From a virus: a stretch of 47,547 nucleotides of DNA. Shown one piece after another: positions 1-47,547 of this stretch. The translations under genes were made by a program, and so were the position numbers. The stretch lies in the IMG/VR virus record IMGVR_UViG_3300045988_038566. The stretch is one strand, 5' to 3'. Within the stretch, counting starts at the first letter, position 1. Each line of letters begins with the position of its first letter. The notes beneath the pieces are model-generated. The model saw only the letters and a list, made by a program, of their open reading frames with translations. It had not been told where the DNA came from and searched no databases.

Positions 1-99
1 GTTTTTTTGTTGGAAGAATTGCAGAAATTCATTAGTTCCAAAACGTCTGACATTATTTTGCCAGTGCGAACCAGAACGGGAAGCAACGAAGAAAAAGAA
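1..99. repeat. Terminal overlap, copy 1 (exact duplicate of 47449-47547)
   Basis: Direct comparison: bases 1-99 are identical to 47449-47547. The repeat lies inside an ORF. Confidence 0.95.
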
Positions 100-489
100 A
101 GAGCAGCAGCAGTTTATAAAATGGGGCTGCCGGAAGCAGACGACGTACAACAGAAAGTGCCATACATTCTGTTAAAGTTCCTAACAGGGACGGACGACAA
201 GAAAGCAGGCGAACCAGAGGAAGACAGCTGCAAAGTAAGAATAATATTTGCGGTGTATTCAGAAGATGGGCAGGACGGACCGCTGGCACTTCTCAATCTG
301 ATTTTGAGAGTGCGCAGTGAATTGAAGAAAGCCGGGACAATCGGCGGCGGTCAATTTGCTTTGGAACTGCCGCTGGAATATATCGTATATCAAGACACCA
401 CGCCGCCATATTACATGGGCGAAATGGTGACAAATTGGAGTATGCCAGTCACGCAACGTGATGTGGCAGAGATTTTGCACAATTTATAG
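1..489 (+). CDS. Tail completion / head-tail connector protein, 5'-truncated by window start (true start is ATG 47440 across the circular junction)
   Basis: The frame is open from base 1, in phase with ATG 47440 (GGAGGG RBS at 47425-47430). It lies between the gpZ-like gene and the sheath gene. Function is inferred from position only. Confidence 0.5.
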   Translation, partial: VFLLEELQKFISSKTSDIILPVRTRTGSNEEKERAAAVYKMGLPEADDVQQKVPYILLKFLTGTDDKKAGEPEEDSCKVRIIFAVYSEDGQDGPLALLNLILRVRSELKKAGTIGGGQFALELPLEYIVYQDTTPPYYMGEMVTNWSMPVTQRDVAEILHNL

Positions 490-505
490 ACAGGAGGAAG
501 ACGAA

Positions 506-886
506 ATGGCAAAAGCGACAACAGCAAGCGCCACAGCAGCCGAAAAGGACGCTGAAAAGGTGCAGGCGGTAGAAAATACCACAACAGAAGAAAAAGCCAC
601 AGAAACGGCAAATAAGCAGGAAGGAACAGTAAAGCTGATTTACATTGGACCAAACCTGCCAAAAGCAATGCTACAGTGCAACAAGATTTTTGAGGGAACC
701 AAAGAGGAAATCAAGAAAGAACTTTCTTTCATTCTTGAAAAATTCCCACTGGTAGAAAAAATGCTGGTTCCCACAACGGAACTTGCAGAAAAGAAAGACA
801 AGGTGAAGACAACCGGGAATGTGTACAACAAGTATTATTCCGACTTAAAGGCTGCCGCCCTTGCATACGCAGAACAGGAGGTATAA
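506..886 (+). CDS. Hypothetical virion-module protein (126 aa, acidic Thr/Ala-rich N-terminus)
   Basis: ATG 506 is preceded by AGGAGGAAG. It lies directly upstream of the sheath gene. No recognisable motif. Confidence 0.5.
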   Translation: MAKATTASATAAEKDAEKVQAVENTTTEEKATETANKQEGTVKLIYIGPNLPKAMLQCNKIFEGTKEEIKKELSFILEKFPLVEKMLVPTTELAEKKDKVKTTGNVYNKYYSDLKAAALAYAEQEV

Positions 887-890
887 GCGA

Positions 891-2318
891 ATGAGTGACG
901 TATCACACGGAGTAAACGCCAGCAAGACGAGCAATGGCACAATCACGCCAGTGTCAGTAGATACGGGGGTGCATTTTGTGGTAGGAACTGCGCCAGTACA
1001 GATGGTAAATGGAAAAGTAAATGAAGTGATTATGGCTTCAAGTTACCCAGAAGCAGTGCAGGCGTTGGGGTATTCGGACGACTGGAAGAAATACAGTATT
1101 TGTGAAGAGATTTACACAGCGTTTACGCTTTTTAATTCTGCACAGGTATTCTTTGTGAATGTTCTTGACCCGAAGAAGCACAAAAAGACCGTAGCAGAAG
1201 AGCAGATGGACGTTGTAGACAATCAGATTGAGTTACCACTTGAAGCAATCGCAAGCAGTGTGGAAATCACCGGAAAGACTGCCGGGGAAGACTACGAAGC
1301 ATTTTACAGTGACACAAAATGCGTTGTGGAGTTCTTAAAAGAAGCAACAGGAAAAGTTACCGTAAAATACGACGCCGTGGACGCTTCACAGGTAACAAAA
1401 GATGATATTATCGGAGGTTACAGCGTAAGCACACACAAAACCACAGGACTTGAACTGATTAACAGTGTATTTCCACGCTTCACAAAGGTTCCAGACCTTA
1501 TTTTGTGTCCGAATTGGTCACATGACCCGGAGGTTGCAGCCGTTATGTCTGCAAAGGCAGAGAATATCAACGGACTGTTTGAAGCGGAAGCAATTCTGGA
1601 CGTTGACACAACGGAGAGCGGGGCGACATATTACACAGAGGTGCCGGAGTGGAAGAAGAAAAAGAATTTTACAAAGCGCACGGAAATTCTTTGCTTCCCT
1701 AAAGTTGCGCTGGGTGATAGAATTTTCAATCTTTCAACACAGCTTGCGGCGTCAATGTCAGCCGTAGACAATGCGGAAGAGTACGGCGGCGGCACACCTT
1801 GCGAAAGTGCTTCAAACAAGGGCATACAAGCAGACAGAATGGTTACTGCGGACGGGTCGGAAGTAGTCATGGATATTCAGCAGGCAAACTACTTGAACGA
1901 AAACGGCGTTGTGACCGCACTTAATTTCTTTAATGGCTTTGTAAGCTGGGGAAATTATACGGCTTGTTATCCTGCCAACACAGACGTGACGGACTATTTC
2001 TACTGTATCAACCGTATGTTTAAATGGGTTGCAAAAACTCTGATTTTGACATACTGGAACTATATTGACAGAGGTACTAAAAGACGCCTTATTGACGCCG
2101 TTGTGCAGTCTATCAATGACTGGCTGGCAAGCCTTGCTACTGATGAAAAAATCATTGGCGGGCGTGTAGAGTTCAACGAGAGCGAAAACAGTACAAGTCA
2201 GCTTGCAGCAGGAATTGTACGTTTTCATATCTATATCACACCGCCGTCACCAATGCAGAAGATGGACTTTGTGCTTGAATATGATGTGTCATATCTTGAA
2301 GCACTGGTGGCAGCATAA
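891..2318 (+). CDS. Contractile tail sheath protein
   Basis: 475 aa from ATG 891 (GGAGG at 877-881). Its size and its position immediately before the tube gene fit a sheath, and the sequence resembles the PBSX XkdK / P2 FI sheath class. Confidence 0.88.
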   Translation: MSDVSHGVNASKTSNGTITPVSVDTGVHFVVGTAPVQMVNGKVNEVIMASSYPEAVQALGYSDDWKKYSICEEIYTAFTLFNSAQVFFVNVLDPKKHKKTVAEEQMDVVDNQIELPLEAIASSVEITGKTAGEDYEAFYSDTKCVVEFLKEATGKVTVKYDAVDASQVTKDDIIGGYSVSTHKTTGLELINSVFPRFTKVPDLILCPNWSHDPEVAAVMSAKAENINGLFEAEAILDVDTTESGATYYTEVPEWKKKKNFTKRTEILCFPKVALGDRIFNLSTQLAASMSAVDNAEEYGGGTPCESASNKGIQADRMVTADGSEVVMDIQQANYLNENGVVTALNFFNGFVSWGNYTACYPANTDVTDYFYCINRMFKWVAKTLILTYWNYIDRGTKRRLIDAVVQSINDWLASLATDEKIIGGRVEFNESENSTSQLAAGIVRFHIYITPPSPMQKMDFVLEYDVSYLEALVAA

Positions 2319-2335
2319 CAGGGAGGTGAAACAGA

Positions 2336-2854
2336 ATGTCTAAAGTTGATGAATTAGTTATTAACTATGCGATTTATGAGGACGCCACAGAGTATTTGGG
2401 AACAACAGAAGTAACACTGCCAGACCTTGAATACATGACAGAGGAATTAAGCGGCGCAGGCATTGCGGGAAATATCGAAGAAATTATTATTGGTCACTTA
2501 AACGCAATGTCAACAACTTTCAATTTCCGAACTGTCACAGAAGCAGCAGTAACACTAATGGAACCACGGGTACACAGAATTGACCTGCGTGTTGCACAGC
2601 AGAAAATGAACCTGCGCACAAGTGCAAACGAAGTGTCCGGCGTAAAGCACATTATGAAAGTAAAACCGAAGAAGACGGCACTTGGAAAGGTTGCAGCAGC
2701 TTCAACGGCTGATGTAAGCGGTGAATACGCCGTATCATATTACGCAATGTATATGGACGGAAAGAAAAAGACAGAGATTGACCCGTTAAATTTCATTTGC
2801 ATTATCAATGGCAAAGATTACTTAAAGGACGTCAGAAAAGCATTAGGCAAGTAA
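2336..2854 (+). CDS. Tail tube protein (P2 FII-like)
   Basis: 172 aa. The N-terminal pattern ...YLGTTEVTLPDLEYMTEELSGAGIAGNIEE... resembles major tail tube proteins of contractile tails. It follows the sheath gene. Confidence 0.85.
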   Translation: MSKVDELVINYAIYEDATEYLGTTEVTLPDLEYMTEELSGAGIAGNIEEIIIGHLNAMSTTFNFRTVTEAAVTLMEPRVHRIDLRVAQQKMNLRTSANEVSGVKHIMKVKPKKTALGKVAAASTADVSGEYAVSYYAMYMDGKKKTEIDPLNFICIINGKDYLKDVRKALGK

Positions 2855-2870
2855 AAAAAGACAGCAGGAG

Positions 2871-2895
2871 CCAGCGGGAAGACCGCTGGTTTTTT
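2871..2895 (+). terminator. Rho-independent terminator after the sheath-tube pair
   Basis: Stem CCAGCGG (2871-2877) pairs with CCGCTGG (2883-2889), loop GAAGA, followed by TTTTTT (2890-2895). Confidence 0.7.
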
Positions 2896-2929
2896 CCTGC
2901 CCAAAATCAAAGATATGGAGGAATAAACA

Positions 2930-3352
2930 ATGTCAGATACAACAAATACAACTGAAAACATGGAGCAGGTAACAGAGCAGGAAAAGGAAATGCAGGAAGC
3001 ACAGGCAAGCGGCGTGGTCAATTTTGACGACAAGAAGAAAGACAAGGAAGAAGACGGCAGTTTGAATTATACACACACATTCAAAAAGCCCAGAGAGATT
3101 GAGGGAAAGAAGTATACAAAATTAACTTTCTATTTTGACAATTTAACTGGTGAAGATATTGAAGCAGTAGAACAGGAACTTGCAGACCAGAACAAATATG
3201 CACTTTCACCGGAAATCTCCTCTGCGTTCCAGTGTATTCTTGCGGCAAAAGCTGCGGGGGTTGCTTCTGATGAAATTAGACGTCTTCCGGTAGGTGATTA
3301 CATGAAGATTAAGAACAAAGCAAGGGATTTTTTAATTGCTGCGGGCTATTAA
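2930..3352 (+). CDS. Tail assembly chaperone, 0-frame product (P2 gpE / lambda gpG analogue)
   Basis: 140-aa acidic protein between the tube and tape-measure genes. It carries a slippery site near its 3' end. Confidence 0.75.
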   Translation: MSDTTNTTENMEQVTEQEKEMQEAQASGVVNFDDKKKDKEEDGSLNYTHTFKKPREIEGKKYTKLTFYFDNLTGEDIEAVEQELADQNKYALSPEISSAFQCILAAKAAGVASDEIRRLPVGDYMKIKNKARDFLIAAGY

Positions 3353-3534
3353 AAATTAAAGAACCCGCAAAGTTCATAAGAAAGCAGATATACAAAATGT
3401 CAAGGGCTTCACATACGCCCGTCCCGTTCTGGCTGCAAATGCCTATACGCAGACTTTTTGCATGGATTGAAACCATAAATGAAGTGGAAAAAGAAGAAGC
3501 GGAAGAGCAGAAACAGAACAGCAATAATGCGTAG
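2930..3534 (+). CDS. Tail assembly chaperone, -1 frameshift-extended product, join(2930..3334,3334..3534), about 201 aa
   Basis: After the heptamer T TTT TTA (3328-3334) the -1 frame stays open for 66 codons and ends at TAG 3532-3534, 14 nt before the tape-measure start. The otherwise uncovered 3353-3548 gap is filled by this frame. Confidence 0.6.
3328..3334 (+). promoter_or_regulatory. Programmed -1 ribosomal frameshift slippery heptamer (T TTT TTA)
   Basis: X XXY YYZ pattern in the 0 frame of the chaperone ORF (codons GAT TTT TTA). Confidence 0.6.
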
Positions 3535-3548
3535 GGAGGTGAAACAGC

Positions 3549-6500
3549 TTGGCAGGGTCACAAAAGGAATTTGAACTGCTTTTTAAGCTGAAAGCGTCGC
3601 TGGGTAGCAATTTTAACAGCACATTCAAAAGCGCAATTAACACCAATAACCAGTTACGGGACAGCTTAAAAAATGTCAATTCCCTGCAATCAAAGATTGA
3701 CGGCTACACAAAGCAGTCTGCCGCTATTGATAAGAACAAAGAACGGCTGGCGCAGCTTAACGCAGAGCATGACCGATTACAGCAGGAATTGCAGCAGACA
3801 GGCGAACCCACAGAAGCACTGCGGAAGAAGCTTGAAAAGAATGAAAACCAGATACAACAGACCACTGCCAAAATCGAAGAACAGGAAAAACAATTAAACA
3901 GTTATGCCGACGAACTGAAAGCAGCCGGAGTAAATACGGATAATCTGGAAGAAGCCAACGGAAGACTGCAAAAGTCTTATGAAAAGCTACAAACTTCACA
4001 GCAGACGTTGCAAAAATTGAATGACAAGCAACAGCAGGTAGAACAGAGCATTTCAAAGACAAAAGGACAACTACTGGGGACTATTGGCGCAATTAGTGCC
4101 GTAGCCGCCGCAGTGTATGCAGGACCCGTGCAGGCAGCACAGCAGTACGAAAAAGCAATAGCAAAGGTGGGAACCATTGCAGATACGCAGGAAGTCCCAC
4201 TGGGCACATTGTCACAACAGATAATGGAACTGTCAAACAAGACAGGAATTGCAGCCAACGCCATTGCTGATGATGTGTACAACGCTATATCTGCCGGACA
4301 GAAGACAGGTGACGCCGTAAACTTTGTTACAAACAGTACGAAGTTAGCAAAAGCCGGATTTGCGGAAAGTTCGCAAACGCTGGACGTATTAACAACCGTA
4401 TTGAACGCATACGGCATGAGTGCGGACAAAGTAAGCACGGTATCAGATATGCTGGTACAGACGCAGAACAAAGGTAAAGTGACAGTAGGAGAACTGGCAA
4501 GCAGTATGGGTAAAATCATACCAACTGCAAACGCCAGCAATGTTTCACTGGAACAGTTATGCGCCGGATATGCAATAATGACCAGCAAAGGTATTGCAGC
4601 CGCAGAAACGACAACATACATGAACAGTATGTTAAATGAGTTGTCAAAGTCTGGAAGTACGACAGACAAGCTATTGCGGCAGAAGATGGGCGGCAGCTTT
4701 GCAGAATTGATGGCAAGCGGCAAATCGCTTGGGGAAATTCTGGGAGGTATACAGGAAGAAGCCAGCAAGTCTGGTCTTGCCCTATCTGATATGTTCAGCA
4801 GTTCAGAAGCCGGAAAAGCGGCAATGTCGCTTCTGTCAAACGGAGTTGACGGCTTCAATTCAAGCGTACAAGACATGGTAAACAGCGTTGGGGCAACAGA
4901 CAGCGCATTTGCCAAAATGGAAGACACCACAGAAGCCAAAATGGAAAAGGCAAAGAACAGTATAGCAAACTTGGGTATTGTTCTTGGTCAAAACTTACTG
5001 CCGATTGTAGGAAATTTGGCAGACAAAGTGGCGGTGGTGGTCACTAAAGTTTCAGAATTTGCAGCAGCAAACCCAAAATTGGTGCAAACAGCCCTAAAGG
5101 TAGCGGCAGGGCTGGCGGCATTGAAAGTGGGAATGTTGACAACAAAGCTGGTTACATTATCAGCGCAAGACGGCATATTGTCACTGGCAAAAAAACTGCT
5201 GGGACTGCGTGCCGGATTTATTGAAAACGCAGCAACAAGCGTAAGTTTTGCGGAAAAGCTGAAAACAGCTGGAAGCGGTATATTGTCATACTTTGGCAAT
5301 GTAAAAGGCGCTATGGGCGGCGTAGGTTCTGCAATAGGTAATATATTCAGTGGCAACAGAGTTGTTGGAGCAGTAACAGGCTTTATGGGCGGCGTGAAGC
5401 AGTCCATTGTCAGCGGCTTTTTAGGAATTGCAGGAAAAGCAAGCGGAGCATTGACAGGAGCCGGAACAAAAATGCTGGGACTTATGCTGAAACCATTTTC
5501 GTTGATTGGCGGCAAGCTGGGTCCGATACTTGGAACGGTAGGCAGTGCGATTGCAAACAGCCCACTTGGAAAAGTAGGCGGCTTCATAACAAAGGGAATT
5601 ACCGGAGCATTTAGCAAGGCAACAACACTGATTGCACCGCTGGGAAATGCGGTAAAAACGGTGCTGGGTCCTATTGGAAACCTTGCAAAAACAGCACTGG
5701 GACCGCTTGGAGGTATTGCAGGAAAGATACTGCCAGTTGTGGGCGTTATCACAACAATTATTACAGTAATACAGCTTGTAAAGAACCATCTTGAAGAGAT
5801 AAGGGGATTTATACAGCGGACTTTTGGTGATGAAGCACTGGCAGTCTTTGACAAGATTGTTTCAATCATTACCAACATAGGCGACACCATAAAGAATGTG
5901 TTTTCTGATGGGAACATAGGTGCAGCCCGTGACAAGATACAAGAATTGTTCGGAGATAAAGGCGCAGCAGTCTTTGACACGTTTGTAAATGTGCTGGGAA
6001 CAGTAAAGAACGCAGTTTCAGAGGTTGTGGGCTTTATAACCACATACGTTGTGCCAGTTGCAGAACAGGTATTGCAGGTAATTGTCACACAGGTAATACC
6101 GGGGATTGTTAGTTTTATTCAAGCGGCAGCCCCAACCATTATGCAGATTATACAAAGCATTGCTGATTTTATCGGTGCAATTATTCCGGTGATAGGAAGT
6201 TTCATTGCTGGTCTTATGCCGATTATTTCAGAAATAATCACATTCATTTCAACTTATGTTTTGCCGATTATTTCAGAATTATTCAGCTTTATTTGTAGCA
6301 CGGTGCTTCCGGCAATTTCCGCAGCAATTCAAGCAATTTTGCCAGTGGTGACAAACGTATTGCAAACGCTTTTACCTGCGATACAAACAGCACTGACAAC
6401 AATCTGGAACATAGTTTCACCGATAATTCAAGGAATTTTAGCGGCAATACAATTTGTAATGCCAACAATCCAGTCTATCGTACAAAGCGGAGTTCAAGCA

Positions 6501-7196
6501 ATTTCCGGTGTAATTTCTGGAATTGCAACCGTACTGAATGGAATTATCACTTTCATAACTGGTGTATTTTCCGGGAACTGGCGGCAGGCTTGGGAGGGCA
6601 TAAAGCAAATATTTTCTGGAATTTGGCAGGGTATCAAGTCAGTGTGTACAGGAGTTATCAACGGCATTATATCTGCGGTCAACACGGTTATACGTGGATT
6701 GAACAAAGTAAAAGTGCCAGACTGGGTGCCGGGCGTAGGTGGAAAGGGTATAAACATATCTGAAATACCTATGCTGGCGAAAGGTTCCAAAAATACACCA
6801 GACACGTTCATTGCCGGTGAAGCGGGACCAGAGTTAATCACGAACGCACCGGGGCGCACGGTGTTTACAGCAGACCAGACAAGAAACATTCTGGCTGCAC
6901 AGAATACGGCAGCCACAACAGCGGCAGCAGTAGCGCCAACAGCAGCACAGACCACAACAACACCGCAGACGGTGAACAACTACAACACAGCGCCAGAGGT
7001 AACAGCGGGCGCAGGAAGCGGCGGTGGAAGTGCAAACAATGTAACTATCAACAACAGTCCGACAATCGTTATCAACGGGGACAAGCCGGAAGACTTGGAC
7101 GCAAAACTGGAAGAGAACAACAGAAAGTTGCTGCGTGACGTTGAAGACCTGCTGGACGAAAAAGAAGACAAGGAGAAGCGGCAGAAATATGACTAA
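3549..7196 (+). CDS. Tail tape measure protein
   Basis: 1215 aa. It has an N-terminal coiled coil, a TP901-type core-like segment (IADDVYNAISAG..., VGELASSMGK) and long Gly/Ala/Ile-rich hydrophobic repeats. TTG start 3549 follows GGGAGGTG. Confidence 0.9.
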   Translation: MAGSQKEFELLFKLKASLGSNFNSTFKSAINTNNQLRDSLKNVNSLQSKIDGYTKQSAAIDKNKERLAQLNAEHDRLQQELQQTGEPTEALRKKLEKNENQIQQTTAKIEEQEKQLNSYADELKAAGVNTDNLEEANGRLQKSYEKLQTSQQTLQKLNDKQQQVEQSISKTKGQLLGTIGAISAVAAAVYAGPVQAAQQYEKAIAKVGTIADTQEVPLGTLSQQIMELSNKTGIAANAIADDVYNAISAGQKTGDAVNFVTNSTKLAKAGFAESSQTLDVLTTVLNAYGMSADKVSTVSDMLVQTQNKGKVTVGELASSMGKIIPTANASNVSLEQLCAGYAIMTSKGIAAAETTTYMNSMLNELSKSGSTTDKLLRQKMGGSFAELMASGKSLGEILGGIQEEASKSGLALSDMFSSSEAGKAAMSLLSNGVDGFNSSVQDMVNSVGATDSAFAKMEDTTEAKMEKAKNSIANLGIVLGQNLLPIVGNLADKVAVVVTKVSEFAAANPKLVQTALKVAAGLAALKVGMLTTKLVTLSAQDGILSLAKKLLGLRAGFIENAATSVSFAEKLKTAGSGILSYFGNVKGAMGGVGSAIGNIFSGNRVVGAVTGFMGGVKQSIVSGFLGIAGKASGALTGAGTKMLGLMLKPFSLIGGKLGPILGTVGSAIANSPLGKVGGFITKGITGAFSKATTLIAPLGNAVKTVLGPIGNLAKTALGPLGGIAGKILPVVGVITTIITVIQLVKNHLEEIRGFIQRTFGDEALAVFDKIVSIITNIGDTIKNVFSDGNIGAARDKIQELFGDKGAAVFDTFVNVLGTVKNAVSEVVGFITTYVVPVAEQVLQVIVTQVIPGIVSFIQAAAPTIMQIIQSIADFIGAIIPVIGSFIAGLMPIISEIITFISTYVLPIISELFSFICSTVLPAISAAIQAILPVVTNVLQTLLPAIQTALTTIWNIVSPIIQGILAAIQFVMPTIQSIVQSGVQAISGVISGIATVLNGIITFITGVFSGNWRQAWEGIKQIFSGIWQGIKSVCTGVINGIISAVNTVIRGLNKVKVPDWVPGVGGKGINISEIPMLAKGSKNTPDTFIAGEAGPELITNAPGRTVFTADQTRNILAAQNTAATTAAAVAPTAAQTTTTPQTVNNYNTAPEVTAGAGSGGGSANNVTINNSPTIVINGDKPEDLDAKLEENNRKLLRDVEDLLDEKEDKEKRQKYD

Positions 7197-7404
7197 AAGC
7201 TACACAACCATATCTGGGGATATGTGGGACAAGATAGCATTTGAACAAATGGGAAGTGTCCTGCATACAGATAAGCTGATGAAAGCCAATGTCAAGTACG
7301 CCAGCACCTACGTTTTCCCTGCCGGGGTTGTATTAACAATCCCGGAAGTGGAAGACGAAGAAGACTTGGAACTGCCACCGTGGAAAAGGGGGCTGCTGAC
7401 GTAG
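7189..7404 (+). CDS. Tail protein X-like (small LysM-like protein)
   Basis: 71 aa from ATG 7189, overlapping the tape-measure stop. MTKSYTTISGDMWDKIAFEQMG... resembles the P2 gpX family. Conserved position between TMP and gpD. Confidence 0.65.
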   Translation: MTKSYTTISGDMWDKIAFEQMGSVLHTDKLMKANVKYASTYVFPAGVVLTIPEVEDEEDLELPPWKRGLLT

Positions 7405-7405
7405 A

Positions 7406-8704
7406 ATGAGCGCAAAAGACATGGCACGCCGGGTGGAACTGCGGTTGAAATTTCAAAACGTAAAAGTCCCGGCAGATATAAATAAATATTTAAGCAGCCT
7501 TACTTTCACCGACGAAGACGAAGACAACGCAGACGATTTGCAGCTTGCGTTTGATGATAGAGAAAGAAAGTGGCTGGGAAGCTGGCTGGAAGTAAAGCCG
7601 ACTTTTATTAAAACCACAACGACGGTGCAAAAGCAGGTTGAAGCTGCAAGCGTTGTCAATTATGTGGTCAAAAAAGGTGATACGCTTTGGGCTATTGCCA
7701 AAAAGTATCTGGGAAGCGGTACAAAATACCCGCAGATTGCTTCTGAAAACAATATTAAAAACCCTAACTTAATATATCCGGGGCAGGTTTTCAAAATCAC
7801 AACGGGCGGTACAGCAACACAGACGGTCACAGAAACGAAAGAAACAACAAAGAAAGTGTCTGACCCTAAATTGATAACAGCAACGATTGTTCAGAAGAAC
7901 TGGCACGACAACGGCAAAGACGCCGTGCTGGACTGCGGGACATTTGAACTGGACAGCGTAGACGCCAGCGGACCGCCAACAAAAATCACACTAAAGGGCA
8001 CGTCAATTCCTTATACTTCAAAAATGAGAGTAGAAAGAAAATCAAAGGCGTGGGAAAACACCAATTTGAAAGTGATTGCGGAGCAGATAGCGTCCGAAAG
8101 CAACTTGAAACTGATGTACATTGCGGACAATATACCAAAGTACAAAAGAAAAGAGCAGGTACAGACGTCGGACATTGTGTTTTTACAGAAATTATGTAAA
8201 GCGGCAGGGCTTGCGCTGAAAGTAACCACAATGAATGTGGTTATCTATGACGCCGCAGAGTATGACAGCAAGCCACCTATAAAAACCATAAAATATGGCA
8301 GCGGTGATTATATTTCATACAAGCTGGGAACCAGCCTGCATGATACAGCATACACCAGCTGCCATGTTTCGTATACGGACCCGGACAGCAAAGAAACGAT
8401 TGAAAGCACGTACACGGCAGACAGCACAGAGGGAACCGGGCAAACACTTGAAGTCAACGAAAAGGTCAGAAGCACAAATGAAGCATACGAACTGGCAAAA
8501 AAACGGCTACGTGAAAAGAACACACAGCAGTTTACAGCAAGTTTCACAATGCTTGGTGATGTGCAGCTGGTGGCAGGTGCCACAGTCAAATTAAAAGGCT
8601 TCCAGAAGTTTGACAGAAAGTACAAGATTACCAAAGCGACCCACAAATTGACGGGAGGATATACAACACAGATTGAATTACAACAGGTATTGGAGGGCTA
8701 CTAA
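7406..8704 (+). CDS. Late-control-D-like tail/baseplate hub protein with an inserted LysM domain
   Basis: 432 aa. It resembles gpD/XkdQ over its N-terminal about 60 aa and C-terminal about 290 aa. A LysM motif (YVVKKGDTLWAIAKKYLGSGTKYPQIASENNIKNPNLIYPGQVFKI) is inserted at about aa 85-130. Confidence 0.8.
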   Translation: MSAKDMARRVELRLKFQNVKVPADINKYLSSLTFTDEDEDNADDLQLAFDDRERKWLGSWLEVKPTFIKTTTTVQKQVEAASVVNYVVKKGDTLWAIAKKYLGSGTKYPQIASENNIKNPNLIYPGQVFKITTGGTATQTVTETKETTKKVSDPKLITATIVQKNWHDNGKDAVLDCGTFELDSVDASGPPTKITLKGTSIPYTSKMRVERKSKAWENTNLKVIAEQIASESNLKLMYIADNIPKYKRKEQVQTSDIVFLQKLCKAAGLALKVTTMNVVIYDAAEYDSKPPIKTIKYGSGDYISYKLGTSLHDTAYTSCHVSYTDPDSKETIESTYTADSTEGTGQTLEVNEKVRSTNEAYELAKKRLREKNTQQFTASFTMLGDVQLVAGATVKLKGFQKFDRKYKITKATHKLTGGYTTQIELQQVLEGY

Positions 8705-9054
8705 TGGCAGACATGACAGAGTTAAAAAACATAGTGCGGCTTGGCACCGTGCAGAGTGTGAACGCCAGCAAAATGACAGCCCGTGTGAAGTTCAAGGACA
8801 AAGGCGGTATCACTTCCGGTGATTTAAGAATTATAAAACGCCCAGTGTACGTTGTGCCAGCAATGGAAAGCGGGGCAGAGGGGCAGACAGCAAAAACAAC
8901 ACTGAAATATGACTACAACGGGCAAATGTTAAAAGAAGTAAGTCACAACCATGAAGCATTTGTGACAGAGTGGACGCCGGGCGTCAATGACTTGGTGCTT
9001 TGCATAATGGTTCCAGACGGCGACGGCGACGGCTTCATAATTGGGGAGGTGTAG
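8704..9054 (+). CDS. Baseplate spike / assembly protein V-like (small OB-fold type)
   Basis: 116 aa. GTVQSVNASKMTARVKFKD...WTPGVNDLVLCIMVPDGDGDGFIIG matches the gpV/Mu gp45 pattern. ATG overlaps the upstream stop. Confidence 0.65.
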   Translation: MADMTELKNIVRLGTVQSVNASKMTARVKFKDKGGITSGDLRIIKRPVYVVPAMESGAEGQTAKTTLKYDYNGQMLKEVSHNHEAFVTEWTPGVNDLVLCIMVPDGDGDGFIIGEV

Positions 9055-9057
9055 AGC

Positions 9058-9462
9058 ATGGCAAAAATAGGAAGTCTGGGAAGTCTGGTTTTTTCAGTTT
9101 CAGAAAACACCGTGTGCACCTTTGATGAATTAAGCTGGAAAGTGTCTGCAAAGTATGCGACGCACGACAGACACATTAAGCGTGACGTATTGGAGTTTTT
9201 AGGACCGGAACCCGGAACAATCAGTTTCAAAATGGCGTTCAGTGTATTTCATGGAACAAACCCACTGAATGAAATTAAGAAATTGAACAAAATGTGCAAC
9301 AAGGGCAATGTTTCAACACTGGTTTTAGGTGGCAAGAAATACGGTTCTTATAAGTGGGTAATAACAGGCGTTAGCAGCACATTGAAACGCTATGACAACA
9401 AAGGCAACTGCTGGGCTGCGACAGCAGACGTGACACTAAAAGAATATCCAAAAAAGAGGTGA
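9058..9462 (+). CDS. P2 GpU-like tail protein
   Basis: 134 aa. LGSLVFSV...LEFLGPEPGTISFKMAF...YKWVITGVSS... aligns by eye with the P2 gpU pattern. Confidence 0.6.
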   Translation: MAKIGSLGSLVFSVSENTVCTFDELSWKVSAKYATHDRHIKRDVLEFLGPEPGTISFKMAFSVFHGTNPLNEIKKLNKMCNKGNVSTLVLGGKKYGSYKWVITGVSSTLKRYDNKGNCWAATADVTLKEYPKKR

Positions 9463-9468
9463 TGAAAC

Positions 9469-9798
9469 ATGGACGTGATAAGGGGCGACGGGTCACTATT
9501 GACAGAAATTGACCTTGCACCAGCAAATGACCATCAAGCAGTCATACAAAATATTGCGGTTATTCTGGACACGGTGCAGGGTTCCTGCCCTATGTTCCGT
9601 GATTTTGGTTTGCCCGGCAGCCTATACGGAAGACCGCAGCCAGTAGTTGAAAATATACTGGTGGGCTATCTGTACGACCAGATAGAAGAATTTGAACCAC
9701 GGGCGCAGGTTGCAGACATTACATTTGAACATGACGCAGCCACAGGGCGCACAATACCTATTATTTATTTGGAGGAGGTGGAAACAGACAATGAGTGA
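9469..9798 (+). CDS. Baseplate wedge protein gpW/gp25-like
   Basis: 109 aa. ...AVIQNIAVILDTVQGSCPMFRDFG...IEEFEPR... is typical of the GPW/gp25 family. Confidence 0.75.
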   Translation: MDVIRGDGSLLTEIDLAPANDHQAVIQNIAVILDTVQGSCPMFRDFGLPGSLYGRPQPVVENILVGYLYDQIEEFEPRAQVADITFEHDAATGRTIPIIYLEEVETDNE

Positions 9799-10933
9799 CA
9801 GAAAATACCCAGACATTGACTTTGTGGAAACCGACACAGAAACAATAGAAAGCAATCTAATTGCATTGTATGAAAATATGGTGCAGCAGGTGCCGGGGCG
9901 TGAACGCTACAAGGTGTATCCAGCGTCACCGGAAAGGCTTTTTATTGCGTGGGTTGCAAATATCATTGTGCAACAGCGTGTCATTATCAATGAAACGGCA
10001 AAAAAGAACGTGCCACGTTATGCAGACGGTGAATACTTGGACAGCTTGGCAGAATTATTCAAGGACTTGGAAAGACTGCCAGCAAGCCCAGCGTCTGCAA
10101 TGTTCCGTTTTTATATTTCAGAAGCACAGAAACAATCAGTGATTATTCCTGCGGGCACCAGAATTTCTTTTGATGGTGCAATTTTATTTGAAACAAAAGA
10201 AAATCTGGAAATAAAAGCCGGGCAGACATACGGGGACGTTGAGGGAATTTGCACCACAGCGGGCGACGTCGGAAATAATCTGGCAGCGGGGCAGGTAAAA
10301 GAACTGGTTGACCTATACGACTACTACCAGAAAGCAGAGAACATCACGGCGACCAGCGGCGGCGCAGAAGAAGAGGACGACGCCAGTTATTATGAGCGTA
10401 TGCGTGAGAGCATGGAGAGTTTCAGCACGGCGGGTCCTATTAACGGGTACATATACTGGACAAAGAGCGTATCACCAGCCGTGGCAGACGTGGCAGTGAC
10501 AAGCCCAGAACCTTGCGTTGTAGACGTCCGGGTGCTTTTGCAGAATGGACAGCAGGCAACGTCCGGGGTACTGAAAGAGATTGAAGACGCCTTGAACGCT
10601 TCTGACATTAGACCACTTACAGACAAAGTGACGGTATCTGCACCGGAAACGGTAGCATTTGACATTGATGTGACTTTTTATATTCCACAGCCAGACGCAG
10701 CCAGCGCCACAGTTATTGCGGCAGCGGCAACGCAGGCAGTAGAAGAGTACGTGACATGGCAGACAAGCAAAATGGGGCGGGATATTAACCCGTCATACCT
10801 AACAGCAAAGCTGATGGAAGCAGGCGTGAAACGTGTTGAAGTCAGAAAGCCAGCATTCACGGTTGTTGATGATATAAAGGTTGCAAAGCTGGGAAACAAA
10901 AGCGTTCTGAATGGAGGTATTGAAAATGTCTAA
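9791..10933 (+). CDS. Baseplate J-like protein
   Basis: 380 aa from ATG 9791, overlapping the gpW-like stop. It follows the gp25-like gene, and its size and sequence resemble the gpJ/XkdT family. Confidence 0.85.
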   Translation: MSDRKYPDIDFVETDTETIESNLIALYENMVQQVPGRERYKVYPASPERLFIAWVANIIVQQRVIINETAKKNVPRYADGEYLDSLAELFKDLERLPASPASAMFRFYISEAQKQSVIIPAGTRISFDGAILFETKENLEIKAGQTYGDVEGICTTAGDVGNNLAAGQVKELVDLYDYYQKAENITATSGGAEEEDDASYYERMRESMESFSTAGPINGYIYWTKSVSPAVADVAVTSPEPCVVDVRVLLQNGQQATSGVLKEIEDALNASDIRPLTDKVTVSAPETVAFDIDVTFYIPQPDAASATVIAAAATQAVEEYVTWQTSKMGRDINPSYLTAKLMEAGVKRVEVRKPAFTVVDDIKVAKLGNKSVLNGGIENV

Positions 10934-11927
10934 AACAATTTACAATGCCGATTATTCAGAGTGCCTGCCGGAAGTGCTAAAGAAAGACCCCAAAATGGTT
11001 GCACTGGCAAACGCCACAGCAGCAACACTGCTGGACACTTCCGGGATAATTGACAATGTGCTGATATATTCCAGATTTGATGAATTACCAGAAGAACTGG
11101 TGGACATTCTGGCATACGACCTGCACGTTGACTGGTACGACTACAATTACCCACTGGAAGCAAAACGGGATTTAGTAAAAAACAGTGTCAAGGTTCATAA
11201 GAAAATGGGCACAAAATACGCCATTGAAACAGCGTTGGGAAGTTTATTTCCAGAAAGTGAAGTGGAAGAGTGGTTCCAGTATGAGGGAGAACCCGGACAC
11301 TTTCATATTGTGCTTGATGTGACAAACCAGAGAATAACGGCAGACTACGCAGCTATTATCCGGGCAGTGAAAATGTATAAAAGATTATCTGCGCACATGG
11401 ACGAATTAACCTATCAAGGGCAGGTTCACGGCGTCATATACACCCACGGGGAGTATTTCAGATACAAAACACCGCTGACCGGAAGACTTAACGCCGGAAC
11501 ATACCCGCAGAGAAACACAAAAGCCGGGATAGGTGCTGCAACCTATATTGTGGGAACGGAAGCAGCAGGCTTCATATTCACAGCACCAGCAGCAGGCACA
11601 AAGCCATACAGAAACACGGTATTTTCGCAGCAGGCGGCGCATATCGACGCAGACACGGCGTTGAATACGTTTAGCTATACAAATACACCAGCAGGACGGA
11701 TAAAAGCCGGAGAACAGCCACAGAGGAACACCAGAGGGCAGACAAGCGGCGTCACAGTCACGGCAAGTGACAGAATGGAAGCACACCGCTTCACAGTTCC
11801 GGCAGCAGGAACCGTCCCAGAAAGAAGCACGGTGCAGCGGACACAGGGCGGCACCGTAGGGACAAGCACGCAGGCAATGGGGTTTTCATACGGCGTCAAG
11901 CCGTGCGGAAGCCACAGGAAGCTATAA
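10926..11927 (+). CDS. P2 gpI-like baseplate/tail protein with a four-fold C-terminal peptide repeat
   Basis: 333 aa from ATG 10926, overlapping the J stop. The N-terminus ...LPEVLKKDPKMVALANA...LDILAYDLHVDWYD... is gpI/XkdU-like. The C-terminus carries 4 AGxxPxR(N/S)T repeats. Confidence 0.7.
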   Translation: MSKTIYNADYSECLPEVLKKDPKMVALANATAATLLDTSGIIDNVLIYSRFDELPEELVDILAYDLHVDWYDYNYPLEAKRDLVKNSVKVHKKMGTKYAIETALGSLFPESEVEEWFQYEGEPGHFHIVLDVTNQRITADYAAIIRAVKMYKRLSAHMDELTYQGQVHGVIYTHGEYFRYKTPLTGRLNAGTYPQRNTKAGIGAATYIVGTEAAGFIFTAPAAGTKPYRNTVFSQQAAHIDADTALNTFSYTNTPAGRIKAGEQPQRNTRGQTSGVTVTASDRMEAHRFTVPAAGTVPERSTVQRTQGGTVGTSTQAMGFSYGVKPCGSHRKL

Positions 11928-11942
11928 AGGAGGTGAAAAGCC

Positions 11943-12254
11943 ATGTTGACAACAGACGCAATCAATGATTTCAAAGATTTCATTGATAATATCATTGCCT
12001 ATGCAAAAGTAACCGTCAACGGCGTTTCTGAAAAAAAGGTGATACACCGCCGGGAACGTCTGAAAGACGGCAGGGTTGCTGTATATGTACAGATTACCCC
12101 GCAGGTAAGCGGAAAAGCCACAGTGCAGAGGGTGCAGCTTTACAACAAGAACAATAAGTTGTGGGCTGACAAGGCGGTAAATATTCCACTTAACAATGTA
12201 CAAGAGGGCGTTTTGTACCGATTTACTTTTGATTTTACAGAAAAGGAGGTGTAA
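11943..12254 (+). CDS. Hypothetical tail-fibre-module protein
   Basis: 103 aa, RBS AGGAGGTG upstream, tight spacing with neighbours. Confidence 0.5.
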   Translation: MLTTDAINDFKDFIDNIIAYAKVTVNGVSEKKVIHRRERLKDGRVAVYVQITPQVSGKATVQRVQLYNKNNKLWADKAVNIPLNNVQEGVLYRFTFDFTEKEV

Positions 12255-12257
12255 CAG

Positions 12258-12752
12258 ATGTACGAACAGAAGTTATGGCAAGACCATGTAACAGAGTTTG
12301 AAGACCGCTACACGGAAAGCAGAAATGATGATGGAACTATCACGCACACACCAGTTGAGGGGGAAATAATTCAGCAGGGAACACCGCAGAACGCAACCAA
12401 CTTCAACCACATGGAAAACGGTATTTCCAATGCAACAGAAACGGCAGCACTTATGGCGCTTTCTACAATCCACCACCAGCAGGCAATAGCTGACTTGCAG
12501 GGAGAAACAGCAACGGTGACTTTGAAGAATACGCAGCAGTACCCGTTCAACAATTCTACACAGTCAGTTGCGCTGAAGACTGAAAGAAACCACATGGACT
12601 ACACCGTGGAAACAGAAATAGTGGACTACACGGGCGGTTTTCCGGGCGACATTGTTATTACAGAAAAGTTGCTGAATGGTTTTAAGATGGCACACACAGG
12701 AAGCGCAAAAAGCGTGACCGTAAAAGTTTATGTGAAAGGTGGGTTTTACTAA
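12258..12752 (+). CDS. Putative tail fibre / fibre-associated protein
   Basis: 164 aa. The N-terminal pattern W.DHV......Y....DGT.......G...Q.GTP.NA.N.N..E.GI is common in Firmicutes prophage fibre proteins (recalled from memory, not searched). Confidence 0.5.
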   Translation: MYEQKLWQDHVTEFEDRYTESRNDDGTITHTPVEGEIIQQGTPQNATNFNHMENGISNATETAALMALSTIHHQQAIADLQGETATVTLKNTQQYPFNNSTQSVALKTERNHMDYTVETEIVDYTGGFPGDIVITEKLLNGFKMAHTGSAKSVTVKVYVKGGFY

Positions 12753-12934
12753 TGGCAGCAGGTGTGATTATTAAGACAGAGGAACGCAGACAGCACGAAG
12801 AAGCGGTTATGCGTTCTTTTGGCGTGCAGGGTAGCGGGACAGCAGCACAGAGAGAAGCAGCGGAGGTTATCGCAGCCAGAAGCAGCGAGGTAGTAAGAAA
12901 CCAGAATGGAGGTAGAAAGTATTATGGCTACTAA
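12752..12934 (+). CDS. Small hypothetical protein (60 aa)
   Basis: ATG overlaps the upstream TAA (TAATG). It overlaps the next gene by 11 nt. Weak call. Confidence 0.3.
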   Translation: MAAGVIIKTEERRQHEEAVMRSFGVQGSGTAAQREAAEVIAARSSEVVRNQNGGRKYYGY

Positions 12935-13277
12935 TAAAATCAATGTAGTTGAAAAAACACCGGGCACACATATTGAATATGCACTGTCTGGCGGTAAAAA
13001 AATCACGTTCGGTGATGATGAATTAACAATCAATCTTGCCAGCCGTGAAAGAGATTTTGAAGTGTCACTGGACATTTGCATTGACGAAGAAGACGGCGTG
13101 GTGATTGGCACCGGAGGACGTGCGCAGAAGTACGCTGCGCAGATTGTTATTCCTGCCAGACGCTATGATGTTATCGAAGACGGAGAGGACGAAAACGGAG
13201 AACCGAAAGAAATTCCAGTGCCTATCCCATTCGATATGTCGCTTTGCACACTTATTCTTTGGGGATTGGAGGTATAA
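12924..13277 (+). CDS. Hypothetical protein immediately upstream of DGR target 1
   Basis: 117 aa from ATG 12924 (GGAGG at 12908-12912). The alternative start is ATG 12906. Confidence 0.5.
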   Translation: MATNKINVVEKTPGTHIEYALSGGKKITFGDDELTINLASRERDFEVSLDICIDEEDGVVIGTGGRAQKYAAQIVIPARRYDVIEDGEDENGEPKEIPVPIPFDMSLCTLILWGLEV

Positions 13278-13283
13278 AGAATT

Positions 13284-14336
13284 ATGTCTAATTTTGATGA
13301 TTTAGCAATGGCGGTTGCTTCTTTTGGGGGCAACAATGCAGTAAAGTTTGATGATTTGGGTATGCCGTCAATTATGGTGGGTATTCCAAAAATGAAGTAT
13401 TCCGACATTATCACCGGAGGAACACAGGAAACATTGCCGTGGTGGATTGTGGACGGAGTAGAAAAAGAAGTTATCTGGGTATCGAAGTATATTAACGTCG
13501 TGGTCAACGACCGTGCATACTCACTGCCAATGAAAGACCCTAAAGCATACATTGACTTTGACACAGCACTTGCAGTATGCCGCAGAAAGGGTGAGGGCTG
13601 GCACCTTAACCAGAACGGCGTATTTGCCGCAATCAACCTTTGGTGTATGAAAAACGGCTTCACGCCCCGTGGAAACACAAACTGGGACAGAAGCTATGAA
13701 AAGGGATATGAAAAGGGTATCAACACATACATTGACGGTTCACACGGCGGCGGCAGAACCGCAACTGGTTCTGGTCCGGTAACTTGGAACCATGACGGCA
13801 GCCCGGCTGGAATTGCCGACCTTTGCGGCAACTGCTGGGAGTGGGTATCTGGTATGCGCATTGTAGATGGTGAAATTCAGATTATCCCATACGGAAACGC
13901 CATGAAGTCTGACTGCAACATGGGTGCAAAAAGTACAGAGTGGAAAGCAATTAAGCCGGACGGCACACTTGTAGCACCGGGAACGGTTGGAACATTAAAG
14001 ATTGACAGAACCAGTGCGAGTGACGCAACACTGCGTATCAACACAAGTGTCACAACACAGACGACGGACAGCAACGACACAAGCGTACCATTCAAAGATA
14101 CAAAGGCAGTAAGCGGCGTAACCGTTCCGCAGATTTTGATTGCGTCCGGTTTATATCCAGACGCAGGACAGACAACGCCGGGCAGATTTTGGGCAAGAAA
14201 CAACGGCGAAAGACTGCCTATCCGGGGTTCGAGTTTCGGCAACACTTCCTATGGTGGTGCTGGTGCGCTGAGCTTGAACTTCCCTCGTTCTTACGTCATC
14301 AACAATGTGTCGTTCCGTTCCGCTTTTGTGGAATAA
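13284..14336 (+). CDS. DGR variable protein 1 (C-type-lectin / FGE-sulfatase-fold receptor-binding protein, tail-fibre locus)
   Basis: 350 aa. It has the core motifs RRKGEGWHL and DLCGNCWEWVSG. The C-terminal 37 codons are the VR matching the downstream TR. Confidence 0.9.
   Translation: MSNFDDLAMAVASFGGNNAVKFDDLGMPSIMVGIPKMKYSDIITGGTQETLPWWIVDGVEKEVIWVSKYINVVVNDRAYSLPMKDPKAYIDFDTALAVCRRKGEGWHLNQNGVFAAINLWCMKNGFTPRGNTNWDRSYEKGYEKGINTYIDGSHGGGRTATGSGPVTWNHDGSPAGIADLCGNCWEWVSGMRIVDGEIQIIPYGNAMKSDCNMGAKSTEWKAIKPDGTLVAPGTVGTLKIDRTSASDATLRINTSVTTQTTDSNDTSVPFKDTKAVSGVTVPQILIASGLYPDAGQTTPGRFWARNNGERLPIRGSSFGNTSYGGAGALSLNFPRSYVINNVSFRSAFVE
14215..14325 (+). repeat. DGR variable repeat VR1 (111 nt)
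   Basis: Identical to TR 14936-15046 except at 8 positions, all of which are adenines in TR. Confidence 0.92.
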
Positions 14337-14337
14337 C

Positions 14338-14353
14338 TGGAAACTGGGAACTG
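14338..14353 (+). promoter_or_regulatory. Candidate IMH-like recipient element downstream of VR1 (TGGAA-ACTGGGAACTG)
   Basis: Shared with the VR2 flank (27101-27117) and absent downstream of TR. Confidence 0.4.
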
Positions 14354-14362
14354 TTATACTGT

Positions 14363-14384
14363 GGGGCTTACGGCAGTAAGCCCC
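14363..14384 (+). other. GC-rich hairpin with 4-nt loop downstream of VR1 (DGR target-recognition type; could also terminate)
   Basis: GGGGCTTAC (14363-14371), loop GGCA, GTAAGCCCC (14376-14384). The 9-bp stem is perfect. Confidence 0.55.
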
Positions 14385-14419
14385 CCTATTTTGAAACTAA
14401 AGTAAAGGTGGTTTAAGAA

Positions 14420-14878
14420 ATGCCAGAAAATACAGCAGAACAACTGCCGCAACTGGATAACGTGCGGGACAATGCGACGCAAGAAGATTTCAAAATGAAA
14501 AATAAAGTATATGAAATGCTTTTGTATGCGTACCCAGCATTAGAACAATTTCCAAAGAGCGACAGAAAACTTGCGGACCATATACGGGAAGCAATACTGC
14601 AAGTGTTTGAATTAGTGATACACCTTGAAAACAAACACTACAAGAAAACGACGTTGGGAGAACTTGACGACCAGTTGGACGTCCTGCGGCACCTTGTAAG
14701 GCTTGCGGCAGACCAGCAGTTGCACCCAGACAAGAAACCATGCTTGCCAATACGCAAATATGAAATATTGTCAAGAAAGATAAATGAAATAGGGTGCATG
14801 ATTGGCGGGTATTATAAATCACTGAACGGCAGCACGGCTGGAAACGGCGGTGCTGCAAATAAAAGCAATGGTAAATAG
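14420..14878 (+). CDS. avd: DGR accessory variability determinant (Avd, four-helix-bundle protein)
   Basis: 152 aa. ...VYEMLLYAYPALEQFPKSDRKLADHIREAIL...LDVLRHLVRLAADQQL...YEILSRKINEIGCMIGGYYKS fits the Avd pattern. It lies between the target and TR. RBS AAGGTGG upstream; the alternative start is ATG 14495. Confidence 0.85.
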   Translation: MPENTAEQLPQLDNVRDNATQEDFKMKNKVYEMLLYAYPALEQFPKSDRKLADHIREAILQVFELVIHLENKHYKKTTLGELDDQLDVLRHLVRLAADQQLHPDKKPCLPIRKYEILSRKINEIGCMIGGYYKSLNGSTAGNGGAANKSNGK

Positions 14879-14898
14879 CAGGGTAACACCTGCTTTTT
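14878..14898 (+). terminator. Weak terminator-like hairpin between avd and TR
   Basis: GCAGG (14878-14882), loop GTAACA, CCTGC (14889-14893), then TTTTT (14894-14898). The stem is only 5 bp. Confidence 0.35.
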
Positions 14899-14935
14899 AT
14901 ATTATGGGAATAAGCCGTTAATAGAGGACTTGCCG

Positions 14936-15046
14936 TGCCTATCCGGGGTTCGAGTTTCAACAACACTTCCAATGGTGGTGCTGGTGCGCTGAACTTGAAC
15001 AACCCTCGTTCTAACGTCAACAACAATGTGTCGTTCCGTTCCGCTT
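14936..15046 (+). repeat. DGR template repeat (TR, 111 nt)
   Basis: It is the invariant donor copy matching VR1 and VR2. It has 23 adenines and, in the target frame, 10 AAY codons. It is non-coding in context and sits between avd and the RT. Confidence 0.92.
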
Positions 15047-15307
15047 CACCCCATTTCTGCCAGCAGTCGTGTTCACAAGTGGGCACGTCCAGTGCGTATG
15101 GGTTAAAGGGGTTTATTTCCATTCCAAAGGCTGCCAGCCGGGAGCCGTAGGAAAAAGATTGAATTGCCGTAAAGATAGTTAGTAAGCCACAGGCTGAAAG
15201 TCAGAGCCGGAAACACTGGCACTGAATGTATATATCACGTTTGGGCTGCGGAAGAACCGCAGTTTGATTTGTACGGCGAAATTTTAACAACAGGAGGGAA
15301 AAGGGAA
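15047..15307 (+). ncRNA. TR-to-RT spacer of the DGR RNA (putative structured priming region)
   Basis: 261 nt of non-coding sequence between TR and the RT start. It contains the hairpin CTGCGG/CCGCAG (15246-15262). The assignment is by analogy to the BPP-1 DGR RNA spacer. Confidence 0.4.
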
Positions 15308-16522
15308 TTGCACAAAATCAAAAACATTTTCCCTATAATTTATGACTTTGAAAATCTCTTCAATGCGTATAAAGCCGGGATAAAGTGCAAGAGGTACAGA
15401 CCAGATGTGATGGCGTACACGGATAAGCTGGAAGAAAACTTGATTGAGTTACAGAATGAATTTATCTGGCAGACCTACACCGTGGGGCGCTACAACATAT
15501 TTTATGTTTACGAACCGAAAAAGCGCATGATTATGTCATTGCAATTCAAAGACCGGGTGGCACAGCACGCTATATATAGCCAGCTGAACCCGTATTTTGA
15601 AAAGCAGTTCATACATGACAGCTACGCTTGCAGAGTAGGCAAGGGAACACACAAAGCAGTCAACCGCCTGCATAACTGGTTGAAGCAGACAGACCGAAAG
15701 CCGCAGCGTTTCTATTATTTGAAACTGGATATTGCAAAGTATTTTTACCGGATAGACCATGAAGTATTGATGGACATTTTGCGGAAAAAGATTGCTGATA
15801 AAGATTTGTTGCACGTCTTGTCAGTGATTATAAACTGCGAAGACACAAACTTTGGTCTGCCACTGGGCGCAGATATTGGCGACGTGGCGTTTGATGAATT
15901 GCTGGGAGAAGTTGGGCTGCCTATTGGCAATTTGACTTCACAAATGTTTGCAAATTTGTATTTGAATGAACTTGACCAGTTCTGCAAACACAAACTGCAC
16001 CTGCGTTATTACATACGTTACATGGACGACATTATAATTTTGCACCCAGATAAAAAGTATCTGGAAAAGATAAAGAACAAAATTGCGGACTTTCTGGGAA
16101 AAGAACTGCGGTTGCAGCTTAACAAGAAAACCTGCATAAGACCAACCAGCATGGGTATTGAGTTTGTAGGGTTCCGCATTTGGTCAACACACATAAAATT
16201 GCGCAAGAAGACGGCAAAGAAGCTGAAACGACGATTGAAATATATGTTTGCAGCATATCACGCCGGAGAGATTGACAAAGATACACTGGATAGGTCCGTT
16301 GCTTCATACCGGGGCATATTACAGCATTTCAACAGCTACGGTATGCGCCAGAGCTTAAACGAACTGTACTTGCAGGAAATGGGCAAGCCATATCCAGAAC
16401 CGGAGAAGAAGCCAGACAGCAAATGCGGTCTATTCTGCGGATATTACGGCAGCGCTGATGATTATATCAAGCAGCCAGAAGACAAGGAGGTGACGGACAG
16501 TGGAAGCAATGCAGACGCTTAA
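15308..16522 (+). CDS. DGR reverse transcriptase
   Basis: 404 aa from TTG 15308 (AGGAGGG at 15292-15298); the ORF is open from 15269. Motifs seen: EPKKRMIMSLQFKDRVAQHA, LDIAKYFYRIDH, the DGR-type PIGNLTSQMFANLYL (SQ signature), and the catalytic YIRYMDDIIIL. Confidence 0.92.
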   Translation: MHKIKNIFPIIYDFENLFNAYKAGIKCKRYRPDVMAYTDKLEENLIELQNEFIWQTYTVGRYNIFYVYEPKKRMIMSLQFKDRVAQHAIYSQLNPYFEKQFIHDSYACRVGKGTHKAVNRLHNWLKQTDRKPQRFYYLKLDIAKYFYRIDHEVLMDILRKKIADKDLLHVLSVIINCEDTNFGLPLGADIGDVAFDELLGEVGLPIGNLTSQMFANLYLNELDQFCKHKLHLRYYIRYMDDIIILHPDKKYLEKIKNKIADFLGKELRLQLNKKTCIRPTSMGIEFVGFRIWSTHIKLRKKTAKKLKRRLKYMFAAYHAGEIDKDTLDRSVASYRGILQHFNSYGMRQSLNELYLQEMGKPYPEPEKKPDSKCGLFCGYYGSADDYIKQPEDKEVTDSGSNADA

Positions 16523-16952
16523 CCCAGCGGACGTCTGGGACATGGTGCAAAAAGCTATTGTATGGCTTGCGGGGATTGGGATTGTTATTGACTTAACGCC
16601 GGGAATTAAAATACAGCCCGTTCGCTGGTTGATTAAACAGCTGGGAAATCTTATGAACCACGACTTGAAAGAGCAGCTGAACCAGCTTGAAAAGGACTTT
16701 ATAGAACACAAGGTTGATAGCTGGCGCACGGAGATACTATCATTCCAGAGCAGTTGCATAAACCATGAACGCCATACAAAAGAAGAGTTTGACCATGTTA
16801 TTGATACATTGGCGAAGTATGACAAGTATATTAAGGACCACAAGTTGACAAACGGACAAGTTGACGTTGCGCATGAGTACATAGTGGATATTTACAAAGA
16901 ATGTATGCGCACAAACGACTTTGCTTTGACAAAGCCGGAAGAAGAACCATAG
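16500..16952 (+). CDS. Lysis-cassette membrane protein (N-terminal TM helix plus coiled coil), function unknown
   Basis: GTG 16500 lies 9 nt after AAGGAGG and overlaps the RT 3' end by 23 nt. Hydrophobic segment AIVWLAGIGIVIDL. Confidence 0.5.
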   Translation: MEAMQTLNPADVWDMVQKAIVWLAGIGIVIDLTPGIKIQPVRWLIKQLGNLMNHDLKEQLNQLEKDFIEHKVDSWRTEILSFQSSCINHERHTKEEFDHVIDTLAKYDKYIKDHKLTNGQVDVAHEYIVDIYKECMRTNDFALTKPEEEP

Positions 16953-16970
16953 GAGGTACAAAACAGCAAC

Positions 16971-17354
16971 ATGAAAAGTTTAATATTTTTTATCATTGGA
17001 TTTGCACTGGCATTAGCAGTGCTTTTTTTATGGAATTTACAGTATTTCAGACAGCGCAGGAAGAAGAGAAAAGAAGAGTTGCAGGAACACCCGGAGCGAA
17101 AGACCAGCGCAACAAAAATCATTATCTTTTCAATTCTGGCGACTTACTACATAGCATTTGCCGTTGGCGTGTGGGTAGTGGTCACAAAGGATTTTTACCA
17201 GTTATCAGTCTTGCTGACGTTCGTTGGCGGGGTAACTGCTGCCGCAGTAGCGTTCTACTGCTGGAAAGCAAAGGCAGAAAACCTGCTGAAAATCAAAGCT
17301 GCATACCCGGAGTTGTCCGGCACGCTGTCTGACTTTTCAAGCATGACGCAGTAG
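16971..17354 (+). CDS. Holin (multi-TM)
   Basis: 127 aa with three or four hydrophobic helices and charged linkers. It lies immediately upstream of the endolysin. Confidence 0.7.
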   Translation: MKSLIFFIIGFALALAVLFLWNLQYFRQRRKKRKEELQEHPERKTSATKIIIFSILATYYIAFAVGVWVVVTKDFYQLSVLLTFVGGVTAAAVAFYCWKAKAENLLKIKAAYPELSGTLSDFSSMTQ

Positions 17355-17373
17355 TGCAGGGGAGGTATAAGAC

Positions 17374-18792
17374 ATGGGACTAATAGGAGAAACAACACCA
17401 GAAAAGATTTGGAATTTTCTGAAATCAAAAGGGCTGTCCAGTTGTGGGGCAGCCGGATTGATGGGGAACCTATATGCAGAAAGCGGGCTGAACCCGCAGA
17501 ACTTGCAGAACAGCTATGAAAAGAAGATGGGACACACTGACGCAAGCTACACAGCAGCCGTGGACAACGGCAGTCATGGAAACTTTGCAAGGGACGGCGC
17601 AGGCTATGGACTGGCGCAGTGGACATACCACACCAGAAAAGCCGCTTTGCTGGAATATGCAAAAGCAGCCGGGAAGTCTATTGGCGACCTTGAAACACAG
17701 CTGGGGTTCCTTATGAAAGAATTGACAGAGGGCTACAAAGCCACACTGTCAGTATTAAAGAGCGCACAGACCGTCATTGCTGCTTCAAATGCAGTGCTGA
17801 CACAGTTTGAGCGCCCGGCAGACCAGAGCGACACGGTGAAGACAAAGCGTGCAGGATATGGGCAGAAATACTATGACCAGTACGCAGCCGGAGCCGTTAG
17901 CAATAAAAAGAATGGAGGTACAAGCAATATGAATGTATCAGAAGTAAGAAAGAAATTTGCAGCAAGGGCGGCAGCGTATGTGGGAGTGAAAGAGGGTACA
18001 GCAGCACACCACGCAATCATTGACGCCTACAACAACCACAAGCCGTTAGCGCAGGGGTACAAAGTGACATACCGTGACGCATGGTGTGCAACCTTTGGTT
18101 CAAAGATTGCTATTGAAGCGGGCTACACAGATATTATCCCTACGGAGTGCAGCTGTGACCGTCAGATTAAGTTGTGGCAGCAGATGGGGCGCTGGTGCGA
18201 GAATGACGCAAAGGTGCCGGAACCGGGCGACTATATCTATTATGACTGGGACGACAACGGCGCTGGTGACTGCACAGGCAGTTCAGACCATGTGGGCGTT
18301 GTAGAAAGCTGCAACGGTAACACTATCACAGTTGTTGAGGGAAACAAGTCCAATGCCGTTGGAAGAAGAACACTGGAAGTCAACGGGCGTTATATCAGAG
18401 GTTATGGCGTGCCGGACTTCTCAAAGAAAGCAACAAGCGAACCTGTAAAGCCTGCGGCACCTGCACAGCCTGCGCAGGGAACAGCCGGGGAACAGGTATA
18501 CACCGTGCAGAGAGGTGACACACTTTCTGGCATTGCTGCAAAGTATGGCACCACATACCAGAAGTTAGCAAGCTACAATGGAATTGCAAACCCTAACGTC
18601 ATTAGTGTTGGGCAGAAAATCAAAATTCCGGGAAGCGGCGTGCGTACATACACCGTGAAGAGCGGTGACAGCCTTTGGGCAATCGCAGCAAAGCAGCTGG
18701 GCGACGGTTCCAGATACAATGAAATTAAGACCATGAACGGTCTTACAAGCAACACCATTTACGCTGGGCAGACATTAAAGCTGCCTGCATAA
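17374..18792 (+). CDS. Modular endolysin: lysozyme-like N-domain + CHAP + 2 x LysM
   Basis: 472 aa. N-terminal [14 protein letters not shown]...YGLAQWT (phage tail lysozyme-like). CHAP-like DAWCATFGS...[10 protein letters not shown]...VVEGN. Two C-terminal LysM repeats ([17 protein letters not shown]..., [18 protein letters not shown]...). Confidence 0.85.
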
Positions 18793-18811
18793 TCAACAGG
18801 AGGAAAAAACA

Positions 18812-19399
18812 ATGGATAATGTAATTTATGCAGCCGTATATTTTGCCGTAACACTGGGGGCGTTCTTGATTGGAAAGTACGTTTGCCCAAACATTCCAAA
18901 GACTGTAACAGACAAGCTGGGCGAACTGTCAGAGTGGGCAGCAAAGTTTGTGGAATGGGCAAAAGAGTTCAAAAAGGATAAGACCGGGGAAGAGAAGATG
19001 GCAGCAGTTGTGGAGCAGTTGAAGAAGATTGCTGATGAAGCCGGGCTGAATGTCACAGAAGACCAGCTGAAAGCCATTGCGCAGGCGGCATACAATGCCA
19101 TGAAAGCCGGAGAGAAAGAAAGCAATACCGCAGAACCGCTGGAAGCACTCACAGCCACACCAGCTGCAACGGTAGTGATTAACACAACGGCACCAGTGAC
19201 AACAACAGAGAAAGTGGCTATTGCCACAGACAATGCGCCGGAGGGTGCCACGGAAACAAACGCAGACGGCACAGTGAACCTTTATGACGCAGCCGGGAAC
19301 ATTACCGGGAGCGTGACAAAGGAAGAAGCAGAGAAGATGGCAGCAGAAGTCACGAAGATTGTTGACGAAGAGGGAAACACGCTGGCAGACCTTAAATAA
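18812..19399 (+). CDS. LL-H-type holin-like membrane protein
   Basis: 195 aa with a single N-terminal TM (AAVYFAVTLGAFLIGKYV) followed by a helical, charged tail, a pattern recalled for the holin LL-H family. Confidence 0.5.
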   Translation: MDNVIYAAVYFAVTLGAFLIGKYVCPNIPKTVTDKLGELSEWAAKFVEWAKEFKKDKTGEEKMAAVVEQLKKIADEAGLNVTEDQLKAIAQAAYNAMKAGEKESNTAEPLEALTATPAATVVINTTAPVTTTEKVAIATDNAPEGATETNADGTVNLYDAAGNITGSVTKEEAEKMAAEVTKIVDEEGNTLADLK

Positions 19400-19438
19400 T
19401 GCCGCTGACGCTTTGCAGAATAAGCCAGAATGAGAAGA

Positions 19439-19485
19439 AAAGACCGTAAGTGGAGAAATACACCACTTGCGGTCTTTTTGTGTTT
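19439..19485. terminator. Strong, probably bidirectional rho-independent terminator between convergent operons
   Basis: 15-bp stem AAAGACCGTAAGTGG (19439-19453) pairs with CCACTTGCGGTCTTT (19463-19477) with one G-U pair. A T-run follows on the + strand and TTTCTTC on the - strand. Confidence 0.8.
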
Positions 19486-19502
19486 ATGGGGCAAATACGG
19501 CG

Positions 19503-19817
19503 TTATATTGTTTTATATGTGTACTCAATCCCACTTTCAGTTGCGGTGATTGTGTCCAGCTGGTCTTTGTAGCAGCCACGGGCAGCAGTCGCACGGGCTT
19601 TTCTGACGGCTTCACTTTGGCTTCTGGCGTTTATATGCAGCCAGTCAATGCGGACGCCATCATTGTTCACAATGGATATTGCAAAGGATTTGTGAGCAAT
19701 GCGCTTCACAGCACCTTTGCCGTTGCACTGGTAGCAATGCCCGGTCACACCGGATTTGTAAATGAATTTACCGGAGCCGCCGCACTTGCTGCAAGTAATT
19801 ATATCAGACATATTCAC
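19503..19817 (-). CDS. Hypothetical protein with DnaJ-type CxxCxGxG zinc-finger repeats
   Basis: 104 aa. Motifs CSKCGGSGKF and CYQCNGKG. Confidence 0.55.
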   Translation of the reverse strand: MNMSDIITCSKCGGSGKFIYKSGVTGHCYQCNGKGAVKRIAHKSFAISIVNNDGVRIDWLHINARSQSEAVRKARATAARGCYKDQLDTITATESGIEYTYKTI

Positions 19818-19822
19818 ACCCC

Positions 19823-20056
19823 CTACATTGTGCCGATAAAATCAGAACTGGTAAGCGCCCAGAACTGGGCTGCGTGTATAGTTGGAAACTTTGGTATTTC
19901 CCATGTGATATTGTCGTACACAATCTTGTATATGCCGCCTTTGTTTACCGTCAGATAGTATTTATCAGTATCACTTTTGCGGTCTGCTGGGTGCGTGTCC
20001 TGCACCATGAATGAAAGCCCGTTCTTTCTGAAACGTCTATTATAAGATTTTCCCAT
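19823..20056 (-). CDS. Hypothetical protein (77 aa)
   Basis: Middle gene of the leftward three-gene operon, 5-nt gap to the next gene. Confidence 0.5.
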   Translation of the reverse strand: MGKSYNRRFRKNGLSFMVQDTHPADRKSDTDKYYLTVNKGGIYKIVYDNITWEIPKFPTIHAAQFWALTSSDFIGTM

Positions 20057-20105
20057 ATATTATCACCATTCTTTCTGGGCGGCAGCAGCGCCGCCCGTGT
20101 AGTTA

Positions 20106-20402
20106 TTAGTCAAGGCAACATTCCATTGAAATTGGATATTGCGCTTTTAATTTTTCAAAAGCAGCCTTTGTGACCCGGTAGCTGCGCCAGTTTTCAATTT
20201 TCTTCTGGCAACCATCAATCCAGTGGGCTTCAATTTCTGTAATGCCCCTGCCTTTTAATTCAAGCGGGGTATCAACAAAATAATGTTTGCCATAATATGA
20301 AAGGCTGGCTTCCATTTTGACTTCTGGCTTGCGCTGTCCCATTTCTGGGGTGTAGCAGTGCAGCCCGTTTATTCTATCTTCCATGTAAATGATTTTTCCC
20401 AT
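20106..20402 (-). CDS. Hypothetical protein (98 aa)
   Basis: First gene of the leftward operon. GGAGG RBS (minus strand) and a promoter cassette lie upstream. Confidence 0.55.
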   Translation of the reverse strand: MGKIIYMEDRINGLHCYTPEMGQRKPEVKMEASLSYYGKHYFVDTPLELKGRGITEIEAHWIDGCQKKIENWRSYRVTKAAFEKLKAQYPISMECCLD

Positions 20403-20443
20403 ATCGTTTGACCTCCGTGTGTTTGATTTCTTTAACTGTCTTT

Positions 20444-20472
20444 ATTATATACTTACGGAAGTATAAAAACAA
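20444..20472 (-). promoter_or_regulatory. Leftward promoter cassette (TTGTTT-N17-TATAAT) with the operator in the spacer
   Basis: The minus strand reads TTGTTT TTATACTTCCGTAAGTA TATAAT AAAGACAGTTAAAG, the same cassette as at 21137, 22025 and 33805. Confidence 0.7.
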
Positions 20473-20530
20473 TCGGCAAAATACACAAATATACTTCCGT
20501 AAGATTGTATAAAATGTATACTTCCGTAAG
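20448..20530. promoter_or_regulatory. Operator cluster: three copies of the TATACTTCCGTAAG core (20448-20465 inverted, 20490-20503, 20517-20530)
   Basis: Direct reading. The cluster lies in the divergent region between the leftward operon and the RHH gene. A rightward extended -10 (TGATATACT, 20542-20550) follows. Confidence 0.7.
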
Positions 20531-20577
20531 AAAACAAAGTGTGATATACTGATTAAAAACCACAGGAGGTGCAGGAA

Positions 20578-20820
20578 ATGCCAGATACAACAGAAAAGAA
20601 GACCATACCGAGAGGACCAGCAGCCACGGCAGCAAAGAACAAATACCGTGACAATAACTATGACCGCATGGAACTTGCGGTGCCAAAGGGCATGAAAGCC
20701 CGCATAAAAGAGATTGCAAAAGAACAGGGCTATTCATCACAAAACAACTATGTTGTGGAAGCGGTAAAAGAGAAGTACCAGCGGGACACCGGGGAGGAAT
20801 TGACGTGGCAGAAAGAATGA
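20578..20820 (+). CDS. Ribbon-helix-helix (Arc/CopG-like) DNA-binding protein, candidate regulator of the repeated operators
   Basis: 80 aa from ATG 20578 (AGGAGGTG RBS). The pattern YDRMELAVPKGMKARIKEIAKEQGYSSQNNYVVEAVKEKY reads as strand-helix-helix. Confidence 0.55.
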   Translation: MPDTTEKKTIPRGPAATAAKNKYRDNNYDRMELAVPKGMKARIKEIAKEQGYSSQNNYVVEAVKEKYQRDTGEELTWQKE

Positions 20821-21128
20821 TTATAGAGCCAGTGAAGAGGATAGCAGAAAATTATCTGGAAACCAGAAACAAGGTGATTGAAAATTGCTGGTGCATGATA
20901 GTTGGGAACGACACGCCAAAGCAGGAAGACGGCTGGCTTGAAGTAATGAACGGCAGGCAAACAGAAAACGGGATTGCTAATATATACAACTTTATGTATA
21001 AAGGGAAAAGAGCGCTGACGCTGGAAGAAGTACAAGGGTGCGGGGCAAGCAGGTATTTTATCAGCAGCGGGGAATATACACTGGAAGACTACATGAGAGC
21101 GGTGCAAAATAATTCTGAAAAACTGTGA
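20805..21128 (+). CDS. Hypothetical protein (107 aa)
   Basis: GTG 20805 lies 7 nt after GGAGG (20793-20797) and overlaps the RHH gene's end. Confidence 0.5.
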   Translation: MAERMIIEPVKRIAENYLETRNKVIENCWCMIVGNDTPKQEDGWLEVMNGRQTENGIANIYNFMYKGKRALTLEEVQGCGASRYFISSGEYTLEDYMRAVQNNSEKL

Positions 21129-21136
21129 AAAAACTA

Positions 21137-21165
21137 TTGACTTTATACTTCCGTAAGTATATAAT
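21137..21165 (+). promoter_or_regulatory. Promoter cassette TTGACT-N17-TATAAT with the operator TATACTTCCGTAAGTATA (21144-21161)
   Basis: -35 at 21137-21142, 17-nt spacer, -10 at 21160-21165, followed by AAAGATAGTTAAAG. Confidence 0.75.
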
Positions 21166-21223
21166 AAAGATAGTTAAAGAAGCAACAATACTTTGACGAA
21201 TACGGCAAGGGAAAGGAGAAAAC

Positions 21224-21370
21224 ATGGCAGACAATATGACAGATAAACAGTTTGAAAAAATCTTGAAAATGGTTGAAATGATTTTGGACGGCTGCAAAGA
21301 CCTTGACGAAGCAAAAGCAAAGGTTAAGGAACTTACAGAAGACCAGAAAAAAGAAAAGTCGGCAGAATAG
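21224..21370 (+). CDS. Small hypothetical protein (48 aa, helical, Lys/Glu-rich)
   Basis: ATG 21224 follows AAGGAGA. It is below the ORF-track size cut-off. A hairpin GTCGGC/GCCGAC overlaps the stop. Confidence 0.45.
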   Translation: MADNMTDKQFEKILKMVEMILDGCKDLDEAKAKVKELTEDQKKEKSAE

Positions 21371-21489
21371 CCGACAGGGTACAAACAGAGGGGCGGCGGG
21401 CTTGCCACCAAAGCCCCAAACTGTTTATATAGATATAATATCAAGAAAACGTGGCAAGGTCAATACAATTCAATACGGAGGAAAACGGA

Positions 21490-22017
21490 ATGGAAACTGA
21501 AATGGAAAGCAGAATTGCAGACCCGTTCAGCTGGGACGGACACGAAGCAGAAACACTGCTTGTTTGCGAAAGTGGAAGCGGAAGAGCAAAAGAACTGGTG
21601 GCAGTTGTGACAGTAAAGACAGAGGGAAGACCAGAAGCATTTTACAGAGTGAGAGAAGCAGGAGAAAAAGACGTTGACTTTGAAAGCTGGCTTGAAGCGG
21701 TAGACTATTACAACTGCATTGGAGTAGAGAGCCACCCGGCAACACCGGACACCGGAATTGCAAAAACGGAGTTGCAGGACGAAGACTGGAAAACAGCAAT
21801 AGCACAGAAAAAGCCAACAATCCCGGCAGGCGCAGTGGTAAAGATAACTGGAACACTGCAAAATATGTATGGGGACTTTGTGAAAGTGGAGTACAACGGC
21901 GTAAAGTACACGGTTGAGCCACGCAAACTGGATATGCCAAAGACGCTGGAAGAACAGAAACAGGCAATCAGAAAAGCGACACTGGCAGCAGGCGCAAAGA
22001 TAATTGAAAATAATTAA
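21490..22017 (+). CDS. Hypothetical protein (175 aa)
   Basis: ATG 21490 lies 8 nt after GGAGG. The leader TTCAATACGGAGG is shared with the 22120 gene. Confidence 0.55.
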   Translation: METEMESRIADPFSWDGHEAETLLVCESGSGRAKELVAVVTVKTEGRPEAFYRVREAGEKDVDFESWLEAVDYYNCIGVESHPATPDTGIAKTELQDEDWKTAIAQKKPTIPAGAVVKITGTLQNMYGDFVKVEYNGVKYTVEPRKLDMPKTLEEQKQAIRKATLAAGAKIIENN

Positions 22018-22024
22018 AAACCTA

Positions 22025-22053
22025 TTGACAATATACTTACGGAAGTATATAAT
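22025..22053 (+). promoter_or_regulatory. Promoter cassette TTGACA-N17-TATAAT with an inverted operator (22032-22049)
   Basis: -35 at 22025-22030, -10 at 22048-22053, followed by AAGGACAGTTAAAG. Confidence 0.75.
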
Positions 22054-22119
22054 AAGGACAGTTAAAGCAATAGTGCTTAACACAAATAGTCAATATGGTT
22101 CAATACGGAGGGAATAGCA

Positions 22120-22377
22120 ATGTTAAATGAAATCACAAAGAAAGAATTTGAAGAGAGATACCCGGAGGTAAGCACATACGGTCTGGAAGCATACAGCCCA
22201 GTATATCTGGAAAACGGCGTGGTTCTGATTGATAAGGAATGGAACGGCGAAGTTTACACAGTCAAGGACGAAGAGGGAAAAGAAAGAACATACAGACCAG
22301 TGCAGGAGCCAGACGAAGTGGACGACGACGGCGAAGTTTTACAGTGGAAAACAACTGGCTACGAAGAAGAGTTTTAG
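22120..22377 (+). CDS. Small, highly acidic hypothetical protein (85 aa)
   Basis: Asp/Glu-rich sequence (…QEPDEVDDDGEVLQWKTTGYEEEF). It has its own promoter cassette and terminator. Confidence 0.55.
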   Translation: MLNEITKKEFEERYPEVSTYGLEAYSPVYLENGVVLIDKEWNGEVYTVKDEEGKERTYRPVQEPDEVDDDGEVLQWKTTGYEEEF

Positions 22378-22383
22378 AAAAGA

Positions 22384-22425
22384 AGAACCCCGGCAGGCAG
22401 CAGCCTTGCTGGGGTTCTTTATTTT
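22384..22425. terminator. Bidirectional rho-independent terminator (ends the 22120 gene and the convergent integrase gene)
   Basis: AGAACCCC...GGGGTTCT outer stem with additional inner pairs. TTTATTTT follows on the + strand and a T-rich tract follows on the - strand. Confidence 0.7.
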
Positions 22426-22477
22426 GTACTAACTTAACACAGCCCACGGGTAGTGTCACATTAGTACAACACTACCC
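22426..22477. other. Candidate attP region (interleaved inverted repeats at the integrase 3' end)
   Basis: GTACTAA (22426-22432) pairs with TTAGTAC (22461-22467). GGGTAGTGT (22448-22456) pairs with ACACTACCC (22469-22477). The call rests on position only. Confidence 0.25.
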
Positions 22478-23869
22478 AAAAACAACACCCGTGATATTCT
22501 GGTCATTATCAATTCTAATTTCTTTAATGGCAGAACGCCAAAGCGTGCGTTTTTCTTCACGGGTCAAATTCTCATAAATTGTTTTGAAATCATTATCAAG
22601 GAGCCTGCGGACGGCTGCAAAGTCTGGCGGCGGTTCAATGCTGGGTTCCGGTATCTGTTTAAGTGCAGCAGTATATATTTGATAGTCCCTTTTGTAGTCC
22701 TCAATGTCTATTAAGTCATTCACATATAATTCTTTTAACTTGGTCAGCTTCCGTTTCAGTGCTGCTTTATCAGTGCGGGCAACGGACGCTTTCTTTTTGG
22801 CTGCGGCAACTTCCCATTCCAGCTGGCAGCGTTCCAGTTCCTCTGCCAGATGTTCAAACAGCCACTTTTCCACGACGTCTTCACGGGCTGAATGATTATG
22901 AGAGCAGCGCCCACGCTGGAAATGCTGGTTGCAGCGGTAATAATAATAATCACTTGACTTGTACCCGACCAGTTTATGCCCACATTCAGCGCAAGTCAGA
23001 ATGGAAGTGAAAATATATACCTTGCCAGACGGAACAGAACGTGCGTTGCGTTCCAGAAGCGCTTGCACACGGTCAAACTGCTGCTTGCTGATGATTGCCG
23101 GGCAGAAATGGTCATTGAACCTGCCGCCCCGGTCATACACCCCAGTATACAGCTTTTCTTTCAGCATACGCCGGAAAGTGGCGTCACACCAGTTCACGCC
23201 GTAGGTTTCCCGGATATAGCGGACAGTAGCACGCTGGGAAATCGAAGTTTCAAAGTAGTTGAAAGCGTCTTGCACAATGGCTGCGTCTTCTGGCACAACT
23301 TCCAGCCGCTTTTCCTCATTAACACGGAAGCCAAAGGGAGCAGAGCCGGAAACAACGGTGCCGTGGGCAATCTTACTGTCAAATACAACGTCTATTCGTT
23401 CCCCGTCAATGTCCGCTTCATTCTGGGCAATGGACAGCTTCACGTTAATATACAGACGCCCGTTTGCGGTTGTGGTGTCATATTCTTCATCAGTGGTTTT
23501 CCAGTCGCAGTTGTGCGCTTCCAGAACTTCCATGATTTTATAATAATCTGCCACGGAACGAAACCAGCGGTCAAGGCGGCAGAAAAGCAGAATATTCACT
23601 TCATCACGCTTCACACTGTCCATCATGCGTTGAAAGTCGGTTCTTTTATGAATGTTCTTTCTGGCGGTCTTGGCAGCGTCAATGTAAATTCCAACAATGA
23701 CCCAGCCACGTTCCCTTGCGTATGCTTCCAGTCGTTCTTGCTGGGCTTCCAGTGACAGACCTTTTATTTTCTGTTCTTCCCCGGAAACCCTTATATATAA
23801 AGCAACCCGGACAAGTTCCGGGCTTAAATCAATCTTTTTCACTATTGTATCACCTGCATTTCCTTTCAT
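22472..23869 (-). CDS. Large serine recombinase (phage integrase)
   Basis: 465 aa from ATG 23869 (ORF open to 23962). Resolvase-type N-domain (VALYIRVSGEEQ...), recombinase domain, zinc ribbon (CAECGHKL...YYYRCN) and a C-terminal coiled coil. Confidence 0.88.
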   Translation of the reverse strand: MKGNAGDTIVKKIDLSPELVRVALYIRVSGEEQKIKGLSLEAQQERLEAYARERGWVIVGIYIDAAKTARKNIHKRTDFQRMMDSVKRDEVNILLFCRLDRWFRSVADYYKIMEVLEAHNCDWKTTDEEYDTTTANGRLYINVKLSIAQNEADIDGERIDVVFDSKIAHGTVVSGSAPFGFRVNEEKRLEVVPEDAAIVQDAFNYFETSISQRATVRYIRETYGVNWCDATFRRMLKEKLYTGVYDRGGRFNDHFCPAIISKQQFDRVQALLERNARSVPSGKVYIFTSILTCAECGHKLVGYKSSDYYYYRCNQHFQRGRCSHNHSAREDVVEKWLFEHLAEELERCQLEWEVAAAKKKASVARTDKAALKRKLTKLKELYVNDLIDIEDYKRDYQIYTAALKQIPEPSIEPPPDFAAVRRLLDNDFKTIYENLTREEKRTLWRSAIKEIRIDNDQNITGVVFG

Positions 23870-23982
23870 TTCCCGCCTGCTGGTGATATAATCAAAATTG
23901 CAGACGGTATTGTTGTATCTGGTATGACATATCTTTGCACGCCCCGGAAGTGTTCCCAGCACGACCGGGGCATTTTGTTTTA

Positions 23983-24822
23983 TTAGTCTTTCAGAATGTC
24001 GTCTGTAAAGGCTGTTATTTTCTGACTTACAAAAGAAGAATAGTTTTCTAAATCCTGTTTAGGGTTATCACCTTGCAGCATGACAAATTCAGATAAAGCA
24101 ACAATCTGATTTTGTACGTCAATCAAGGCTTGACCGTAGTATGAAACGTCTGGACCGAAGCCAACGGAAGAAACCTGCTCATAATGCCACGCAGCACGCT
24201 TCTTTAAATCCACCAGAACAGGAACGGACGCTTTTTGCAGCTGGGAAACGGTCTTTGCGTCGGAGTGTACCAGCTGCCCCCAGCGTGTCAGCTGTTCTTC
24301 CGTGATGTATCGTGGGTCTTCCGGGTGTCGCTTTATGCGTATAAAGCTATACAGACAGAAGATACCGAACAGGGCGGCAACAACTGAAAAAATAACATGA
24401 GAAGAAGCAAAGAGGAACACGGCACCAGCCAGAGCAACGACGCCGAACACAACAAAGCTGGCGTCTGGTCTTTCCTGCAAAACTGCCGTGGTCTTTGGCG
24501 GCTTCTCTTTTGGCTGCGCAGCTGCTTTCTGAACTTTAGCAGGAGCAGGAGCGGCAGCAGGAGAGGAAGCAGAGGAACTGGCGGCGGCAGCAGTGGAAGA
24601 AACACGGCTGCTGACTGTCTTTTTCTTTTTGCTTTTCAAATTCTCGGTCTTAACGTAAGAAACACCAGTGCCGGGAACCCCTATGCTGGTTGTGACCCTG
24701 CCGCTGCTGTTTATACTTTTACGATACCCCTTGACGCCTGCACTTATACCAACGCTTTTCTTGCTGATGTTAAGACGGACGCCGGGGGCAATTTTCACGC
24801 TTTTTCTGAAACGTAAACCCAT
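23983..24822 (-). CDS. DUF4236-like membrane protein (lysogeny-module accessory gene)
   Basis: 279 aa. The N-terminus MGLRFRKSVKIAPGVRLNISKKSVGISAGVKG fits the DUF4236 pattern. A Ser/Ala/Pro low-complexity linker and two hydrophobic helices precede a C-terminal soluble domain. Confidence 0.6.
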   Translation of the reverse strand: MGLRFRKSVKIAPGVRLNISKKSVGISAGVKGYRKSINSSGRVTTSIGVPGTGVSYVKTENLKSKKKKTVSSRVSSTAAAASSSASSPAAAPAPAKVQKAAAQPKEKPPKTTAVLQERPDASFVVFGVVALAGAVFLFASSHVIFSVVAALFGIFCLYSFIRIKRHPEDPRYITEEQLTRWGQLVHSDAKTVSQLQKASVPVLVDLKKRAAWHYEQVSSVGFGPDVSYYGQALIDVQNQIVALSEFVMLQGDNPKQDLENYSSFVSQKITAFTDDILKD

Positions 24823-25058
24823 ATAAAACCACCTTTCTTGCGAATATCCACAAAAACATAGAAATTATAATAGTGAGTGCGCCCAGCCTTGCCACGCTGG
24901 AAAGGTGGTCACACATGATAAAAAAATATACACACTGGTATGATTGCAGAGTGTACGCAATCTATTACAGCAGCATAAACACTATTTATTATAATTTAGA
25001 TTTCAATGGAGCAACGCAACTTATAATTTGTAAATAGCGGGGGACGCTGGGTGCGTTA

Positions 25059-25523
25059 TCACCCGGCGTCTGTCCCGGAAACACTGCCAGTGTCAACGGG
25101 CGGGCACTGGGCTTCTAAATCTTCTGGATTGTCTGGAACTAACAATGCAGGGTCCGCAGTAACAGCAGCAACAAGCCTGCGTTTGAAAAATTCCACGGCA
25201 GTTCTTCTAATTTCTGGGTCAAGTTCAAAGTACGTCTTTATGATTTCCAATTCAAGACCCGTGGCACCTTTAGACTTCACGAAGTCGTCAAGGCTGAATG
25301 TGTCCGGCTGTATATACATTTCACCAGAACCAGTGCGCAACCATTCTTCATTCACATTATAAAGAAGACAGATTGCCTTGATTGTCTGGTCAGTGACGGT
25401 TGAGCCGTCCCGTTCCATGTAGCTGACGCCAGTTTGCTTCATTCCCAGACTTACTGCAAATTCAGTCTGGCTGATGTGCAAAACATCTTTTCTAAAATGC
25501 TTCACACGTTCATTGATAGTCAT
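25059..25523 (-). CDS. XRE/cI-type HTH repressor
   Basis: 154 aa. HTH motif ISQTEFAVSLGMKQTGVSYMERDGSTVTDQTIKAICLLYNVNEEWL. It is divergent from the early rightward operon across an operator-containing region. Confidence 0.8.
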   Translation of the reverse strand: MTINERVKHFRKDVLHISQTEFAVSLGMKQTGVSYMERDGSTVTDQTIKAICLLYNVNEEWLRTGSGEMYIQPDTFSLDDFVKSKGATGLELEIIKTYFELDPEIRRTAVEFFKRRLVAAVTADPALLVPDNPEDLEAQCPPVDTGSVSGTDAG

Positions 25524-25556
25524 TTGACTTCACCGCCTTTCTTTTATGTTTAAAGA

Positions 25557-25655
25557 ATAGCAGTAACCGCTAAAAAAGTCAATATTAAAAACGGAAAAAG
25601 GGTTGACAAATAGCAGTAACCGCTATAATATATAGTTAAACAAGCAGTAACCGCT
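25557..25655. promoter_or_regulatory. Three operators AGCAGTAACCGCT (pseudo-palindrome AGCnGTnACnGCT) at 25559-25571, 25612-25624 and 25643-25655
   Basis: Direct reading. (A)ATAGCAGTAACCGCT occurs twice and CAAGCAGTAACCGCT once. The middle site overlaps the rightward promoter. Confidence 0.7.
25603..25631 (+). promoter_or_regulatory. Rightward early promoter (TTGACA ... TATAAT/TAATAT) overlapped by an operator
   Basis: TTGACA at 25603-25608. TATAAT at 25624-25629 gives a 15-nt spacer. TAATAT at 25626-25631 gives a 17-nt spacer. Confidence 0.6.
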
Positions 25656-25711
25656 ACAACAGAAGCGTTTACCGCTTGCGAAACCACACAGCATGAAAGG
25701 AGGAACAGACA

Positions 25712-25891
25712 ATGACAGAAGTTAAAAACATGGAAACCATGATTGCAACTGAAAACCAGCAGGAAGCAACAGAGGTCATGGCTTTTCTGGGGGAACTTGA
25801 ACCGCAGGAAAAGAAAGACTTTCTGGTGTTCATGCAGGGCATAAGATTTGCAAAGGGCATGGCACAGAAAATTGCGCCGCAGTCCGTATAA
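25712..25891 (+). CDS. Small hypothetical protein (59 aa), first gene of the rightward early operon
   Basis: ATG 25712 follows AAGGAGGAA. It is below the ORF-track cut-off. No HTH is evident. Confidence 0.5.
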   Translation: MTEVKNMETMIATENQQEATEVMAFLGELEPQEKKDFLVFMQGIRFAKGMAQKIAPQSV

Positions 25892-25905
25892 AGGAGGGCG
25901 CAGGA

Positions 25906-26043
25906 ATGGAAGTACAAGGAACATTCAATGCCCAGCGCTTTTTTGAAACGCTGGCGCTGATTATATCCCAGCGGGAGGGCGTGAAAGTCACCGTGACAGT
26001 GACACAGCCAGAGCCGGAGAAGAAAGAAAAGCAGTCAGCGTGA
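25906..26043 (+). CDS. Small hypothetical protein (45 aa)
   Basis: ATG 25906 follows AAGGAGGG. Sequence MEVQGTFNAQRFFETLALIISQREGVKVTVTVTQPEP... Confidence 0.45.
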   Translation: MEVQGTFNAQRFFETLALIISQREGVKVTVTVTQPEPEKKEKQSA

Positions 26044-26063
26044 GCGCCGGGCAGCAGCAGAAA

Positions 26064-26086
26064 CAAAGGTTTTTCAAAAGTCAATA
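26064..26086 (+). repeat. 23-nt direct repeat, left copy, flanking DGR target 2 (CAAAGGTTTTTCAAAAGTCAATA)
   Basis: Matches 27237-27259 at 22 of 23 positions. Confidence 0.85.
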
Positions 26087-26151
26087 GCAGTGAATAGCAG
26101 CAAGGCTGTTCAAATAAAAATCATACCAGATACAAGGAGGAAAGCCACAAA

Positions 26152-27159
26152 ATGAAAGAATTTGTGAAGAAAAAAGCAGTCATTGTCATGGACAGTGCAG
26201 GACTGCCAAACTACATGACCATGTTTTATATGGAGCCGGGGACCTATGAGCCGGAGGACGTGCCGGAACTGTTCAAAATCAGAAACAAGATTGTTCCTGC
26301 GGTTCTGGTGTCGCAGTTCACCAACACCATGATTAAGGGCGTCCCGGCGTCCTTACCTTACCAGCAGCCAAAACACACTATCAGTTATGATGAAGCGGCG
26401 GCAGCCTGCGGAAGAAAAGGCAAGGGCTGGCACCTTATGACAAATACAGAGTTTGTCTATCTACTGCATGAAGCAGAGGAACTGGGGCACACAATCGGCG
26501 GTAATACAAACTACGGCAGCAACTCAAAGAATGAGCAGGAAAGCGGCGTGAGATACGACAGCGCCGGACGCACGCTGACCGGGTGCGACCCCCTCACATG
26601 GTCCCATGACGGAACAGCAGACGGCGTGTTTGGTCTTTGCGGTAATTTCTGGGAATGGGTCACGGGCTTGCGTCTGCACAAAGGCGTTGTGGAATACACG
26701 CCGAACAACGACGCAGCAGTTGAGGGCTACACAGAGAAGCCAGACTGGACCGTTGCAGAGGTGAACGGCAGACCGTTGAAGCTGTACGGCAACAGTGCTG
26801 GTGATGTGGTAATGTCCGTTGCGGAAGAAATCGAAGAAAACTGGGAGGGCTGCCACATGGCAGACTTGCAGCTGGAAGAACTGGACGAAGTGCCGGAAAT
26901 TGCGTACAAGCTGGGAATTGTACCGCATGACTGGAAGCATGAAACAGCTGGACTTTGGGCAGACAGCGAACTTGAAGAAAGCGTGCCTATCCGGGGTTCG
27001 GGTTTCTACTACACTTCCAATGGTGGTGCTGGTGCGCTGATCTTGGACTACCCTCGTTCTCACGTCCTCAGCAATGTGTCGTTCCGTTCCGCTTTGTTCT
27101 TGGAAGACTGGGAACTGGTAACTGAATTACTGAAAGCGGGTGCGACAGCGCACGCATAA
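26152..27159 (+). CDS. DGR variable protein 2 (remote paralogue of target 1, C-type-lectin/FGE fold)
   Basis: 335 aa. Motifs GRKGKGWHL, GLCGNFWEWVTG and VPIRGSGFYYTSNGGAGAL... It is collinear with target 1. The VR lies 22 codons before the stop. Confidence 0.9.
   Translation: MKEFVKKKAVIVMDSAGLPNYMTMFYMEPGTYEPEDVPELFKIRNKIVPAVLVSQFTNTMIKGVPASLPYQQPKHTISYDEAAAACGRKGKGWHLMTNTEFVYLLHEAEELGHTIGGNTNYGSNSKNEQESGVRYDSAGRTLTGCDPLTWSHDGTADGVFGLCGNFWEWVTGLRLHKGVVEYTPNNDAAVEGYTEKPDWTVAEVNGRPLKLYGNSAGDVVMSVAEEIEENWEGCHMADLQLEELDEVPEIAYKLGIVPHDWKHETAGLWADSELEESVPIRGSGFYYTSNGGAGALILDYPRSHVLSNVSFRSALFLEDWELVTELLKAGATAHA
26984..27094 (+). repeat. DGR variable repeat VR2 (111 nt)
   Basis: Identical to TR except at 10 positions, all TR adenines. 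The homology extends 2 nt further 5' (from 26982). Confidence 0.92.
27101..27117 (+). promoter_or_regulatory. Candidate IMH-like element downstream of VR2 (TGGAAGACTGGGAACTG)
   Basis: Shares TGGAA and an exact 11-mer ACTGGGAACTG with the VR1 flank. Not present after TR. Confidence 0.4.
27140..27153 (+). other. Short hairpin with 4-nt loop downstream of VR2
   Basis: GTGCG, loop ACAG, CGCAC. The stem is only 5 bp, weaker than the VR1 hairpin. Confidence 0.3.
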
Positions 27160-27521
27160 AGAACAGATGTTCTGATATTTGACCCATGAAAAAGGGCAAG
27201 CAAAAAGCCTTTAAAGATGTGCCGGAAACACAAAATCAAAGGCTTTTCAAAAGTCAATATGTAATAATTCAATACACGTTTATTATACCATATTGGCGGC
27301 TACAAGTCAAACATTTTAGAGGGCGAAAGCCTTTGAAAATAGCGGGTTTCAAACCTGTTAAACGGGCTTGTATGGGGTATTAACATTCCTACGAAATATA
27401 TAAATATATATACGCTGTATGGATAATGAACAGGAGGGATAAGAGGGAGAAGAAGAACCCCACCCCACTTCTGGTATACCCTTATACGCTTAAAACGGTA
27501 TAGGACAGAAAAGGAAGTGCA
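27160..27521. other. Long non-coding region upstream of Rep: candidate replication origin
   Basis: 362 nt with no convincing ORF. It has three AAAGSCTTT motifs (about 27204, 27238, 27324), an AT tract ATATATAAATATATATA (about 27396-27412) and several short inverted repeats. Confidence 0.3.
27237..27259 (+). repeat. 23-nt direct repeat, right copy (CAAAGGCTTTTCAAAAGTCAATA)
   Basis: Matches 26064-26086 at 22 of 23 positions. Confidence 0.85.
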
Positions 27522-28460
27522 GTGGTGTTCATAAGGGAGAAGAAGATAGACTGCGCAGAGTATAGAGAAGTGGATATAATACCACGAACAGAAGCAGCAG
27601 AGCAGGCAAGCAGAGGAAAGAGGGGTAAGAAAAGAAAGGTTAATGCCCCAAAGCAAAAGGACTTGAACGACAAGAACGCTAAACGCTATCTGGTACAGTT
27701 GGGAAATGGCAACTTCCACATAGGGGACCTGCATACAAGTTGCACATATAGCGCAGAGAACCTGCCGGGAACGGTAGAGGAAGCAGAAAACATTGTGACA
27801 AACTACCTGCGGAGAATAGCATACCGCAGAAAGAAGCTGGGGTTAGAACCCCTTAAATACATACTGGTAACAGAATACAAGTACAGCAAGGATGGTCAGT
27901 GTCTTAAAAGAATACATCACCATATCATTATGAACGGCGGTTTAGACCGTGACGACGTGGAATTGATGTGGACGAAAGACCGTATCAACTGGAAGAAGAC
28001 AGACGACCCAGAGTATAGAGCCAGTATAAAGCAGCTGGGCTGGGTTAATGCAGACCGCCTGCAAATGAATGAGAACGGCATAGAGGGGCTTTGCAAGTAT
28101 ATTGTGAAAGACCCGCAGGGAAAGAAACGCTATTCAAGCAGCAGGAACCTTGACCGCCCGGAAACAACCAGAGAGGACGGAGGGGAAAAGCGGCAGCGTG
28201 ACCAGAACCACTGGAAGTATAGCCGCAATCTGTCAGACCCAACGGAAAAGTGCAATGATTTCAAGTACAGCAAACGCAAGGTAGAGCAGCTGGCGAAGTC
28301 ACCAGACGGCGGGCTGAAAGAATTTAAAAAGATTTACAGTGATTATGACATTGTTTCATGCGAACCCGTGTTTTATGAACAAACCGGGTGGCATATTTAC
28401 TTGAAAATGTGGAAAAAGAAGCCCAAAAAGGGCAGAAAGGAGGATAAAAAGTGCAGTTAG
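27522..28460 (+). CDS. HUH-superfamily rolling-circle replication initiator (Rep)
   Basis: 312 aa, GTG start after AAAGGAAG. Three HUH-type motifs appear in order: LHTSCTYS (motif 1-like), RIHHHIIMNG (HUH) and GLCKYIVKD (YxxK catalytic Tyr). Confidence 0.65.
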   Translation: MVFIREKKIDCAEYREVDIIPRTEAAEQASRGKRGKKRKVNAPKQKDLNDKNAKRYLVQLGNGNFHIGDLHTSCTYSAENLPGTVEEAENIVTNYLRRIAYRRKKLGLEPLKYILVTEYKYSKDGQCLKRIHHHIIMNGGLDRDDVELMWTKDRINWKKTDDPEYRASIKQLGWVNADRLQMNENGIEGLCKYIVKDPQGKKRYSSSRNLDRPETTREDGGEKRQRDQNHWKYSRNLSDPTEKCNDFKYSKRKVEQLAKSPDGGLKEFKKIYSDYDIVSCEPVFYEQTGWHIYLKMWKKKPKKGRKEDKKCS

Positions 28461-28750
28461 GTGAATTGATAGAGAAAATGACGACCAGTGACCGTCTGGT
28501 TATCATCAACGCTGCCGGGCAGGTGATATACCGTGGCTATGCGGCAAACTTTGCACACGGGACAATAAACCCATTGCGCCGGGTGAAACGCTTTGGGCTG
28601 GGTATGGAAACGTACAAGCGCACAGAAAAGATGTGGGACTGGGCAAACATACGGGAACTGCCGGAGCAGATACCAGTTGAACAGCTGGGACAATATGACA
28701 TAGGGCAGCTGCAACAGCTGTTATTTATCCGGGTGATTTTGGAGGAATAA
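28451..28750 (+). CDS. Hypothetical protein (99 aa)
   Basis: GTG 28451 follows AAGGAGGA and overlaps the Rep stop. Confidence 0.5.
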   Translation: MQLGELIEKMTTSDRLVIINAAGQVIYRGYAANFAHGTINPLRRVKRFGLGMETYKRTEKMWDWANIRELPEQIPVEQLGQYDIGQLQQLLFIRVILEE

Positions 28751-28753
28751 GGC

Positions 28754-29164
28754 ATGGAGAACGAAAAGAAAGCATGGCAGACGCCAGAATTGCAGGAAAT
28801 GGCAGTTGTTGTCCTATCACTGCACCAGAAATGGTGGCAGAAAATGGCAGCAGGTGAAAAGGTTCTGGAACTGCGGAAGTCAAAGCCGCAATGCAAAGCG
28901 CCGTTCCGGGTGCTGGTGTATGTCACAGGCGGCGTGGGCGTAGTCGGTGAATTTGTCTGCCCGGAAGTTCTGGAAATCAAGAACTTTGAAGAAGCAGAAA
29001 AGAAAAGCCGGGTGCCAGCACATGACATTCACAATTATGCGGCGGGCAGTAGAAACAAGGTGTATGGCTGGGAGATAACAGCCGTCAAGGAATATCCACA
29101 GGCAGTGGCGCTGGAAGAACTGGGAATGAAGCGTGCGCCGCAGTCGTGGCAGTATGTGAGGTAG
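28754..29164 (+). CDS. ASCH/PUA-like domain protein
   Basis: 136 aa. The pattern ...WWQKMAAGEKVLELRKSKP...PFRVLVYV...GEFVC...YGWEITAVKEY resembles ASCH domains. Confidence 0.45.
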   Translation: MENEKKAWQTPELQEMAVVVLSLHQKWWQKMAAGEKVLELRKSKPQCKAPFRVLVYVTGGVGVVGEFVCPEVLEIKNFEEAEKKSRVPAHDIHNYAAGSRNKVYGWEITAVKEYPQAVALEELGMKRAPQSWQYVR

Positions 29165-29169
29165 AGAAC

Positions 29170-29745
29170 ATGGACCAGATACAACGGGAAAAGATAGCTG
29201 CAAAGCTAAAGAAAATTAAAGCATTGGCAGAACGTGGAGTAGGCGGCGAGAAAGAAACCGCAATGCGTATGTATGAGGACTTAAAAGCCAGATACGAACT
29301 GGAAGACGAAGAAATCATGCTGGACGCAGTAACGCTTCACTGGTTCGGCTATGCAACGGAACTGGAAGAAGAACTGCTGACCCAGATTTTCTACAAGGTC
29401 ACGGGCGGCACGACATATCACATTTACACGGGCAAATACAGCCGCAGGAAGAAGCGTGGCTGCGATTGCACAGAGATTGAAGCAGCGGAAATCACATTGC
29501 TTTTCAATTTCTACAAAGCGGAATTGAAGCGGGAACTGGAAGCGTTCATGGTAGCTTTCAGAAGCGGCAACAACCTTTACCCGGACAAGACCGCCCGTTG
29601 CTACAAAGAGAACAACGGACCTGCGCCGGAGAGAACCGACGAAGAAAAGCGAATGTTGAAAAAGGCTGCGTGGTATTCACAGGTGCTTGACAAGAGAAGA
29701 CCGCCACGGGCACTGATTGGAGAACCGGAGGTGGAAGAAGATTGA
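29170..29745 (+). CDS. Hypothetical protein with a DUF2786-like N-terminal module
   Basis: 191 aa from ATG 29170. The N-terminus KIAAKLKKIKALAERGVGGEKETAMRMYEDLKARY is shared with the next gene. Confidence 0.5.
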   Translation: MDQIQREKIAAKLKKIKALAERGVGGEKETAMRMYEDLKARYELEDEEIMLDAVTLHWFGYATELEEELLTQIFYKVTGGTTYHIYTGKYSRRKKRGCDCTEIEAAEITLLFNFYKAELKRELEAFMVAFRSGNNLYPDKTARCYKENNGPAPERTDEEKRMLKKAAWYSQVLDKRRPPRALIGEPEVEED

Positions 29746-30128
29746 GTGAAGACAGAAAGAAAATCATTGCAAAGCTGATAAAGATAAAAGCCCTTGCGGA
29801 ACGTGGCGTGGGCGGGGAACAGGCAACAGCGCAGCTGATGTATGACACCTTAAAAAAGCGTTACGGCATAACAGACGAAGAAGTGAGCCGGGCAGCAGGC
29901 GGCACGGTGGACATAACGGAAATTGACTTGAAACAGTGCTGGGGGCTTGCCTTTGCGCTGGGAGTGATAGCAAACAACCTGCAAGACGAAATGGAGCTAT
30001 GCACAGTTTGTCCACATACTCACACAGAGGATTGCGCCGGGTGTGGAACCAGTGAAAACATAAAGGATTTGCAGATACAGTATGAAACCATGAAACAGAA
30101 ACTTGAAGAAGTGGCAATGGAGGTATAG
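29742..30128 (+). CDS. Hypothetical protein, N-terminal paralogue of the preceding gene
   Basis: 128 aa, TTG start overlapping the upstream TGA. The N-terminus KIIAKLIKIKALAERGVGGEQATAQLMYDTLKKRY is followed by a Cys-rich C-terminus. Confidence 0.5.
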   Translation: MSEDRKKIIAKLIKIKALAERGVGGEQATAQLMYDTLKKRYGITDEEVSRAAGGTVDITEIDLKQCWGLAFALGVIANNLQDEMELCTVCPHTHTEDCAGCGTSENIKDLQIQYETMKQKLEEVAMEV

Positions 30129-30131
30129 GGC

Positions 30132-30950
30132 ATGGCAAGAACAAAAATACTGGTGCCGCAAGAAAAGCAGTGCGGGTATACTTCCGTTATTGTTTCATAC
30201 AGCACGGGGATTGACAGCACGGGCGCTATTTACTGGGCAACACAGAACTTTGCGCCGGAAAAAATATTCCTGCTGTACTGCGACACTGGCGCAGAATACA
30301 GCGTGAATGAAGCGTTGTTTTTCAAGACTGCAAAGGTTCTGGGATTGAAACCAATATTGCTGAAAGCACCGAAAGACTTTTTATATCTGCTTTTGAATGA
30401 GCGGTTGAAGTTCCCGGACAGCAAGAACCGCTGGTGTACGGCGTATCTGAAAACGGCGGTGACAGACCACTGGATAAGAACGCACCGGGACATACTGGGT
30501 GAAAAGTGTTTGTTCATATCTGGGGAACGCCGGGACGAAAGCAGAGGGCGTGCAAAGCTGCCAGAATGTGAGTATCACAGCACGACATTGAAAACAGAGC
30601 GCAAGGGCAAGTTTGAATGTCACTGGCTGCGCCCAGTGCTGGACTACGAAAAAGGCAAGATGTTTGAATTTGGAAAGCGTCTGGGACTGGACCCGCACCC
30701 GTGCTATGAATACATTGACCGTTGCAGCTGCATGATGTGCATATTTGCGAAAAATGAACAGGTCATGGAGAACATGAAGCGACACCCGGAAGCAATGCGG
30801 AAATGGGTAGACGCAGAAGCAAAGCTGGGGTTCACATGGAAGCAGAAAACAAGCCTGCAAGAATTGTGGGACCAGTGCTTTGATATTGACGACGTGACCG
30901 AAACGGACACACCAGAACAGGCAGGAGGTGACGCCTGGTGCCAGCAGTAA
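30132..30950 (+). CDS. PAPS-reductase-family (PP-loop ATPase, DndC/IbrA-like) protein
   Basis: 272 aa. PP-loop-like VSYSTGIDSTG, plus ...FISGERRDES... and a C-terminal Cys cluster (CYEYIDRCSCMMC). Confidence 0.7.
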   Translation: MARTKILVPQEKQCGYTSVIVSYSTGIDSTGAIYWATQNFAPEKIFLLYCDTGAEYSVNEALFFKTAKVLGLKPILLKAPKDFLYLLLNERLKFPDSKNRWCTAYLKTAVTDHWIRTHRDILGEKCLFISGERRDESRGRAKLPECEYHSTTLKTERKGKFECHWLRPVLDYEKGKMFEFGKRLGLDPHPCYEYIDRCSCMMCIFAKNEQVMENMKRHPEAMRKWVDAEAKLGFTWKQKTSLQELWDQCFDIDDVTETDTPEQAGGDAWCQQ

Positions 30951-31201
30951 AAAGAAAAGCAATTCCAAAGGCGGTGCGGCAGCAGATGTATGACAGCTTG
31001 AACGGGCACTGCGGGTATTGCGGTTGTGAAATTACATACAAGGAAATGCAGGTGGACCACATAGAAGCGGTGTACCTGCATGAAGCAGAACTGAACGCCG
31101 GGGAAGCGCAGCAGGTGAACAGCATTGAAAATTATATGCCAGCGTGCAGAATGTGCAATTTCTATAAGTCAACAATGAGCATTGAAAGTTTCAGAAAGTA
31201 G
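30938..31201 (+). CDS. HNH endonuclease, terminated at an in-frame TAG (see 31199-31336)
   Basis: 87 aa. Motifs CGYCGCEI...MQVDHIEAV...NYMPACRMCNFYKS (HNH with a zinc-finger Cys pair). GTG start overlaps the upstream gene's end. Confidence 0.75.
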   Translation: MPAVKRKAIPKAVRQQMYDSLNGHCGYCGCEITYKEMQVDHIEAVYLHEAELNAGEAQQVNSIENYMPACRMCNFYKSTMSIESFRK

Positions 31202-31336
31202 CTGGAAACGCTGTCAGAAAGACTGGAAAAGCTGTTTATATACAGATTGGCGAAGAAATATGGGATTGTGCAGGAAATCAAAAAGCCAGTGCAGTTCTAT
31301 TTTGAAAAGCAGAAAGGAGGAACGGGCAATGCCTAA
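31199..31336 (+). other. TAG plus a 44-codon in-frame extension of the HNH gene (read-through segment or remnant of a nonsense-interrupted gene)
   Basis: After TAG 31199-31201 the same frame stays open to TAA 31334-31336. It encodes LETLSERLEKLFIYRLAKKYGIVQEIKKPVQFYFEKQKGGTGNA, which looks like protein. Confidence 0.5.
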
Positions 31337-31733
31337 AGGATATTACAGAAAGCGCAGCGAAGCCACAGAACAGGAAAGAGTTATAAACTGGGCGACGTTC
31401 TACGAAAAAGACTTCCCAGAACTGGCACTGCTGCACCATATCCCAAACGGCGGCAGCAGAAACCAACTGGAAGCCGCCAACCTCAAACGGCAGGGCGTGA
31501 AAGCTGGGGTGCCGGACTTATGCTTGCCAGTACCCAGAAACGGAAAACACGGGCTGTATGTGGAAATGAAGTGGCAGAAGAACAAGACCACGGACAAGCA
31601 GGACTGGTGGCTTGACCAGCTGCGGCAGCAGGGATATGAAACGGCGGTCTGCTGGACTGCGGAAGACGCAATGGACACCATAGCGGGTTATCTGGGAGTT
31701 ATGGAGCAGACAGGAAGAAAGGTGGAATTGTAA
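31329..31733 (+). CDS. VRR-NUC domain nuclease
   Basis: 134 aa from ATG 31329 (AAAGGAGGAA RBS). Motifs EQERVINW...HIPNGG...GVKAGVPDLCL...YVEMKWQKNKTTDKQDWWL. Confidence 0.75.
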   Translation: MPKGYYRKRSEATEQERVINWATFYEKDFPELALLHHIPNGGSRNQLEAANLKRQGVKAGVPDLCLPVPRNGKHGLYVEMKWQKNKTTDKQDWWLDQLRQQGYETAVCWTAEDAMDTIAGYLGVMEQTGRKVEL

Positions 31734-32032
31734 TGGGCTACATGGACAAGACATTGAAACAGACGGTGCCGTATTACAGCACCATGAAGCGTGCAGGGGT
31801 GTTCAGACAGCCCCAGAAGCCACAGAAGCGGCAGAAAAGAACGACACTGACAGAATATAGCCAGAACGGACAGAAAGCCGTATTGAAGCAGCACGTTACC
31901 GTCAATCAAGCAGCAAAGAAGCTGTATGACTATGAGCAGACGGGACTTTCACCACATGAGGTAGCAAACCTTGTTGAGCAGGTGCAGAACTTGACAAGGC
32001 GTGTCAAGAAGTATGAAAGCTGGGAAGAATGA
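31733..32032 (+). CDS. Hypothetical protein (99 aa)
   Basis: ATG overlaps the upstream TAA (TAATG), suggesting translational coupling. Confidence 0.5.
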   Translation: MGYMDKTLKQTVPYYSTMKRAGVFRQPQKPQKRQKRTTLTEYSQNGQKAVLKQHVTVNQAAKKLYDYEQTGLSPHEVANLVEQVQNLTRRVKKYESWEE

Positions 32033-32280
32033 CCGACGTTGAACGCTGCGTGATATGTAACGAGATTATCCCGGAGGGTTCGCAGGTCTGCACCGCCTGC
32101 CAGAAGAAATATGACATTGTGACCGGGGAAACAGAGGAAATGGCGCAGGAGTTGCGGGACGTGGCAGCAGTGCTGAAAATCACGGAAGCCACAGACACGA
32201 ACATTAGAACGTCAATGGAAAGCATACTGCGGATAGCAGACAGACTGGAAAGGAAGAACAAAGGTGAAAAAAGACGATAA
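32029..32280 (+). CDS. Hypothetical zinc-ribbon protein (83 aa)
   Basis: CVICNE...CTACQ motif. ATGA overlap with the upstream gene. Confidence 0.5.
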   Translation: MTDVERCVICNEIIPEGSQVCTACQKKYDIVTGETEEMAQELRDVAAVLKITEATDTNIRTSMESILRIADRLERKNKGEKRR

Positions 32281-32824
32281 AATCAAATTACCCCAGTATT
32301 TGCCGTTAATCGTAAAAGCAAGGTTACATACTGGCGGCAGAGAGTATGAGAAAATCAAACAGGAATTAAAGGGGCAGGGCTTCACCTGCAATCAGATGAA
32401 AAGCATGGTGCGTGAGGGTAACTATTTTGACGGGCTGGTGTTGTATCTGTCAAAGTGGAACTGGGACAACCACGAAAGCTGGCACCTTTATAGCTGGGAC
32501 GATAAAGACGACGAAAAAGTTATGCTGGGAATTTATGAAGCGGAGCAGTACCACCCATACAACCGATATAAGGGAGATTTTGAGAAGTTCCAGAGCGACT
32601 GGAAAAACGAGGAATACGACCCCGGTATGACATTCACTTTCAAAGACAGTGAAGTTGAGGTGCTGGAAGTCCTGCAAGAGGAAGTGGACAACATAGACCA
32701 TGAAGCAGTTAAAAAGCAGGTGGCGGCGGCAGAGGACGCACAGTACCAGAAACGGAGAAAACAGCGACAGCGCCGCAAGCAGAGAGCCAGCAAGGGCAGC
32801 AGGTATCACAGAAAATTCTTTTGA
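32264..32824 (+). CDS. Hypothetical protein (186 aa, basic C-terminal tail)
   Basis: GTG start. Trp/Asp-rich core and a KRRKQRQRRKQR tail. Confidence 0.5.
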   Translation: MKKDDKIKLPQYLPLIVKARLHTGGREYEKIKQELKGQGFTCNQMKSMVREGNYFDGLVLYLSKWNWDNHESWHLYSWDDKDDEKVMLGIYEAEQYHPYNRYKGDFEKFQSDWKNEEYDPGMTFTFKDSEVEVLEVLQEEVDNIDHEAVKKQVAAAEDAQYQKRRKQRQRRKQRASKGSRYHRKFF

Positions 32825-32838
32825 TGGAGGAAATGACA

Positions 32839-33099
32839 ATGGCGAAGATTTCAAAGAAAACAATAGAGAGTCTGCGGGAGTTCTTAGACCGTGGCTGCGA
32901 TTATGCCGGGACACAAGAAACGGTAACAGAAATTGCAAACGAAGCGCTGAGGGAAAACGGCTGCGAGTTGTGCCAGTGTGACGACGCCAGCGTGTGCGAC
33001 TGGGACGGTGACGAAGTATGCACGGTAGAAGATTTTGCAAATGTCTTCTGGGACAAAGCAGTTGAGAAAATCTTAAACGTGTTAGCTACGGAGGAATAA
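32839..33099 (+). CDS. Hypothetical acidic Cys-containing protein (86 aa)
   Basis: ATG 32839 lies 7 nt after GGAGGA. The ORF is open from 32821. Confidence 0.45.
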   Translation: MAKISKKTIESLREFLDRGCDYAGTQETVTEIANEALRENGCELCQCDDASVCDWDGDEVCTVEDFANVFWDKAVEKILNVLATEE

Positions 33100-33102
33100 G
33101 GC

Positions 33103-33297
33103 ATGGCAAAGGGTAAGAAGCATTACAGCGGCAAAGAGTTGATAAGACGCCGCCAGATAGAGCGGCAGCAGGCAGAACAGCAGCAGGGAAACAGACTGAC
33201 AAAGACATTGAAACAGGTCAACCAGTTACGCCCAGTCATTGAGAGGGCAAAACAGAGAATGAGGGAGGGCAAAGAAAATGGCAGCGTTCTTGATTGA
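33103..33297 (+). CDS. Small basic hypothetical protein (64 aa)
   Basis: ATG follows GGAGGAATAAGGC. Arg/Gln-rich helix. Confidence 0.45.
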   Translation: MAKGKKHYSGKELIRRRQIERQQAEQQQGNRLTKTLKQVNQLRPVIERAKQRMREGKENGSVLD

Positions 33298-33457
33298 AAC
33301 AGCAAAAGCACTTCTGACATTCATTGCGGTATGCGTAGGACTTGGCGTGCTGTATCTGGTGTTTGTGGTTGTTAGGGAAGTTGGTTGGATTGTAAAGCAG
33401 GAGAACCGCAGGAAATATGAGCAGGAGGGAAAAGAGAATGGAAACGGCAGTATTTAA
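33278..33457 (+). CDS. Small single-pass membrane protein (59 aa)
   Basis: ATG 33278. Hydrophobic stretch LLTFIAVCVGLGVLYLVFVVV. Below the ORF-track cut-off. Confidence 0.4.
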   Translation: MAAFLIETAKALLTFIAVCVGLGVLYLVFVVVREVGWIVKQENRRKYEQEGKENGNGSI

Positions 33458-33737
33458 AGCGGTGTGCCCGTTAGAGATTGGGGACACGGTAGCAATCGGA
33501 GCGGGAAAGACCGCAGCAGGAGTGAGAACGGCATATTATCTGCCAGCGGGCATGGAAGTAGTTGTGGCGGGTACGGTATCAATACACACGGTCACGGACA
33601 TTTCAACAACGCATTATCTGAAAAGCGGCAAAACAGTATTCAGATATGAATTGAACGGGTCCGGCAGATATGAAGTATTAAACGTGAAAGTCCCGGTAAG
33701 AGAAACGGCAGACGAACTGAACCGCCGTGGCAGATAA
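33438..33737 (+). CDS. Hypothetical protein (99 aa)
   Basis: ATG 33438 follows AGGAGGGAAAAGAGA. The ORF is open from 33417. Confidence 0.5.
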   Translation: METAVFKAVCPLEIGDTVAIGAGKTAAGVRTAYYLPAGMEVVVAGTVSIHTVTDISTTHYLKSGKTVFRYELNGSGRYEVLNVKVPVRETADELNRRGR

Positions 33738-33742
33738 AAATA

Positions 33743-33833
33743 AATACTTACGGAAGTATACAAAATGCACAAATATACTTCCGTAAGATTGTGTAAAATG
33801 TCGATTGCTTTTATACTTCCGTAAGTATATAAT
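33743..33833. promoter_or_regulatory. Second operator cluster plus promoter cassette (operators 33743-33760 inverted, 33774-33787, 33812-33829; TTGCTT-N17-TATAAT 33805-33833)
   Basis: Same architecture as 20448-20530. About 35 nt (CACAAATATACTTCCGTAAGATTGTNTAAAATGT) are near-identical to 20485-20518. Confidence 0.7.
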
Positions 33834-33884
33834 AAAGACAGTCAAAGGAACAACAACACAACATAGAAAACGGAGGTATAAGCA

Positions 33885-34163
33885 ATGACAAAGAAGCAGT
33901 TAAAAGAAGCATACACAAACTGGAATAGAGAAATCACAAAGCTGGGAGAAAGAAAAAGAGAAATTTTCAAAGAGTTGCAGGAAATGTGCGCAGAGAAAGG
34001 CGACGGGAACCGCTGGTGTTGCATTGAAAAGTTGGTAGAGGAACTGACAAAGAAAGGCTATGTATACACCGCTATGAACTTGATAAGCGAGTATTACAAT
34101 ATATGCGGACAGGAAGAAGCGTTGCTGAACCTTGCATTAGCAACAAATAATTTTGAGATTTAA
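33885..34163 (+). CDS. Hypothetical protein (92 aa)
   Basis: ATG follows ACGGAGGTATAAGCA. First gene downstream of the 33805 promoter cassette. Confidence 0.5.
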   Translation: MTKKQLKEAYTNWNREITKLGERKREIFKELQEMCAEKGDGNRWCCIEKLVEELTKKGYVYTAMNLISEYYNICGQEEALLNLALATNNFEI

Positions 34164-34166
34164 AAA

Positions 34167-34239
34167 GCACGGGTGGCGCAATGGATAGCACAGCAGCCCC
34201 CGAAGCTGCCGGGTGCGGGTTCAAGTCCCGTCCCGTGCA
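34167..34239 (+). tRNA. tRNA, anticodon CCG (Arg) by manual folding; non-canonical C at position 33
   Basis: 73 nt. Acceptor GCACGGG/CCCGTGC plus discriminator A. D-arm GCGC-AATGGATA-GCAC (one C-A mismatch). Anticodon stem GCAGC/GCTGC with loop CCCCGAA (anticodon at 34200-34202). T-arm GCGGG-TTCAAGT-CCCGT. No encoded CCA. Confidence 0.75.
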
Positions 34240-34289
34240 TTACTGGGAAAAGAAACTATAAACATACCAGATACAAGGAGGAATACCCC

Positions 34290-35051
34290 ATGAAAACATT
34301 ATCAATCATTAACTTAAAAGGTGGAGTGGCAAAGACCATTTCCAGCGTTAATATGGCACACATTCTGGCAGCAGTACACGGCTGCAAAGTCCTGTTAATC
34401 GACAACGACAAGCAGGGGAACGCCAGCAAGATTTTGAACCGCCACAGTTACGACCATAAGGGAACCGCAGAGGTTATGACCCAGCGTGGCATTGACCCGG
34501 CAGCAGTTATCCAGCACACCGATTATGACGGCTTGGACATTATCACAGCAAACATGAACCTGCTGACAGCCAATTTGGAAGTCATGCTGGACCAGTCCAG
34601 ACCGCAACAGACACGCTTCAAAAAGTTTCTGGACGGATTGCAGCAGGAATATGACTACTGCATTATTGACAACGCCCCAGACATTAACATTTCGACCATA
34701 AATGCGCTGGTAGCTTCGCAAGACGTCATGGTGCCTATAACCATTGATGATTTTGCAATAGACGGTCTGGCAGAACTGAAAGAACAGATTGACAACACCC
34801 GTGAGGACCTAAACCCGCAGTTACGTTTCTGTGGCTGCTTTGTCACACAGTACGACAGAACAAACGAAGCAGACACGCAGGGAGAAGAGTTCTTGAAGAC
34901 GCTTGAATATCCGGTGTTTGATACGCATATCAGAAAGACACCGAAAATGAAACCCAGCACATTTGAAAGATTGCCAATCATTTTATATTCCCCACACTGC
35001 GGCGCAAGTGCCGACTATAAAGCGTTAGTGGAAGAATGGTTGAGAATGTGA
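34290..35051 (+). CDS. parA: ParA/Soj-type Walker ATPase
   Basis: 253 aa from ATG 34290. Deviant Walker A motif NLKGGVAKTISS, and IDNDKQGN and IIDNAPD motifs. The longer track ORF start at 34173 would run through the tRNA. Confidence 0.85.
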   Translation: MKTLSIINLKGGVAKTISSVNMAHILAAVHGCKVLLIDNDKQGNASKILNRHSYDHKGTAEVMTQRGIDPAAVIQHTDYDGLDIITANMNLLTANLEVMLDQSRPQQTRFKKFLDGLQQEYDYCIIDNAPDINISTINALVASQDVMVPITIDDFAIDGLAELKEQIDNTREDLNPQLRFCGCFVTQYDRTNEADTQGEEFLKTLEYPVFDTHIRKTPKMKPSTFERLPIILYSPHCGASADYKALVEEWLRM

Positions 35052-35064
35052 CCAATTCGGACAC
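35045..35064. repeat. 20-nt exact repeat AATGTGACCAATTCGGACAC, copy 1 (parS-like imperfect palindrome)
   Basis: Identical to 39626-39645. It lies between parA (overlapping its stop) and the ParB-like gene. The core is GTGnCCnAnTnGGnCAC. Confidence 0.85.
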
Positions 35065-35081
35065 GTTAGGAGGGAAAGACA

Positions 35082-36428
35082 ATGGCAGGAGCAGCAAAGA
35101 AATTCAACTTGACAGAGTTATTAAACCAGCGGTCAAAGGAAGCTGGGGAGCAGCAGAAAACAGAACAGCAGCAGGCGGCAGCAGGCACAGAGGTTGTCAC
35201 GTCCGAAGAGGGCGTGAGCAGCACTGCCGATATTTACGACCTTATACCGTCAAAGGGCAATTTTTACAGCGTGGAAGACGTGCAAGACTTAAAACAGTCT
35301 ATTGAACTTCTGGGAGTGTTACAACCACTTCTGGTGACTGATGAAGAGGAAGACGGCAAGCGCCGTATCATTGCAGGGCACAGAAGACGGCTGGCGGTCA
35401 TGCAGCTGGTGGACGAGGGAAAAGAGCGTTTCAGACGGGTTCCAATCTTAATCAAGCCGAAGAAAAACGCAATTCTGGACAGACTGGCACTGATTATGGC
35501 AAACCGTTTCCGTGAGAAGACAGACTGGGAACGCATGACAGAAGCGCTGGAAACAGAAAAGCTGGTACTGGAATTAAAAGAAAGCATGAACATTCCGGGC
35601 AGAACCCGTGATTTACTGGCAGAGATTATAGAAACGTCCCCGGCGCAGGTAGGAAGATACAAGGCAATCTATAACAATATCATTCCAGAACTGATGGCAG
35701 AATTTAAGGCAAACAGAATTGTTGTATCTGTCATTTATGAAGCGTCCGGGCTGCCGGAAGATTACCAGAAGCAGGCGGCAGAGGTATTCCGGGAAAATGA
35801 AGTGCTGACATTATCAGACATTAAGCAGATAAAGAAGAACTGGGAAGCGTCGCAGCAGATACCGGGACAGATGGACGAAGCCACAGAGGGAGCAGGAGAA
35901 GCCACAGAGGGCACAGAGGACGCAACCGGGCAGCAGTCAGAATACGTTGACCCACAGCCGGAGCAGATAACGTCACTTTGTTACAGCTGCACACACTATG
36001 AGGACTGCCACGACAAGACAGCAACCGTGACCAGCTGCAATGCTTATGAGAACCGCAGAGAAGCCCAGAAGACGGACGAAGAGAGATACAACGAAGAGCA
36101 GGCAGCTATTGACCGGGAAACACAAAAGAAACTGCGTGAAATGCAGCAGGAAGAGAAAATGCAGCACTTGCCGTCTGATGATAGAAAAGAAAAGACAATC
36201 AGAGTATCACCGGAGAAAATGAAAGCCGTTGCGGTTGACCGCACAAGACCATACATGATTTTGAAAAATGATGATTACAGAGAGGGCGACACAGTAAAGC
36301 TGATTGAGTTTGCAGATGGCAGAGCAACCGGAAACACGGCAGACATGAAAATTATCTGCATGGACGACGACACGACCAGCAGCGCACTTGAAGAGGGCTA
36401 TTGTGTAATAGCGTTGCAGGAGGTGTAG
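35082..36428 (+). CDS. ParB/Srx N-domain protein fused to a C-terminal DUF3850/ASCH-like PUA domain
   Basis: 448 aa. ParB box LGVLQPLLVT...RIIAGHRRRLA. The C-terminus ...YMILKNDDYREGDTVKLIEFADGRATGNTADMKIICMDD...GYCVIAL resembles DUF3850. Confidence 0.7.
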   Translation: MAGAAKKFNLTELLNQRSKEAGEQQKTEQQQAAAGTEVVTSEEGVSSTADIYDLIPSKGNFYSVEDVQDLKQSIELLGVLQPLLVTDEEEDGKRRIIAGHRRRLAVMQLVDEGKERFRRVPILIKPKKNAILDRLALIMANRFREKTDWERMTEALETEKLVLELKESMNIPGRTRDLLAEIIETSPAQVGRYKAIYNNIIPELMAEFKANRIVVSVIYEASGLPEDYQKQAAEVFRENEVLTLSDIKQIKKNWEASQQIPGQMDEATEGAGEATEGTEDATGQQSEYVDPQPEQITSLCYSCTHYEDCHDKTATVTSCNAYENRREAQKTDEERYNEEQAAIDRETQKKLREMQQEEKMQHLPSDDRKEKTIRVSPEKMKAVAVDRTRPYMILKNDDYREGDTVKLIEFADGRATGNTADMKIICMDDDTTSSALEEGYCVIALQEV

Positions 36429-36430
36429 AC

Positions 36431-37405
36431 GTGGTACAGATTTTAGAACTATTTGGGGGAATTGGTTCCCCCAGATGTGCTTTGCGAAATTTGAACATTC
36501 CAACAAAAGCCATTGACTATGTGGAAATAGACGAAAACGCCGTAAGGTCATACAATGCAATGTTTGCGGAAGAATTAGAGTATAAAACACAATCAGTGGT
36601 GGGCTGGAACCTCAAACCAGATATTCTGATACATGGCAGCCCGTGTCAAGATATGAGTATTGCGGGACATCAAGGAAAAGCAACTGCGGAAGCAGGGAGG
36701 ATAAACAGAGGAAAAGGAGCAGACAAAGGAAGCGGCACCCGGTCAAGTCTGATGTGGGAAACAATACACATTATTCAAAATATGGGCGAATGGAAGCCGA
36801 AATATGTTATCTGGGAAAACGTGAAAAATGTATTAAATGGCTACAACAAGAAGAATTTTGAACAATACATAGCAGAAATGGAAAAGCTGGGATATACAAG
36901 CAATTATCAAATATTAGACGCAAGGGACTTTGGATTGCCACAGGCACGGGAAAGGGTTTTCACGGTATCGGTGCTGAATGGTGAGAAGTTCGACTTTTCG
37001 GACTTAATCAGAACACCAATGAAAGATATATCAGAATTTCTTCTGGACAACGACGAAGTGCCGCCAGTGTACGACGTGACACAACCGAGTGTGTACAGTG
37101 TGATTGGGGAAAAAGGCATAAGAAGAGCAACAGTAATAAAAGATTTTGCATACACAATCACGACCAGACAGGACAGAACACCAGCGCAGGTGATTGACTG
37201 CGGAAACGGGCGTTATAGATATTTAACAGAACGTGAGTGCTGGCGTCTGCAAGGATATACAGACGAAGACTACGAAAGGGCAAAAGCAGTCCAGAAGCGT
37301 TCTGGAAGATACAGAATGGCGTTATACAAGCAGGCTGGGAACAGTATTGCGGTTCCCATATTTGAAAGTATGTTCAGAAAGATAATTTTGCATGAAACAG
37401 CATAG
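36431..37405 (+). CDS. DNA (cytosine-5)-methyltransferase
   Basis: 324 aa from GTG 36431 (AGGAGGTG RBS). Motif I ELFGGIGS, motif IV GSPCQDMS, motif VI WENVKN, motif X QAGNSIAV. Confidence 0.88.
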   Translation: MVQILELFGGIGSPRCALRNLNIPTKAIDYVEIDENAVRSYNAMFAEELEYKTQSVVGWNLKPDILIHGSPCQDMSIAGHQGKATAEAGRINRGKGADKGSGTRSSLMWETIHIIQNMGEWKPKYVIWENVKNVLNGYNKKNFEQYIAEMEKLGYTSNYQILDARDFGLPQARERVFTVSVLNGEKFDFSDLIRTPMKDISEFLLDNDEVPPVYDVTQPSVYSVIGEKGIRRATVIKDFAYTITTRQDRTPAQVIDCGNGRYRYLTERECWRLQGYTDEDYERAKAVQKRSGRYRMALYKQAGNSIAVPIFESMFRKIILHETA

Positions 37406-37417
37406 GAGGTGCAGGAA

Positions 37418-37633
37418 ATGCCAATAAATATGACAGATTATAAAATGATTATTCACGAAAGAATATACAATGTTCTGCAAATTATGATTGATTTTGGAAA
37501 TGAACCAATAGAAGACAGAAACGCACCAAAACCAAAATTTATTGACGCAGTATACATAGATGAAGATGGAGTAATAAGAACCATGCACGACGCAGCAGAG
37601 TGCTTCCAGTTCATAAGAAAAATGGAGGTATAG
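37418..37633 (+). CDS. Hypothetical protein (71 aa)
   Basis: ATG 37418. The 20-nt RBS/start context is identical to that of the RHH gene at 20564-20583. Confidence 0.45.
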   Translation: MPINMTDYKMIIHERIYNVLQIMIDFGNEPIEDRNAPKPKFIDAVYIDEDGVIRTMHDAAECFQFIRKMEV

Positions 37634-37636
37634 CAG

Positions 37637-37822
37637 ATGGAAAGACCAATAATAATGCTTAATACAGACAATATGCCCGTATTTTGCCGAAACCAGTGCG
37701 CAAATACAAAATGCGCAAAGCACATTTCAAAAGCCTATGAGTGCGGCGGTTCATGTTCAATGCGGCTATTGAGAGGGGAACCGGAGTGCGCAGGCTACAT
37801 ATCACGGAGGAAGCACAAATGA
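37637..37822 (+). CDS. Small Cys-rich hypothetical protein (61 aa)
   Basis: Seven Cys residues (CRNQCANTKC...CGGSC...C). ATG follows GGAGGTATAGCAG. Confidence 0.45.
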   Translation: MERPIIMLNTDNMPVFCRNQCANTKCAKHISKAYECGGSCSMRLLRGEPECAGYISRRKHK

Positions 37823-37959
37823 AAGAAAATGTTTGCGTTGACTGCAAACACTATGAAAGCTGCAAAAAGCCGGAAAGACACATGAAGTGTATGGGGTACG
37901 AAGAGAAAGAACGGCAGCAGGCAGCAGGAGAAAACGCAGTTGACGTGCAAGACGGATAG
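37819..37959 (+). CDS. Small Cys-rich hypothetical protein (46 aa)
   Basis: ATG 37819 follows CGGAGGAAGCACAA. CVDCKHYESC...C motif. ATGA overlap with the upstream gene. Confidence 0.4.
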   Translation: MKENVCVDCKHYESCKKPERHMKCMGYEEKERQQAAGENAVDVQDG

Positions 37960-37988
37960 AAGCCGGGAAAGACTGGCAAAAACAAAGA

Positions 37989-38486
37989 ATGGAGGAAAAG
38001 CAAATGGCGCAGGCAATGGAAAAAGGCAGGGTTATTGAATTGCTGGAATATTACAAAGACATAGACGGGGAGGTGAGTATATACAGAAAGATAATAAGTG
38101 ACTTAACGGACCAATACTACAATCCCATTGGCGCTATACAATGCGACGGTCTACCAAAAGGAAAAAATAATATATCACGACAAACAGAAAATATGGCGCT
38201 TAATATTCCAGATTATGTCAGCGGCGAAATCAGAGAGTATGAAGCAAAGGTGCAGCAGTTGCAAGCCTTAAAGGCACAGATTTTGCAGGAAGTTTCAAGG
38301 CTGAAACTGAAAGAAAAGCGCATTATTTTTGATTTTTACATGCACAACCTCAAATGGGAACAAGTAGCGGTACGCAATTCATACAGTGAAAGACAGTGTA
38401 AGAATATCAGAGATACAGCACTTGAAACACTTTCACAGAGGTTTGAAAAGAACCAGATTATTTCACAATTTCAGAGGATTGCATAA
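37989..38486 (+). CDS. Sigma-70 region-4-like late transcription regulator (RinA/ArpU-class)
   Basis: 165 aa (the alternative start ATG 38004 has the better RBS). The C-terminal KRIIFDFYMHNLKWEQVAVRNSYSERQCKNIRDTALETL is a region-4-type HTH. It lies immediately upstream of the packaging genes. Confidence 0.6.
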   Translation: MEEKQMAQAMEKGRVIELLEYYKDIDGEVSIYRKIISDLTDQYYNPIGAIQCDGLPKGKNNISRQTENMALNIPDYVSGEIREYEAKVQQLQALKAQILQEVSRLKLKEKRIIFDFYMHNLKWEQVAVRNSYSERQCKNIRDTALETLSQRFEKNQIISQFQRIA

Positions 38487-38491
38487 GCAAT

Positions 38492-38527
38492 CATTGCCCG
38501 CCATTGCCTGCGTTTTACTGGTATAAT
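38492..38527 (+). promoter_or_regulatory. Candidate late promoter 1: tandem ATTGCCCG/ATTGCCTG (38493-38500, 38503-38510), N11, extended -10 TGGTATAAT (38519-38527)
   Basis: Same motif, spacing and -10 arrangement as at 42251-42277. Confidence 0.5.
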
Positions 38528-38578
38528 TTAAGCCAGTGAAGCAGGCTTTAAGTCGTTATATTTGCACGTTGGCAATAG

Positions 38579-38623
38579 TGGGCTTTGGTGATTTTTTGAA
38601 TTTACAAAGCCCATAATTTTTTA
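38579..38623 (+). terminator. Leader terminator-like hairpin between late promoter 1 and the first packaging gene
   Basis: TGGGCTTTG (38579-38587) pairs with CAAAGCCCA (38605-38613), 17-nt loop, then TAATTTTTTA. Confidence 0.45.
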
Positions 38624-38681
38624 TACTTCCGTAAACTGGAAGAGTTGGAAAGAATGAAAACGAACGAAAAGAGGTGAGAAG

Positions 38682-39494
38682 ATGGGAAGACCACGGAACC
38701 CGGAACGGGACAAGTCAATGCAACGCTATCTGGACGCAGACGGCAAGATTGAAACAGCGGAACTGGCGAAGCTGGCAGGGGTGCCAGAAGTGCGGATAAG
38801 AAAATGGAAGTCAGAAGACAGCTGGGACGAAGCGCTGAAAAACAAGCCGAAAAAAAGAGGGGGTCAAAAAGGCAACAAAAATGCTGCCGGGAAAACCCCA
38901 GCAAAAAAGGGCAATAAAAATGCCGTAACACATGGGGCATTTGCGCAGGCGGGATATGAAGACATAGACCCGGAGCAGGCGGCAGCCATACAGAACATGG
39001 GCACACCGTCCGCAATGTCACAAATGATGGAGGAATTGCAGGCACTATATCTGCGCAAAGCCTATCTGGAAAGCCTATTGAAAGAGTATGAAAGCCCAGA
39101 AGCAGGCGGCTTTTACACAGATAAAATAGTACACATGATTGTACCAAAGAGCATGGAGGAAAGACAGCAGGAAGAGGACTGCGGCATGGAACACCAGCAG
39201 TGCGCAGACCCAGAGGGAAGCAAGACAGAAACATATAAAACAGCCATGAAGTCTGTCATTAAGTCCAGCCCATTTGAACGGGCAATGAAAGTGGAAGCCG
39301 AACTAAACAAGCTGCATGGGCGTATCATCAAGCAGCTGGATAGTATCAAGGCGTATGAGTTGGAGGACAGACGCTTGACGCTTGCTGAAAAGCAACTTGA
39401 ATTGAACAAACAGAAGCTAACGGGAGAATTTGAGATTGACCCGGACGGAAGCACAGAAAACGACGAAATCACAGACGTTGTGGACGACGTTTGA
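38682..39494 (+). CDS. YjcR-like HTH protein (terminase small-subunit-like)
   Basis: 270 aa. N-terminal HTH-like segment (ETAELAKLAGVPEVRIRKWKSED) and repeated GNKNA motifs (GGQKGNKNAAG, KKGNKNAVTHG). Confidence 0.5.
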   Translation: MGRPRNPERDKSMQRYLDADGKIETAELAKLAGVPEVRIRKWKSEDSWDEALKNKPKKRGGQKGNKNAAGKTPAKKGNKNAVTHGAFAQAGYEDIDPEQAAAIQNMGTPSAMSQMMEELQALYLRKAYLESLLKEYESPEAGGFYTDKIVHMIVPKSMEERQQEEDCGMEHQQCADPEGSKTETYKTAMKSVIKSSPFERAMKVEAELNKLHGRIIKQLDSIKAYELEDRRLTLAEKQLELNKQKLTGEFEIDPDGSTENDEITDVVDDV

Positions 39495-39524
39495 TAGGTT
39501 CTTCCGGCGGTCTGGAAGCACTGC

Positions 39525-39540
39525 GGGTACGGCGACGCCC
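39525..39540. other. Candidate cosN-like GC-rich element (GGGTACGGCGACGCCC)
   Basis: Partially symmetric GC-rich 16-mer in the 173-nt gap upstream of the Nu1-like gene. It shares GGCGAC with the lambda cohesive end. Weak call. Confidence 0.2.
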
Positions 39541-39625
39541 AAAACCTGCCCAGATATAATTTTGAAAATTCCATTTCCGCTTCCGACCAGGTAAAAAATA
39601 AAGGGGTAGGGGCTAAAAAAGAAAA

Positions 39626-39645
39626 AATGTGACCAATTCGGACAC
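39626..39645. repeat. 20-nt exact repeat AATGTGACCAATTCGGACAC, copy 2
   Basis: Identical to 35045-35064. It lies 22 nt upstream of the Nu1-like gene's start codon. Confidence 0.85.
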
Positions 39646-39667
39646 AAAAGAAAGGGGGTGCGGTTTT

Positions 39668-40159
39668 TTGAAAGCGTACACTTCAAAGGCGGTTGCCGCT
39701 TGGCTGGATATTTCAGAACGCAGAGTGCGCCAGCTGCGTGACGAAAAGGTTATAACGGAAATCAGACCGGGGCTGTACGACTTGAAGACCGTAAACCACC
39801 AGTACATAAATTATTTGCGCAAAAACAACCCGGAAAGTGAAAGTACAATAGATTACAACGCAGAACGTGCAAAGCTGGTCAGAGCAAAAAGAGAAGCACA
39901 AGAACTGGAATTGCAGCTGCGCAGAAATGAGGTACACACCACAGAGGACGTGGAACAGGTAATGACAGACACGCTTGTTAGGTTCAAAACAAGGCTTATG
40001 GCTATACCTGCAAAGTTAAGCCCCATTTTATCAAAGAAAAAGGACCAGACAGAAATATTTAAGCTGCTGAAAAGCGCCATTGATGAAGTGCTGGAAGAAC
40101 TTTCAGACTTCCAGACAGTGTTTGGGTACGGTGTAGACAATGAAGAAAAACACAGTTGA
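39668..40159 (+). CDS. terS: Terminase small subunit, lambda Nu1-like
   Basis: 163 aa from TTG 39668 (AGGGGGTG RBS). N-terminal HTH (KAVAAWLDISERRVRQLRDEK). IDYNAERAKLVRAKREAQELELQLRRNEV... aligns by eye with Nu1 IEYERHRLTRAQADAQELKNARDSAEV. Confidence 0.7.
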   Translation: MKAYTSKAVAAWLDISERRVRQLRDEKVITEIRPGLYDLKTVNHQYINYLRKNNPESESTIDYNAERAKLVRAKREAQELELQLRRNEVHTTEDVEQVMTDTLVRFKTRLMAIPAKLSPILSKKKDQTEIFKLLKSAIDEVLEELSDFQTVFGYGVDNEEKHS

Positions 40160-41972
40160 TATGTTCACACGGATTTTCAAAGTGCTGCAACCGCCACCAG
40201 AAATGACACTTTCACAGTGGGCAGACAAGTTCCGCAGACTGTCTGCCGGGTCTTCCGCAGAGCCGGGACGCTGGAAGACGGCAAAGGCACCGTATCAAAA
40301 AGAGATTATGGACGCCATAACAGATATTACAATAAAAAAAGTTGTGATTATGTCGGCAGCACAGGTGGGAAAGACAGACGCAATGGTGCTGAACCCTATT
40401 GGATATTATGTGCATTATGACCCGTCACCGATTATGGTTATACAGCCGACAATAGACATGGCAGAGAAGTTTTCAAAAGAAAAGCTGTCACCTATGCTGC
40501 GTGATACGCCCGTACTTGCGGACCGTATCAACGAAAAGAGCCGCAACAGCGGTAATACAATCATGCAAAAGATATTTCCGGGCGGCTTTATAACGATTGC
40601 AGGAGCGAACAGCCCAACAGGACTGCGAAGCCACACAATCAGAATATTGCTTGCAGACGAGATAGACGCATACCCAGCCAGCGCAGGAAAAGAGGGCGAC
40701 CCACTTTTACTGGCTTCAAAGCGTCAGACTACATTCTGGAATAAAAAGCAGGTGGACATTTCAACACCAACAGTCAAAGGGGCTTCCAGAATAGAAGTGG
40801 AGTACGAAAACAGCAGCCGGGGAGAATGGAACGCACCGTGCCCGTGCTGCGGAGAACTGCAACCGCTGGTCTGGTCAAATGTTGTGTTCGACAAAAACGA
40901 CCTATCAGAAATCAGATACGCTTGCAGCAAGTGCGGCGTCATATCCAGTGAAGCAGAATGGAAAGAACACTTTATTGATGGAACCTTTGTGCATGAAGAC
41001 CCAGACAACCCCGTGCGTGGGTTCCACTTGAACACGCTTGCTTCCACATTGACCACATGGCAAGAAGTTGTTGAAAAGTTTCTGACGGCAAATGACCAGA
41101 TGAAAAAAGGCAACGTGGAACTGATGAAAGTATGGACTAATACCGAAATGGGGCAAACGTGGGAAGAAGACGGGGAAACCATAGAAGACGACGAACTGAT
41201 GAAGCGCCGGGAGAAATACAAGTGTGAAGTACCAGAAGAAGTGCTGTACTTGACAGCTGGCGTAGATACGCAGGACGACAGATTTGAAATTGAAGTTGTG
41301 GGCTGGGGTCCAGAATATGAAAGCTGGGGCATTAGGTATGCGGCAATATACGGCGACAATTCAGACATCAACAATCAAGTCTGGCAAGACCTTGACACAT
41401 TCTTATTGCAGACCTTTGAAAAACCGGACGGAACGAAAATGAAGCTGTCATGCGTCTGCATTGACAGTGGAGGACACAGAACCAATCAAGTATATAAATT
41501 CTGCAAAGCCCGGTTCAATCGCAGAGTATTTGCAATCAAAGGTTCAAACGATAGCGCCGCAGCGTATATCCAGAAGCCGTCAAAAAGCAACCGTGAGGGC
41601 GCATATCTTTTCACACTGGGAGTTGATACCGGAAAAAGCCTGCTTATGGACAGACTAAAGTTGGAGGAAGAGGGACCCGGCTTTTGCCATTTTCCGAAAG
41701 AAGAGGGCAAGGGATATGACGAAAAGTATTTCAAGGGCTTAACGTCGGAAAAAAAGGTAATGCGCTACAAAATGGGAAGACCATATTTTGCATGGGAACT
41801 GAAAGACAAAGGCGAACACAAACGAAATGAAGCGCTGGACTGCCGGAACTATGCAACGGCAGCTATTGAAATTATCAATGTACCATTGAAGAAACCGGAC
41901 AAAAAGAAAGAAGCCACGGCAGCAAAGAAAATTGTAAAACGTGGCAGAAGAAGAAGTGGAGGAATATTATAA
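40140..41972 (+). CDS. terL: Terminase large subunit, lambda gpA-like
   Basis: 610 aa. The N-terminal ...MTLSQWADKFRRLSAGSSAEPGRWKTAKAPYQKEIMDA...MSAAQVGKTD (Walker A-like) is typical of GpA-family terminases. Confidence 0.88.
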   Translation: MKKNTVDMFTRIFKVLQPPPEMTLSQWADKFRRLSAGSSAEPGRWKTAKAPYQKEIMDAITDITIKKVVIMSAAQVGKTDAMVLNPIGYYVHYDPSPIMVIQPTIDMAEKFSKEKLSPMLRDTPVLADRINEKSRNSGNTIMQKIFPGGFITIAGANSPTGLRSHTIRILLADEIDAYPASAGKEGDPLLLASKRQTTFWNKKQVDISTPTVKGASRIEVEYENSSRGEWNAPCPCCGELQPLVWSNVVFDKNDLSEIRYACSKCGVISSEAEWKEHFIDGTFVHEDPDNPVRGFHLNTLASTLTTWQEVVEKFLTANDQMKKGNVELMKVWTNTEMGQTWEEDGETIEDDELMKRREKYKCEVPEEVLYLTAGVDTQDDRFEIEVVGWGPEYESWGIRYAAIYGDNSDINNQVWQDLDTFLLQTFEKPDGTKMKLSCVCIDSGGHRTNQVYKFCKARFNRRVFAIKGSNDSAAAYIQKPSKSNREGAYLFTLGVDTGKSLLMDRLKLEEEGPGFCHFPKEEGKGYDEKYFKGLTSEKKVMRYKMGRPYFAWELKDKGEHKRNEALDCRNYATAAIEIINVPLKKPDKKKEATAAKKIVKRGRRRSGGIL

Positions 41973-42209
41973 ATGGCAGGAATTACACTGGAAACAGCAA
42001 AAAGACACCTTGACGCATGGTTGGAAGCGGAACTGGAGGTGACAAACGCCCAGTCCTACACAATAGGCAGCAGAACAATGACGAAAGCAAATCTGACCGA
42101 AATTAGGAAGTCTATTGAATATTGGCAAGGGAAAGTCACTGCGCTTGAAAATGCGGCAAAATACGGCGGCAGGAACCGTGCAAAACGATTTGTGCCACGG
42201 GATTTATAA
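41973..42209 (+). CDS. Head-tail joining protein gpW-like
   Basis: 78 aa. The pattern LETAKRHLDAWLEAELEVTNAQSYTIGSRTMTKANLTEIRKSIEYWQ and its position between gpA-like and portal genes match lambda W. Confidence 0.7.
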   Translation: MAGITLETAKRHLDAWLEAELEVTNAQSYTIGSRTMTKANLTEIRKSIEYWQGKVTALENAAKYGGRNRAKRFVPRDL

Positions 42210-42211
42210 AA

Positions 42212-42277
42212 GATTGCCCGTGATTGCCCGTTTTTAGGGTTTATTTCCCCCCATTGCCCGCAAAAATGGGGTAATAT
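42212..42277 (+). promoter_or_regulatory. Candidate late promoter 2: ATTGCCCG x3 (42213-42220, 42223-42230, 42253-42260), N11, TAATAT (42272-42277)
   Basis: Two tandem copies 10 bp apart plus a promoter-proximal CCATTGCCCG, at the same 11-nt distance from the -10 as in promoter 1. Confidence 0.5.
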
Positions 42278-42304
42278 TGTAGCGTGAATAAGTGAGAAAA
42301 GACG

Positions 42305-42332
42305 AAAAGCACCCGTGAAAAGGTGCTTTTTT
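42305..42332 (+). terminator. Leader rho-independent terminator between late promoter 2 and the portal gene
   Basis: AAAAGCACC (42305-42313) pairs with GGTGCTTTT (42322-42330), loop CGTGAAAA, T-run 42327-42332. Confidence 0.55.
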
Positions 42333-42355
42333 CATGTAATAAAGGAGGTGAAAGC

Positions 42356-43993
42356 GTGGGAATTGCAGCAGGAATTGATAAGGTAATAGCAGCCATTGCA
42401 CCGCAAGTGGCACTGAAAAGAACGGTTGCAAGGCAGAAAATGCAGATTTTAGACAGTGGCTATGGCAATTATGGCGCCAGCGTCACAAAAAAATCACTTG
42501 CAGGCTGGCTTCATGCAGGCGGCAGCAGTCGTGAGGACATAGAAGACAACGTATCTGTATTGCGGCAGCGTACCCGTGATTTGTATATGGGCGTGCCACT
42601 GGCAAATGGAGCAGTCAAGACCATGCGCACCAATGTTGTTGGACGTGGGTTGCGGTTGAAGTCAACCATTGACGCAGAAACGCTGGGAATTTCACCAGAA
42701 GAACGCCGGAACCTTGAAAAGAAGATTGAAAAAGAATGGTCTATCTGGGCTGAAAGCAATGATTGCGATATGTCAAGGATAGATAACTTTTATGAGTTGC
42801 AGCAGTTGGCTTTTATGAACTGGCTTATTTCTGGGGATTGTCTGGCAGTATTGCCAATTAAGCCACGAATAAACCAGCCATATGACCTGCGTGTGCAGCT
42901 GATAGAAGCGGACAGGCTTTGCAGTCCGGACAACTGCGACACAATAGACAACCAGATTGTCGGAGGTGTGGAGGTTGACAAGTCCGGGGAAGTGATAGCG
43001 TATCACATAGCGAACCACCACCCGTTGTCATACGCATACAATGACATAAGCTGGCAGAGGGTTGAAGCATACGGACAAAAGACCGGAAGAAGAAACGTGC
43101 TTCACATGATGAACCGGGAAAGAATAGAACAGCGCAGAGGAGTTCCATTCCTTGCACCAGTCATTGAAAGTTTGAAACAGCTTGGAAGATACACGGACGC
43201 AGAGCTTGTGGCGGCGGTTGTGTCCGGTATGTTTACTATTTTTATTGAAAAGGCAGACGCCAGCGCAGAAGACGCCATAGGAAGTATGCTGCCGGAAGAA
43301 GTGCAGGTGGACGCAGAAGACGAAAGCACCATTGAACTTGCGCCGGGTGCTGTTATCGACTTAAACGAGGGAGAAAAAGCACACGACACAAACCCCGGAA
43401 GACCGAACGCAAATTTTGGCAGCTTTGTGGAAGCAATATGCCAGCAGATAGGCGCAGCACTTGAAATTCCGTATGAATTACTTGTGAAGCGTTTTAATTC
43501 CAGCTATACAGCCAGCAAAGGCGCACTGGAAGAAGCATGGAAAATGTTTAATATGTACCGTGGCTGGCTATCAACGGACTTTTGCCAGCCGGTGTATGAA
43601 GAATGGCTGACGGAAGCGGTAGCGAAAGGGCGTATCAAAGCACCGGGCTTCTTTGCAGACCCAGCAATTAGAAAAGCGTATTGTGGGGCAAAGTGGAACG
43701 GACCTGCAAAAGGTATGCTTGACCCAACAAAAGAGGTTACAGCAGCGAAAGAGAGAGTGTCAAACGGCTTTAGCACCAGAAGTGATGAAGCAATGCAAAT
43801 GACAGGAAGTAACTTTTATAACAATGTCGAACAGTTGAAACATGAAGAAAAAGAACTGAAAGAGGTGAAGAAAATTGCCAATGGAACCACAAACAAACAG
43901 AACACCCCAACAGAACCCACAGACAATGCCGGGAATGAACCAGCAGCAGGACAGCAGAACGCCGGGCAATCCTTACGGGGTGACAACAAATAA
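42356..43993 (+). CDS. Portal protein, lambda gpB family
   Basis: 545 aa from GTG 42356 (AGGAGGTG RBS); the ORF is open from 42323. Its size and its order after gpW-like and before the protease fit a portal. Confidence 0.85.
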   Translation: MGIAAGIDKVIAAIAPQVALKRTVARQKMQILDSGYGNYGASVTKKSLAGWLHAGGSSREDIEDNVSVLRQRTRDLYMGVPLANGAVKTMRTNVVGRGLRLKSTIDAETLGISPEERRNLEKKIEKEWSIWAESNDCDMSRIDNFYELQQLAFMNWLISGDCLAVLPIKPRINQPYDLRVQLIEADRLCSPDNCDTIDNQIVGGVEVDKSGEVIAYHIANHHPLSYAYNDISWQRVEAYGQKTGRRNVLHMMNRERIEQRRGVPFLAPVIESLKQLGRYTDAELVAAVVSGMFTIFIEKADASAEDAIGSMLPEEVQVDAEDESTIELAPGAVIDLNEGEKAHDTNPGRPNANFGSFVEAICQQIGAALEIPYELLVKRFNSSYTASKGALEEAWKMFNMYRGWLSTDFCQPVYEEWLTEAVAKGRIKAPGFFADPAIRKAYCGAKWNGPAKGMLDPTKEVTAAKERVSNGFSTRSDEAMQMTGSNFYNNVEQLKHEEKELKEVKKIANGTTNKQNTPTEPTDNAGNEPAAGQQNAGQSLRGDNK

Positions 43994-45104
43994 ATTCTGG
44001 AACTTTATCCCGGCAGCCGGGGACAAGCCACCGGAACTGCTTTTATACGGCGCAATAAGCAGCCAGCAGTCATGGTGGGAAGACAGGGTGACACCACAGC
44101 AATTCAATCAAGAACTTGCGGCGCTTGGTGATGTGCCGGAAATTATCGTGCGCATTAACAGCGGCGGCGGTGATGTGTTCGCAGCAAATGCGATTTTTAC
44201 AAGATTGAAAGATTGTTCAGCGAAAGTGACAGTCAAAATTGATGGCTGGGCAGCTTCCGCAGCCACAATCATTGCTATGGCAGGCGACACAATCAAGATT
44301 GCCAGAAACGGTGTATTTATGATACATGACCCTGCAATGACAGTCTGGGACACTTTCAGAGCAGAAGACTTTTTGAAGATGGCTGATGAACTGAAAGTGA
44401 TTAAACAAAGTATTGTCAATACATATGCCAGCAAGACTGGCAAAAAGACAGAGGACATAGAACAGCTTATGTCAAATGAAACATGGTGGACGGGCGACAT
44501 TGCCGTTGAAAACGGCTTTTGTGATGAATTGATGTTTGAAGACAGCACAACGGTTGTTGAAAATTCTTCAAAAATCGTGGTCAATTCAGTACCCATTGAC
44601 GTTTCCATGTTCAAGAGTATTCCAACCCAGTTATTAAACAGCCCGCACAATCAAAATCCGGGTAGTTTAGTAAATAGTGCAACAGAACCTATCAACAAGC
44701 CACAGGAAAAGGAGGAACCAGAAATGGCAGCACCAGAAAACAAAATCACAACGGTTGACGCACTAAAAGCCGCATACCCGGATTTAGTAGCGACAATCCA
44801 GAATGAAGCAGCAGCCACAGAACGTGCCAGAATTAAAGGCATTGAAGACTTGGCAAACGGCAACTATGACGCAATCGCAAAGGACGCAAAGTTTGTCAAC
44901 CCTATTTCTGCACAGGAAATGGCAGTCAAAATCATTTCAGAACAGAACAAAGCGGGCGGCAACTACATTCAGAACCGCCAGCAGGACGCACAGGACGGCG
45001 GGGCAAACGGCGTATCTGGCGTAACACCGGAAGACAACGCAGGCGGTGACGGAAAAGACCCGTTCAATGCCGCTATTGACAAGTTGTTTCCAGATACAAA
45101 ATAA
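43875..45104 (+). CDS. Head maturation protease (ClpP/S49-type) fused to a scaffold-like C-terminal region; start uncertain
   Basis: ClpP-like core INSGGGDVFAANAIFTRL...IDGWAASAATIIAMAGD...MIHDP with a helical C-terminus. Candidate starts are TTG 43875 (best RBS, 119-nt overlap with the portal), ATG 43881/43926/43935 and GTG 43980. Confidence 0.75.
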   Translation: MPMEPQTNRTPQQNPQTMPGMNQQQDSRTPGNPYGVTTNKFWNFIPAAGDKPPELLLYGAISSQQSWWEDRVTPQQFNQELAALGDVPEIIVRINSGGGDVFAANAIFTRLKDCSAKVTVKIDGWAASAATIIAMAGDTIKIARNGVFMIHDPAMTVWDTFRAEDFLKMADELKVIKQSIVNTYASKTGKKTEDIEQLMSNETWWTGDIAVENGFCDELMFEDSTTVVENSSKIVVNSVPIDVSMFKSIPTQLLNSPHNQNPGSLVNSATEPINKPQEKEEPEMAAPENKITTVDALKAAYPDLVATIQNEAAATERARIKGIEDLANGNYDAIAKDAKFVNPISAQEMAVKIISEQNKAGGNYIQNRQQDAQDGGANGVSGVTPEDNAGGDGKDPFNAAIDKLFPDTK

Positions 45105-45118
45105 GGAGGTAGCGCAAA

Positions 45119-45454
45119 ATGAGTGAATACGCAGTAGAGAAGAGAGAAACAGCACCAAAAAATTTCTTTGCTGGCGACTTCCCAACAGTACCGGAAACGG
45201 GAGTTGCGGGCGCAGAAATCAAAGAGTATGCACCAGTAATGGTTGACACAGAGAACGAAAACAAAATCATTCCGGTTGCTACAACAAAAGAAGCGAACGC
45301 AATCGGAATTTCTGCGGCAGCAGCAGGCAAGGGCGAACCAGTCACATATTATTTGACGGGTGAGTTTTTCGCTGACGCATTAAACCTTGAAGCAAGCACA
45401 GATTTAGCAAAAATCAAAGAAGCACTGCGAAAAGTATCAATCTTTTTGAAGTAA
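45119..45454 (+). CDS. Head decoration protein, lambda gpD-like
   Basis: 111 aa, immediately upstream of the major capsid gene. The pattern ...FFAGDFP...IKEYAPVM...GEPVTYYLTGEF is gpD-like. Confidence 0.7.
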   Translation: MSEYAVEKRETAPKNFFAGDFPTVPETGVAGAEIKEYAPVMVDTENENKIIPVATTKEANAIGISAAAAGKGEPVTYYLTGEFFADALNLEASTDLAKIKEALRKVSIFLK

Positions 45455-45470
45455 GGAGGATAAAACAATC

Positions 45471-46526
45471 ATGGCAAATGAAGTATCTATTTACGAACCA
45501 CGAACAATGGGCAGAGTGGTTCAGAAATTACCGCCCGTGCGTACTTTTTTTAGAAGTACATTTTTCAAACATGAAGAAACATTCGTAACAAAGAATGTTG
45601 ATGTTGATTTCAAGAAAGGAAGCAGAAAGGTTGCGCCGTTTGTCAGCCGTGTAGTTGGTGGAAAGGTAGTGCCAAACACTGGCTATGAAACAAAGACCTA
45701 CACACCGCCTTTAGTTGCACCGGAAAAGGTCACAACGGTTGACGACCTTTTGCAGCGCAGACCGGGTGAAAGCCTTTATTCTGGCAGAACACCTGCGGAA
45801 CGTGCAGTGCTTAAAATGGCTGATGATTTCAAGGAACTGCGAGAAATGATTTTACGCCGTGAAGAGTTAATGTGCGTACAGACCATTTTTACTGGCACAA
45901 TCCCTATCATTGGCGACGGAGTAAATGAAGTGATTGACTTCTCTTTTACAAACAAAGAGAAAATCACAACAGCAGCGAAGAAGTGGACTGCCGACACTTC
46001 CGACCCTATCGCAGATTTGAAGCGCTGGCACGAAACCGTACAGAAGACCGGATTTGTAAACTGTGATATTTGTGTTATGGGTGGCGACGTTGCAAATGCG
46101 TTTGTAAATCATGCAAAGGTGCAGAAAATGCTTGATGTGAAAAACTTCAATCTTGCGGTTATACAGCCTAAACAGTTACCGAACGGCGTCACATACCTTG
46201 GAACCATTCACGAACTGGGACTTGATATTTACAAGTACAATGAGTGGTATCTTGACGACTGGACAAACCCAGACAAACCGGAGGACAAGCCGCTTGTACC
46301 TGCTGACAGCTTGGCACTGTTAAGTACAAACGCTGATTATTCCATGTACTATGGAGCAATCACACTTATTAAGGAGCCGGACGGCAACTTTATGACCGTA
46401 GAGGGTAAATATGTACCGGACACATGGACAAAACGCAAGCCTGCCCGCCGCTTCCTCAATCTGTCTTCTGCACCGTTATGCGTTCCGCATGATGTAGACA
46501 GCTGGTTTGTTGCAACACCTATCTAA
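45471..46526 (+). CDS. Major capsid protein, lambda gpE-like
   Basis: 351 aa. The N-terminal ...IYEPRTMGRVVQKLPPVRTFFRSTFFKHEETF...VDVDFKKGSRKVAPFV is typical of the E-family capsid. Confidence 0.88.
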   Translation: MANEVSIYEPRTMGRVVQKLPPVRTFFRSTFFKHEETFVTKNVDVDFKKGSRKVAPFVSRVVGGKVVPNTGYETKTYTPPLVAPEKVTTVDDLLQRRPGESLYSGRTPAERAVLKMADDFKELREMILRREELMCVQTIFTGTIPIIGDGVNEVIDFSFTNKEKITTAAKKWTADTSDPIADLKRWHETVQKTGFVNCDICVMGGDVANAFVNHAKVQKMLDVKNFNLAVIQPKQLPNGVTYLGTIHELGLDIYKYNEWYLDDWTNPDKPEDKPLVPADSLALLSTNADYSMYYGAITLIKEPDGNFMTVEGKYVPDTWTKRKPARRFLNLSSAPLCVPHDVDSWFVATPI

Positions 46527-46870
46527 TGGACTTCAAAGCACAGCTTGCCAGTGACATGAAAGTGTTTCACAACTGCGGAGAAATGGCAACTATGACTGAT
46601 ATATGGTATCAAGGCAAGAAACACTATTTGCCCATAATCATTGACCACACGGCAGCCGACGAACGGCAGAGAGGAAACGGGGACAATGCAGAGGGCATAA
46701 ACCGTGCTTCTTGTCTGGTCTATATGTCATTATATGATTTTGGTTGCGTTCCAAAAAAAGGACGCCAGCTTGAAATTGACGAAGCCGGGGCAATCAATAT
46801 GTATAACATTTCAAAAGCAGACTGCGAGGACGGGGAAATAATTCTTGAATTGGAGATGTTGGAAGAATGA
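46526..46870 (+). CDS. Head-tail joining protein (gpFII-like)
   Basis: 114 aa. Its position after the capsid gene and its size fit, with loose by-eye similarity to lambda FII. Confidence 0.45.
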   Translation: MDFKAQLASDMKVFHNCGEMATMTDIWYQGKKHYLPIIIDHTAADERQRGNGDNAEGINRASCLVYMSLYDFGCVPKKGRQLEIDEAGAINMYNISKADCEDGEIILELEMLEE

Positions 46871-47433
46871 TTGAAATAACATCTGACGCAATAGAAAGAG
46901 TTGGAACCCTGCTGGCAGACGTTCCAAAAGGTGCAGAAAGAGTATTTGCCAGCGCTATGAACCGTGGTATTTCCAGAGTGAAGACACAGGCAATAAAGCA
47001 GGTAAAAACCGTATATGCCGTAAATGGCGCAGCACTGACGAAAGCAACCAGAATAAATATAACCAAAGCCAGCACGGGAAACCTTGCGGGCTTTGTTTCG
47101 TTTTCTGGCGTGAAAATACCACTGTACAAATTCAAAGTAACGCCGACGAAGCCCGGAACCGGAAAGCAGGTGCGGGCGGCGGTCAAAAAAGGTGGCAGCG
47201 GGACACCGTTTGAAGACGCTTTCGTTGCAGAAATGAAAAGCAATGGTCACACGGGAGTATTTGAGAGGACAGGGCGCAAGCGTTTTCCGATTGAAGAGAA
47301 AATGGGACTATCAGCAGCACAGATGGTGGGAAATGAAGATATTATAGACGGGCTGGAAAAGGAAGCACAAGAACTGGTAAACGAAAGAATTATACACGAA
47401 ATGAACAGGATTTTGAACGGTTATGGAGGGTAA
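46867..47433 (+). CDS. Tail completion protein (gpZ-like minor tail protein)
   Basis: 188 aa. ATGA overlap with the upstream gene. Assignment is from position and by-eye resemblance to the prophage minor tail protein Z family. Confidence 0.45.
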   Translation: MIEITSDAIERVGTLLADVPKGAERVFASAMNRGISRVKTQAIKQVKTVYAVNGAALTKATRINITKASTGNLAGFVSFSGVKIPLYKFKVTPTKPGTGKQVRAAVKKGGSGTPFEDAFVAEMKSNGHTGVFERTGRKRFPIEEKMGLSAAQMVGNEDIIDGLEKEAQELVNERIIHEMNRILNGYGG

Positions 47434-47439
47434 AGCGTT

Positions 47440-47547
47440 ATGACACCAGTTTTTTTGTTGGAAGAATTGCAGAAATTCATTAGTTCCAAAACGTCTGACA
47501 TTATTTTGCCAGTGCGAACCAGAACGGGAAGCAACGAAGAAAAAGAA
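47440..47547 (+). CDS. 5' end of the junction-spanning gene (continues at base 100 of the window; same gene as 1-489)
   Basis: ATG 47440 lies 9 nt after GGAGGG. From 47449 the sequence duplicates bases 1-99. Confidence 0.6.
   Translation, partial: MTPVFLLEELQKFISSKTSDIILPVRTRTGSNEEKE
47449..47547. repeat. Terminal overlap, copy 2 (exact duplicate of 1-99)
   Basis: Direct comparison. Confidence 0.95.

Follow-up and report, generated by a model that had tools for sequence, protein, structure and literature searches.

The paradigm for diversity-generating retroelements (DGRs) is that of Bordetella phage BPP-1, with the order mtd-avd-TR-brt. A published rule places a GC-rich inverted repeat with a four-nucleotide GRNA loop 3′ of the variable repeat (VR) and not of the template repeat (TR) (PMC3240598), and the way in which a VR is found and replaced by cDNA is still 'incompletely understood' (PMC12875486). 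A second system, the prophage-encoded DGR of Thermus aquaticus, has the same cassette order (PMC6328139), and one target, TaqVP (PDB 5vf4), has been described for it. Phage-associated DGRs that pair an adjacent target with a non-adjacent one have also been documented (Wu et al. 2018, PMC5758913). Finally, the annotation of Clostridium phage Saumur (ON453901.1), which resides as a prophage in Enterocloster clostridioformis YL32, names Avd and the reverse transcriptase (RT) and labels each of the two target genes 'hypothetical protein'; the paper that named the phage makes no mention of a DGR.

The window analyzed here is the whole 47,547-nucleotide stretch of IMGVR_UViG_3300045988_038566, a complete, circular genome. 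Judged from its sequence and that of its relatives, it very probably carries a complete two-target DGR on a temperate contractile-tailed phage of gut Lachnospiraceae, in a lineage that is actively diversifying. The anatomy of the element, the adenine-specific relation of TR to VR, hypervariation at the population level, the target fold, and the conservation and covariation of RNA and DNA elements were all observed. The element is a further case of a well-known system, with one small detail, a CTG array, that lacks a description in the searchable literature.

Shared with the BPP-1 DGR are the target - avd - TR - RT order, adenine-specific divergence, an Avd protein, a homologous RT with IGxLTSQ and YMDD motifs (bRT, E 1e-50), a C-type-lectin (CLec)-fold target with a C-terminal VR, a GC-rich GRNA-loop hairpin past the VR and not the TR, and a structured spacer RNA past the TR. 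In contrast to BPP-1, which diversifies one target, the three-domain trimeric Mtd, the present element has two single-domain TaqVP-like targets and a Gram-positive host. Moreover, the hairpin lies 4 bp from the VR in BPP-1 and 37-41 nt from it here, the gap being filled by the CTG array, and TR and VR do not differ over their final 20 nt here, so that there is no internal IMH/IMH* difference. The T. aquaticus DGR belongs to another host phylum. Saumur, although a different species-level phage, resembles this phage in genome size and module order; its cassette is ~73% identical over 90% of the length, and the phage shares the TR, the adjacent VR and the remote VR adjoining the replication initiator, making the two-target layout common to both. 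There is no difference in kind from the two-target DGRs of Wu et al. (2018, PMC5758913); what is documented in addition is the early/replication position of the non-adjacent target and the adenine specificity of its mismatches (171/176).

Cassette anatomy and the second target

All features lie on the + strand. The sequence-only reading had described a single-target cassette at 13284-16522, between the tail-fibre and lysis modules. The cassette is real, and every element described is present in the order claimed, with baseplate genes upstream and endolysin and holin genes downstream; the restriction to one target did not stand, as a second, non-adjacent target VR lies outside this interval.

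Target gene 1 (13284..14336; 350 aa) is the last gene of the baseplate/tail module and encodes a TaqVP-like variable protein of the CLec/FGE fold, with the GWHL and GNCWEWV motifs and the C-terminal VR that had been noticed earlier. It matches phrog_2889 (6e-123) and, by sequence, TaqVP (E 9e-65), of which it is a full-length homologue with 40% identity. Its AF2 model (pLDDT 83, pTM 0.86) aligns to TaqVP with a TM of 0.90 and also matches Mtd, TvpA and FGE-type enzymes. Target gene 2 (26152..27159; 335 aa) is a paralogue (36% identity, E 3e-51; phrog_2889 at 2e-69) located in the early/replication region, flanked by the repressor and Rep genes. It is a more distant homologue of TaqVP (26%), which is the sole match of its AF2 model (pTM 0.82; E 6e-18, TM 0.70). 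The structure predictions for both targets agree with the CLec fold, as proposed beforehand for target 1, the match to TaqVP giving fold, not role. Neither target of this genome has a Pfam or NCBIfam match; PF03781 is found in 23 of 37 members of the target family.

The TR (14936..15046; 111 nt) is the middle of three copies and non-coding, lying between avd and the RT gene. It holds 23 adenines and, in the target frame, 10 AAY codons (8 AAC, 2 AAT), confirming the earlier count. Ungapped comparison with VR1 (14215..14325), which ends 11 nt upstream of the target 1 stop codon, reproduces the eight reported mismatches, at TR offsets 24, 25, 36, 58, 66, 67, 78 and 85; all are A in the TR (P = 1.1e-6 for 8/8 landing on 23 A positions of 111). 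VR2 (26984..27094) lies ~12 kb away from the cassette, in the paralogous gene adjoining the replication initiator, and differs from the TR at 10 positions, likewise all TR adenines (P = 2.2e-8). At VR2, TR homology reaches 2 nt further 5′, to 26982, and 21 codons follow before the target 2 stop. The final 20 nt are A-free and identical across TR, VR1 and VR2. An earlier estimate of 15^10 = 5.8e11 variants, based on the AAY codons, is arithmetically right and stands as a lower bound only; it is too low because all 23 adenines, including those in ATC, AGT and ACT codons, vary in relatives. Counting all 23, theoretical diversity amounts to ~3.7e13 protein variants per target.

Between VR1 and TR, avd (accessory variability determinant; 14420..14878) encodes the 152-aa helical protein in which an Avd pattern had been seen. 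It matches Pfam PF22296 bAvd (8e-22, 78.2 bits, cut-off 40) and NCBIfam NF033474 DivGenRetAVD (7e-27, 93.8 bits, cut-off 80), both above the curated cut-offs. The RT gene (15308..16522; 404 aa, RVT_1 at 5e-23) is read from a TTG codon that is preceded by AGGAGG and from which relatives align, the mechanical open reading frame start being 15269; with this start, the 261-nt gap between TR and RT holds. The IGNLTSQ and YMDD motifs were located at 15923-15943 and 16019-16030, respectively. The best solved structure for the RT is 8ub7 (E 1.3e-50, 176 bits), tied to Bordetella phage bRT by its residue numbering (I181/G182/Q187), compared with 9e-19 and 71 bits for the group II RT GsI-IIC and 2e-15 for a retron-type RT. 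All NCBIfam RT families score far below their cut-offs, the best being group_II_RT_mat (125.6 vs 300), with the retron St85 model at 53 vs 235. These comparisons place the RT with the DGR type, apart from group II intron and retron RTs, as the sequence-only reading had proposed. The RT and Avd reading frames are intact, and a check for inactivating lesions revealed none in RT or TR. Gene order, adenine-only TR/VR divergence, Avd, a DGR-type RT and a CLec/FGE target with a C-terminal VR, all found here, uphold the DGR interpretation.

RNA and DNA elements flanking the repeats

The template RNA is structured on either side of the TR. The spacer from TR to RT (15047..15307) contains a tetraloop stem-loop, CGTGTTCA-CAAG-TGGGCACG (15068-15087), of which all 8 pairs covary, and one strand (15110-15122) of a long-range duplex whose upstream strand, ATGGGAATAAGCC, lies at 14904..14916, so that the duplex brackets the TR. 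This duplex occupies the same place in 18/18 diverse lineages, with compensatory changes, and its dG is -18.7 for cognate strands, -13.1 for non-cognate strands and -9.6 for shuffled ones. Of the 38 consensus pairs in the spacer RNA, 21 show compensatory changes; pairing holds in 96% of cells vs 33-47% with the partners slid, and the observed value was reached by 0/500 shuffles. The stem-loop fits the 'Avd-binding stem-loop' and the bracketing duplex corresponds to the 'cPRT Stop duplex', both described in bioRxiv 10.1101/2023.10.23.563531. We infer that they bind Avd and the RT.

Two further elements lie 3′ of each VR. A GC-rich hairpin, GGGGCTTAC-GGCA-GTAAGCCCC (14363..14384), follows VR1 and consists of a 9-bp stem with a GRNA loop, succeeded by a short T run. 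The corresponding hairpin past VR2, GCGGGTGC-GACA-GCGCACGC (27136..27155), also has a GRNA loop, on an imperfect stem with one mismatch and one G-T pair; in more distant relatives the VR2 hairpins are perfect, with GACA, GAGA or GGTA loops. Among perfect hairpins 33-42 nt past VRs, 59/59 have a GRNA loop, on 18 different stems, and such a hairpin is absent from all TR flanks examined. The distances from the VR (37-41 nt here, 33-42 nt including relatives) reach slightly past the published 4-34 bp for phage DGRs. The post-VR hairpins match the rule cited above (PMC3240598).

Between each VR and its hairpin are four CTG units at 7-8 nt spacing. The first of these CTG-heptad arrays, AACTGGAAACTGGGAACTGTTATACTG (14335..14361), is non-coding, past the target 1 stop codon, while the second, GACTGGGAACTGGTAACTGAATTACTG (27106..27132), lies inside the target 2 coding sequence. 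Arrays with at least four CTGs at 7/8-nt spacing occur just twice in the whole window, once per VR flank, and the array is conserved 3′ of relatives' VRs, including those of DGRs with an RT only 42% identical. No description of it was found in the searchable literature. IMH and IMH* are identical in this clade; therefore, discrimination between VR and TR must lie downstream. We tentatively suggest, as a conjecture that may well prove wrong, that the array is an undescribed cis-acting part of DGR target recognition and that, across a large clade of Bacillota phage DGRs, it would be what sets recipient VRs apart from the donor TR. Avd is a pentamer, and the array could, for instance, be bound by the RT-Avd particle or a host factor.

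Diversification among relatives

Related phage contigs were used to follow the repeats at the population level. TR/VR1 mismatches fall on TR adenines in 366/375 cases (30 distinct relatives) and TR/VR2 mismatches in 171/176 (15 contigs carrying both TR and VR2), leaving ~2-3% at other bases (9/375 and 5/176, respectively). All 23 A positions are variable in the VRs and invariant in the TR. Moreover, each of 113 non-adenine TR polymorphisms is also present in the cognate VR1 (113/113), and VR2 tracks its own TR even in lineages with highly diverged TRs. This concerted change, in which the TR is the copy that stays conserved, indicates a directional flow from TR to VR.

Between near-identical contigs, differences are almost entirely restricted to the VRs, as illustrated by a pair from one IMG dataset with 0/400 upstream differences vs 18/111 in VR1. 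The TR of this phage is identical in seven other contigs, the VRs of all seven of which differ. Both targets are diversified to a similar extent, and 90%-identity database clusters contain 16,255 distinct target 1 and 8,624 distinct target 2 sequences. The relatives thus point to ongoing diversification, which holds for the lineage, because their mismatches sit on TR adenines and the cognate VR1 shares the non-adenine TR polymorphisms.

Two other accounts of the whole element were considered. A single consensus sequence cannot show activity, and it is conceivable that this genome's cassette fell silent recently and is now a fossil, its VR differences having been written by an active ancestor. 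VR1 is changed at 8/23 adenines, the low end of the range in relatives (8-17), and the VR2 hairpin stem is imperfect, as such a loss of retrohoming might leave them; the RT and Avd frames with their catalytic motifs, the presence of all RNA and DNA cis elements, the shared TR next to seven differing sets of VRs and the near-identical contigs differing almost solely in VRs nevertheless make silencing quite improbable. Ordinary paralogous sequence kept alike by recombination, next to an unrelated RT of the retron or group II intron type, would account for the fact that the targets are paralogues and that the top sub-threshold NCBIfam match of the RT is a group II intron model. We give this explanation virtually no credence: mismatches occur at the adenines of a single copy (P ~1e-6 to 1e-234), which is itself non-coding and flanked by avd and the RT gene, the bit score of the RT is 176 with bRT and 71 with group II RTs, and the group II model score is far under its cut-off. 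At the gathering threshold, Rfam reports only a tRNA in the whole window, and no intron RNA or retron family. A group II intron or retron element was rejected, there being no ribozyme or msr-msd RNA by Rfam and the RT falling below family cut-offs.

Proposed mechanism and role of the second target

Following the BPP-1 paradigm, from which cDNA synthesis and its priming, the functions of Avd and of the hairpin, and binding to a receptor are carried over, an RNA of ~14903-15307 would be made, comprising the avd 3′ flank, the TR and the structured spacer. The tetraloop stem-loop and the TR-bracketing duplex would recruit and position the RT-Avd complex, and the RT would copy the TR into cDNA with misincorporation opposite the 23 template adenines. 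This cDNA would then replace the homologous 111-nt segment at VR1 or VR2, the recipients being distinguished from the donor TR by sequence past the common A-free 3′ end, namely the four-unit CTG array and the GRNA-loop hairpin. The outcome would be up to ~4e13 ligand-binding-face variants for each of two paralogous single-domain CLec proteins.

With its location in the virion read from gene position alone, target 1 most likely forms the tip of the tail that binds the receptor. The chances are about even that target 1 and target 2 alike are receptor-binding proteins of the virion, target 2 being an alternative or additional tail-tip protein encoded outside the tail module, so that two binders would be diversified independently. 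The targets are full-length paralogues with common invariant N-terminal residues, one single-domain fold is matched over the whole length of both, they are diversified to a similar extent, and surveys give viral DGR targets as mostly tail proteins, with non-structural ones mentioned (PMC8144416). On the other hand, target 2 lies on the early strand between the repressor/early promoter and the replication initiator, its neighbours are non-structural genes, no promoter-like site of its own was found, and its placement adjoining Rep is conserved in Saumur. Target 2 could instead be a non-virion protein of early infection or the lysogen, e.g. a diversified protein that binds some variable molecule of the host or of a competitor, which would give the DGR two functions. 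The early/replication-region position common to this phage and Saumur, the 21-residue helical C-terminal extension past the VR that target 1 lacks, and the non-structural viral targets on record (PMC8144416) speak for such a role; we consider it rather unlikely, as neither sequence nor model of target 2 reveals a signal peptide, membrane segment or extra domain and gene position is weak evidence on timing or location in mosaic phage genomes.

As a DGR, the element is ordinary: prophages with two targets are on record, and RT and Avd had already been annotated in a related phage isolate. To our knowledge, no source is richer in DGRs than gut phages. The value of this locus is that of a well-resolved example, in which the known protein, RNA and DNA elements are all mapped to the base on a complete circular genome and diversification of both targets is shown in dozens of natural relatives. 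Through the cultivable relative Saumur, carried by the OMM12 strain E. clostridioformis YL32, the role of a replication-adjacent DGR target can be approached by experiment. The CTG array, conserved far beyond this phage, offers a concrete, mutable candidate element for target recognition.

One template repeat and two target genes

Pairwise alignment of the template repeat (TR, 14936-15046) with the variable repeat of the first target gene (VR1, 14215-14325; target 1, 13284-14336) covered 111 nt without gaps and contained 8 mismatches, at TR offsets 24, 25, 36, 58, 66, 67, 78, and 85. The TR base is an adenine at all of these, as the sequence-only reading had claimed, and its counts of 23 adenines in TR and 10 AAY codons in the target frame were reproduced. 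With random placement among the 111 positions, the probability that all 8 mismatches fall on the 23 adenines is 1.1e-6. A repeat search of the whole window revealed a third copy, VR2 (26984-27094), inside a 335-aa ORF (target 2, 26152-27159). VR2 differs from TR at 10 positions, every one a TR adenine (P = 2.2e-8); it is followed by 21 codons to the ORF end and is not extreme C-terminal. The final 20 nt of TR, VR1, and VR2 are identical and free of adenines, with complete divergence beyond, so that donor and recipient can be distinguished only by their downstream sequence, a situation foreseen by Wu et al. (PMC5758913).

The 152-aa ORF between VR1 and TR (avd, 14420-14878), previously taken for an accessory variability determinant (Avd), scores over the curated cut-offs of both Pfam bAvd (8e-22) and NCBIfam DivGenRetAVD (7e-27). 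The reverse transcriptase (RT) ORF, ending at 16522, carries the reported IGNLTSQ (15923-15943) and YMDD (16019-16030) motifs. It likely starts at TTG 15308, just after AGGAGG; the mechanical ORF start is 15269, and only the TTG start leaves the 261 nt between TR and RT that had been described. The best solved structure for the RT is 8ub7 (328 aa, E 1.3e-50), compared with 9e-19 for group II intron RTs and about 2e-15 for retron-type RTs, in line with its assignment to the type found in diversity-generating retroelements (DGRs). According to a cryo-EM preprint, 8ub7 is the Bordetella phage DGR RT, and the aligned 8ub7 residues I181, G182, and Q187 agree with the numbering of that enzyme (bRT) in the preprint. 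Thus, the initial observation is confirmed and its interpretation as a complete DGR within 13284-16522 is supported, if incomplete: the second target lies outside these coordinates and the description needs to be extended to include it.

Between RT and endolysin, two small ORFs with hydrophobic segments (16500-16952, overlapping the RT stop by 23 nt, and 16971-17354) belong to phrog families without assigned function. Both are candidates for lysis or for the DGR cassette; the annotated holin is found further on, at 18812-19399.

Target proteins and genome context

Pfam and NCBIfam searches with both target proteins of the window returned no matches, and the fold was therefore shown via structure prediction, a PDB sequence search, and a scan of relatives. 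Target 1 is homologous to TaqVP, the DGR variable protein of a Thermus aquaticus prophage (E 9e-65), and its AF2 model (pLDDT 83, pTM 0.86) superimposes on TaqVP with a TM of 0.90 while also matching Mtd, TvpA, and FGE-type enzymes. These results bear out the C-type-lectin/FGE fold that had been proposed. The profile PF03781 (FGE-sulfatase) recognises 23 of 37 family members, the window's own variant not among them. TaqVP itself is monomeric and consists of a single CLec domain; its function is unknown (PMC6328139). The AF2 model of target 2 (pTM 0.82), of low confidence solely in the hypervariable stretch, matches TaqVP alone (E 6e-18, TM 0.70). Both targets are paralogs (36% identity, E 3e-51) and belong to phrog_2889, a family without assigned function.

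The window is bounded by a perfect direct repeat of 99 nt at its termini (1-99 = 47449-47547), which makes it a complete genome of about 47.4 kb, either terminally redundant or assembled as a circle. It encodes tail sheath, tape measure, and baseplate proteins, a large terminase, a portal, and a major head protein, together with an endolysin, a holin, a serine integrase, a CI-like repressor, a replication initiator, and ParA/ParB-like proteins. The terminal repeat and this full phage gene set mark it as the complete genome of a temperate phage with a contractile tail.

Upstream of target 1 lie the baseplate genes and then three small ORFs of unknown function; downstream are avd-TR-RT and then the lysis genes. 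Target 2 resides in the early region, where the order is integrase (-), an unknown ORF (-), repressor (-), a promoter-like site (+), two small ORFs, target 2, and Rep. A consensus-only, and hence weak, scan for promoters and terminators around target 2 placed the sole plus-strand promoter-like site at 25603-25631 and found no plus-strand terminator 3' of the gene. We give roughly even chances to target 2 being a second receptor-binding protein of the virion; that it is a non-virion protein with an early or lysogenic function is possible, if less likely.

Prophages of Lachnospiraceae and other Bacillota carry RTs related to that of the window. The closest annotated phage, Clostridium phage Saumur (Enterocloster clostridioformis), shares about 73% identity across the cassette. 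Its Avd and RT are annotated and it has the same three repeats, the remote one likewise beside the replication initiator; a search of the Saumur naming paper for DGR terms returned none. The replication module of the window contains a phosphoadenosine-phosphosulfate-reductase-like gene (30132-30950, phrog_424), whose Saumur homologue lies directly upstream of the second DGR target. Both genomes also combine a large serine integrase (22472-23962, minus strand in the window) with a ParA/ParB-like pair (34173-36428, plus strand), which leaves both integration and maintenance as a plasmid conceivable for the prophage. The ParA-like ORF (34173-35051), as called mechanically, begins within a tRNA-Arg gene (anticodon CCG, 34167-34239); its true start is probably further downstream. 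In addition, an element of ~45-70 nt centred on the palindrome TATACTTCCGTAAGTATA occurs in several direct and inverted copies in intergenic regions between the lysis genes and the ParA-like gene (20426-20537, 21124-21191, 22012-22079, and 33734-33860); these copies resemble repeated operator or promoter modules.

Diversification among relatives

IMG/VR holds many relatives with RTs 93-99% identical to that of the window. In 30 distinct same-contig pairs, 366 of 375 TR/VR1 mismatches fall on TR adenines. Across relatives, VR1 is polymorphic at all 23 adenine positions, whereas TR itself keeps its adenines almost without exception. Where TRs from separate lineages disagree outside the adenines, the cognate VR1 has the base of its own TR in 113/113 cases. 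One pair of contigs shows 0/400 differences upstream of VR, yet 18/111 within it; only this pair was used, as the 400-nt upstream comparisons were ungapped and indels inflate some of the others (to about 50/400). The second target behaves likewise: in 15 contigs with both repeats, highly diverged TRs included, 171 of 176 TR/VR2 mismatches are on TR adenines. Clustering of proteins at 90% identity places 16,255 distinct sequences of target 1 and 8,624 of target 2 in one cluster each (clusters P0122 and P0002), a footprint that hypervariation has left in the database.

These observations show that a single template serves the lineage in an active diversification of both targets. Read from assembled sequences, this activity is established at the level of the lineage. 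We consider it highly probable that the window carries a functional-type DGR from such an actively diversifying lineage. In one relative (L093; IMGVR_UViG_7000000069_000179, 4514-4718), the VR2 copy ends in N and abuts another VR-like copy, itself partial; VR heterogeneity in the sample most likely made the assembly collapse here.

Template RNA and recipient-site elements

At the gathering threshold, Rfam detected no RNA family in the cassette, and only the tRNA-Arg in the whole window. The TR-to-RT spacer (15047-15307) was aligned from 19 lineages for a consensus fold, which comprises 38 pairs, 21 of them with compensatory changes. Paired cells amount to 96% in this fold versus 33-47% with partners slid by 1-3 columns, and the observed covariation was reached by 0/500 shuffles. 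The strongest helix, in which all pairs covary, lies at 15068-15087, 22 nt past TR; its stem of 8 bp is interrupted by a bulge and capped by a CAAG tetraloop. Furthermore, 14904-14916, 20-33 nt upstream of TR, pairs with 15110-15122 in the spacer in a duplex of 11-14 bp that brackets TR in 18/18 lineages with compensatory changes. As RNAduplex on long flanks over-extended and was meaningless, the duplex was tested with an anchored segment of 16 nt alongside controls: its dG is -18.7 kcal/mol for cognate strands, -13.1 for non-cognate, and -9.6 for shuffled ones. The stem-loop and the duplex correspond, respectively, to two features described for the Bordetella element and predicted in 207 other DGRs: an Avd-binding stem-loop immediately 3' of TR, and the cPRT Stop duplex, which joins sequences on either side of TR (bioRxiv 10.1101/2023.10.23.563531). 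An RNAalifold helix between the TR 3' end (15041-15045) and AAAGGGG (15107-15111) is unsupported as a template:primer duplex: its 4/4 pairs are invariant, without covariation, and it shares two bases with the well-supported duplex strand 15110-15122.

On the recipient side, Guo et al. (PMC3240598) reported that efficient homing in phage DGRs requires a hairpin downstream of VR, with a GC-rich stem of 7-10 bp and a 4-nt 5'-GRNA loop, 4-34 bp past VR. Hairpins of this form, here slightly further off at 37-41 nt, follow VR1 (14363-14384, GGGGCTTAC-GGCA-GTAAGCCCC) and, with an imperfect stem, VR2 (27136-27155, GCGGGTGC-GACA-GCGCACGC). A perfect hairpin (stem of at least 6 bp, 4-nt loop) is present 33-42 nt past VR at 59 of 114 distinct VR junctions of relatives, with a GRNA loop in all 59 and 18 different stem sequences; a perfect hairpin with such a loop follows TR at 0/48 TR junctions.

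Between each VR and its own hairpin are four CTG units spaced 7, 7, and 8 nt apart, non-coding after VR1 (14335-14361, AACTGGAAACTGGGAACTGTTATACTG) and coding after VR2 (27106-27132, GACTGGGAACTGGTAACTGAATTACTG). When both strands were scanned, arrays of at least 4 CTGs at 7/8-nt spacing occurred at just these two sites in the window. Close relatives have the (7,7,8) or (7,8) spacing at 102/114 VR junctions and at no TR junction. In genomic DGRs with RTs 42-90% identical, an array of at least four CTGs is found at 46 of 64 distinct VR junctions, at 0/64 TR flanks, and in 0.25% of random 50-nt windows of the same loci. Depending on the lineage, the stop codon of the VR1-type target lies before, inside, or after the array; since, moreover, a period of 7-8 nt is not a coding one, the constraint acts on the nucleic acid. 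Position and specificity suggest a role in recipient-site recognition. Pairing of the array with CAGUUAGUAA, a spacer motif that hardly varies, was judged by eye to be unsupported and was dropped: lineages with altered units (AACCG, CACCG) keep the motif unchanged, and two lineages with an altered motif (L057 and L044) retain AACTG units. We found no description of the array in the target-recognition paper (PMC3240598), a large survey, or a full-text search of open-access papers.

DGRs are abundant in gut phages (PMC8144416), and all the defining features of a DGR that were open to testing are present in the window. Its DGR is an ordinary kind of system, unusually well documented, with an annotation fuller than that of its nearest GenBank relative. 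Outsized 90%-identity clusters such as those of its two targets may offer a way to find DGR targets without searching for TRs, and the CTG array is possibly a new cis element.

Follow-up and report, generated by a model that had tools for sequence, protein, structure and literature searches.

A ribbon-helix-helix protein as the candidate repressor of reused promoter cassettes in a temperate Lachnospiraceae phage

In the immI region of phage P22, the ribbon-helix-helix (RHH) repressors Arc and Mnt act at the divergent promoters Pant and Pmnt. Omega (pSM19035) and ParG are RHH proteins that are both global regulators and centromere binders, and the PeSL elements of T4-type phages are promoter-stem-loop cassettes. 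Aca14 is an anti-CRISPR-associated RHH repressor that shuts down its own operon and nearby operons of small accessory genes, and its predicted DNA contacts involve a helical extension besides the beta-ribbon (Nucleic Acids Res 2026, PMC13551039). In archaeal rudiviruses, a strong-promoter regulatory motif found together with Aca8 precedes early genes, the early timing of which was shown by transcriptomics (Nat Commun 2024, PMC11065993).

The circuit proposed here is of a known kind (P22 Arc/Mnt, Aca14, omega) and textbook in its regulatory principle; the RHH family at its centre is undescribed and widespread. The window (the whole 47,547-nt stretch of DNA analysed) comes from a temperate Lachnospiraceae phage that encodes a serine integrase and is integrated in Hominiventricola filiformis, the integrated copy ending at window position 22451. 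An 18-bp near-palindrome in this phage is very probably the operator of the phage's own 80-aa RHH protein, and sequence comparison with hundreds of related phages supports a role for that protein as an autoregulated repressor with a multi-promoter regulon.

Nine copies of the motif had been listed in a sequence-only reading of the window and each was found to be present, with the exact 12-mer core ATACTTCCGTAA at 20453(-), 20491(+), 20518(+), 21145(+), 22037(-), 33748(-), 33775(+), 33813(+) and 38623(+). The copies are far above the chance level, which is 0.11 expected occurrences for the 12-mer when one mismatch is allowed and 0.00 for the 18-mer when three are allowed. A tenth copy with one mismatch, at 30178, may be a chance occurrence; it lies within coding sequence, has no right arm and matches at a level for which 0.11 copies are expected. 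The term half site, used previously for one copy, was replaced, as sites of this type retain 14 of the 18 bp and are three-quarter sites. None of the papers searched contains the motif string. Single matches to a 14-mer were seen in viral contigs (65/120 loci) and were taken as mostly chance because the viral contig collection is large.

Four sigma-70-type promoters, predicted from the sequence, have TATACTTCCGTAAGTATA in their 17-nt spacer (Table 1). All four were located where they had been claimed, with the -35 and -10 hexamers read directly from the sequence, and the two best promoter-like matches in a 20-kb promoter scan were those at 21137-21165 (11/12) and 22025-22053 (12/12). Alignment also upheld the reuse of a longer unit, the four cassettes being nearly invariant over about 45 nt (ATTG...TATAATAAAGACAGTTAAAG). 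The conserved AAAGACAGTTAAAG start region corresponds to no known RNA element, an Rfam search having returned tRNA only. In relatives, 138 sequences yielded 100 cassettes, of which 97 are followed by an ORF that has a ribosome-binding site before it, and TTGCTT was the commonest -35. The hexamers, the 17-nt spacer, the conservation in relatives and the orientation towards a gene are all those of promoters of the sigma-70/sigma-A type. Activation of the MerR type at these cassettes was rejected, as MerR-type activators work in over-long 19-nt spacers and the spacer here has the optimal length of 17 nt between consensus hexamers.

The operons that the cassettes are predicted to drive had been described as short, which does not fit the promoter at 33805-33833 (P33805), as its operon includes a tRNA gene and extends through a C5 methylase gene. 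The leftward operon ends at a terminator-like bidirectional hairpin (about 19446-19487), and a terminator also follows the 85-aa ORF (22382-22420). One product of the leftward operon (104 aa) contains a CxxCxGxG zinc-ribbon-like motif; family searches with the ORFs of this operon gave no informative match. In relatives, the genes behind the cassettes encode small unknown proteins of about 30 unrelated cargo families, and when the cargo of the window and ten of the relatives' cargo families were compared with Pfam and PHROGs, only a ParE/RelE-like toxin was recognised.

Table 1. Operators, promoters and associated genes in the window
Feature	Coordinates	Strand	Remarks
Leftward operon, three small ORFs	19503..20402	-	20106-20402 (98 aa), 19823-20056 (77 aa), 19503-19817 (104 aa)
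Leftward promoter TTGTTT-17-TATAAT	20444..20472	-	from sequence; arrangement conserved in relatives; predicted to drive minus-strand operon 20402..19503
Operator O1, cluster A	20448..20465	.	full 18-bp palindrome, TATACTTACGGAAGTATA on + strand; in spacer of leftward promoter
Operator O2, cluster A	20490..20507	+	three-quarter site (TATACTTCCGTAAG + ATTG)
Operator O3, cluster A	20517..20534	+	three-quarter site; overlaps inferred -35 position of RHH gene promoter
Extended -10 (TG-A-TATACT), RHH gene promoter	20542..20550	+	TGnTAnnnT conserved in upstream regions of homologues
80-aa Arc/AmrZ-like RHH gene, proposed repressor	20578..20820	+	PHROG and profile matches
103-aa ORF	20817..21128	+	overlaps RHH stop codon (ATGA); gene in this slot varies in relatives
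Promoter cassette TTGACT-17-TATAAT	21137..21165	+	operator 21144-21161; predicted to drive 21224-21370 (48 aa) and 21490-22017 (175 aa)
Promoter cassette TTGACA-17-TATAAT	22025..22053	+	operator 22032-22049 (inverted); predicted to drive 22120-22377 (85 aa)
One-mismatch copy TATACTTCCGTTAT	30177..30190	+	inside PAPS-reductase-like gene 30132-30950
Cluster B operator 1	33743..33760	.	full site, first base A, inverted
Cluster B operator 2	33774..33791	+	three-quarter site
Promoter cassette TTGCTT-17-TATAAT (P33805)	33805..33833	+	operator 33812-33829
P33805 operon	33885..37405	+	multi-gene
92-aa ORF	33885-34163	+	P33805 operon
tRNA-Arg(CCG)	34167-34239	+	P33805 operon
ParA-like AAA_31 ATPase	34291-35051	+	P33805 operon; ATG at 34291
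ParB_N + DUF3850 protein	35082-36428	+	P33805 operon
C5 cytosine methylase	36401-37405	+	P33805 operon
Three-quarter site TATACTTCCGTAA	38622..38634	+	48 nt upstream of small terminase gene (38682-39494)

The two three-site clusters had been said to share further sequence, and they were found to align end to end except for two 11-bp indels, which carry the -35. Across 81 distinct clusters the only spacings seen were 27/38 and 31/42 bp, differing by 11 bp. In the window, two promoters have two extra upstream sites in fixed helical phase, which suggests cooperative binding. Of 70 distinct regions upstream of RHH homologues, 56 contain the extended -10 motif TGnTAnnnT (8.2 expected), and in many relatives the TATACT of the RHH promoter belongs to a fourth operator. 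The three-quarter site near the terminase gene lies after a terminator-like hairpin (38580-38612) and its TATACT is possibly the -10 of a late promoter; the site is kept upstream of terS in relatives with diverged flanks (L056 and L052).

By its sequence, the product of 20578-20820 is an Arc/AmrZ-like RHH protein, and its matches to Arc-like families were confirmed. Against PHROGs it matched phrog_13890 (2.8e-18) and phrog_582, 'Arc-like repressor' (5.7e-6), with weaker matches to phrog_3178 and phrog_228, and the family profile detected AmrZ (3qoq; E=0.007) and Arc (1b28; E=0.011) in the PDB, so the sequence signature of Arc/MetJ-type RHH proteins is detectable with family profiles. The window protein matched no Pfam family at E<=0.01; some homologues match PF03869 or PF10723. 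In the family alignment the N-arm and beta-strand are the most conserved part. An AlphaFold monomer of moderate quality (pLDDT 72) has predicted helices at residues 14-24, 39-50 and 55-71 and no predicted strand in the strand region, and a Foldseek search of the PDB with this model, a monomer of an obligate dimer, returned nothing with E<1. The family comprises 2358 clusters at 50% identity (E<=1e-3), and a literature search found no description of the family. One weak match and phage Saumur of Enterocloster clostridioformis YL32, which is a cultured and inducible relative, were the only finds in the collection of GenBank phages. For distant classes, the single-protein queries P0144 and P0147 retrieved 1 and 0 loci, respectively, and alignment queries worked instead.

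Relatives were scanned for the motif in 17 genome loci fetched by RHH protein similarity alone, all in Lachnospiraceae/Oscillospiraceae-type genomes. The motif was directly upstream of the RHH gene in 16 of the 17, the flank of the remaining one being N-masked, and among the relatives compared only the RHH gene always adjoins the operator cluster. Covariation was assessed in about 85 distinct loci of the first subfamily, which include 26 distinct beta-strands. Residues 30 and 32 of the RHH protein are R and E with the operator centre ACGG in 56/58 loci, and Q and L with the centre ATAT in 15/15; other pairs were RLY/RLF with (A/G)CG(C/T), RI[SPH] with GCAC, and QVK/SLR/NLR with GTAC. None of 10,000 permutations over the 26 distinct beta-strands, relatedness being ignored, reached the observed purity; operator and RHH gene lie side by side and are therefore inherited together. 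A second subfamily has another N-arm (KAQQKAVxKY) and other outer arms ((A/C)TAT…ATA(T/G)) with the promoter architecture unchanged, and it repeats the pairings of beta-strand and centre (RMELTVP with TT-ACGG-GA; RFLVTMK with CC-ATAT-GG). The relation is no clean code, as RINLTVP and RINVTFP have equal facing residues and different centres. One centre is common to all sites of one phage, even when these are hundreds of bp apart, and the phage at locus L175 carries two RHH paralogues and both site types, each beside its own gene. Positions 30, 32 and 34 of the beta-strand would fall opposite the residues of Arc and AmrZ that contact bases in the Arc- and AmrZ-operator structures. The RHH protein had been named the obvious candidate binder, and the co-occurrence, the covariation of beta-strand and centre and the paralogues of L175 all point to it.

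Binding of the motif by another regulator of the phage, namely the cI-like HTH repressor (25059-25523), the Cro-side product or the late activator-like protein (37989-38486), with the RHH gene a mere neighbour, is very unlikely. The window does encode these further DNA-binding proteins, and palindromes are typical of HTH dimers too. However, the cI gene has its own operators and, as had been noted before, they differ from the motif: the sequence is AGCAGTAACCGCT, in four copies (25558, 25611, 25642 and a degenerate copy at 25663), one of which sits in the spacer of P_R. The RHH gene is also the only one that constantly adjoins the cluster, and site centre and RHH beta-strand vary together in the second subfamily and in the two-paralogue phage as well. 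Cluster A (20444-20550) has divergent promoters 5 kb from the cI region and an operator unlike that of cI, and the sequences support an RHH circuit that is separate from the cI operators.

It is similarly improbable that the motif is a host-factor site, or a spacer kept by descent through cassette recombination, that has no dedicated phage binder. Near-identical cassettes of ~45 nt before about 30 unrelated cargo families are what copy-and-paste spread would give, but three-quarter sites that lie outside promoters in fixed phase speak against this reading, as does the joint switch of centre by all sites of one phage together with the RHH beta-strand. In addition, the 8.4 kb of host sequence beside the prophage had no copy, and the 20-kb genome loci of RHH homologues had none distant from the RHH gene; both are small samples.

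There is equally little chance that the RHH protein acts as the centromere binder in a type Ib-like partition system with the ParA-like ATPase, the clusters serving as centromeres and operators as for ParG or omega. Cluster B is upstream of the ParA-like gene, and RHH centromere binders that repress several promoters are known, omega of pSM19035 being one. Against this, the RHH gene lies 13 kb from parA rather than adjacent to it as in type Ib systems, and the ParA-like gene is followed by the ParB_N/DUF3850 protein and methylase genes and by no RHH gene. The sites are for the most part lone operators within promoters of small, unrelated genes, the phage encodes a serine integrase and was found integrated, and no RHH homologue was present in the plasmid collection. 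A role for the RHH protein as antitoxin in a type II toxin-antitoxin pair, with the sites as its autoregulatory operator, is scarcely credible. In its favour, the next ORF and the RHH stop codon overlap (ATGA), L124 and L125 have a ParE/RelE-like toxin gene after RHH, and the C-terminal tail DTGEEL.W is conserved. Against it, the gene after RHH falls into at least 29 families across 57 loci rather than being a constantly adjacent cognate toxin, the ParE gene has its own operator-promoter, and most operators lie in the promoters of different operons, as far away as 18 kb.

If the RHH protein binds the motif, as preferred here, one dimer would occupy each site, with the two-stranded beta-ribbon reading the central CCGT and the conserved N-terminal arm (…ATAAKNKYRDNNYD…) reading the outer TATACTT arms. 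From the geometry, RHH on the spacer site of a strong host-sigma-A-type promoter would exclude RNA polymerase. The extra sites of cluster A would lie over the -35 region of the extended -10 promoter from which RHH itself is expressed, so that the repressor would put a limit on its own production; one further site overlaps a possible -10 before the terminase/late operon. A joint regulatory logic of entry burst, RHH shut-off, silence in the lysogen and repression of incoming phages of the same class can be put forward with slightly less than even confidence. On entry into a naive cell the consensus promoters would fire at once, giving a burst of small accessory proteins together with tRNA-Arg and the ParA-like, ParB_N and methylase products. 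RHH would build up and then turn these promoters off, and in the lysogen self-limited RHH would hold them silent. It would also repress incoming phages with the matching operator class, which would explain the existence of several operator classes. As a constantly active RHH would block the late-operon site too, the model needs some relief mechanism.

A wider interpretation is offered a shade more tentatively. The very large undescribed phage RHH family might read DNA in two separable parts (N-arm with outer arms, beta-ribbon with the central 4-6 bp), supplying at least eight natural, mutually orthogonal repressor/operator classes on one consensus cassette and a second heteroimmunity layer among competing gut Clostridia phages, and the cassette might single out an immediate-early regulon with dozens of small unknown proteins, whose genes would be candidates for anti-defence or host takeover. 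The analysis provides a candidate regulator-operator pair for widespread Lachnospiraceae prophages of the human and mouse gut, and the reused cassette points to co-regulation of about 30 families of small unknown genes; elsewhere, such a route has yielded anti-defence genes. The covariation series is informative on site choice by RHH proteins and is a possible source of orthogonal repressor/promoter pairs for Clostridia.

The locus resembles P22 immI in having a small RHH repressor gene at a divergent promoter pair, far from the cI/Cro region and near the late/tail-lysis end of the genome, with an operator between the -35 and -10 of a strong promoter and a predicted autoregulated repressor forming a second circuit beside cI. 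It differs in that there is one RHH protein instead of two, the similarity to Arc is marginal (profile E=0.011), the host is a Firmicute and the predicted regulon covers at least four promoters and a site before the late operon, over 18 kb. Furthermore, Pfam and PHROGs detected no antirepressor family in the regulated ORFs of the window or ten of the relatives' cargo families, though small novel ones are possible. Aca14 is matched by the predicted helix at residues 14-24, by relatives of the L205 type in which an operator-promoter heads an operon with RHH as its last gene, and, in arrangement, by an inverted-repeat putative operator within the strong promoter of its own and neighbouring operons. 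However, the repeat overlaps the -10 in Aca14 and fills the spacer here, and Pfam and PHROGs recognised no known anti-defence gene in the regulon or the relatives' cargo, only the ParE/RelE-like toxin. As in the rudiviruses, one strong-promoter sequence is reused before many small unannotated genes clustered near the genome end, and a co-encoded repressor has the same motif upstream, but Aca8 is a winged HTH protein at archaeal promoters, and the early timing, shown there by transcriptomics, is a proposal here. Omega and ParG share with the predicted RHH sites their repetition in several promoters, in either orientation, with one before a ParA-type ATPase, whereas omega binds arrays of 7-bp heptads on plasmids rather than 18-bp palindromes in an integrating phage. 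Unlike PeSLs, the cassettes here include a repressor operator and no stem-loop, and the phage is temperate, but both are repeated promoter cassettes (early ones in PeSL) beside diverse small ORFs in a plastic region, where they probably favour modular gene shuffling.

All nine copies of the 18-bp near-palindromic operator (arms TATACTT/AAGTATA, core CCGT) listed in the sequence-only reading were confirmed, and the 12-mer core ATACTTCCGTAA was found as nine exact matches in the window. A tenth copy, with one mismatch, was found at 30178. By chance 0.11 matches to the 12-mer would be expected at up to one mismatch, and in shuffled sequences the 18-mer did not occur even when three mismatches were allowed. 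The one-mismatch copy (30177-30190) sits 46 nt inside a PAPS-reductase-like gene. The copies described earlier as half sites are not such, retaining 14 of the 18 bp. Judged by its geometry, the operator forms the 17-nt spacer of a sigma-70-type promoter at four places, as had been proposed, and the TTGACT and TTGACA cassettes were the top two promoter-like matches of a 20-kb scan. Alignment of the four cassettes upheld the reuse of about 45 near-invariant bases, from ATTG through the AAAGACAGTTAAAG start region. The 14 nt after the -10 hexamer (AAAGACAGTTAAAG) gave no Rfam match and are kept in most of the 100 operator-promoter cassettes found across 138 sequences of relatives, where a second variant (…ATCAAAGGAA) also exists. 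Candidate roles for this stretch are a start site, an RNA 5' end or mere descent.

The three-site group beside the gene (20578-20820) for the ribbon-helix-helix (RHH) protein (cluster A, 20448-20530) and that at 33743-33833 (cluster B) were found on alignment to be one and the same unit, in line with the likeness noted earlier, set apart by two 11-bp indels. Each indel brings a -35 hexamer (20466-20476; 33800-33810), and thus one outer site, on the left or on the right, becomes a promoter-embedded operator. Centre-to-centre spacings in 81 distinct clusters of relatives fell almost exclusively into two phases, each varying by ±11 bp (27/38 and 31/42 bp), indicating that helical phase is maintained and suggesting that proteins bound at the cluster sites touch each other. 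Cluster A places two auxiliary sites upstream of the RHH gene, and the nearer overlays the -35 position of its extended -10 promoter. The pattern TGnTAnnnT was present in 56 of 70 distinct regions upstream of RHH homologues (8.2 expected), and in many relatives the TATACT of this promoter doubles as part of a fourth operator.

The 80-aa RHH protein had no Pfam matches. It matched PHROG families annotated as Arc-like repressors, and a profile of 41 homologues compared with solved structures matched AmrZ (E=0.007) and Arc (E=0.011). The monomer model was of moderate quality and gave no significant structural match. The family comprises 2358 clusters at 50% identity (E<=1e-3), its members are nearly all without a name, and conservation is strongest in the N-terminal PRG.AAT.AKNKY...NYDR.EL..PKG. 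A homologue annotated 'Arc-like repressor' is encoded by the cultured phage Saumur (Enterocloster clostridioformis YL32), which has the same operators and layout as the window.

Four comparative lines of sequence evidence, namely adjacency, covariation, a second subfamily and a phage with two paralogues, favour the RHH protein as the binder of the motif, as had been suggested. Among 17 homologues from bacterial genomes, retrieved by protein similarity without use of the motif, 16 had the motif directly upstream of the RHH gene, and the remaining one had an N-masked flank. No copies were found elsewhere in these 10-20-kb loci, or in 8.4 kb of host DNA beside a prophage. In proteins with a T[RK]AKNKY arm, the outer operator arms ATACTT/AAGTAT are invariant and the four bases at the centre vary with the beta-strand: R.E was paired with ACGG in 56 of 58 distinct loci and Q.L with ATAT in 15 of 15, while RLY/RLF went with (A/G)CG(C/T), RI[SPH] with GCAC, RFS with GCAT, and QVK/SLR/NLR with GTAC. 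This purity was matched in 0 of 10,000 permutations (26 distinct beta-strands; the test ignores relatedness). The relation is imperfect as a code, RINLTVP and RINVTFP having different centres.

The second subfamily (L299-L366) has the N-arm KAQQKAV[HN]KY.K.NYD and outer operator arms (A/C)TAT…ATA(T/G). Its divergent-promoter architecture is unchanged and comprises three sites, a TATAAT promoter pointing leftward and a second promoter with an extended -10. It repeats the pairings of RMELTVP and RLELSVP with an ACGG centre and of RFLVTMK with ATAT. Its 16-bp operators with ATAT…ATAT arms have at least seven different centres, e.g. GCGC, GCTAGC, GAATTC and CATATG. In one phage (L175; IMGVR_UViG_3300045988_033235, 1210-3240) RHH is present as two paralogues, which share 96% and 42% identity with the window protein, and each has a distinct site type in front of it (CCGT-centred and GCGC/GCGT-centred). 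RHH positions 30, 32 and 34 align with the base-contacting residues of Arc and AmrZ. On our reading, the midpoint of the palindrome would also be that of a bound RHH dimer, whose beta-ribbon would lie over the central bases and whose N-arms would contact the flanks.

It is very improbable that a different phage regulator binds the motif, as motif covariation goes with RHH and the cI-like HTH_3 repressor (25059-25523) has, as previously held, different operators of its own. These are three copies of AGCAGTAACCGCT (25558, 25611, 25642) and a degenerate copy at 25663; one AGCAGTAACCGCT copy fills the spacer of a TTGACA-17-TAATAT promoter at 25603-25631 (operator region 25558-25676). The cI-like protein (154 aa) has the HTH_3 domain only, with no recognisable peptidase or self-cleavage domain. 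We likewise give very little credence to a host-factor site or plain copy-and-paste conservation, since phased sites exist outside promoters and centres switch in concert.

The window represents a temperate, siphovirus-like Lachnospiraceae phage, and Hominiventricola filiformis CLA-AA-H276 holds an integrated copy with 98.5% identity over 16878-22451. Homology with this contig stops at 22451 (position 5647 of locus L121), in the gap that separates a terminator (22382-22420) from the integrase stop codon (22472), and ~22451 is likely the attachment-site core. The cassettes (19503-22420) therefore lie at the prophage right end, between the lysis genes and attR. Past the integrase are a DUF4236 gene and then the cI-like repressor gene. 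Cluster B is located within the rightward replication/accessory region at the head of an operon, in which the tRNA-Arg gene and the GTG start called mechanically for the ParA-like ORF overlap; translation of that ORF probably begins at ATG 34291, preceded by AAGGAGG. A partition centromere working with ParA is highly unlikely, as parA is far from the RHH gene and the phage integrates. The ninth site (38622), downstream of a terminator-like hairpin and 48 nt ahead of the small terminase gene (terS), is retained in relatives despite diverged flanks, and its TATACT may be the -10 of a late promoter.

Coordinates of regulatory and neighbouring features in the window
Feature	Coordinates	Strand	Remark
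Cassette TTGACT-17-TATAAT	21137-21165	+	operator in spacer
Cassette TTGACA-17-TATAAT	22025-22053	+	operator in spacer
Cassette TTGCTT-17-TATAAT (P33805)	33805-33833	+	operator in spacer
Cassette TTGTTT-17-TATAAT	20472-20444	-	operator in spacer
14 nt after -10 (AAAGACAGTTAAAG)	21166-21179, 22054-22067, 33834-33847	+	
14 nt after -10 (AAAGACAGTTAAAG)	20430-20443	-	
Extended -10 promoter of RHH gene	20542-20550		TG-A-TATACT
Hairpin AAAGACCGTAAGTGG…CCACTTGCGGTCTTT	19446-19487		T runs both sides; between lysis-module end and leftward small-ORF operon end; looks like a bidirectional terminator
Serine integrase gene	22472-23962		3' end adjoins homology end 22451
Operon headed by cluster B			92-aa ORF, tRNA-Arg(CCG), ParA-like ATPase, ParB_N/DUF3850 protein, C5 cytosine methylase
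tRNA-Arg, anticodon CCG	34167-34239	+	in P33805 operon
Late-activator-like gene	37989-38486		phrog_36/248; hairpin downstream
Terminator-like hairpin GGGCTTTG…CAAAGCCC + T run	within 38580-38634		directly precedes conserved terS-upstream site

The -35 hexamers of the 100 cassettes in relatives included TTGCTT (32), TTGACT (18), TAGACT (15) and TTGACA (9), and 97 cassettes point to an ORF preceded by a ribosome-binding site. Thirty families, mostly of 40-130 aa, make up this cargo, and the only one recognisable is a ParE/RelE-like toxin. In L124 (from 781) and L125 (from 852) such a toxin gene immediately follows the RHH gene, with its own operator-promoter cassette. A toxin-antitoxin pair is scarcely credible, as the gene next after RHH is variable (at least 29 families among relatives). 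In L205 (1940-2570), an ATAT-centred consensus cassette heads an operon of a 40-aa Lys-rich ORF, a 56-aa membrane ORF and, last, the RHH gene, a layout akin to an acr-aca operon.

The RHH protein would repress by occupying the promoter spacer and would restrain its own promoter, with the auxiliary sites providing cooperativity. On phage entry the consensus promoters would burst and then be shut off in the manner of Arc or Aca; in the lysogen the cassette promoters would be silent, Mnt-like, and incoming phages of the same class would be cross-repressed. This temporal logic as a whole is speculative, and we place it slightly below an even chance. Cross-repression would explain diversification into operator classes.

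Neither the motif string nor the RHH family was found in the literature searched. The circuit would work like P22 immI (Arc/Mnt), except that Pfam and PHROGs recognised no antirepressor among the regulated ORFs of the window. It would also work like Aca14, an RHH regulator of anti-defence genes that was described recently and represses a neighbouring operon besides its own (PMC13551039). The cassettes also resemble the strong-promoter motif reused by early genes of archaeal viruses (PMC11065993). What is added here is a family-wide covariation series, a wide distribution among gut phages and a regulon of uncharacterised genes, and we rate the circuit as belonging to a known kind of system, of which this RHH/operator family is a new member.

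Follow-up and report, generated by a model that had tools for sequence, protein, structure and literature searches.

Within a 47,547-nt stretch of viral DNA (IMG/VR record IMGVR_UViG_3300045988_038566), here called the window, a temperate gut phage carries one diversity-generating retroelement (DGR), a mutagenic reverse-transcriptase system that acts on two related binding-protein genes. The first of them, T1, lies in the tail module next to the DGR, and the second, T2, lies far away in the repressor-proximal early region. This arrangement raises two questions: whether T2 is a true target of the distant DGR, and what a hypervariable protein would do when it is encoded at such a position.

One template repeat matches two variable repeats

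The features of the DGR and of the early region are collected in Table 1. The reverse transcriptase (RT) possesses both signatures of the DGR clade, [ILV]GxxxSQ and YxDD, in the form of the motif IGNLTSQ at residue 219 and a YMDD box at residue 251; its coordinates are those of a mechanically listed ORF, and the true start may be further downstream. An accessory protein of the type found beside TR and RT in DGRs (Avd or HRDC) is present as Avd. T1 is encoded in the tail module, as Mtd-type receptor-binding proteins are, and its variable repeat VR1 (14215-14325) ends 10 nt before the T1 stop codon. Two small proteins of the tail module are encoded at 12258-12752 and 12906-13277. When Rfam was searched at gathering thresholds, no known RNA family was found near TR, VR2 or the T2-Rep spacer, and the only hit was a tRNA.

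Table 1 Features of the DGR, of its two targets and of the early region in the window
Feature	Position	Strand	Remarks
T1, adjacent DGR target, tail module	13284..14336	+	350 aa; phrog_2889, 6e-123
Hairpin after VR1, GGGGCTTAC-GGCA-GTAAGCCCC	14363..14384	+	37 nt past VR1 end; z = -3.5
Avd accessory protein	14420..14878	+	PF22296 bAvd, 8.1e-22
TR, single non-coding template repeat between Avd and RT	14934..15046	+
DGR reverse transcriptase	15269..16522	+	RVT_1, 4.9e-23
HTH (cI-type) repressor, divergently transcribed	25059..25523	-	PF01381, 2.3e-7
Operator cluster	25559..25676	.	3 exact copies of AGCAGTAACCGCT (25559, 25612, 25643) and a degenerate inverted copy (25664-25676)
Rightward sigma-70-like early promoter	25603..25631	+	TTGACA then TATAAT or TAATAT; an operator copy overlaps
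Small ORFs s1 (25712-25891) and s2 (25906-26043), between promoter and T2	25712..26043	+
22-nt repeat AAAGGYTTTTCAAAAGTCAATA, upstream copy, bracketing the T2 slot	26065..26086	+	0 copies expected by chance
T2, second DGR target, TaqVP-like FGE-type C-type-lectin-fold variable protein	26152..27159	+	335 aa
VR2, variable repeat	26982..27094	+	113 nt; 10 mismatches to TR, all adenines
VR-specific 3' flank, motif ACTGGGAACTG..TA..ACTG	27095..27132	+	Coding in T2 (..LEDWELVTELL..)
Hairpin after VR2, 4-nt loop, GTGCG-ACAG-CGCAC	27138..27155	+	~43 nt past VR2 end
22-nt repeat AAAGGYTTTTCAAAAGTCAATA, downstream copy, between T2 and Rep	27238..27259	+	Conserved in most relatives
Leftward promoter, TTGACT-17-TGnTATAAT, aimed into T2 3' end	27282..27310	-	Conserved; 11/12 matches
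Replication initiation protein (Rep), conserved right-hand neighbour of T2	27522..28460	+	PF23343; phrog_3584, 2e-82

An ungapped three-way comparison showed that TR (14936-15046), VR1 and VR2 (26984-27094) are in register across 111 nt, which bears out the second variable repeat proposed in the initial annotation. The homology between VR2 and TR begins 2 nt before this block (26982 = 14934), giving 113 homologous nt (26982-27094 and 14934-15046), and on the 5' side the similarity breaks off sharply at the TR boundary. VR2 and TR differ at 27001, 27007, 27010, 27041, 27046, 27049, 27061, 27067, 27068 and 27071, exactly the offsets listed before (18, 24, 27, 58, 63, 66, 78, 84, 85 and 88); TR has an adenine at 10/10 of these positions, and no mismatch was found elsewhere. 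The 8 mismatches between VR1 and TR are also all at TR adenines (8/8). TR contains 23 A in 111 nt, and the chance of every mismatch hitting an A is, by the hypergeometric distribution, 2.2e-8 (VR2) and 1.1e-6 (VR1). The two variable repeats differ from each other at 11 positions, the number originally counted, at A sites, and agree with TR elsewhere. They are read in the same frame, in which all 23 TR adenines occupy codon position 1 or 2 (8 AAC and 2 AAT codons), and VR2 sits at the 3' end of its ORF, 65 nt before the T2 stop codon. From the end of TR to the start of VR2 we measured 11,936 nt, matching the earlier figure of about 11.9 kb.

T2 is a full-length paralogue of T1

The full-length paralogy of the two targets suggested earlier was confirmed: BLASTP of T2 against T1 gave E 3e-51 and 36% identity, and the two proteins align end to end; a conserved N-terminal region, the same length and the same architecture are common to both. 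T2 belongs with T1 to phrog_2889 (2.4e-69 for T2). Its sequence matched that of TaqVP (PDB 5vf4) in a phmmer search (E 1.5e-25), and its structure model matched 5vf4 over the full length (Foldseek E 9.5e-13, TM 0.53). This model is only moderately confident (pLDDT 63.5), and its VR part, with pLDDT below 50, is too uncertain for reading the binding surface. At E <= 0.01 no Pfam family, PF03781 (FGE-sulfatase) included, was found for T1 or T2, and the family assignment is based on PHROG, the PDB sequence search and Foldseek; a precomputed PF03781 match exists for one T2 orthologue (P0095).

Neither a signal peptide nor a TM segment was found in T2, nor an N-terminal trimerisation or fibre-attachment domain, the whole protein being aligned to the single-domain TaqVP. 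After the VR, T2 ends in a short helix, and such a C-terminal helix, which reaches a 118-aa helical tail in Lagaffe, is typical of T2-type proteins and missing from T1. Judging from substitution rates, the T2 scaffold is under purifying selection, with a dN/dS of about 0.18 outside the VR over a dS of 0.6-0.8; inside the VR, dN/dS is 1 or more. The T2 ORF is intact in nearly all orthologues, and its RBS is strong.

Both variable repeats are diversified among relatives

Independent and active diversification of both VRs had been claimed from one genome, and the population data of relatives support it more strongly. When each VR2 was set against the TR of the same genome, in 13 paired viral contigs and in the phages Lagaffe and Saumur, 9-16 differences were counted, ~98% of them at adenines; all mismatches of the Lagaffe VR2 are at A (11/11), and so are those in distant relatives with T2 4 kb downstream of Rep (15/15 and 7/7). 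Lineage-specific non-A changes of TR are reproduced in both VRs in ~15 related genomes. Among 16 near-identical orthologues, 22/23 of the VR2 columns that correspond to TR adenines are polymorphic, with 3-4 alleles. Relatives hold 3.7 alleles per TR-adenine site in VR2 versus 1.04 in the nearly invariant TR, and 40 distinct VR2 haplotypes versus 12 of TR. VR1 and VR2 are equally hypervariable.

On these sequence comparisons, T2 is a genuine, active second target in trans of the single DGR of this phage: the adenine-only differences, the hypervariable columns, the purifying selection and the relatives all argue against a decaying copy or a chimera. The idea of one TR feeding two paralogous targets holds. 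An assembly chimera, which had been named as a possible refutation, is ruled out, since the gene and its synteny recur in ~60 viral contigs, in Saumur, a phage derived from an isolate, and in the genome of Hominiventricola filiformis.

T2 is still present in contig 028530, a relative from which TR and RT are gone. It is therefore not strictly tied to an active DGR.

T2 occupies a conserved slot between the immunity region and Rep

The gene order agrees with the position first described, in a repressor-proximal rightward operon before Rep: the repressor on the minus strand, promoter and operators, two tiny ORFs, T2 and Rep. No separate plus-strand promoter was found between 25631 and Rep, and no terminator-like site on the plus strand between the promoter at 25603 and Rep. 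T2 would be transcribed from the promoter at 25603, early with the operon. A reading of T2 as a self-contained 'moron' is unsupported, T2 having no plus-strand promoter or terminator of its own between 25631 and Rep. The leftward promoter downstream of T2 is conserved in the related phages L022 and L219 and could give rise to an antisense or countertranscript RNA.

Comparison with related genomes, which had been proposed as a check, showed that the slot is conserved. In ~60 viral contigs the order Int(-)-cI(-)-s1/s2-T2-Rep persists even where cI has been swapped, and s2 is kept upstream of T2 or Rep in relatives. The same placement of T2, after the immunity region and ahead of Rep, is seen in phage Saumur and in a Hominiventricola prophage, and a second target is found in the early/replication module of Lagaffe, Saumur and Lelie. 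T2 of the distant relative L218 lies downstream of Rep, with closely spaced genes of the same strand around it. T2 was found beside tail genes, the location of Mtd-type receptor-binding proteins, in no lineage examined. The 22-nt repeat AAAGGYTTTTCAAAAGTCAATA also brackets a DUF6273 cargo in the sister phage L219 and is absent from L218, where T2 is downstream of Rep; the repeat therefore marks the slot and not the T2 gene.

The sister phage has an unrelated DGR, and T2's slot is occupied there by a target of that DGR, a DUF6273 protein of unrelated fold. This protein lacks the C-terminal (Ig-like) half of its structural partner target, and its N-terminal domain resembles a small protein of a nucleotide-metabolism module. 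A search of viral contigs for further DUF6273 variants of the slot returned the same single contig only. The DUF6273 target of an unrelated DGR in the same slot, observed in one genome, appears to be new. Given that a hypervariable protein is kept at this place whichever DGR is present, TaqVP-like or DUF6273, with the same 22-nt repeat around both, we tentatively consider, as a rather doubtful extension, that the position between immunity region and Rep might be a dedicated exchangeable slot for an early DGR-diversified binder, with an antibody-like role distinct from receptor binding. Such a role, if true, could be for example adaptive counter-defence, host takeover or exclusion. Looser parallels to the DUF6273 variant were seen in Lelie and in phage nd4.

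Candidate cis elements are shared by the two variable repeats

When the flanks were aligned in 13 relatives, the motif ACTGGGAACTG..TA..ACTG was found to be common to the 3' flanks of VR1 and VR2 and absent from TR. On the T1 side the homologous flank lies past the T1 stop codon and is still conserved, and because this conservation persists beyond the coding sequence, a cis role of the VR-specific flank is suggested. By analogy with IMH and IMH*, the motif probably marks a VR as recipient. The hairpin after VR2 matches the one after VR1 in position. Its stem is remodelled but kept in relatives (GGGCGT-GAGA-ACGCCC in the Saumur-like form), and the VR1 hairpin shows a compensatory A-T to G-C change in relatives; the latter may also, or simply, be the T1 terminator. 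The 3' end common to TR and both VRs is A-free and GC-rich.

Proposed mechanism and role of T2

In the mechanism that we propose, the Avd-TR-RT cassette in the tail/lysis region would produce adenine-mutagenised cDNA from TR RNA, and this cDNA would replace one of the two VRs: VR1, which precedes TR by 0.6 kb, or VR2, at a distance of 11.9 kb. Dual targeting would operate through cis signals common to both VRs, namely the A-free GC-rich 3' end, the ACTGGGAACTG..TA..ACTG flank and the hairpin with a 4-nt loop ~40 nt downstream of the VR. Each homing event could rewrite up to 12 ligand-face codons of a single-domain TaqVP-like C-type-lectin protein. T2 would be made early after induction or infection and would act as a soluble cytoplasmic binder, not a spare tail-fibre tip, with a role of its own in host takeover, counter-defence or exclusion. 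The early non-virion reading follows from the place of T2, which heads the early operon that runs rightward under repressor control and directly precedes Rep, and from this place a non-virion function seems indicated. Gene position alone neither fixes the timing of T2 nor excludes its incorporation into virions. As a whole, an active trans target that encodes an early non-virion binding protein is the best explanation we can offer, and we hold it to be an even call.

To our knowledge, the one role that experiments have established for a C-type-lectin variable protein of a phage is receptor binding, as in Mtd. The strongest rival is that T2 is a second interchangeable receptor-binding (adhesin) virion subunit, made early and, like T1, incorporated into the baseplate or fibre, which would provide two independently diversified specificities per particle or phage population. 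This is plausible, as T2 is paralogous to T1 over its full length and shares with it the single-domain architecture and a conserved N-terminal segment, phrog_2889 homologues of other phages are either encoded in tail modules or carry the annotation 'antireceptor', VR1 and VR2 are equally hypervariable, and the same role was suggested for Lagaffe_CP by the authors of PMC11792537. However, all lineages examined have T2 in the early/replication module and never beside tail genes, and it has a C-terminal extension that T1 lacks; moreover, the Ig-like C-terminal half present in the structural target is missing from the slot protein of the sister phage, and TaqVP-type proteins are monomeric and have none of the trimerising domains of Mtd (PMC6328139). 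We therefore favour the early non-virion binder, the even call above, over the second receptor-binding protein, which we regard as credible and somewhat less probable.

It is very improbable that T2 is a functionless duplicate serving as a passive cDNA sink, to which cDNA homes through retained cis signals. Contig 028530, which keeps T2 after losing TR and RT, would fit this possibility, but the dN/dS result argues against a decaying duplicate, the ORF is intact in nearly all orthologues behind a strong RBS, and T2 persists among phages with T2 protein identities as low as 52-63%, as well as in Lagaffe. Least probable of all, and ruled out for gene conversion between the paralogues, is that ordinary recombination instead of retrohoming keeps VR2 like TR and VR1: recombination among three ~111-nt repeats of one genome is conceivable, but the differences are directional and limited to TR adenines in both VRs of ~15 genomes, TR retains its adenines, VR1 and VR2 differ at A sites and match TR elsewhere, and the similarity has a sharp 5' end at the TR boundary.

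Tropism switching through the tail-fibre tip is, as far as we know, the only phage DGR function that has been shown experimentally. If T2 is a non-virion binder, DGRs would diversify intracellular factors of phage-host conflict besides receptor recognition. Phage DGR targets outside the structural module form a second class, seen in several gut phage groups, and the present lineage is a tractable one: the targets are clean paralogues, both are diversified in nature, and the second lies in a defined early operon. Cultured lysogens exist in E. clostridioformis YL32 with Saumur (OMM12 model) and in Hominiventricola filiformis CLA-AA-H276.

Comparison with known DGRs

The initial annotation had regarded the arrangement as unusual, which is its weak point, since a structural and a non-structural target of one phage DGR have already been published (Shimadzu, Lagaffe_CP, Quimbyvirus, Wu et al. 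2018). Related gut phages with this two-target architecture have been described before, and the present phage is a further example, with the layout of the Lagaffe/Shimadzu-like two-target DGRs of gut Clostridia myophages. According to Wu et al. 2018 (PMC5758913), DGRs associated with phages frequently pair an adjacent with a non-adjacent target inside the same prophage, and structural plus non-structural targets were reported for Lagaffe_CP, Lelie and CP11 (PMC11792537).

Shimadzu, a temperate Lagaffe-like Roseburia myophage of gut Lachnospiraceae, likewise has one TR, with VR1 in a tail gene just before RT and VR2 in a distant gene, and both VRs were shown by experiment to be modified, ~2% of virion reads having DGR-type changes at the two sites (Cornuault et al., bioRxiv 10.1101/575076). 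It differs from the present phage in host and sequence and was not among the matches in the phage collection searched; the paper contains no analysis of the genomic slot or fold of the VR2 gene. Faecalibacterium phage Lagaffe/Lagaffe_CP shares T1-Avd-TR-RT in the tail/lysis region, and population hypervariation at both its VRs has been published (PMC11792537; PMC5883640). It also has a paralogous FGE/Mtd-like second target (gp40) at the start of the early region, but gp40 is 31% identical to T2, carries the 118-aa helical tail after the VR, and is followed by exonuclease and recombination genes, not directly by Rep. Saumur, like the present phage, has one TR, VR1 in a tail gene and VR2 in a paralogous non-adjacent gene; its T1 and T2 proteins are WAK79546.1 and WAK79604.1.

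In Quimbyvirus (Benler et al. 2021, PMC8008677), one DGR also serves structural and non-structural C-type-lectin targets, a precedent for a non-structural second target, for which a role in phage-host conflict was proposed. Unlike the present phage, it is a ~75 kb Bacteroides phage with a frameshifted RT, and the gene of its second target, read from the opposite strand, belongs to a methyltransferase/nuclease island instead of a cI-controlled early operon beside Rep. Treponema denticola and Legionella likewise have several distant VRs per TR, but these cellular remote targets are mostly surface lipoproteins up to >100 kb away (PMC5758913), whereas both targets here lie within a 47-kb phage.

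Bordetella phage BPP-1 (Mtd, Avd, TR, Brt) likewise has adenine-specific mutagenic retrohoming, with TR as donor and, as recipient, a C-terminal VR within a C-type-lectin fold, together with Avd, a 3' element that is GC-rich and free of A, and a hairpin downstream, and its Avd, TR and Brt are described, by a citation within PMC5758913, as able to act in trans. It has one adjacent target, however, and Mtd, located at the tail-fibre tip, has additional N-terminal domains and is obligately trimeric. The closest solved structure to T2 is TaqVP of a Thermus aquaticus prophage (5vf4; PMC6328139), which like T2 is a single globular FGE-type C-type-lectin domain with an N-terminal wrap, and which is monomeric. 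TaqVP is ~26% identical to T2 and is the sole, adjacent target of its DGR, whereas T2 adds the C-terminal helix.

A second DGR target in the window

Repeat finding and alignment showed that one sequence of about 111 nt is present three times in the window, as a template repeat (TR) and as the variable repeats VR1 and VR2 of two DGR target genes, T1 and T2. The ten positions at which the initial annotation had VR2 depart from TR were recovered exactly, and all ten are TR adenines (P = 2e-8 that ten random mismatches all hit A, with 23 A per 111 nt of TR). VR1 differs from TR at eight positions (8/8 adenines). Between VR1 and VR2 there are 11 differing sites, as had been stated. The TR adenines all fall in codon positions 1 or 2, with eight AAC and two AAT codons, and VR1 and VR2 are read in one common frame. 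The DGR is otherwise canonical, with a bAvd protein and a reverse transcriptase (RT) with IGNLTSQ as its DGR motif and with a YMDD box. This alignment confirms that the second target is real.

Coordinates of features in the window and in related loci (L-numbers)
Feature	Position	Remark
T1	13284-14336 (+)	350 aa
VR1	14215-14325	end of tail-module gene T1
TR	14934-15046	non-coding, between Avd (accessory protein) and RT
Promoter-like TATACTTCCGTAAGTATA elements	21124-21191, 22012-22079, 33792-33859	3 copies
Further pair	20477-20517 / 33761-33801	noted with the TATACTTCCGTAAGTATA elements
Serine integrase	22472-23962	
22-nt direct repeat AAAGGYTTTTCAAAAGTCAATA	26065-26086 and 27238-27259	bracketing T2
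T2	26152-27159 (+)	335 aa
VR2	26982-27094	near end of T2
Leftward promoter	27282-27310 (-)	T2-Rep spacer
Rep	27522-28460 (+)	
tRNA-Arg (CCG)	34167-34239	
ParA/ParB-like genes	34173-36428	ParA-like ORF 34173-35051
Sister-phage DGR	L120:4928-8529	target, 574-aa DUF6273 protein
Sister-phage TR	L120:5407-5485	
Sister-phage slot protein	L219:3778-4593	271-aa DUF6273 protein, s2-Rep slot
Slot-protein VR	L219:4478-4556	
Contigs ending near T2 3' end	L173-L176, L185, L191, L196, L197, L199, L201, L203, L205	

An exact 99-nt direct repeat at both window ends (1-99 = 47449-47547), detected by repeat finding, shows that this is a complete phage genome of ~47.4 kb, circularly assembled. Besides structural genes for a contractile tail it has ParA/ParB-like genes and encodes a serine integrase, a Rep protein and a repressor of the HTH type. 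Clostridium phage Saumur (ON453901), a prophage induced from Enterocloster clostridioformis YL32 (PMC10197239), is collinear with it and ~69% identical at the nucleotide level. The nearest host genome with a T2 orthologue (80% identity) is that of Hominiventricola filiformis (family Lachnospiraceae). Integrated prophage copies exist, yet the combination of integrase, partition genes and Rep would also suit plasmid-like maintenance. A tRNA-Arg gene lies just before the ParA-like ORF and overlaps its mechanically called start. Promoter-like elements (TTGAC..TATAAT) with the palindrome TATACTTCCGTAAGTATA, one of them upstream of the tRNA and ParA/ParB-like genes, look like a second repressor/operator circuit, distinct from the cI operators.

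Diversification of VR2 in related phages

Related genomes provided much stronger evidence for VR2 rewriting than the window genome alone. Saumur has the same TR/VR1/VR2 triplet, with VR1 mismatches at adenines in 14 of 14 cases and VR2 mismatches at 14 adenines plus one T>G. Pairing loci of the same viral contig yielded 13 further phages with all three repeats, in which VR2 departs from the TR of its own genome at 9-16 positions, ~98% of them adenines. Several non-adenine positions differ between lineage TRs, and both VRs match their own TR there in every genome; judged from these alignments, such tracking is concerted evolution, explicable only by ongoing TR-to-VR transfer. An alignment of 16 T2 orthologues with 94-97% overall identity showed three or four alleles at each of 22 polymorphic columns out of the 23 templated by adenine, and the variable non-A columns are few and biallelic. 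Over all fetched loci, the number of distinct sequences was 40 for VR2, 44 for VR1 and only 12 for TR, with 3.7, 3.6 and 1.04 mean alleles per A site, respectively. T2 is under purifying selection outside the VR (dN/dS ~0.18 at dS 0.6-0.8), dN/dS inside it is 1 or more, and 8,624 distinct T2 protein sequences fall into a single cluster at 90% identity. In Roseburia phage Shimadzu, a relative, DGR-type changes occur at both VRs in ~2% of virion reads (bioRxiv 10.1101/575076). The adenine-directed variation across relatives, the dN/dS values and the Shimadzu reads together mark T2 as an active target, which supports the earlier interpretation.

In contig IMGVR_UViG_3300045988_028530 (loci L110 and L044), TR and RT are lost and Avd is truncated, yet the ORFs of T1 and T2 are both intact, so that the VRs of this natural DGR-loss variant are frozen; a truncated RT was also seen in another related locus (L113). 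Many metagenomic contigs stop 100-730 nt upstream of Rep, inside or just past the T2 3' end, consistent with assembly breakage at the hypervariable VR2.

Candidate cis signals beside the VRs

TR, VR1 and VR2 have in common an A-free, GC-rich 3' end (..ATGTGTCGTTCCGTTCCGCTT), directly 3' of which both VRs carry a motif around ACTGGGAACTG..TA..ACTG that is absent from TR, and a hairpin with a 4-nt loop lies ~40 nt downstream of each VR. The flank after T1 is non-coding yet kept across relatives, the flank after VR2 codes for the tail ..LEDWELVTELL.., and the hairpin stems show compensatory substitutions in relatives. On the model of phage BPP-1, with its IMH and hairpin, the flank motif and hairpins probably mark recipient sequences, and such elements would let a single cDNA pool serve both VR1 and VR2.

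Position of T2 in the early module

The divergent control region upstream of T2 combines a minus-strand HTH repressor with three exact copies of AGCAGTAACCGCT, one overlapping the rightward promoter at 25603. Downstream of this promoter come two tiny ORFs (s1 and s2) and then T2, which has a strong RBS and is separated from Rep by a spacer of 362 nt, and no terminator-like site was found on the + strand across the promoter-to-Rep stretch. The order Int(-)-cI(-)-s1/s2-T2-Rep is repeated in ~60 viral contigs, including ones with the repressor swapped for a 34%-identical type. More distant relatives, with Rep 70-78% identical, have a T2 homologue 2.5-5 kb downstream of Rep, among packed same-strand genes, and its mismatches to its own TR are at adenines only. 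In Lagaffe the early region begins with the second target. The second target is therefore always in the early/replication module, and its exact position is variable.

In Saumur two genes, one PAPS-reductase-like and the other annotated as "released upon host infection", stand between the immunity region and T2 (45258-46406), which makes the stretch upstream of T2 a variable accessory-gene region. A near-consensus leftward promoter (TTGACT-17-TGnTATAAT), directed into the T2 3' end and VR2, is kept in a related locus (L022) and, with different cargo, in L219 of the sister phage described below. This putative promoter could drive antisense or countertranscript RNA on Rep and/or T2, and the antisense transcript would include, in complementary form, the 22-nt repeat that precedes both T2 and Rep.

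The sister phage (contig IMGVR_UViG_3300010270_000007) shares its backbone with the window (Rep 88%, integrase 81%, s1 87%, s2 80% and endolysin 80% identical) and has an unrelated DGR in the tail/lysis region, with an RT 33% identical and the order Avd-like-TR-RT-target. The VR of its DUF6273 slot protein differs from the phage's own TR at adenines in 16 of 16 mismatches. This protein is without the Ig-like C-terminal half of its 574-aa structural partner, and its N-terminal domain is similar to a small protein of a Listeria phage nucleotide-metabolism module. The small DUF6273 target of Lelie, too, has non-structural genes around it and lies 2.6 kb upstream of a Rep that belongs to the same PHROG. 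Occupation of the same slot by a DUF6273 protein, a single-contig case, suggests that a diversified early-module protein is selected for, beyond tolerated duplication. The same 22-nt repeat stands on both sides of the slot in sister phage and window. A longer intergenic element that is itself repeated has this 22-nt repeat as its core; the downstream copy is kept in most relatives, and the upstream copy goes with the window-type immunity module. The repeat may act in module exchange, as a recombination linker, or in regulation.

Possible function of T2

T2 aligns end to end with T1 (36% identity, E 3e-51), both belong to phrog_2889, a PHROG without assigned function, and no signal peptide or membrane segment was found in either. 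The closest solved structure to T2 is TaqVP (5vf4; sequence match E 1.5e-25), the monomeric variable protein of a DGR in a Thermus prophage, which consists of a single C-type-lectin domain of the FGE type (PMC6328139). The moderate AlphaFold model of T2 (pLDDT 63.5) matched TaqVP by Foldseek with E 9.5e-13 and TM 0.53. Past the VR, T2 orthologues, and not T1, continue into a conserved C-terminal helix; in Lagaffe gp40 a helical tail of 118 residues takes its place.

The conserved early-module placement, the C-terminal extension peculiar to T2 and the way the DUF6273 slot protein is built lead us to favour T2 as an early-expressed, soluble, non-virion binding protein, which on these sequence features it may well be; such an idea was raised for Quimbyvirus (PMC8008677). 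That T2 is a second virion receptor-binding protein, as suggested for Lagaffe_CP (PMC11792537) and in line with the identical architecture of T1 and T2, is a tentative, less probable alternative. T2 as a relic, chimera or gene-conversion product was rejected on the evidence of related genomes; a duplicate without function is poorly supported and very improbable, and upkeep of the VR2 similarity by gene conversion, likewise poorly supported, is still less probable.

Comparison with known two-target DGRs

The novelty of the two-target DGR is modest. Neither a fixed slot adjoining Rep nor the filling of that slot by an unrelated target family upon DGR swap was found described in the literature examined on two-target DGRs. 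An adjacent target plus a non-adjacent one within the same prophage is a frequent arrangement among phage-associated DGRs (Wu et al. 2018, PMC5758913), and specific two-target cases like the window have been published for Shimadzu, Lagaffe_CP, Lelie, CP11 and Quimbyvirus, so that T2 adds to an already known layout.
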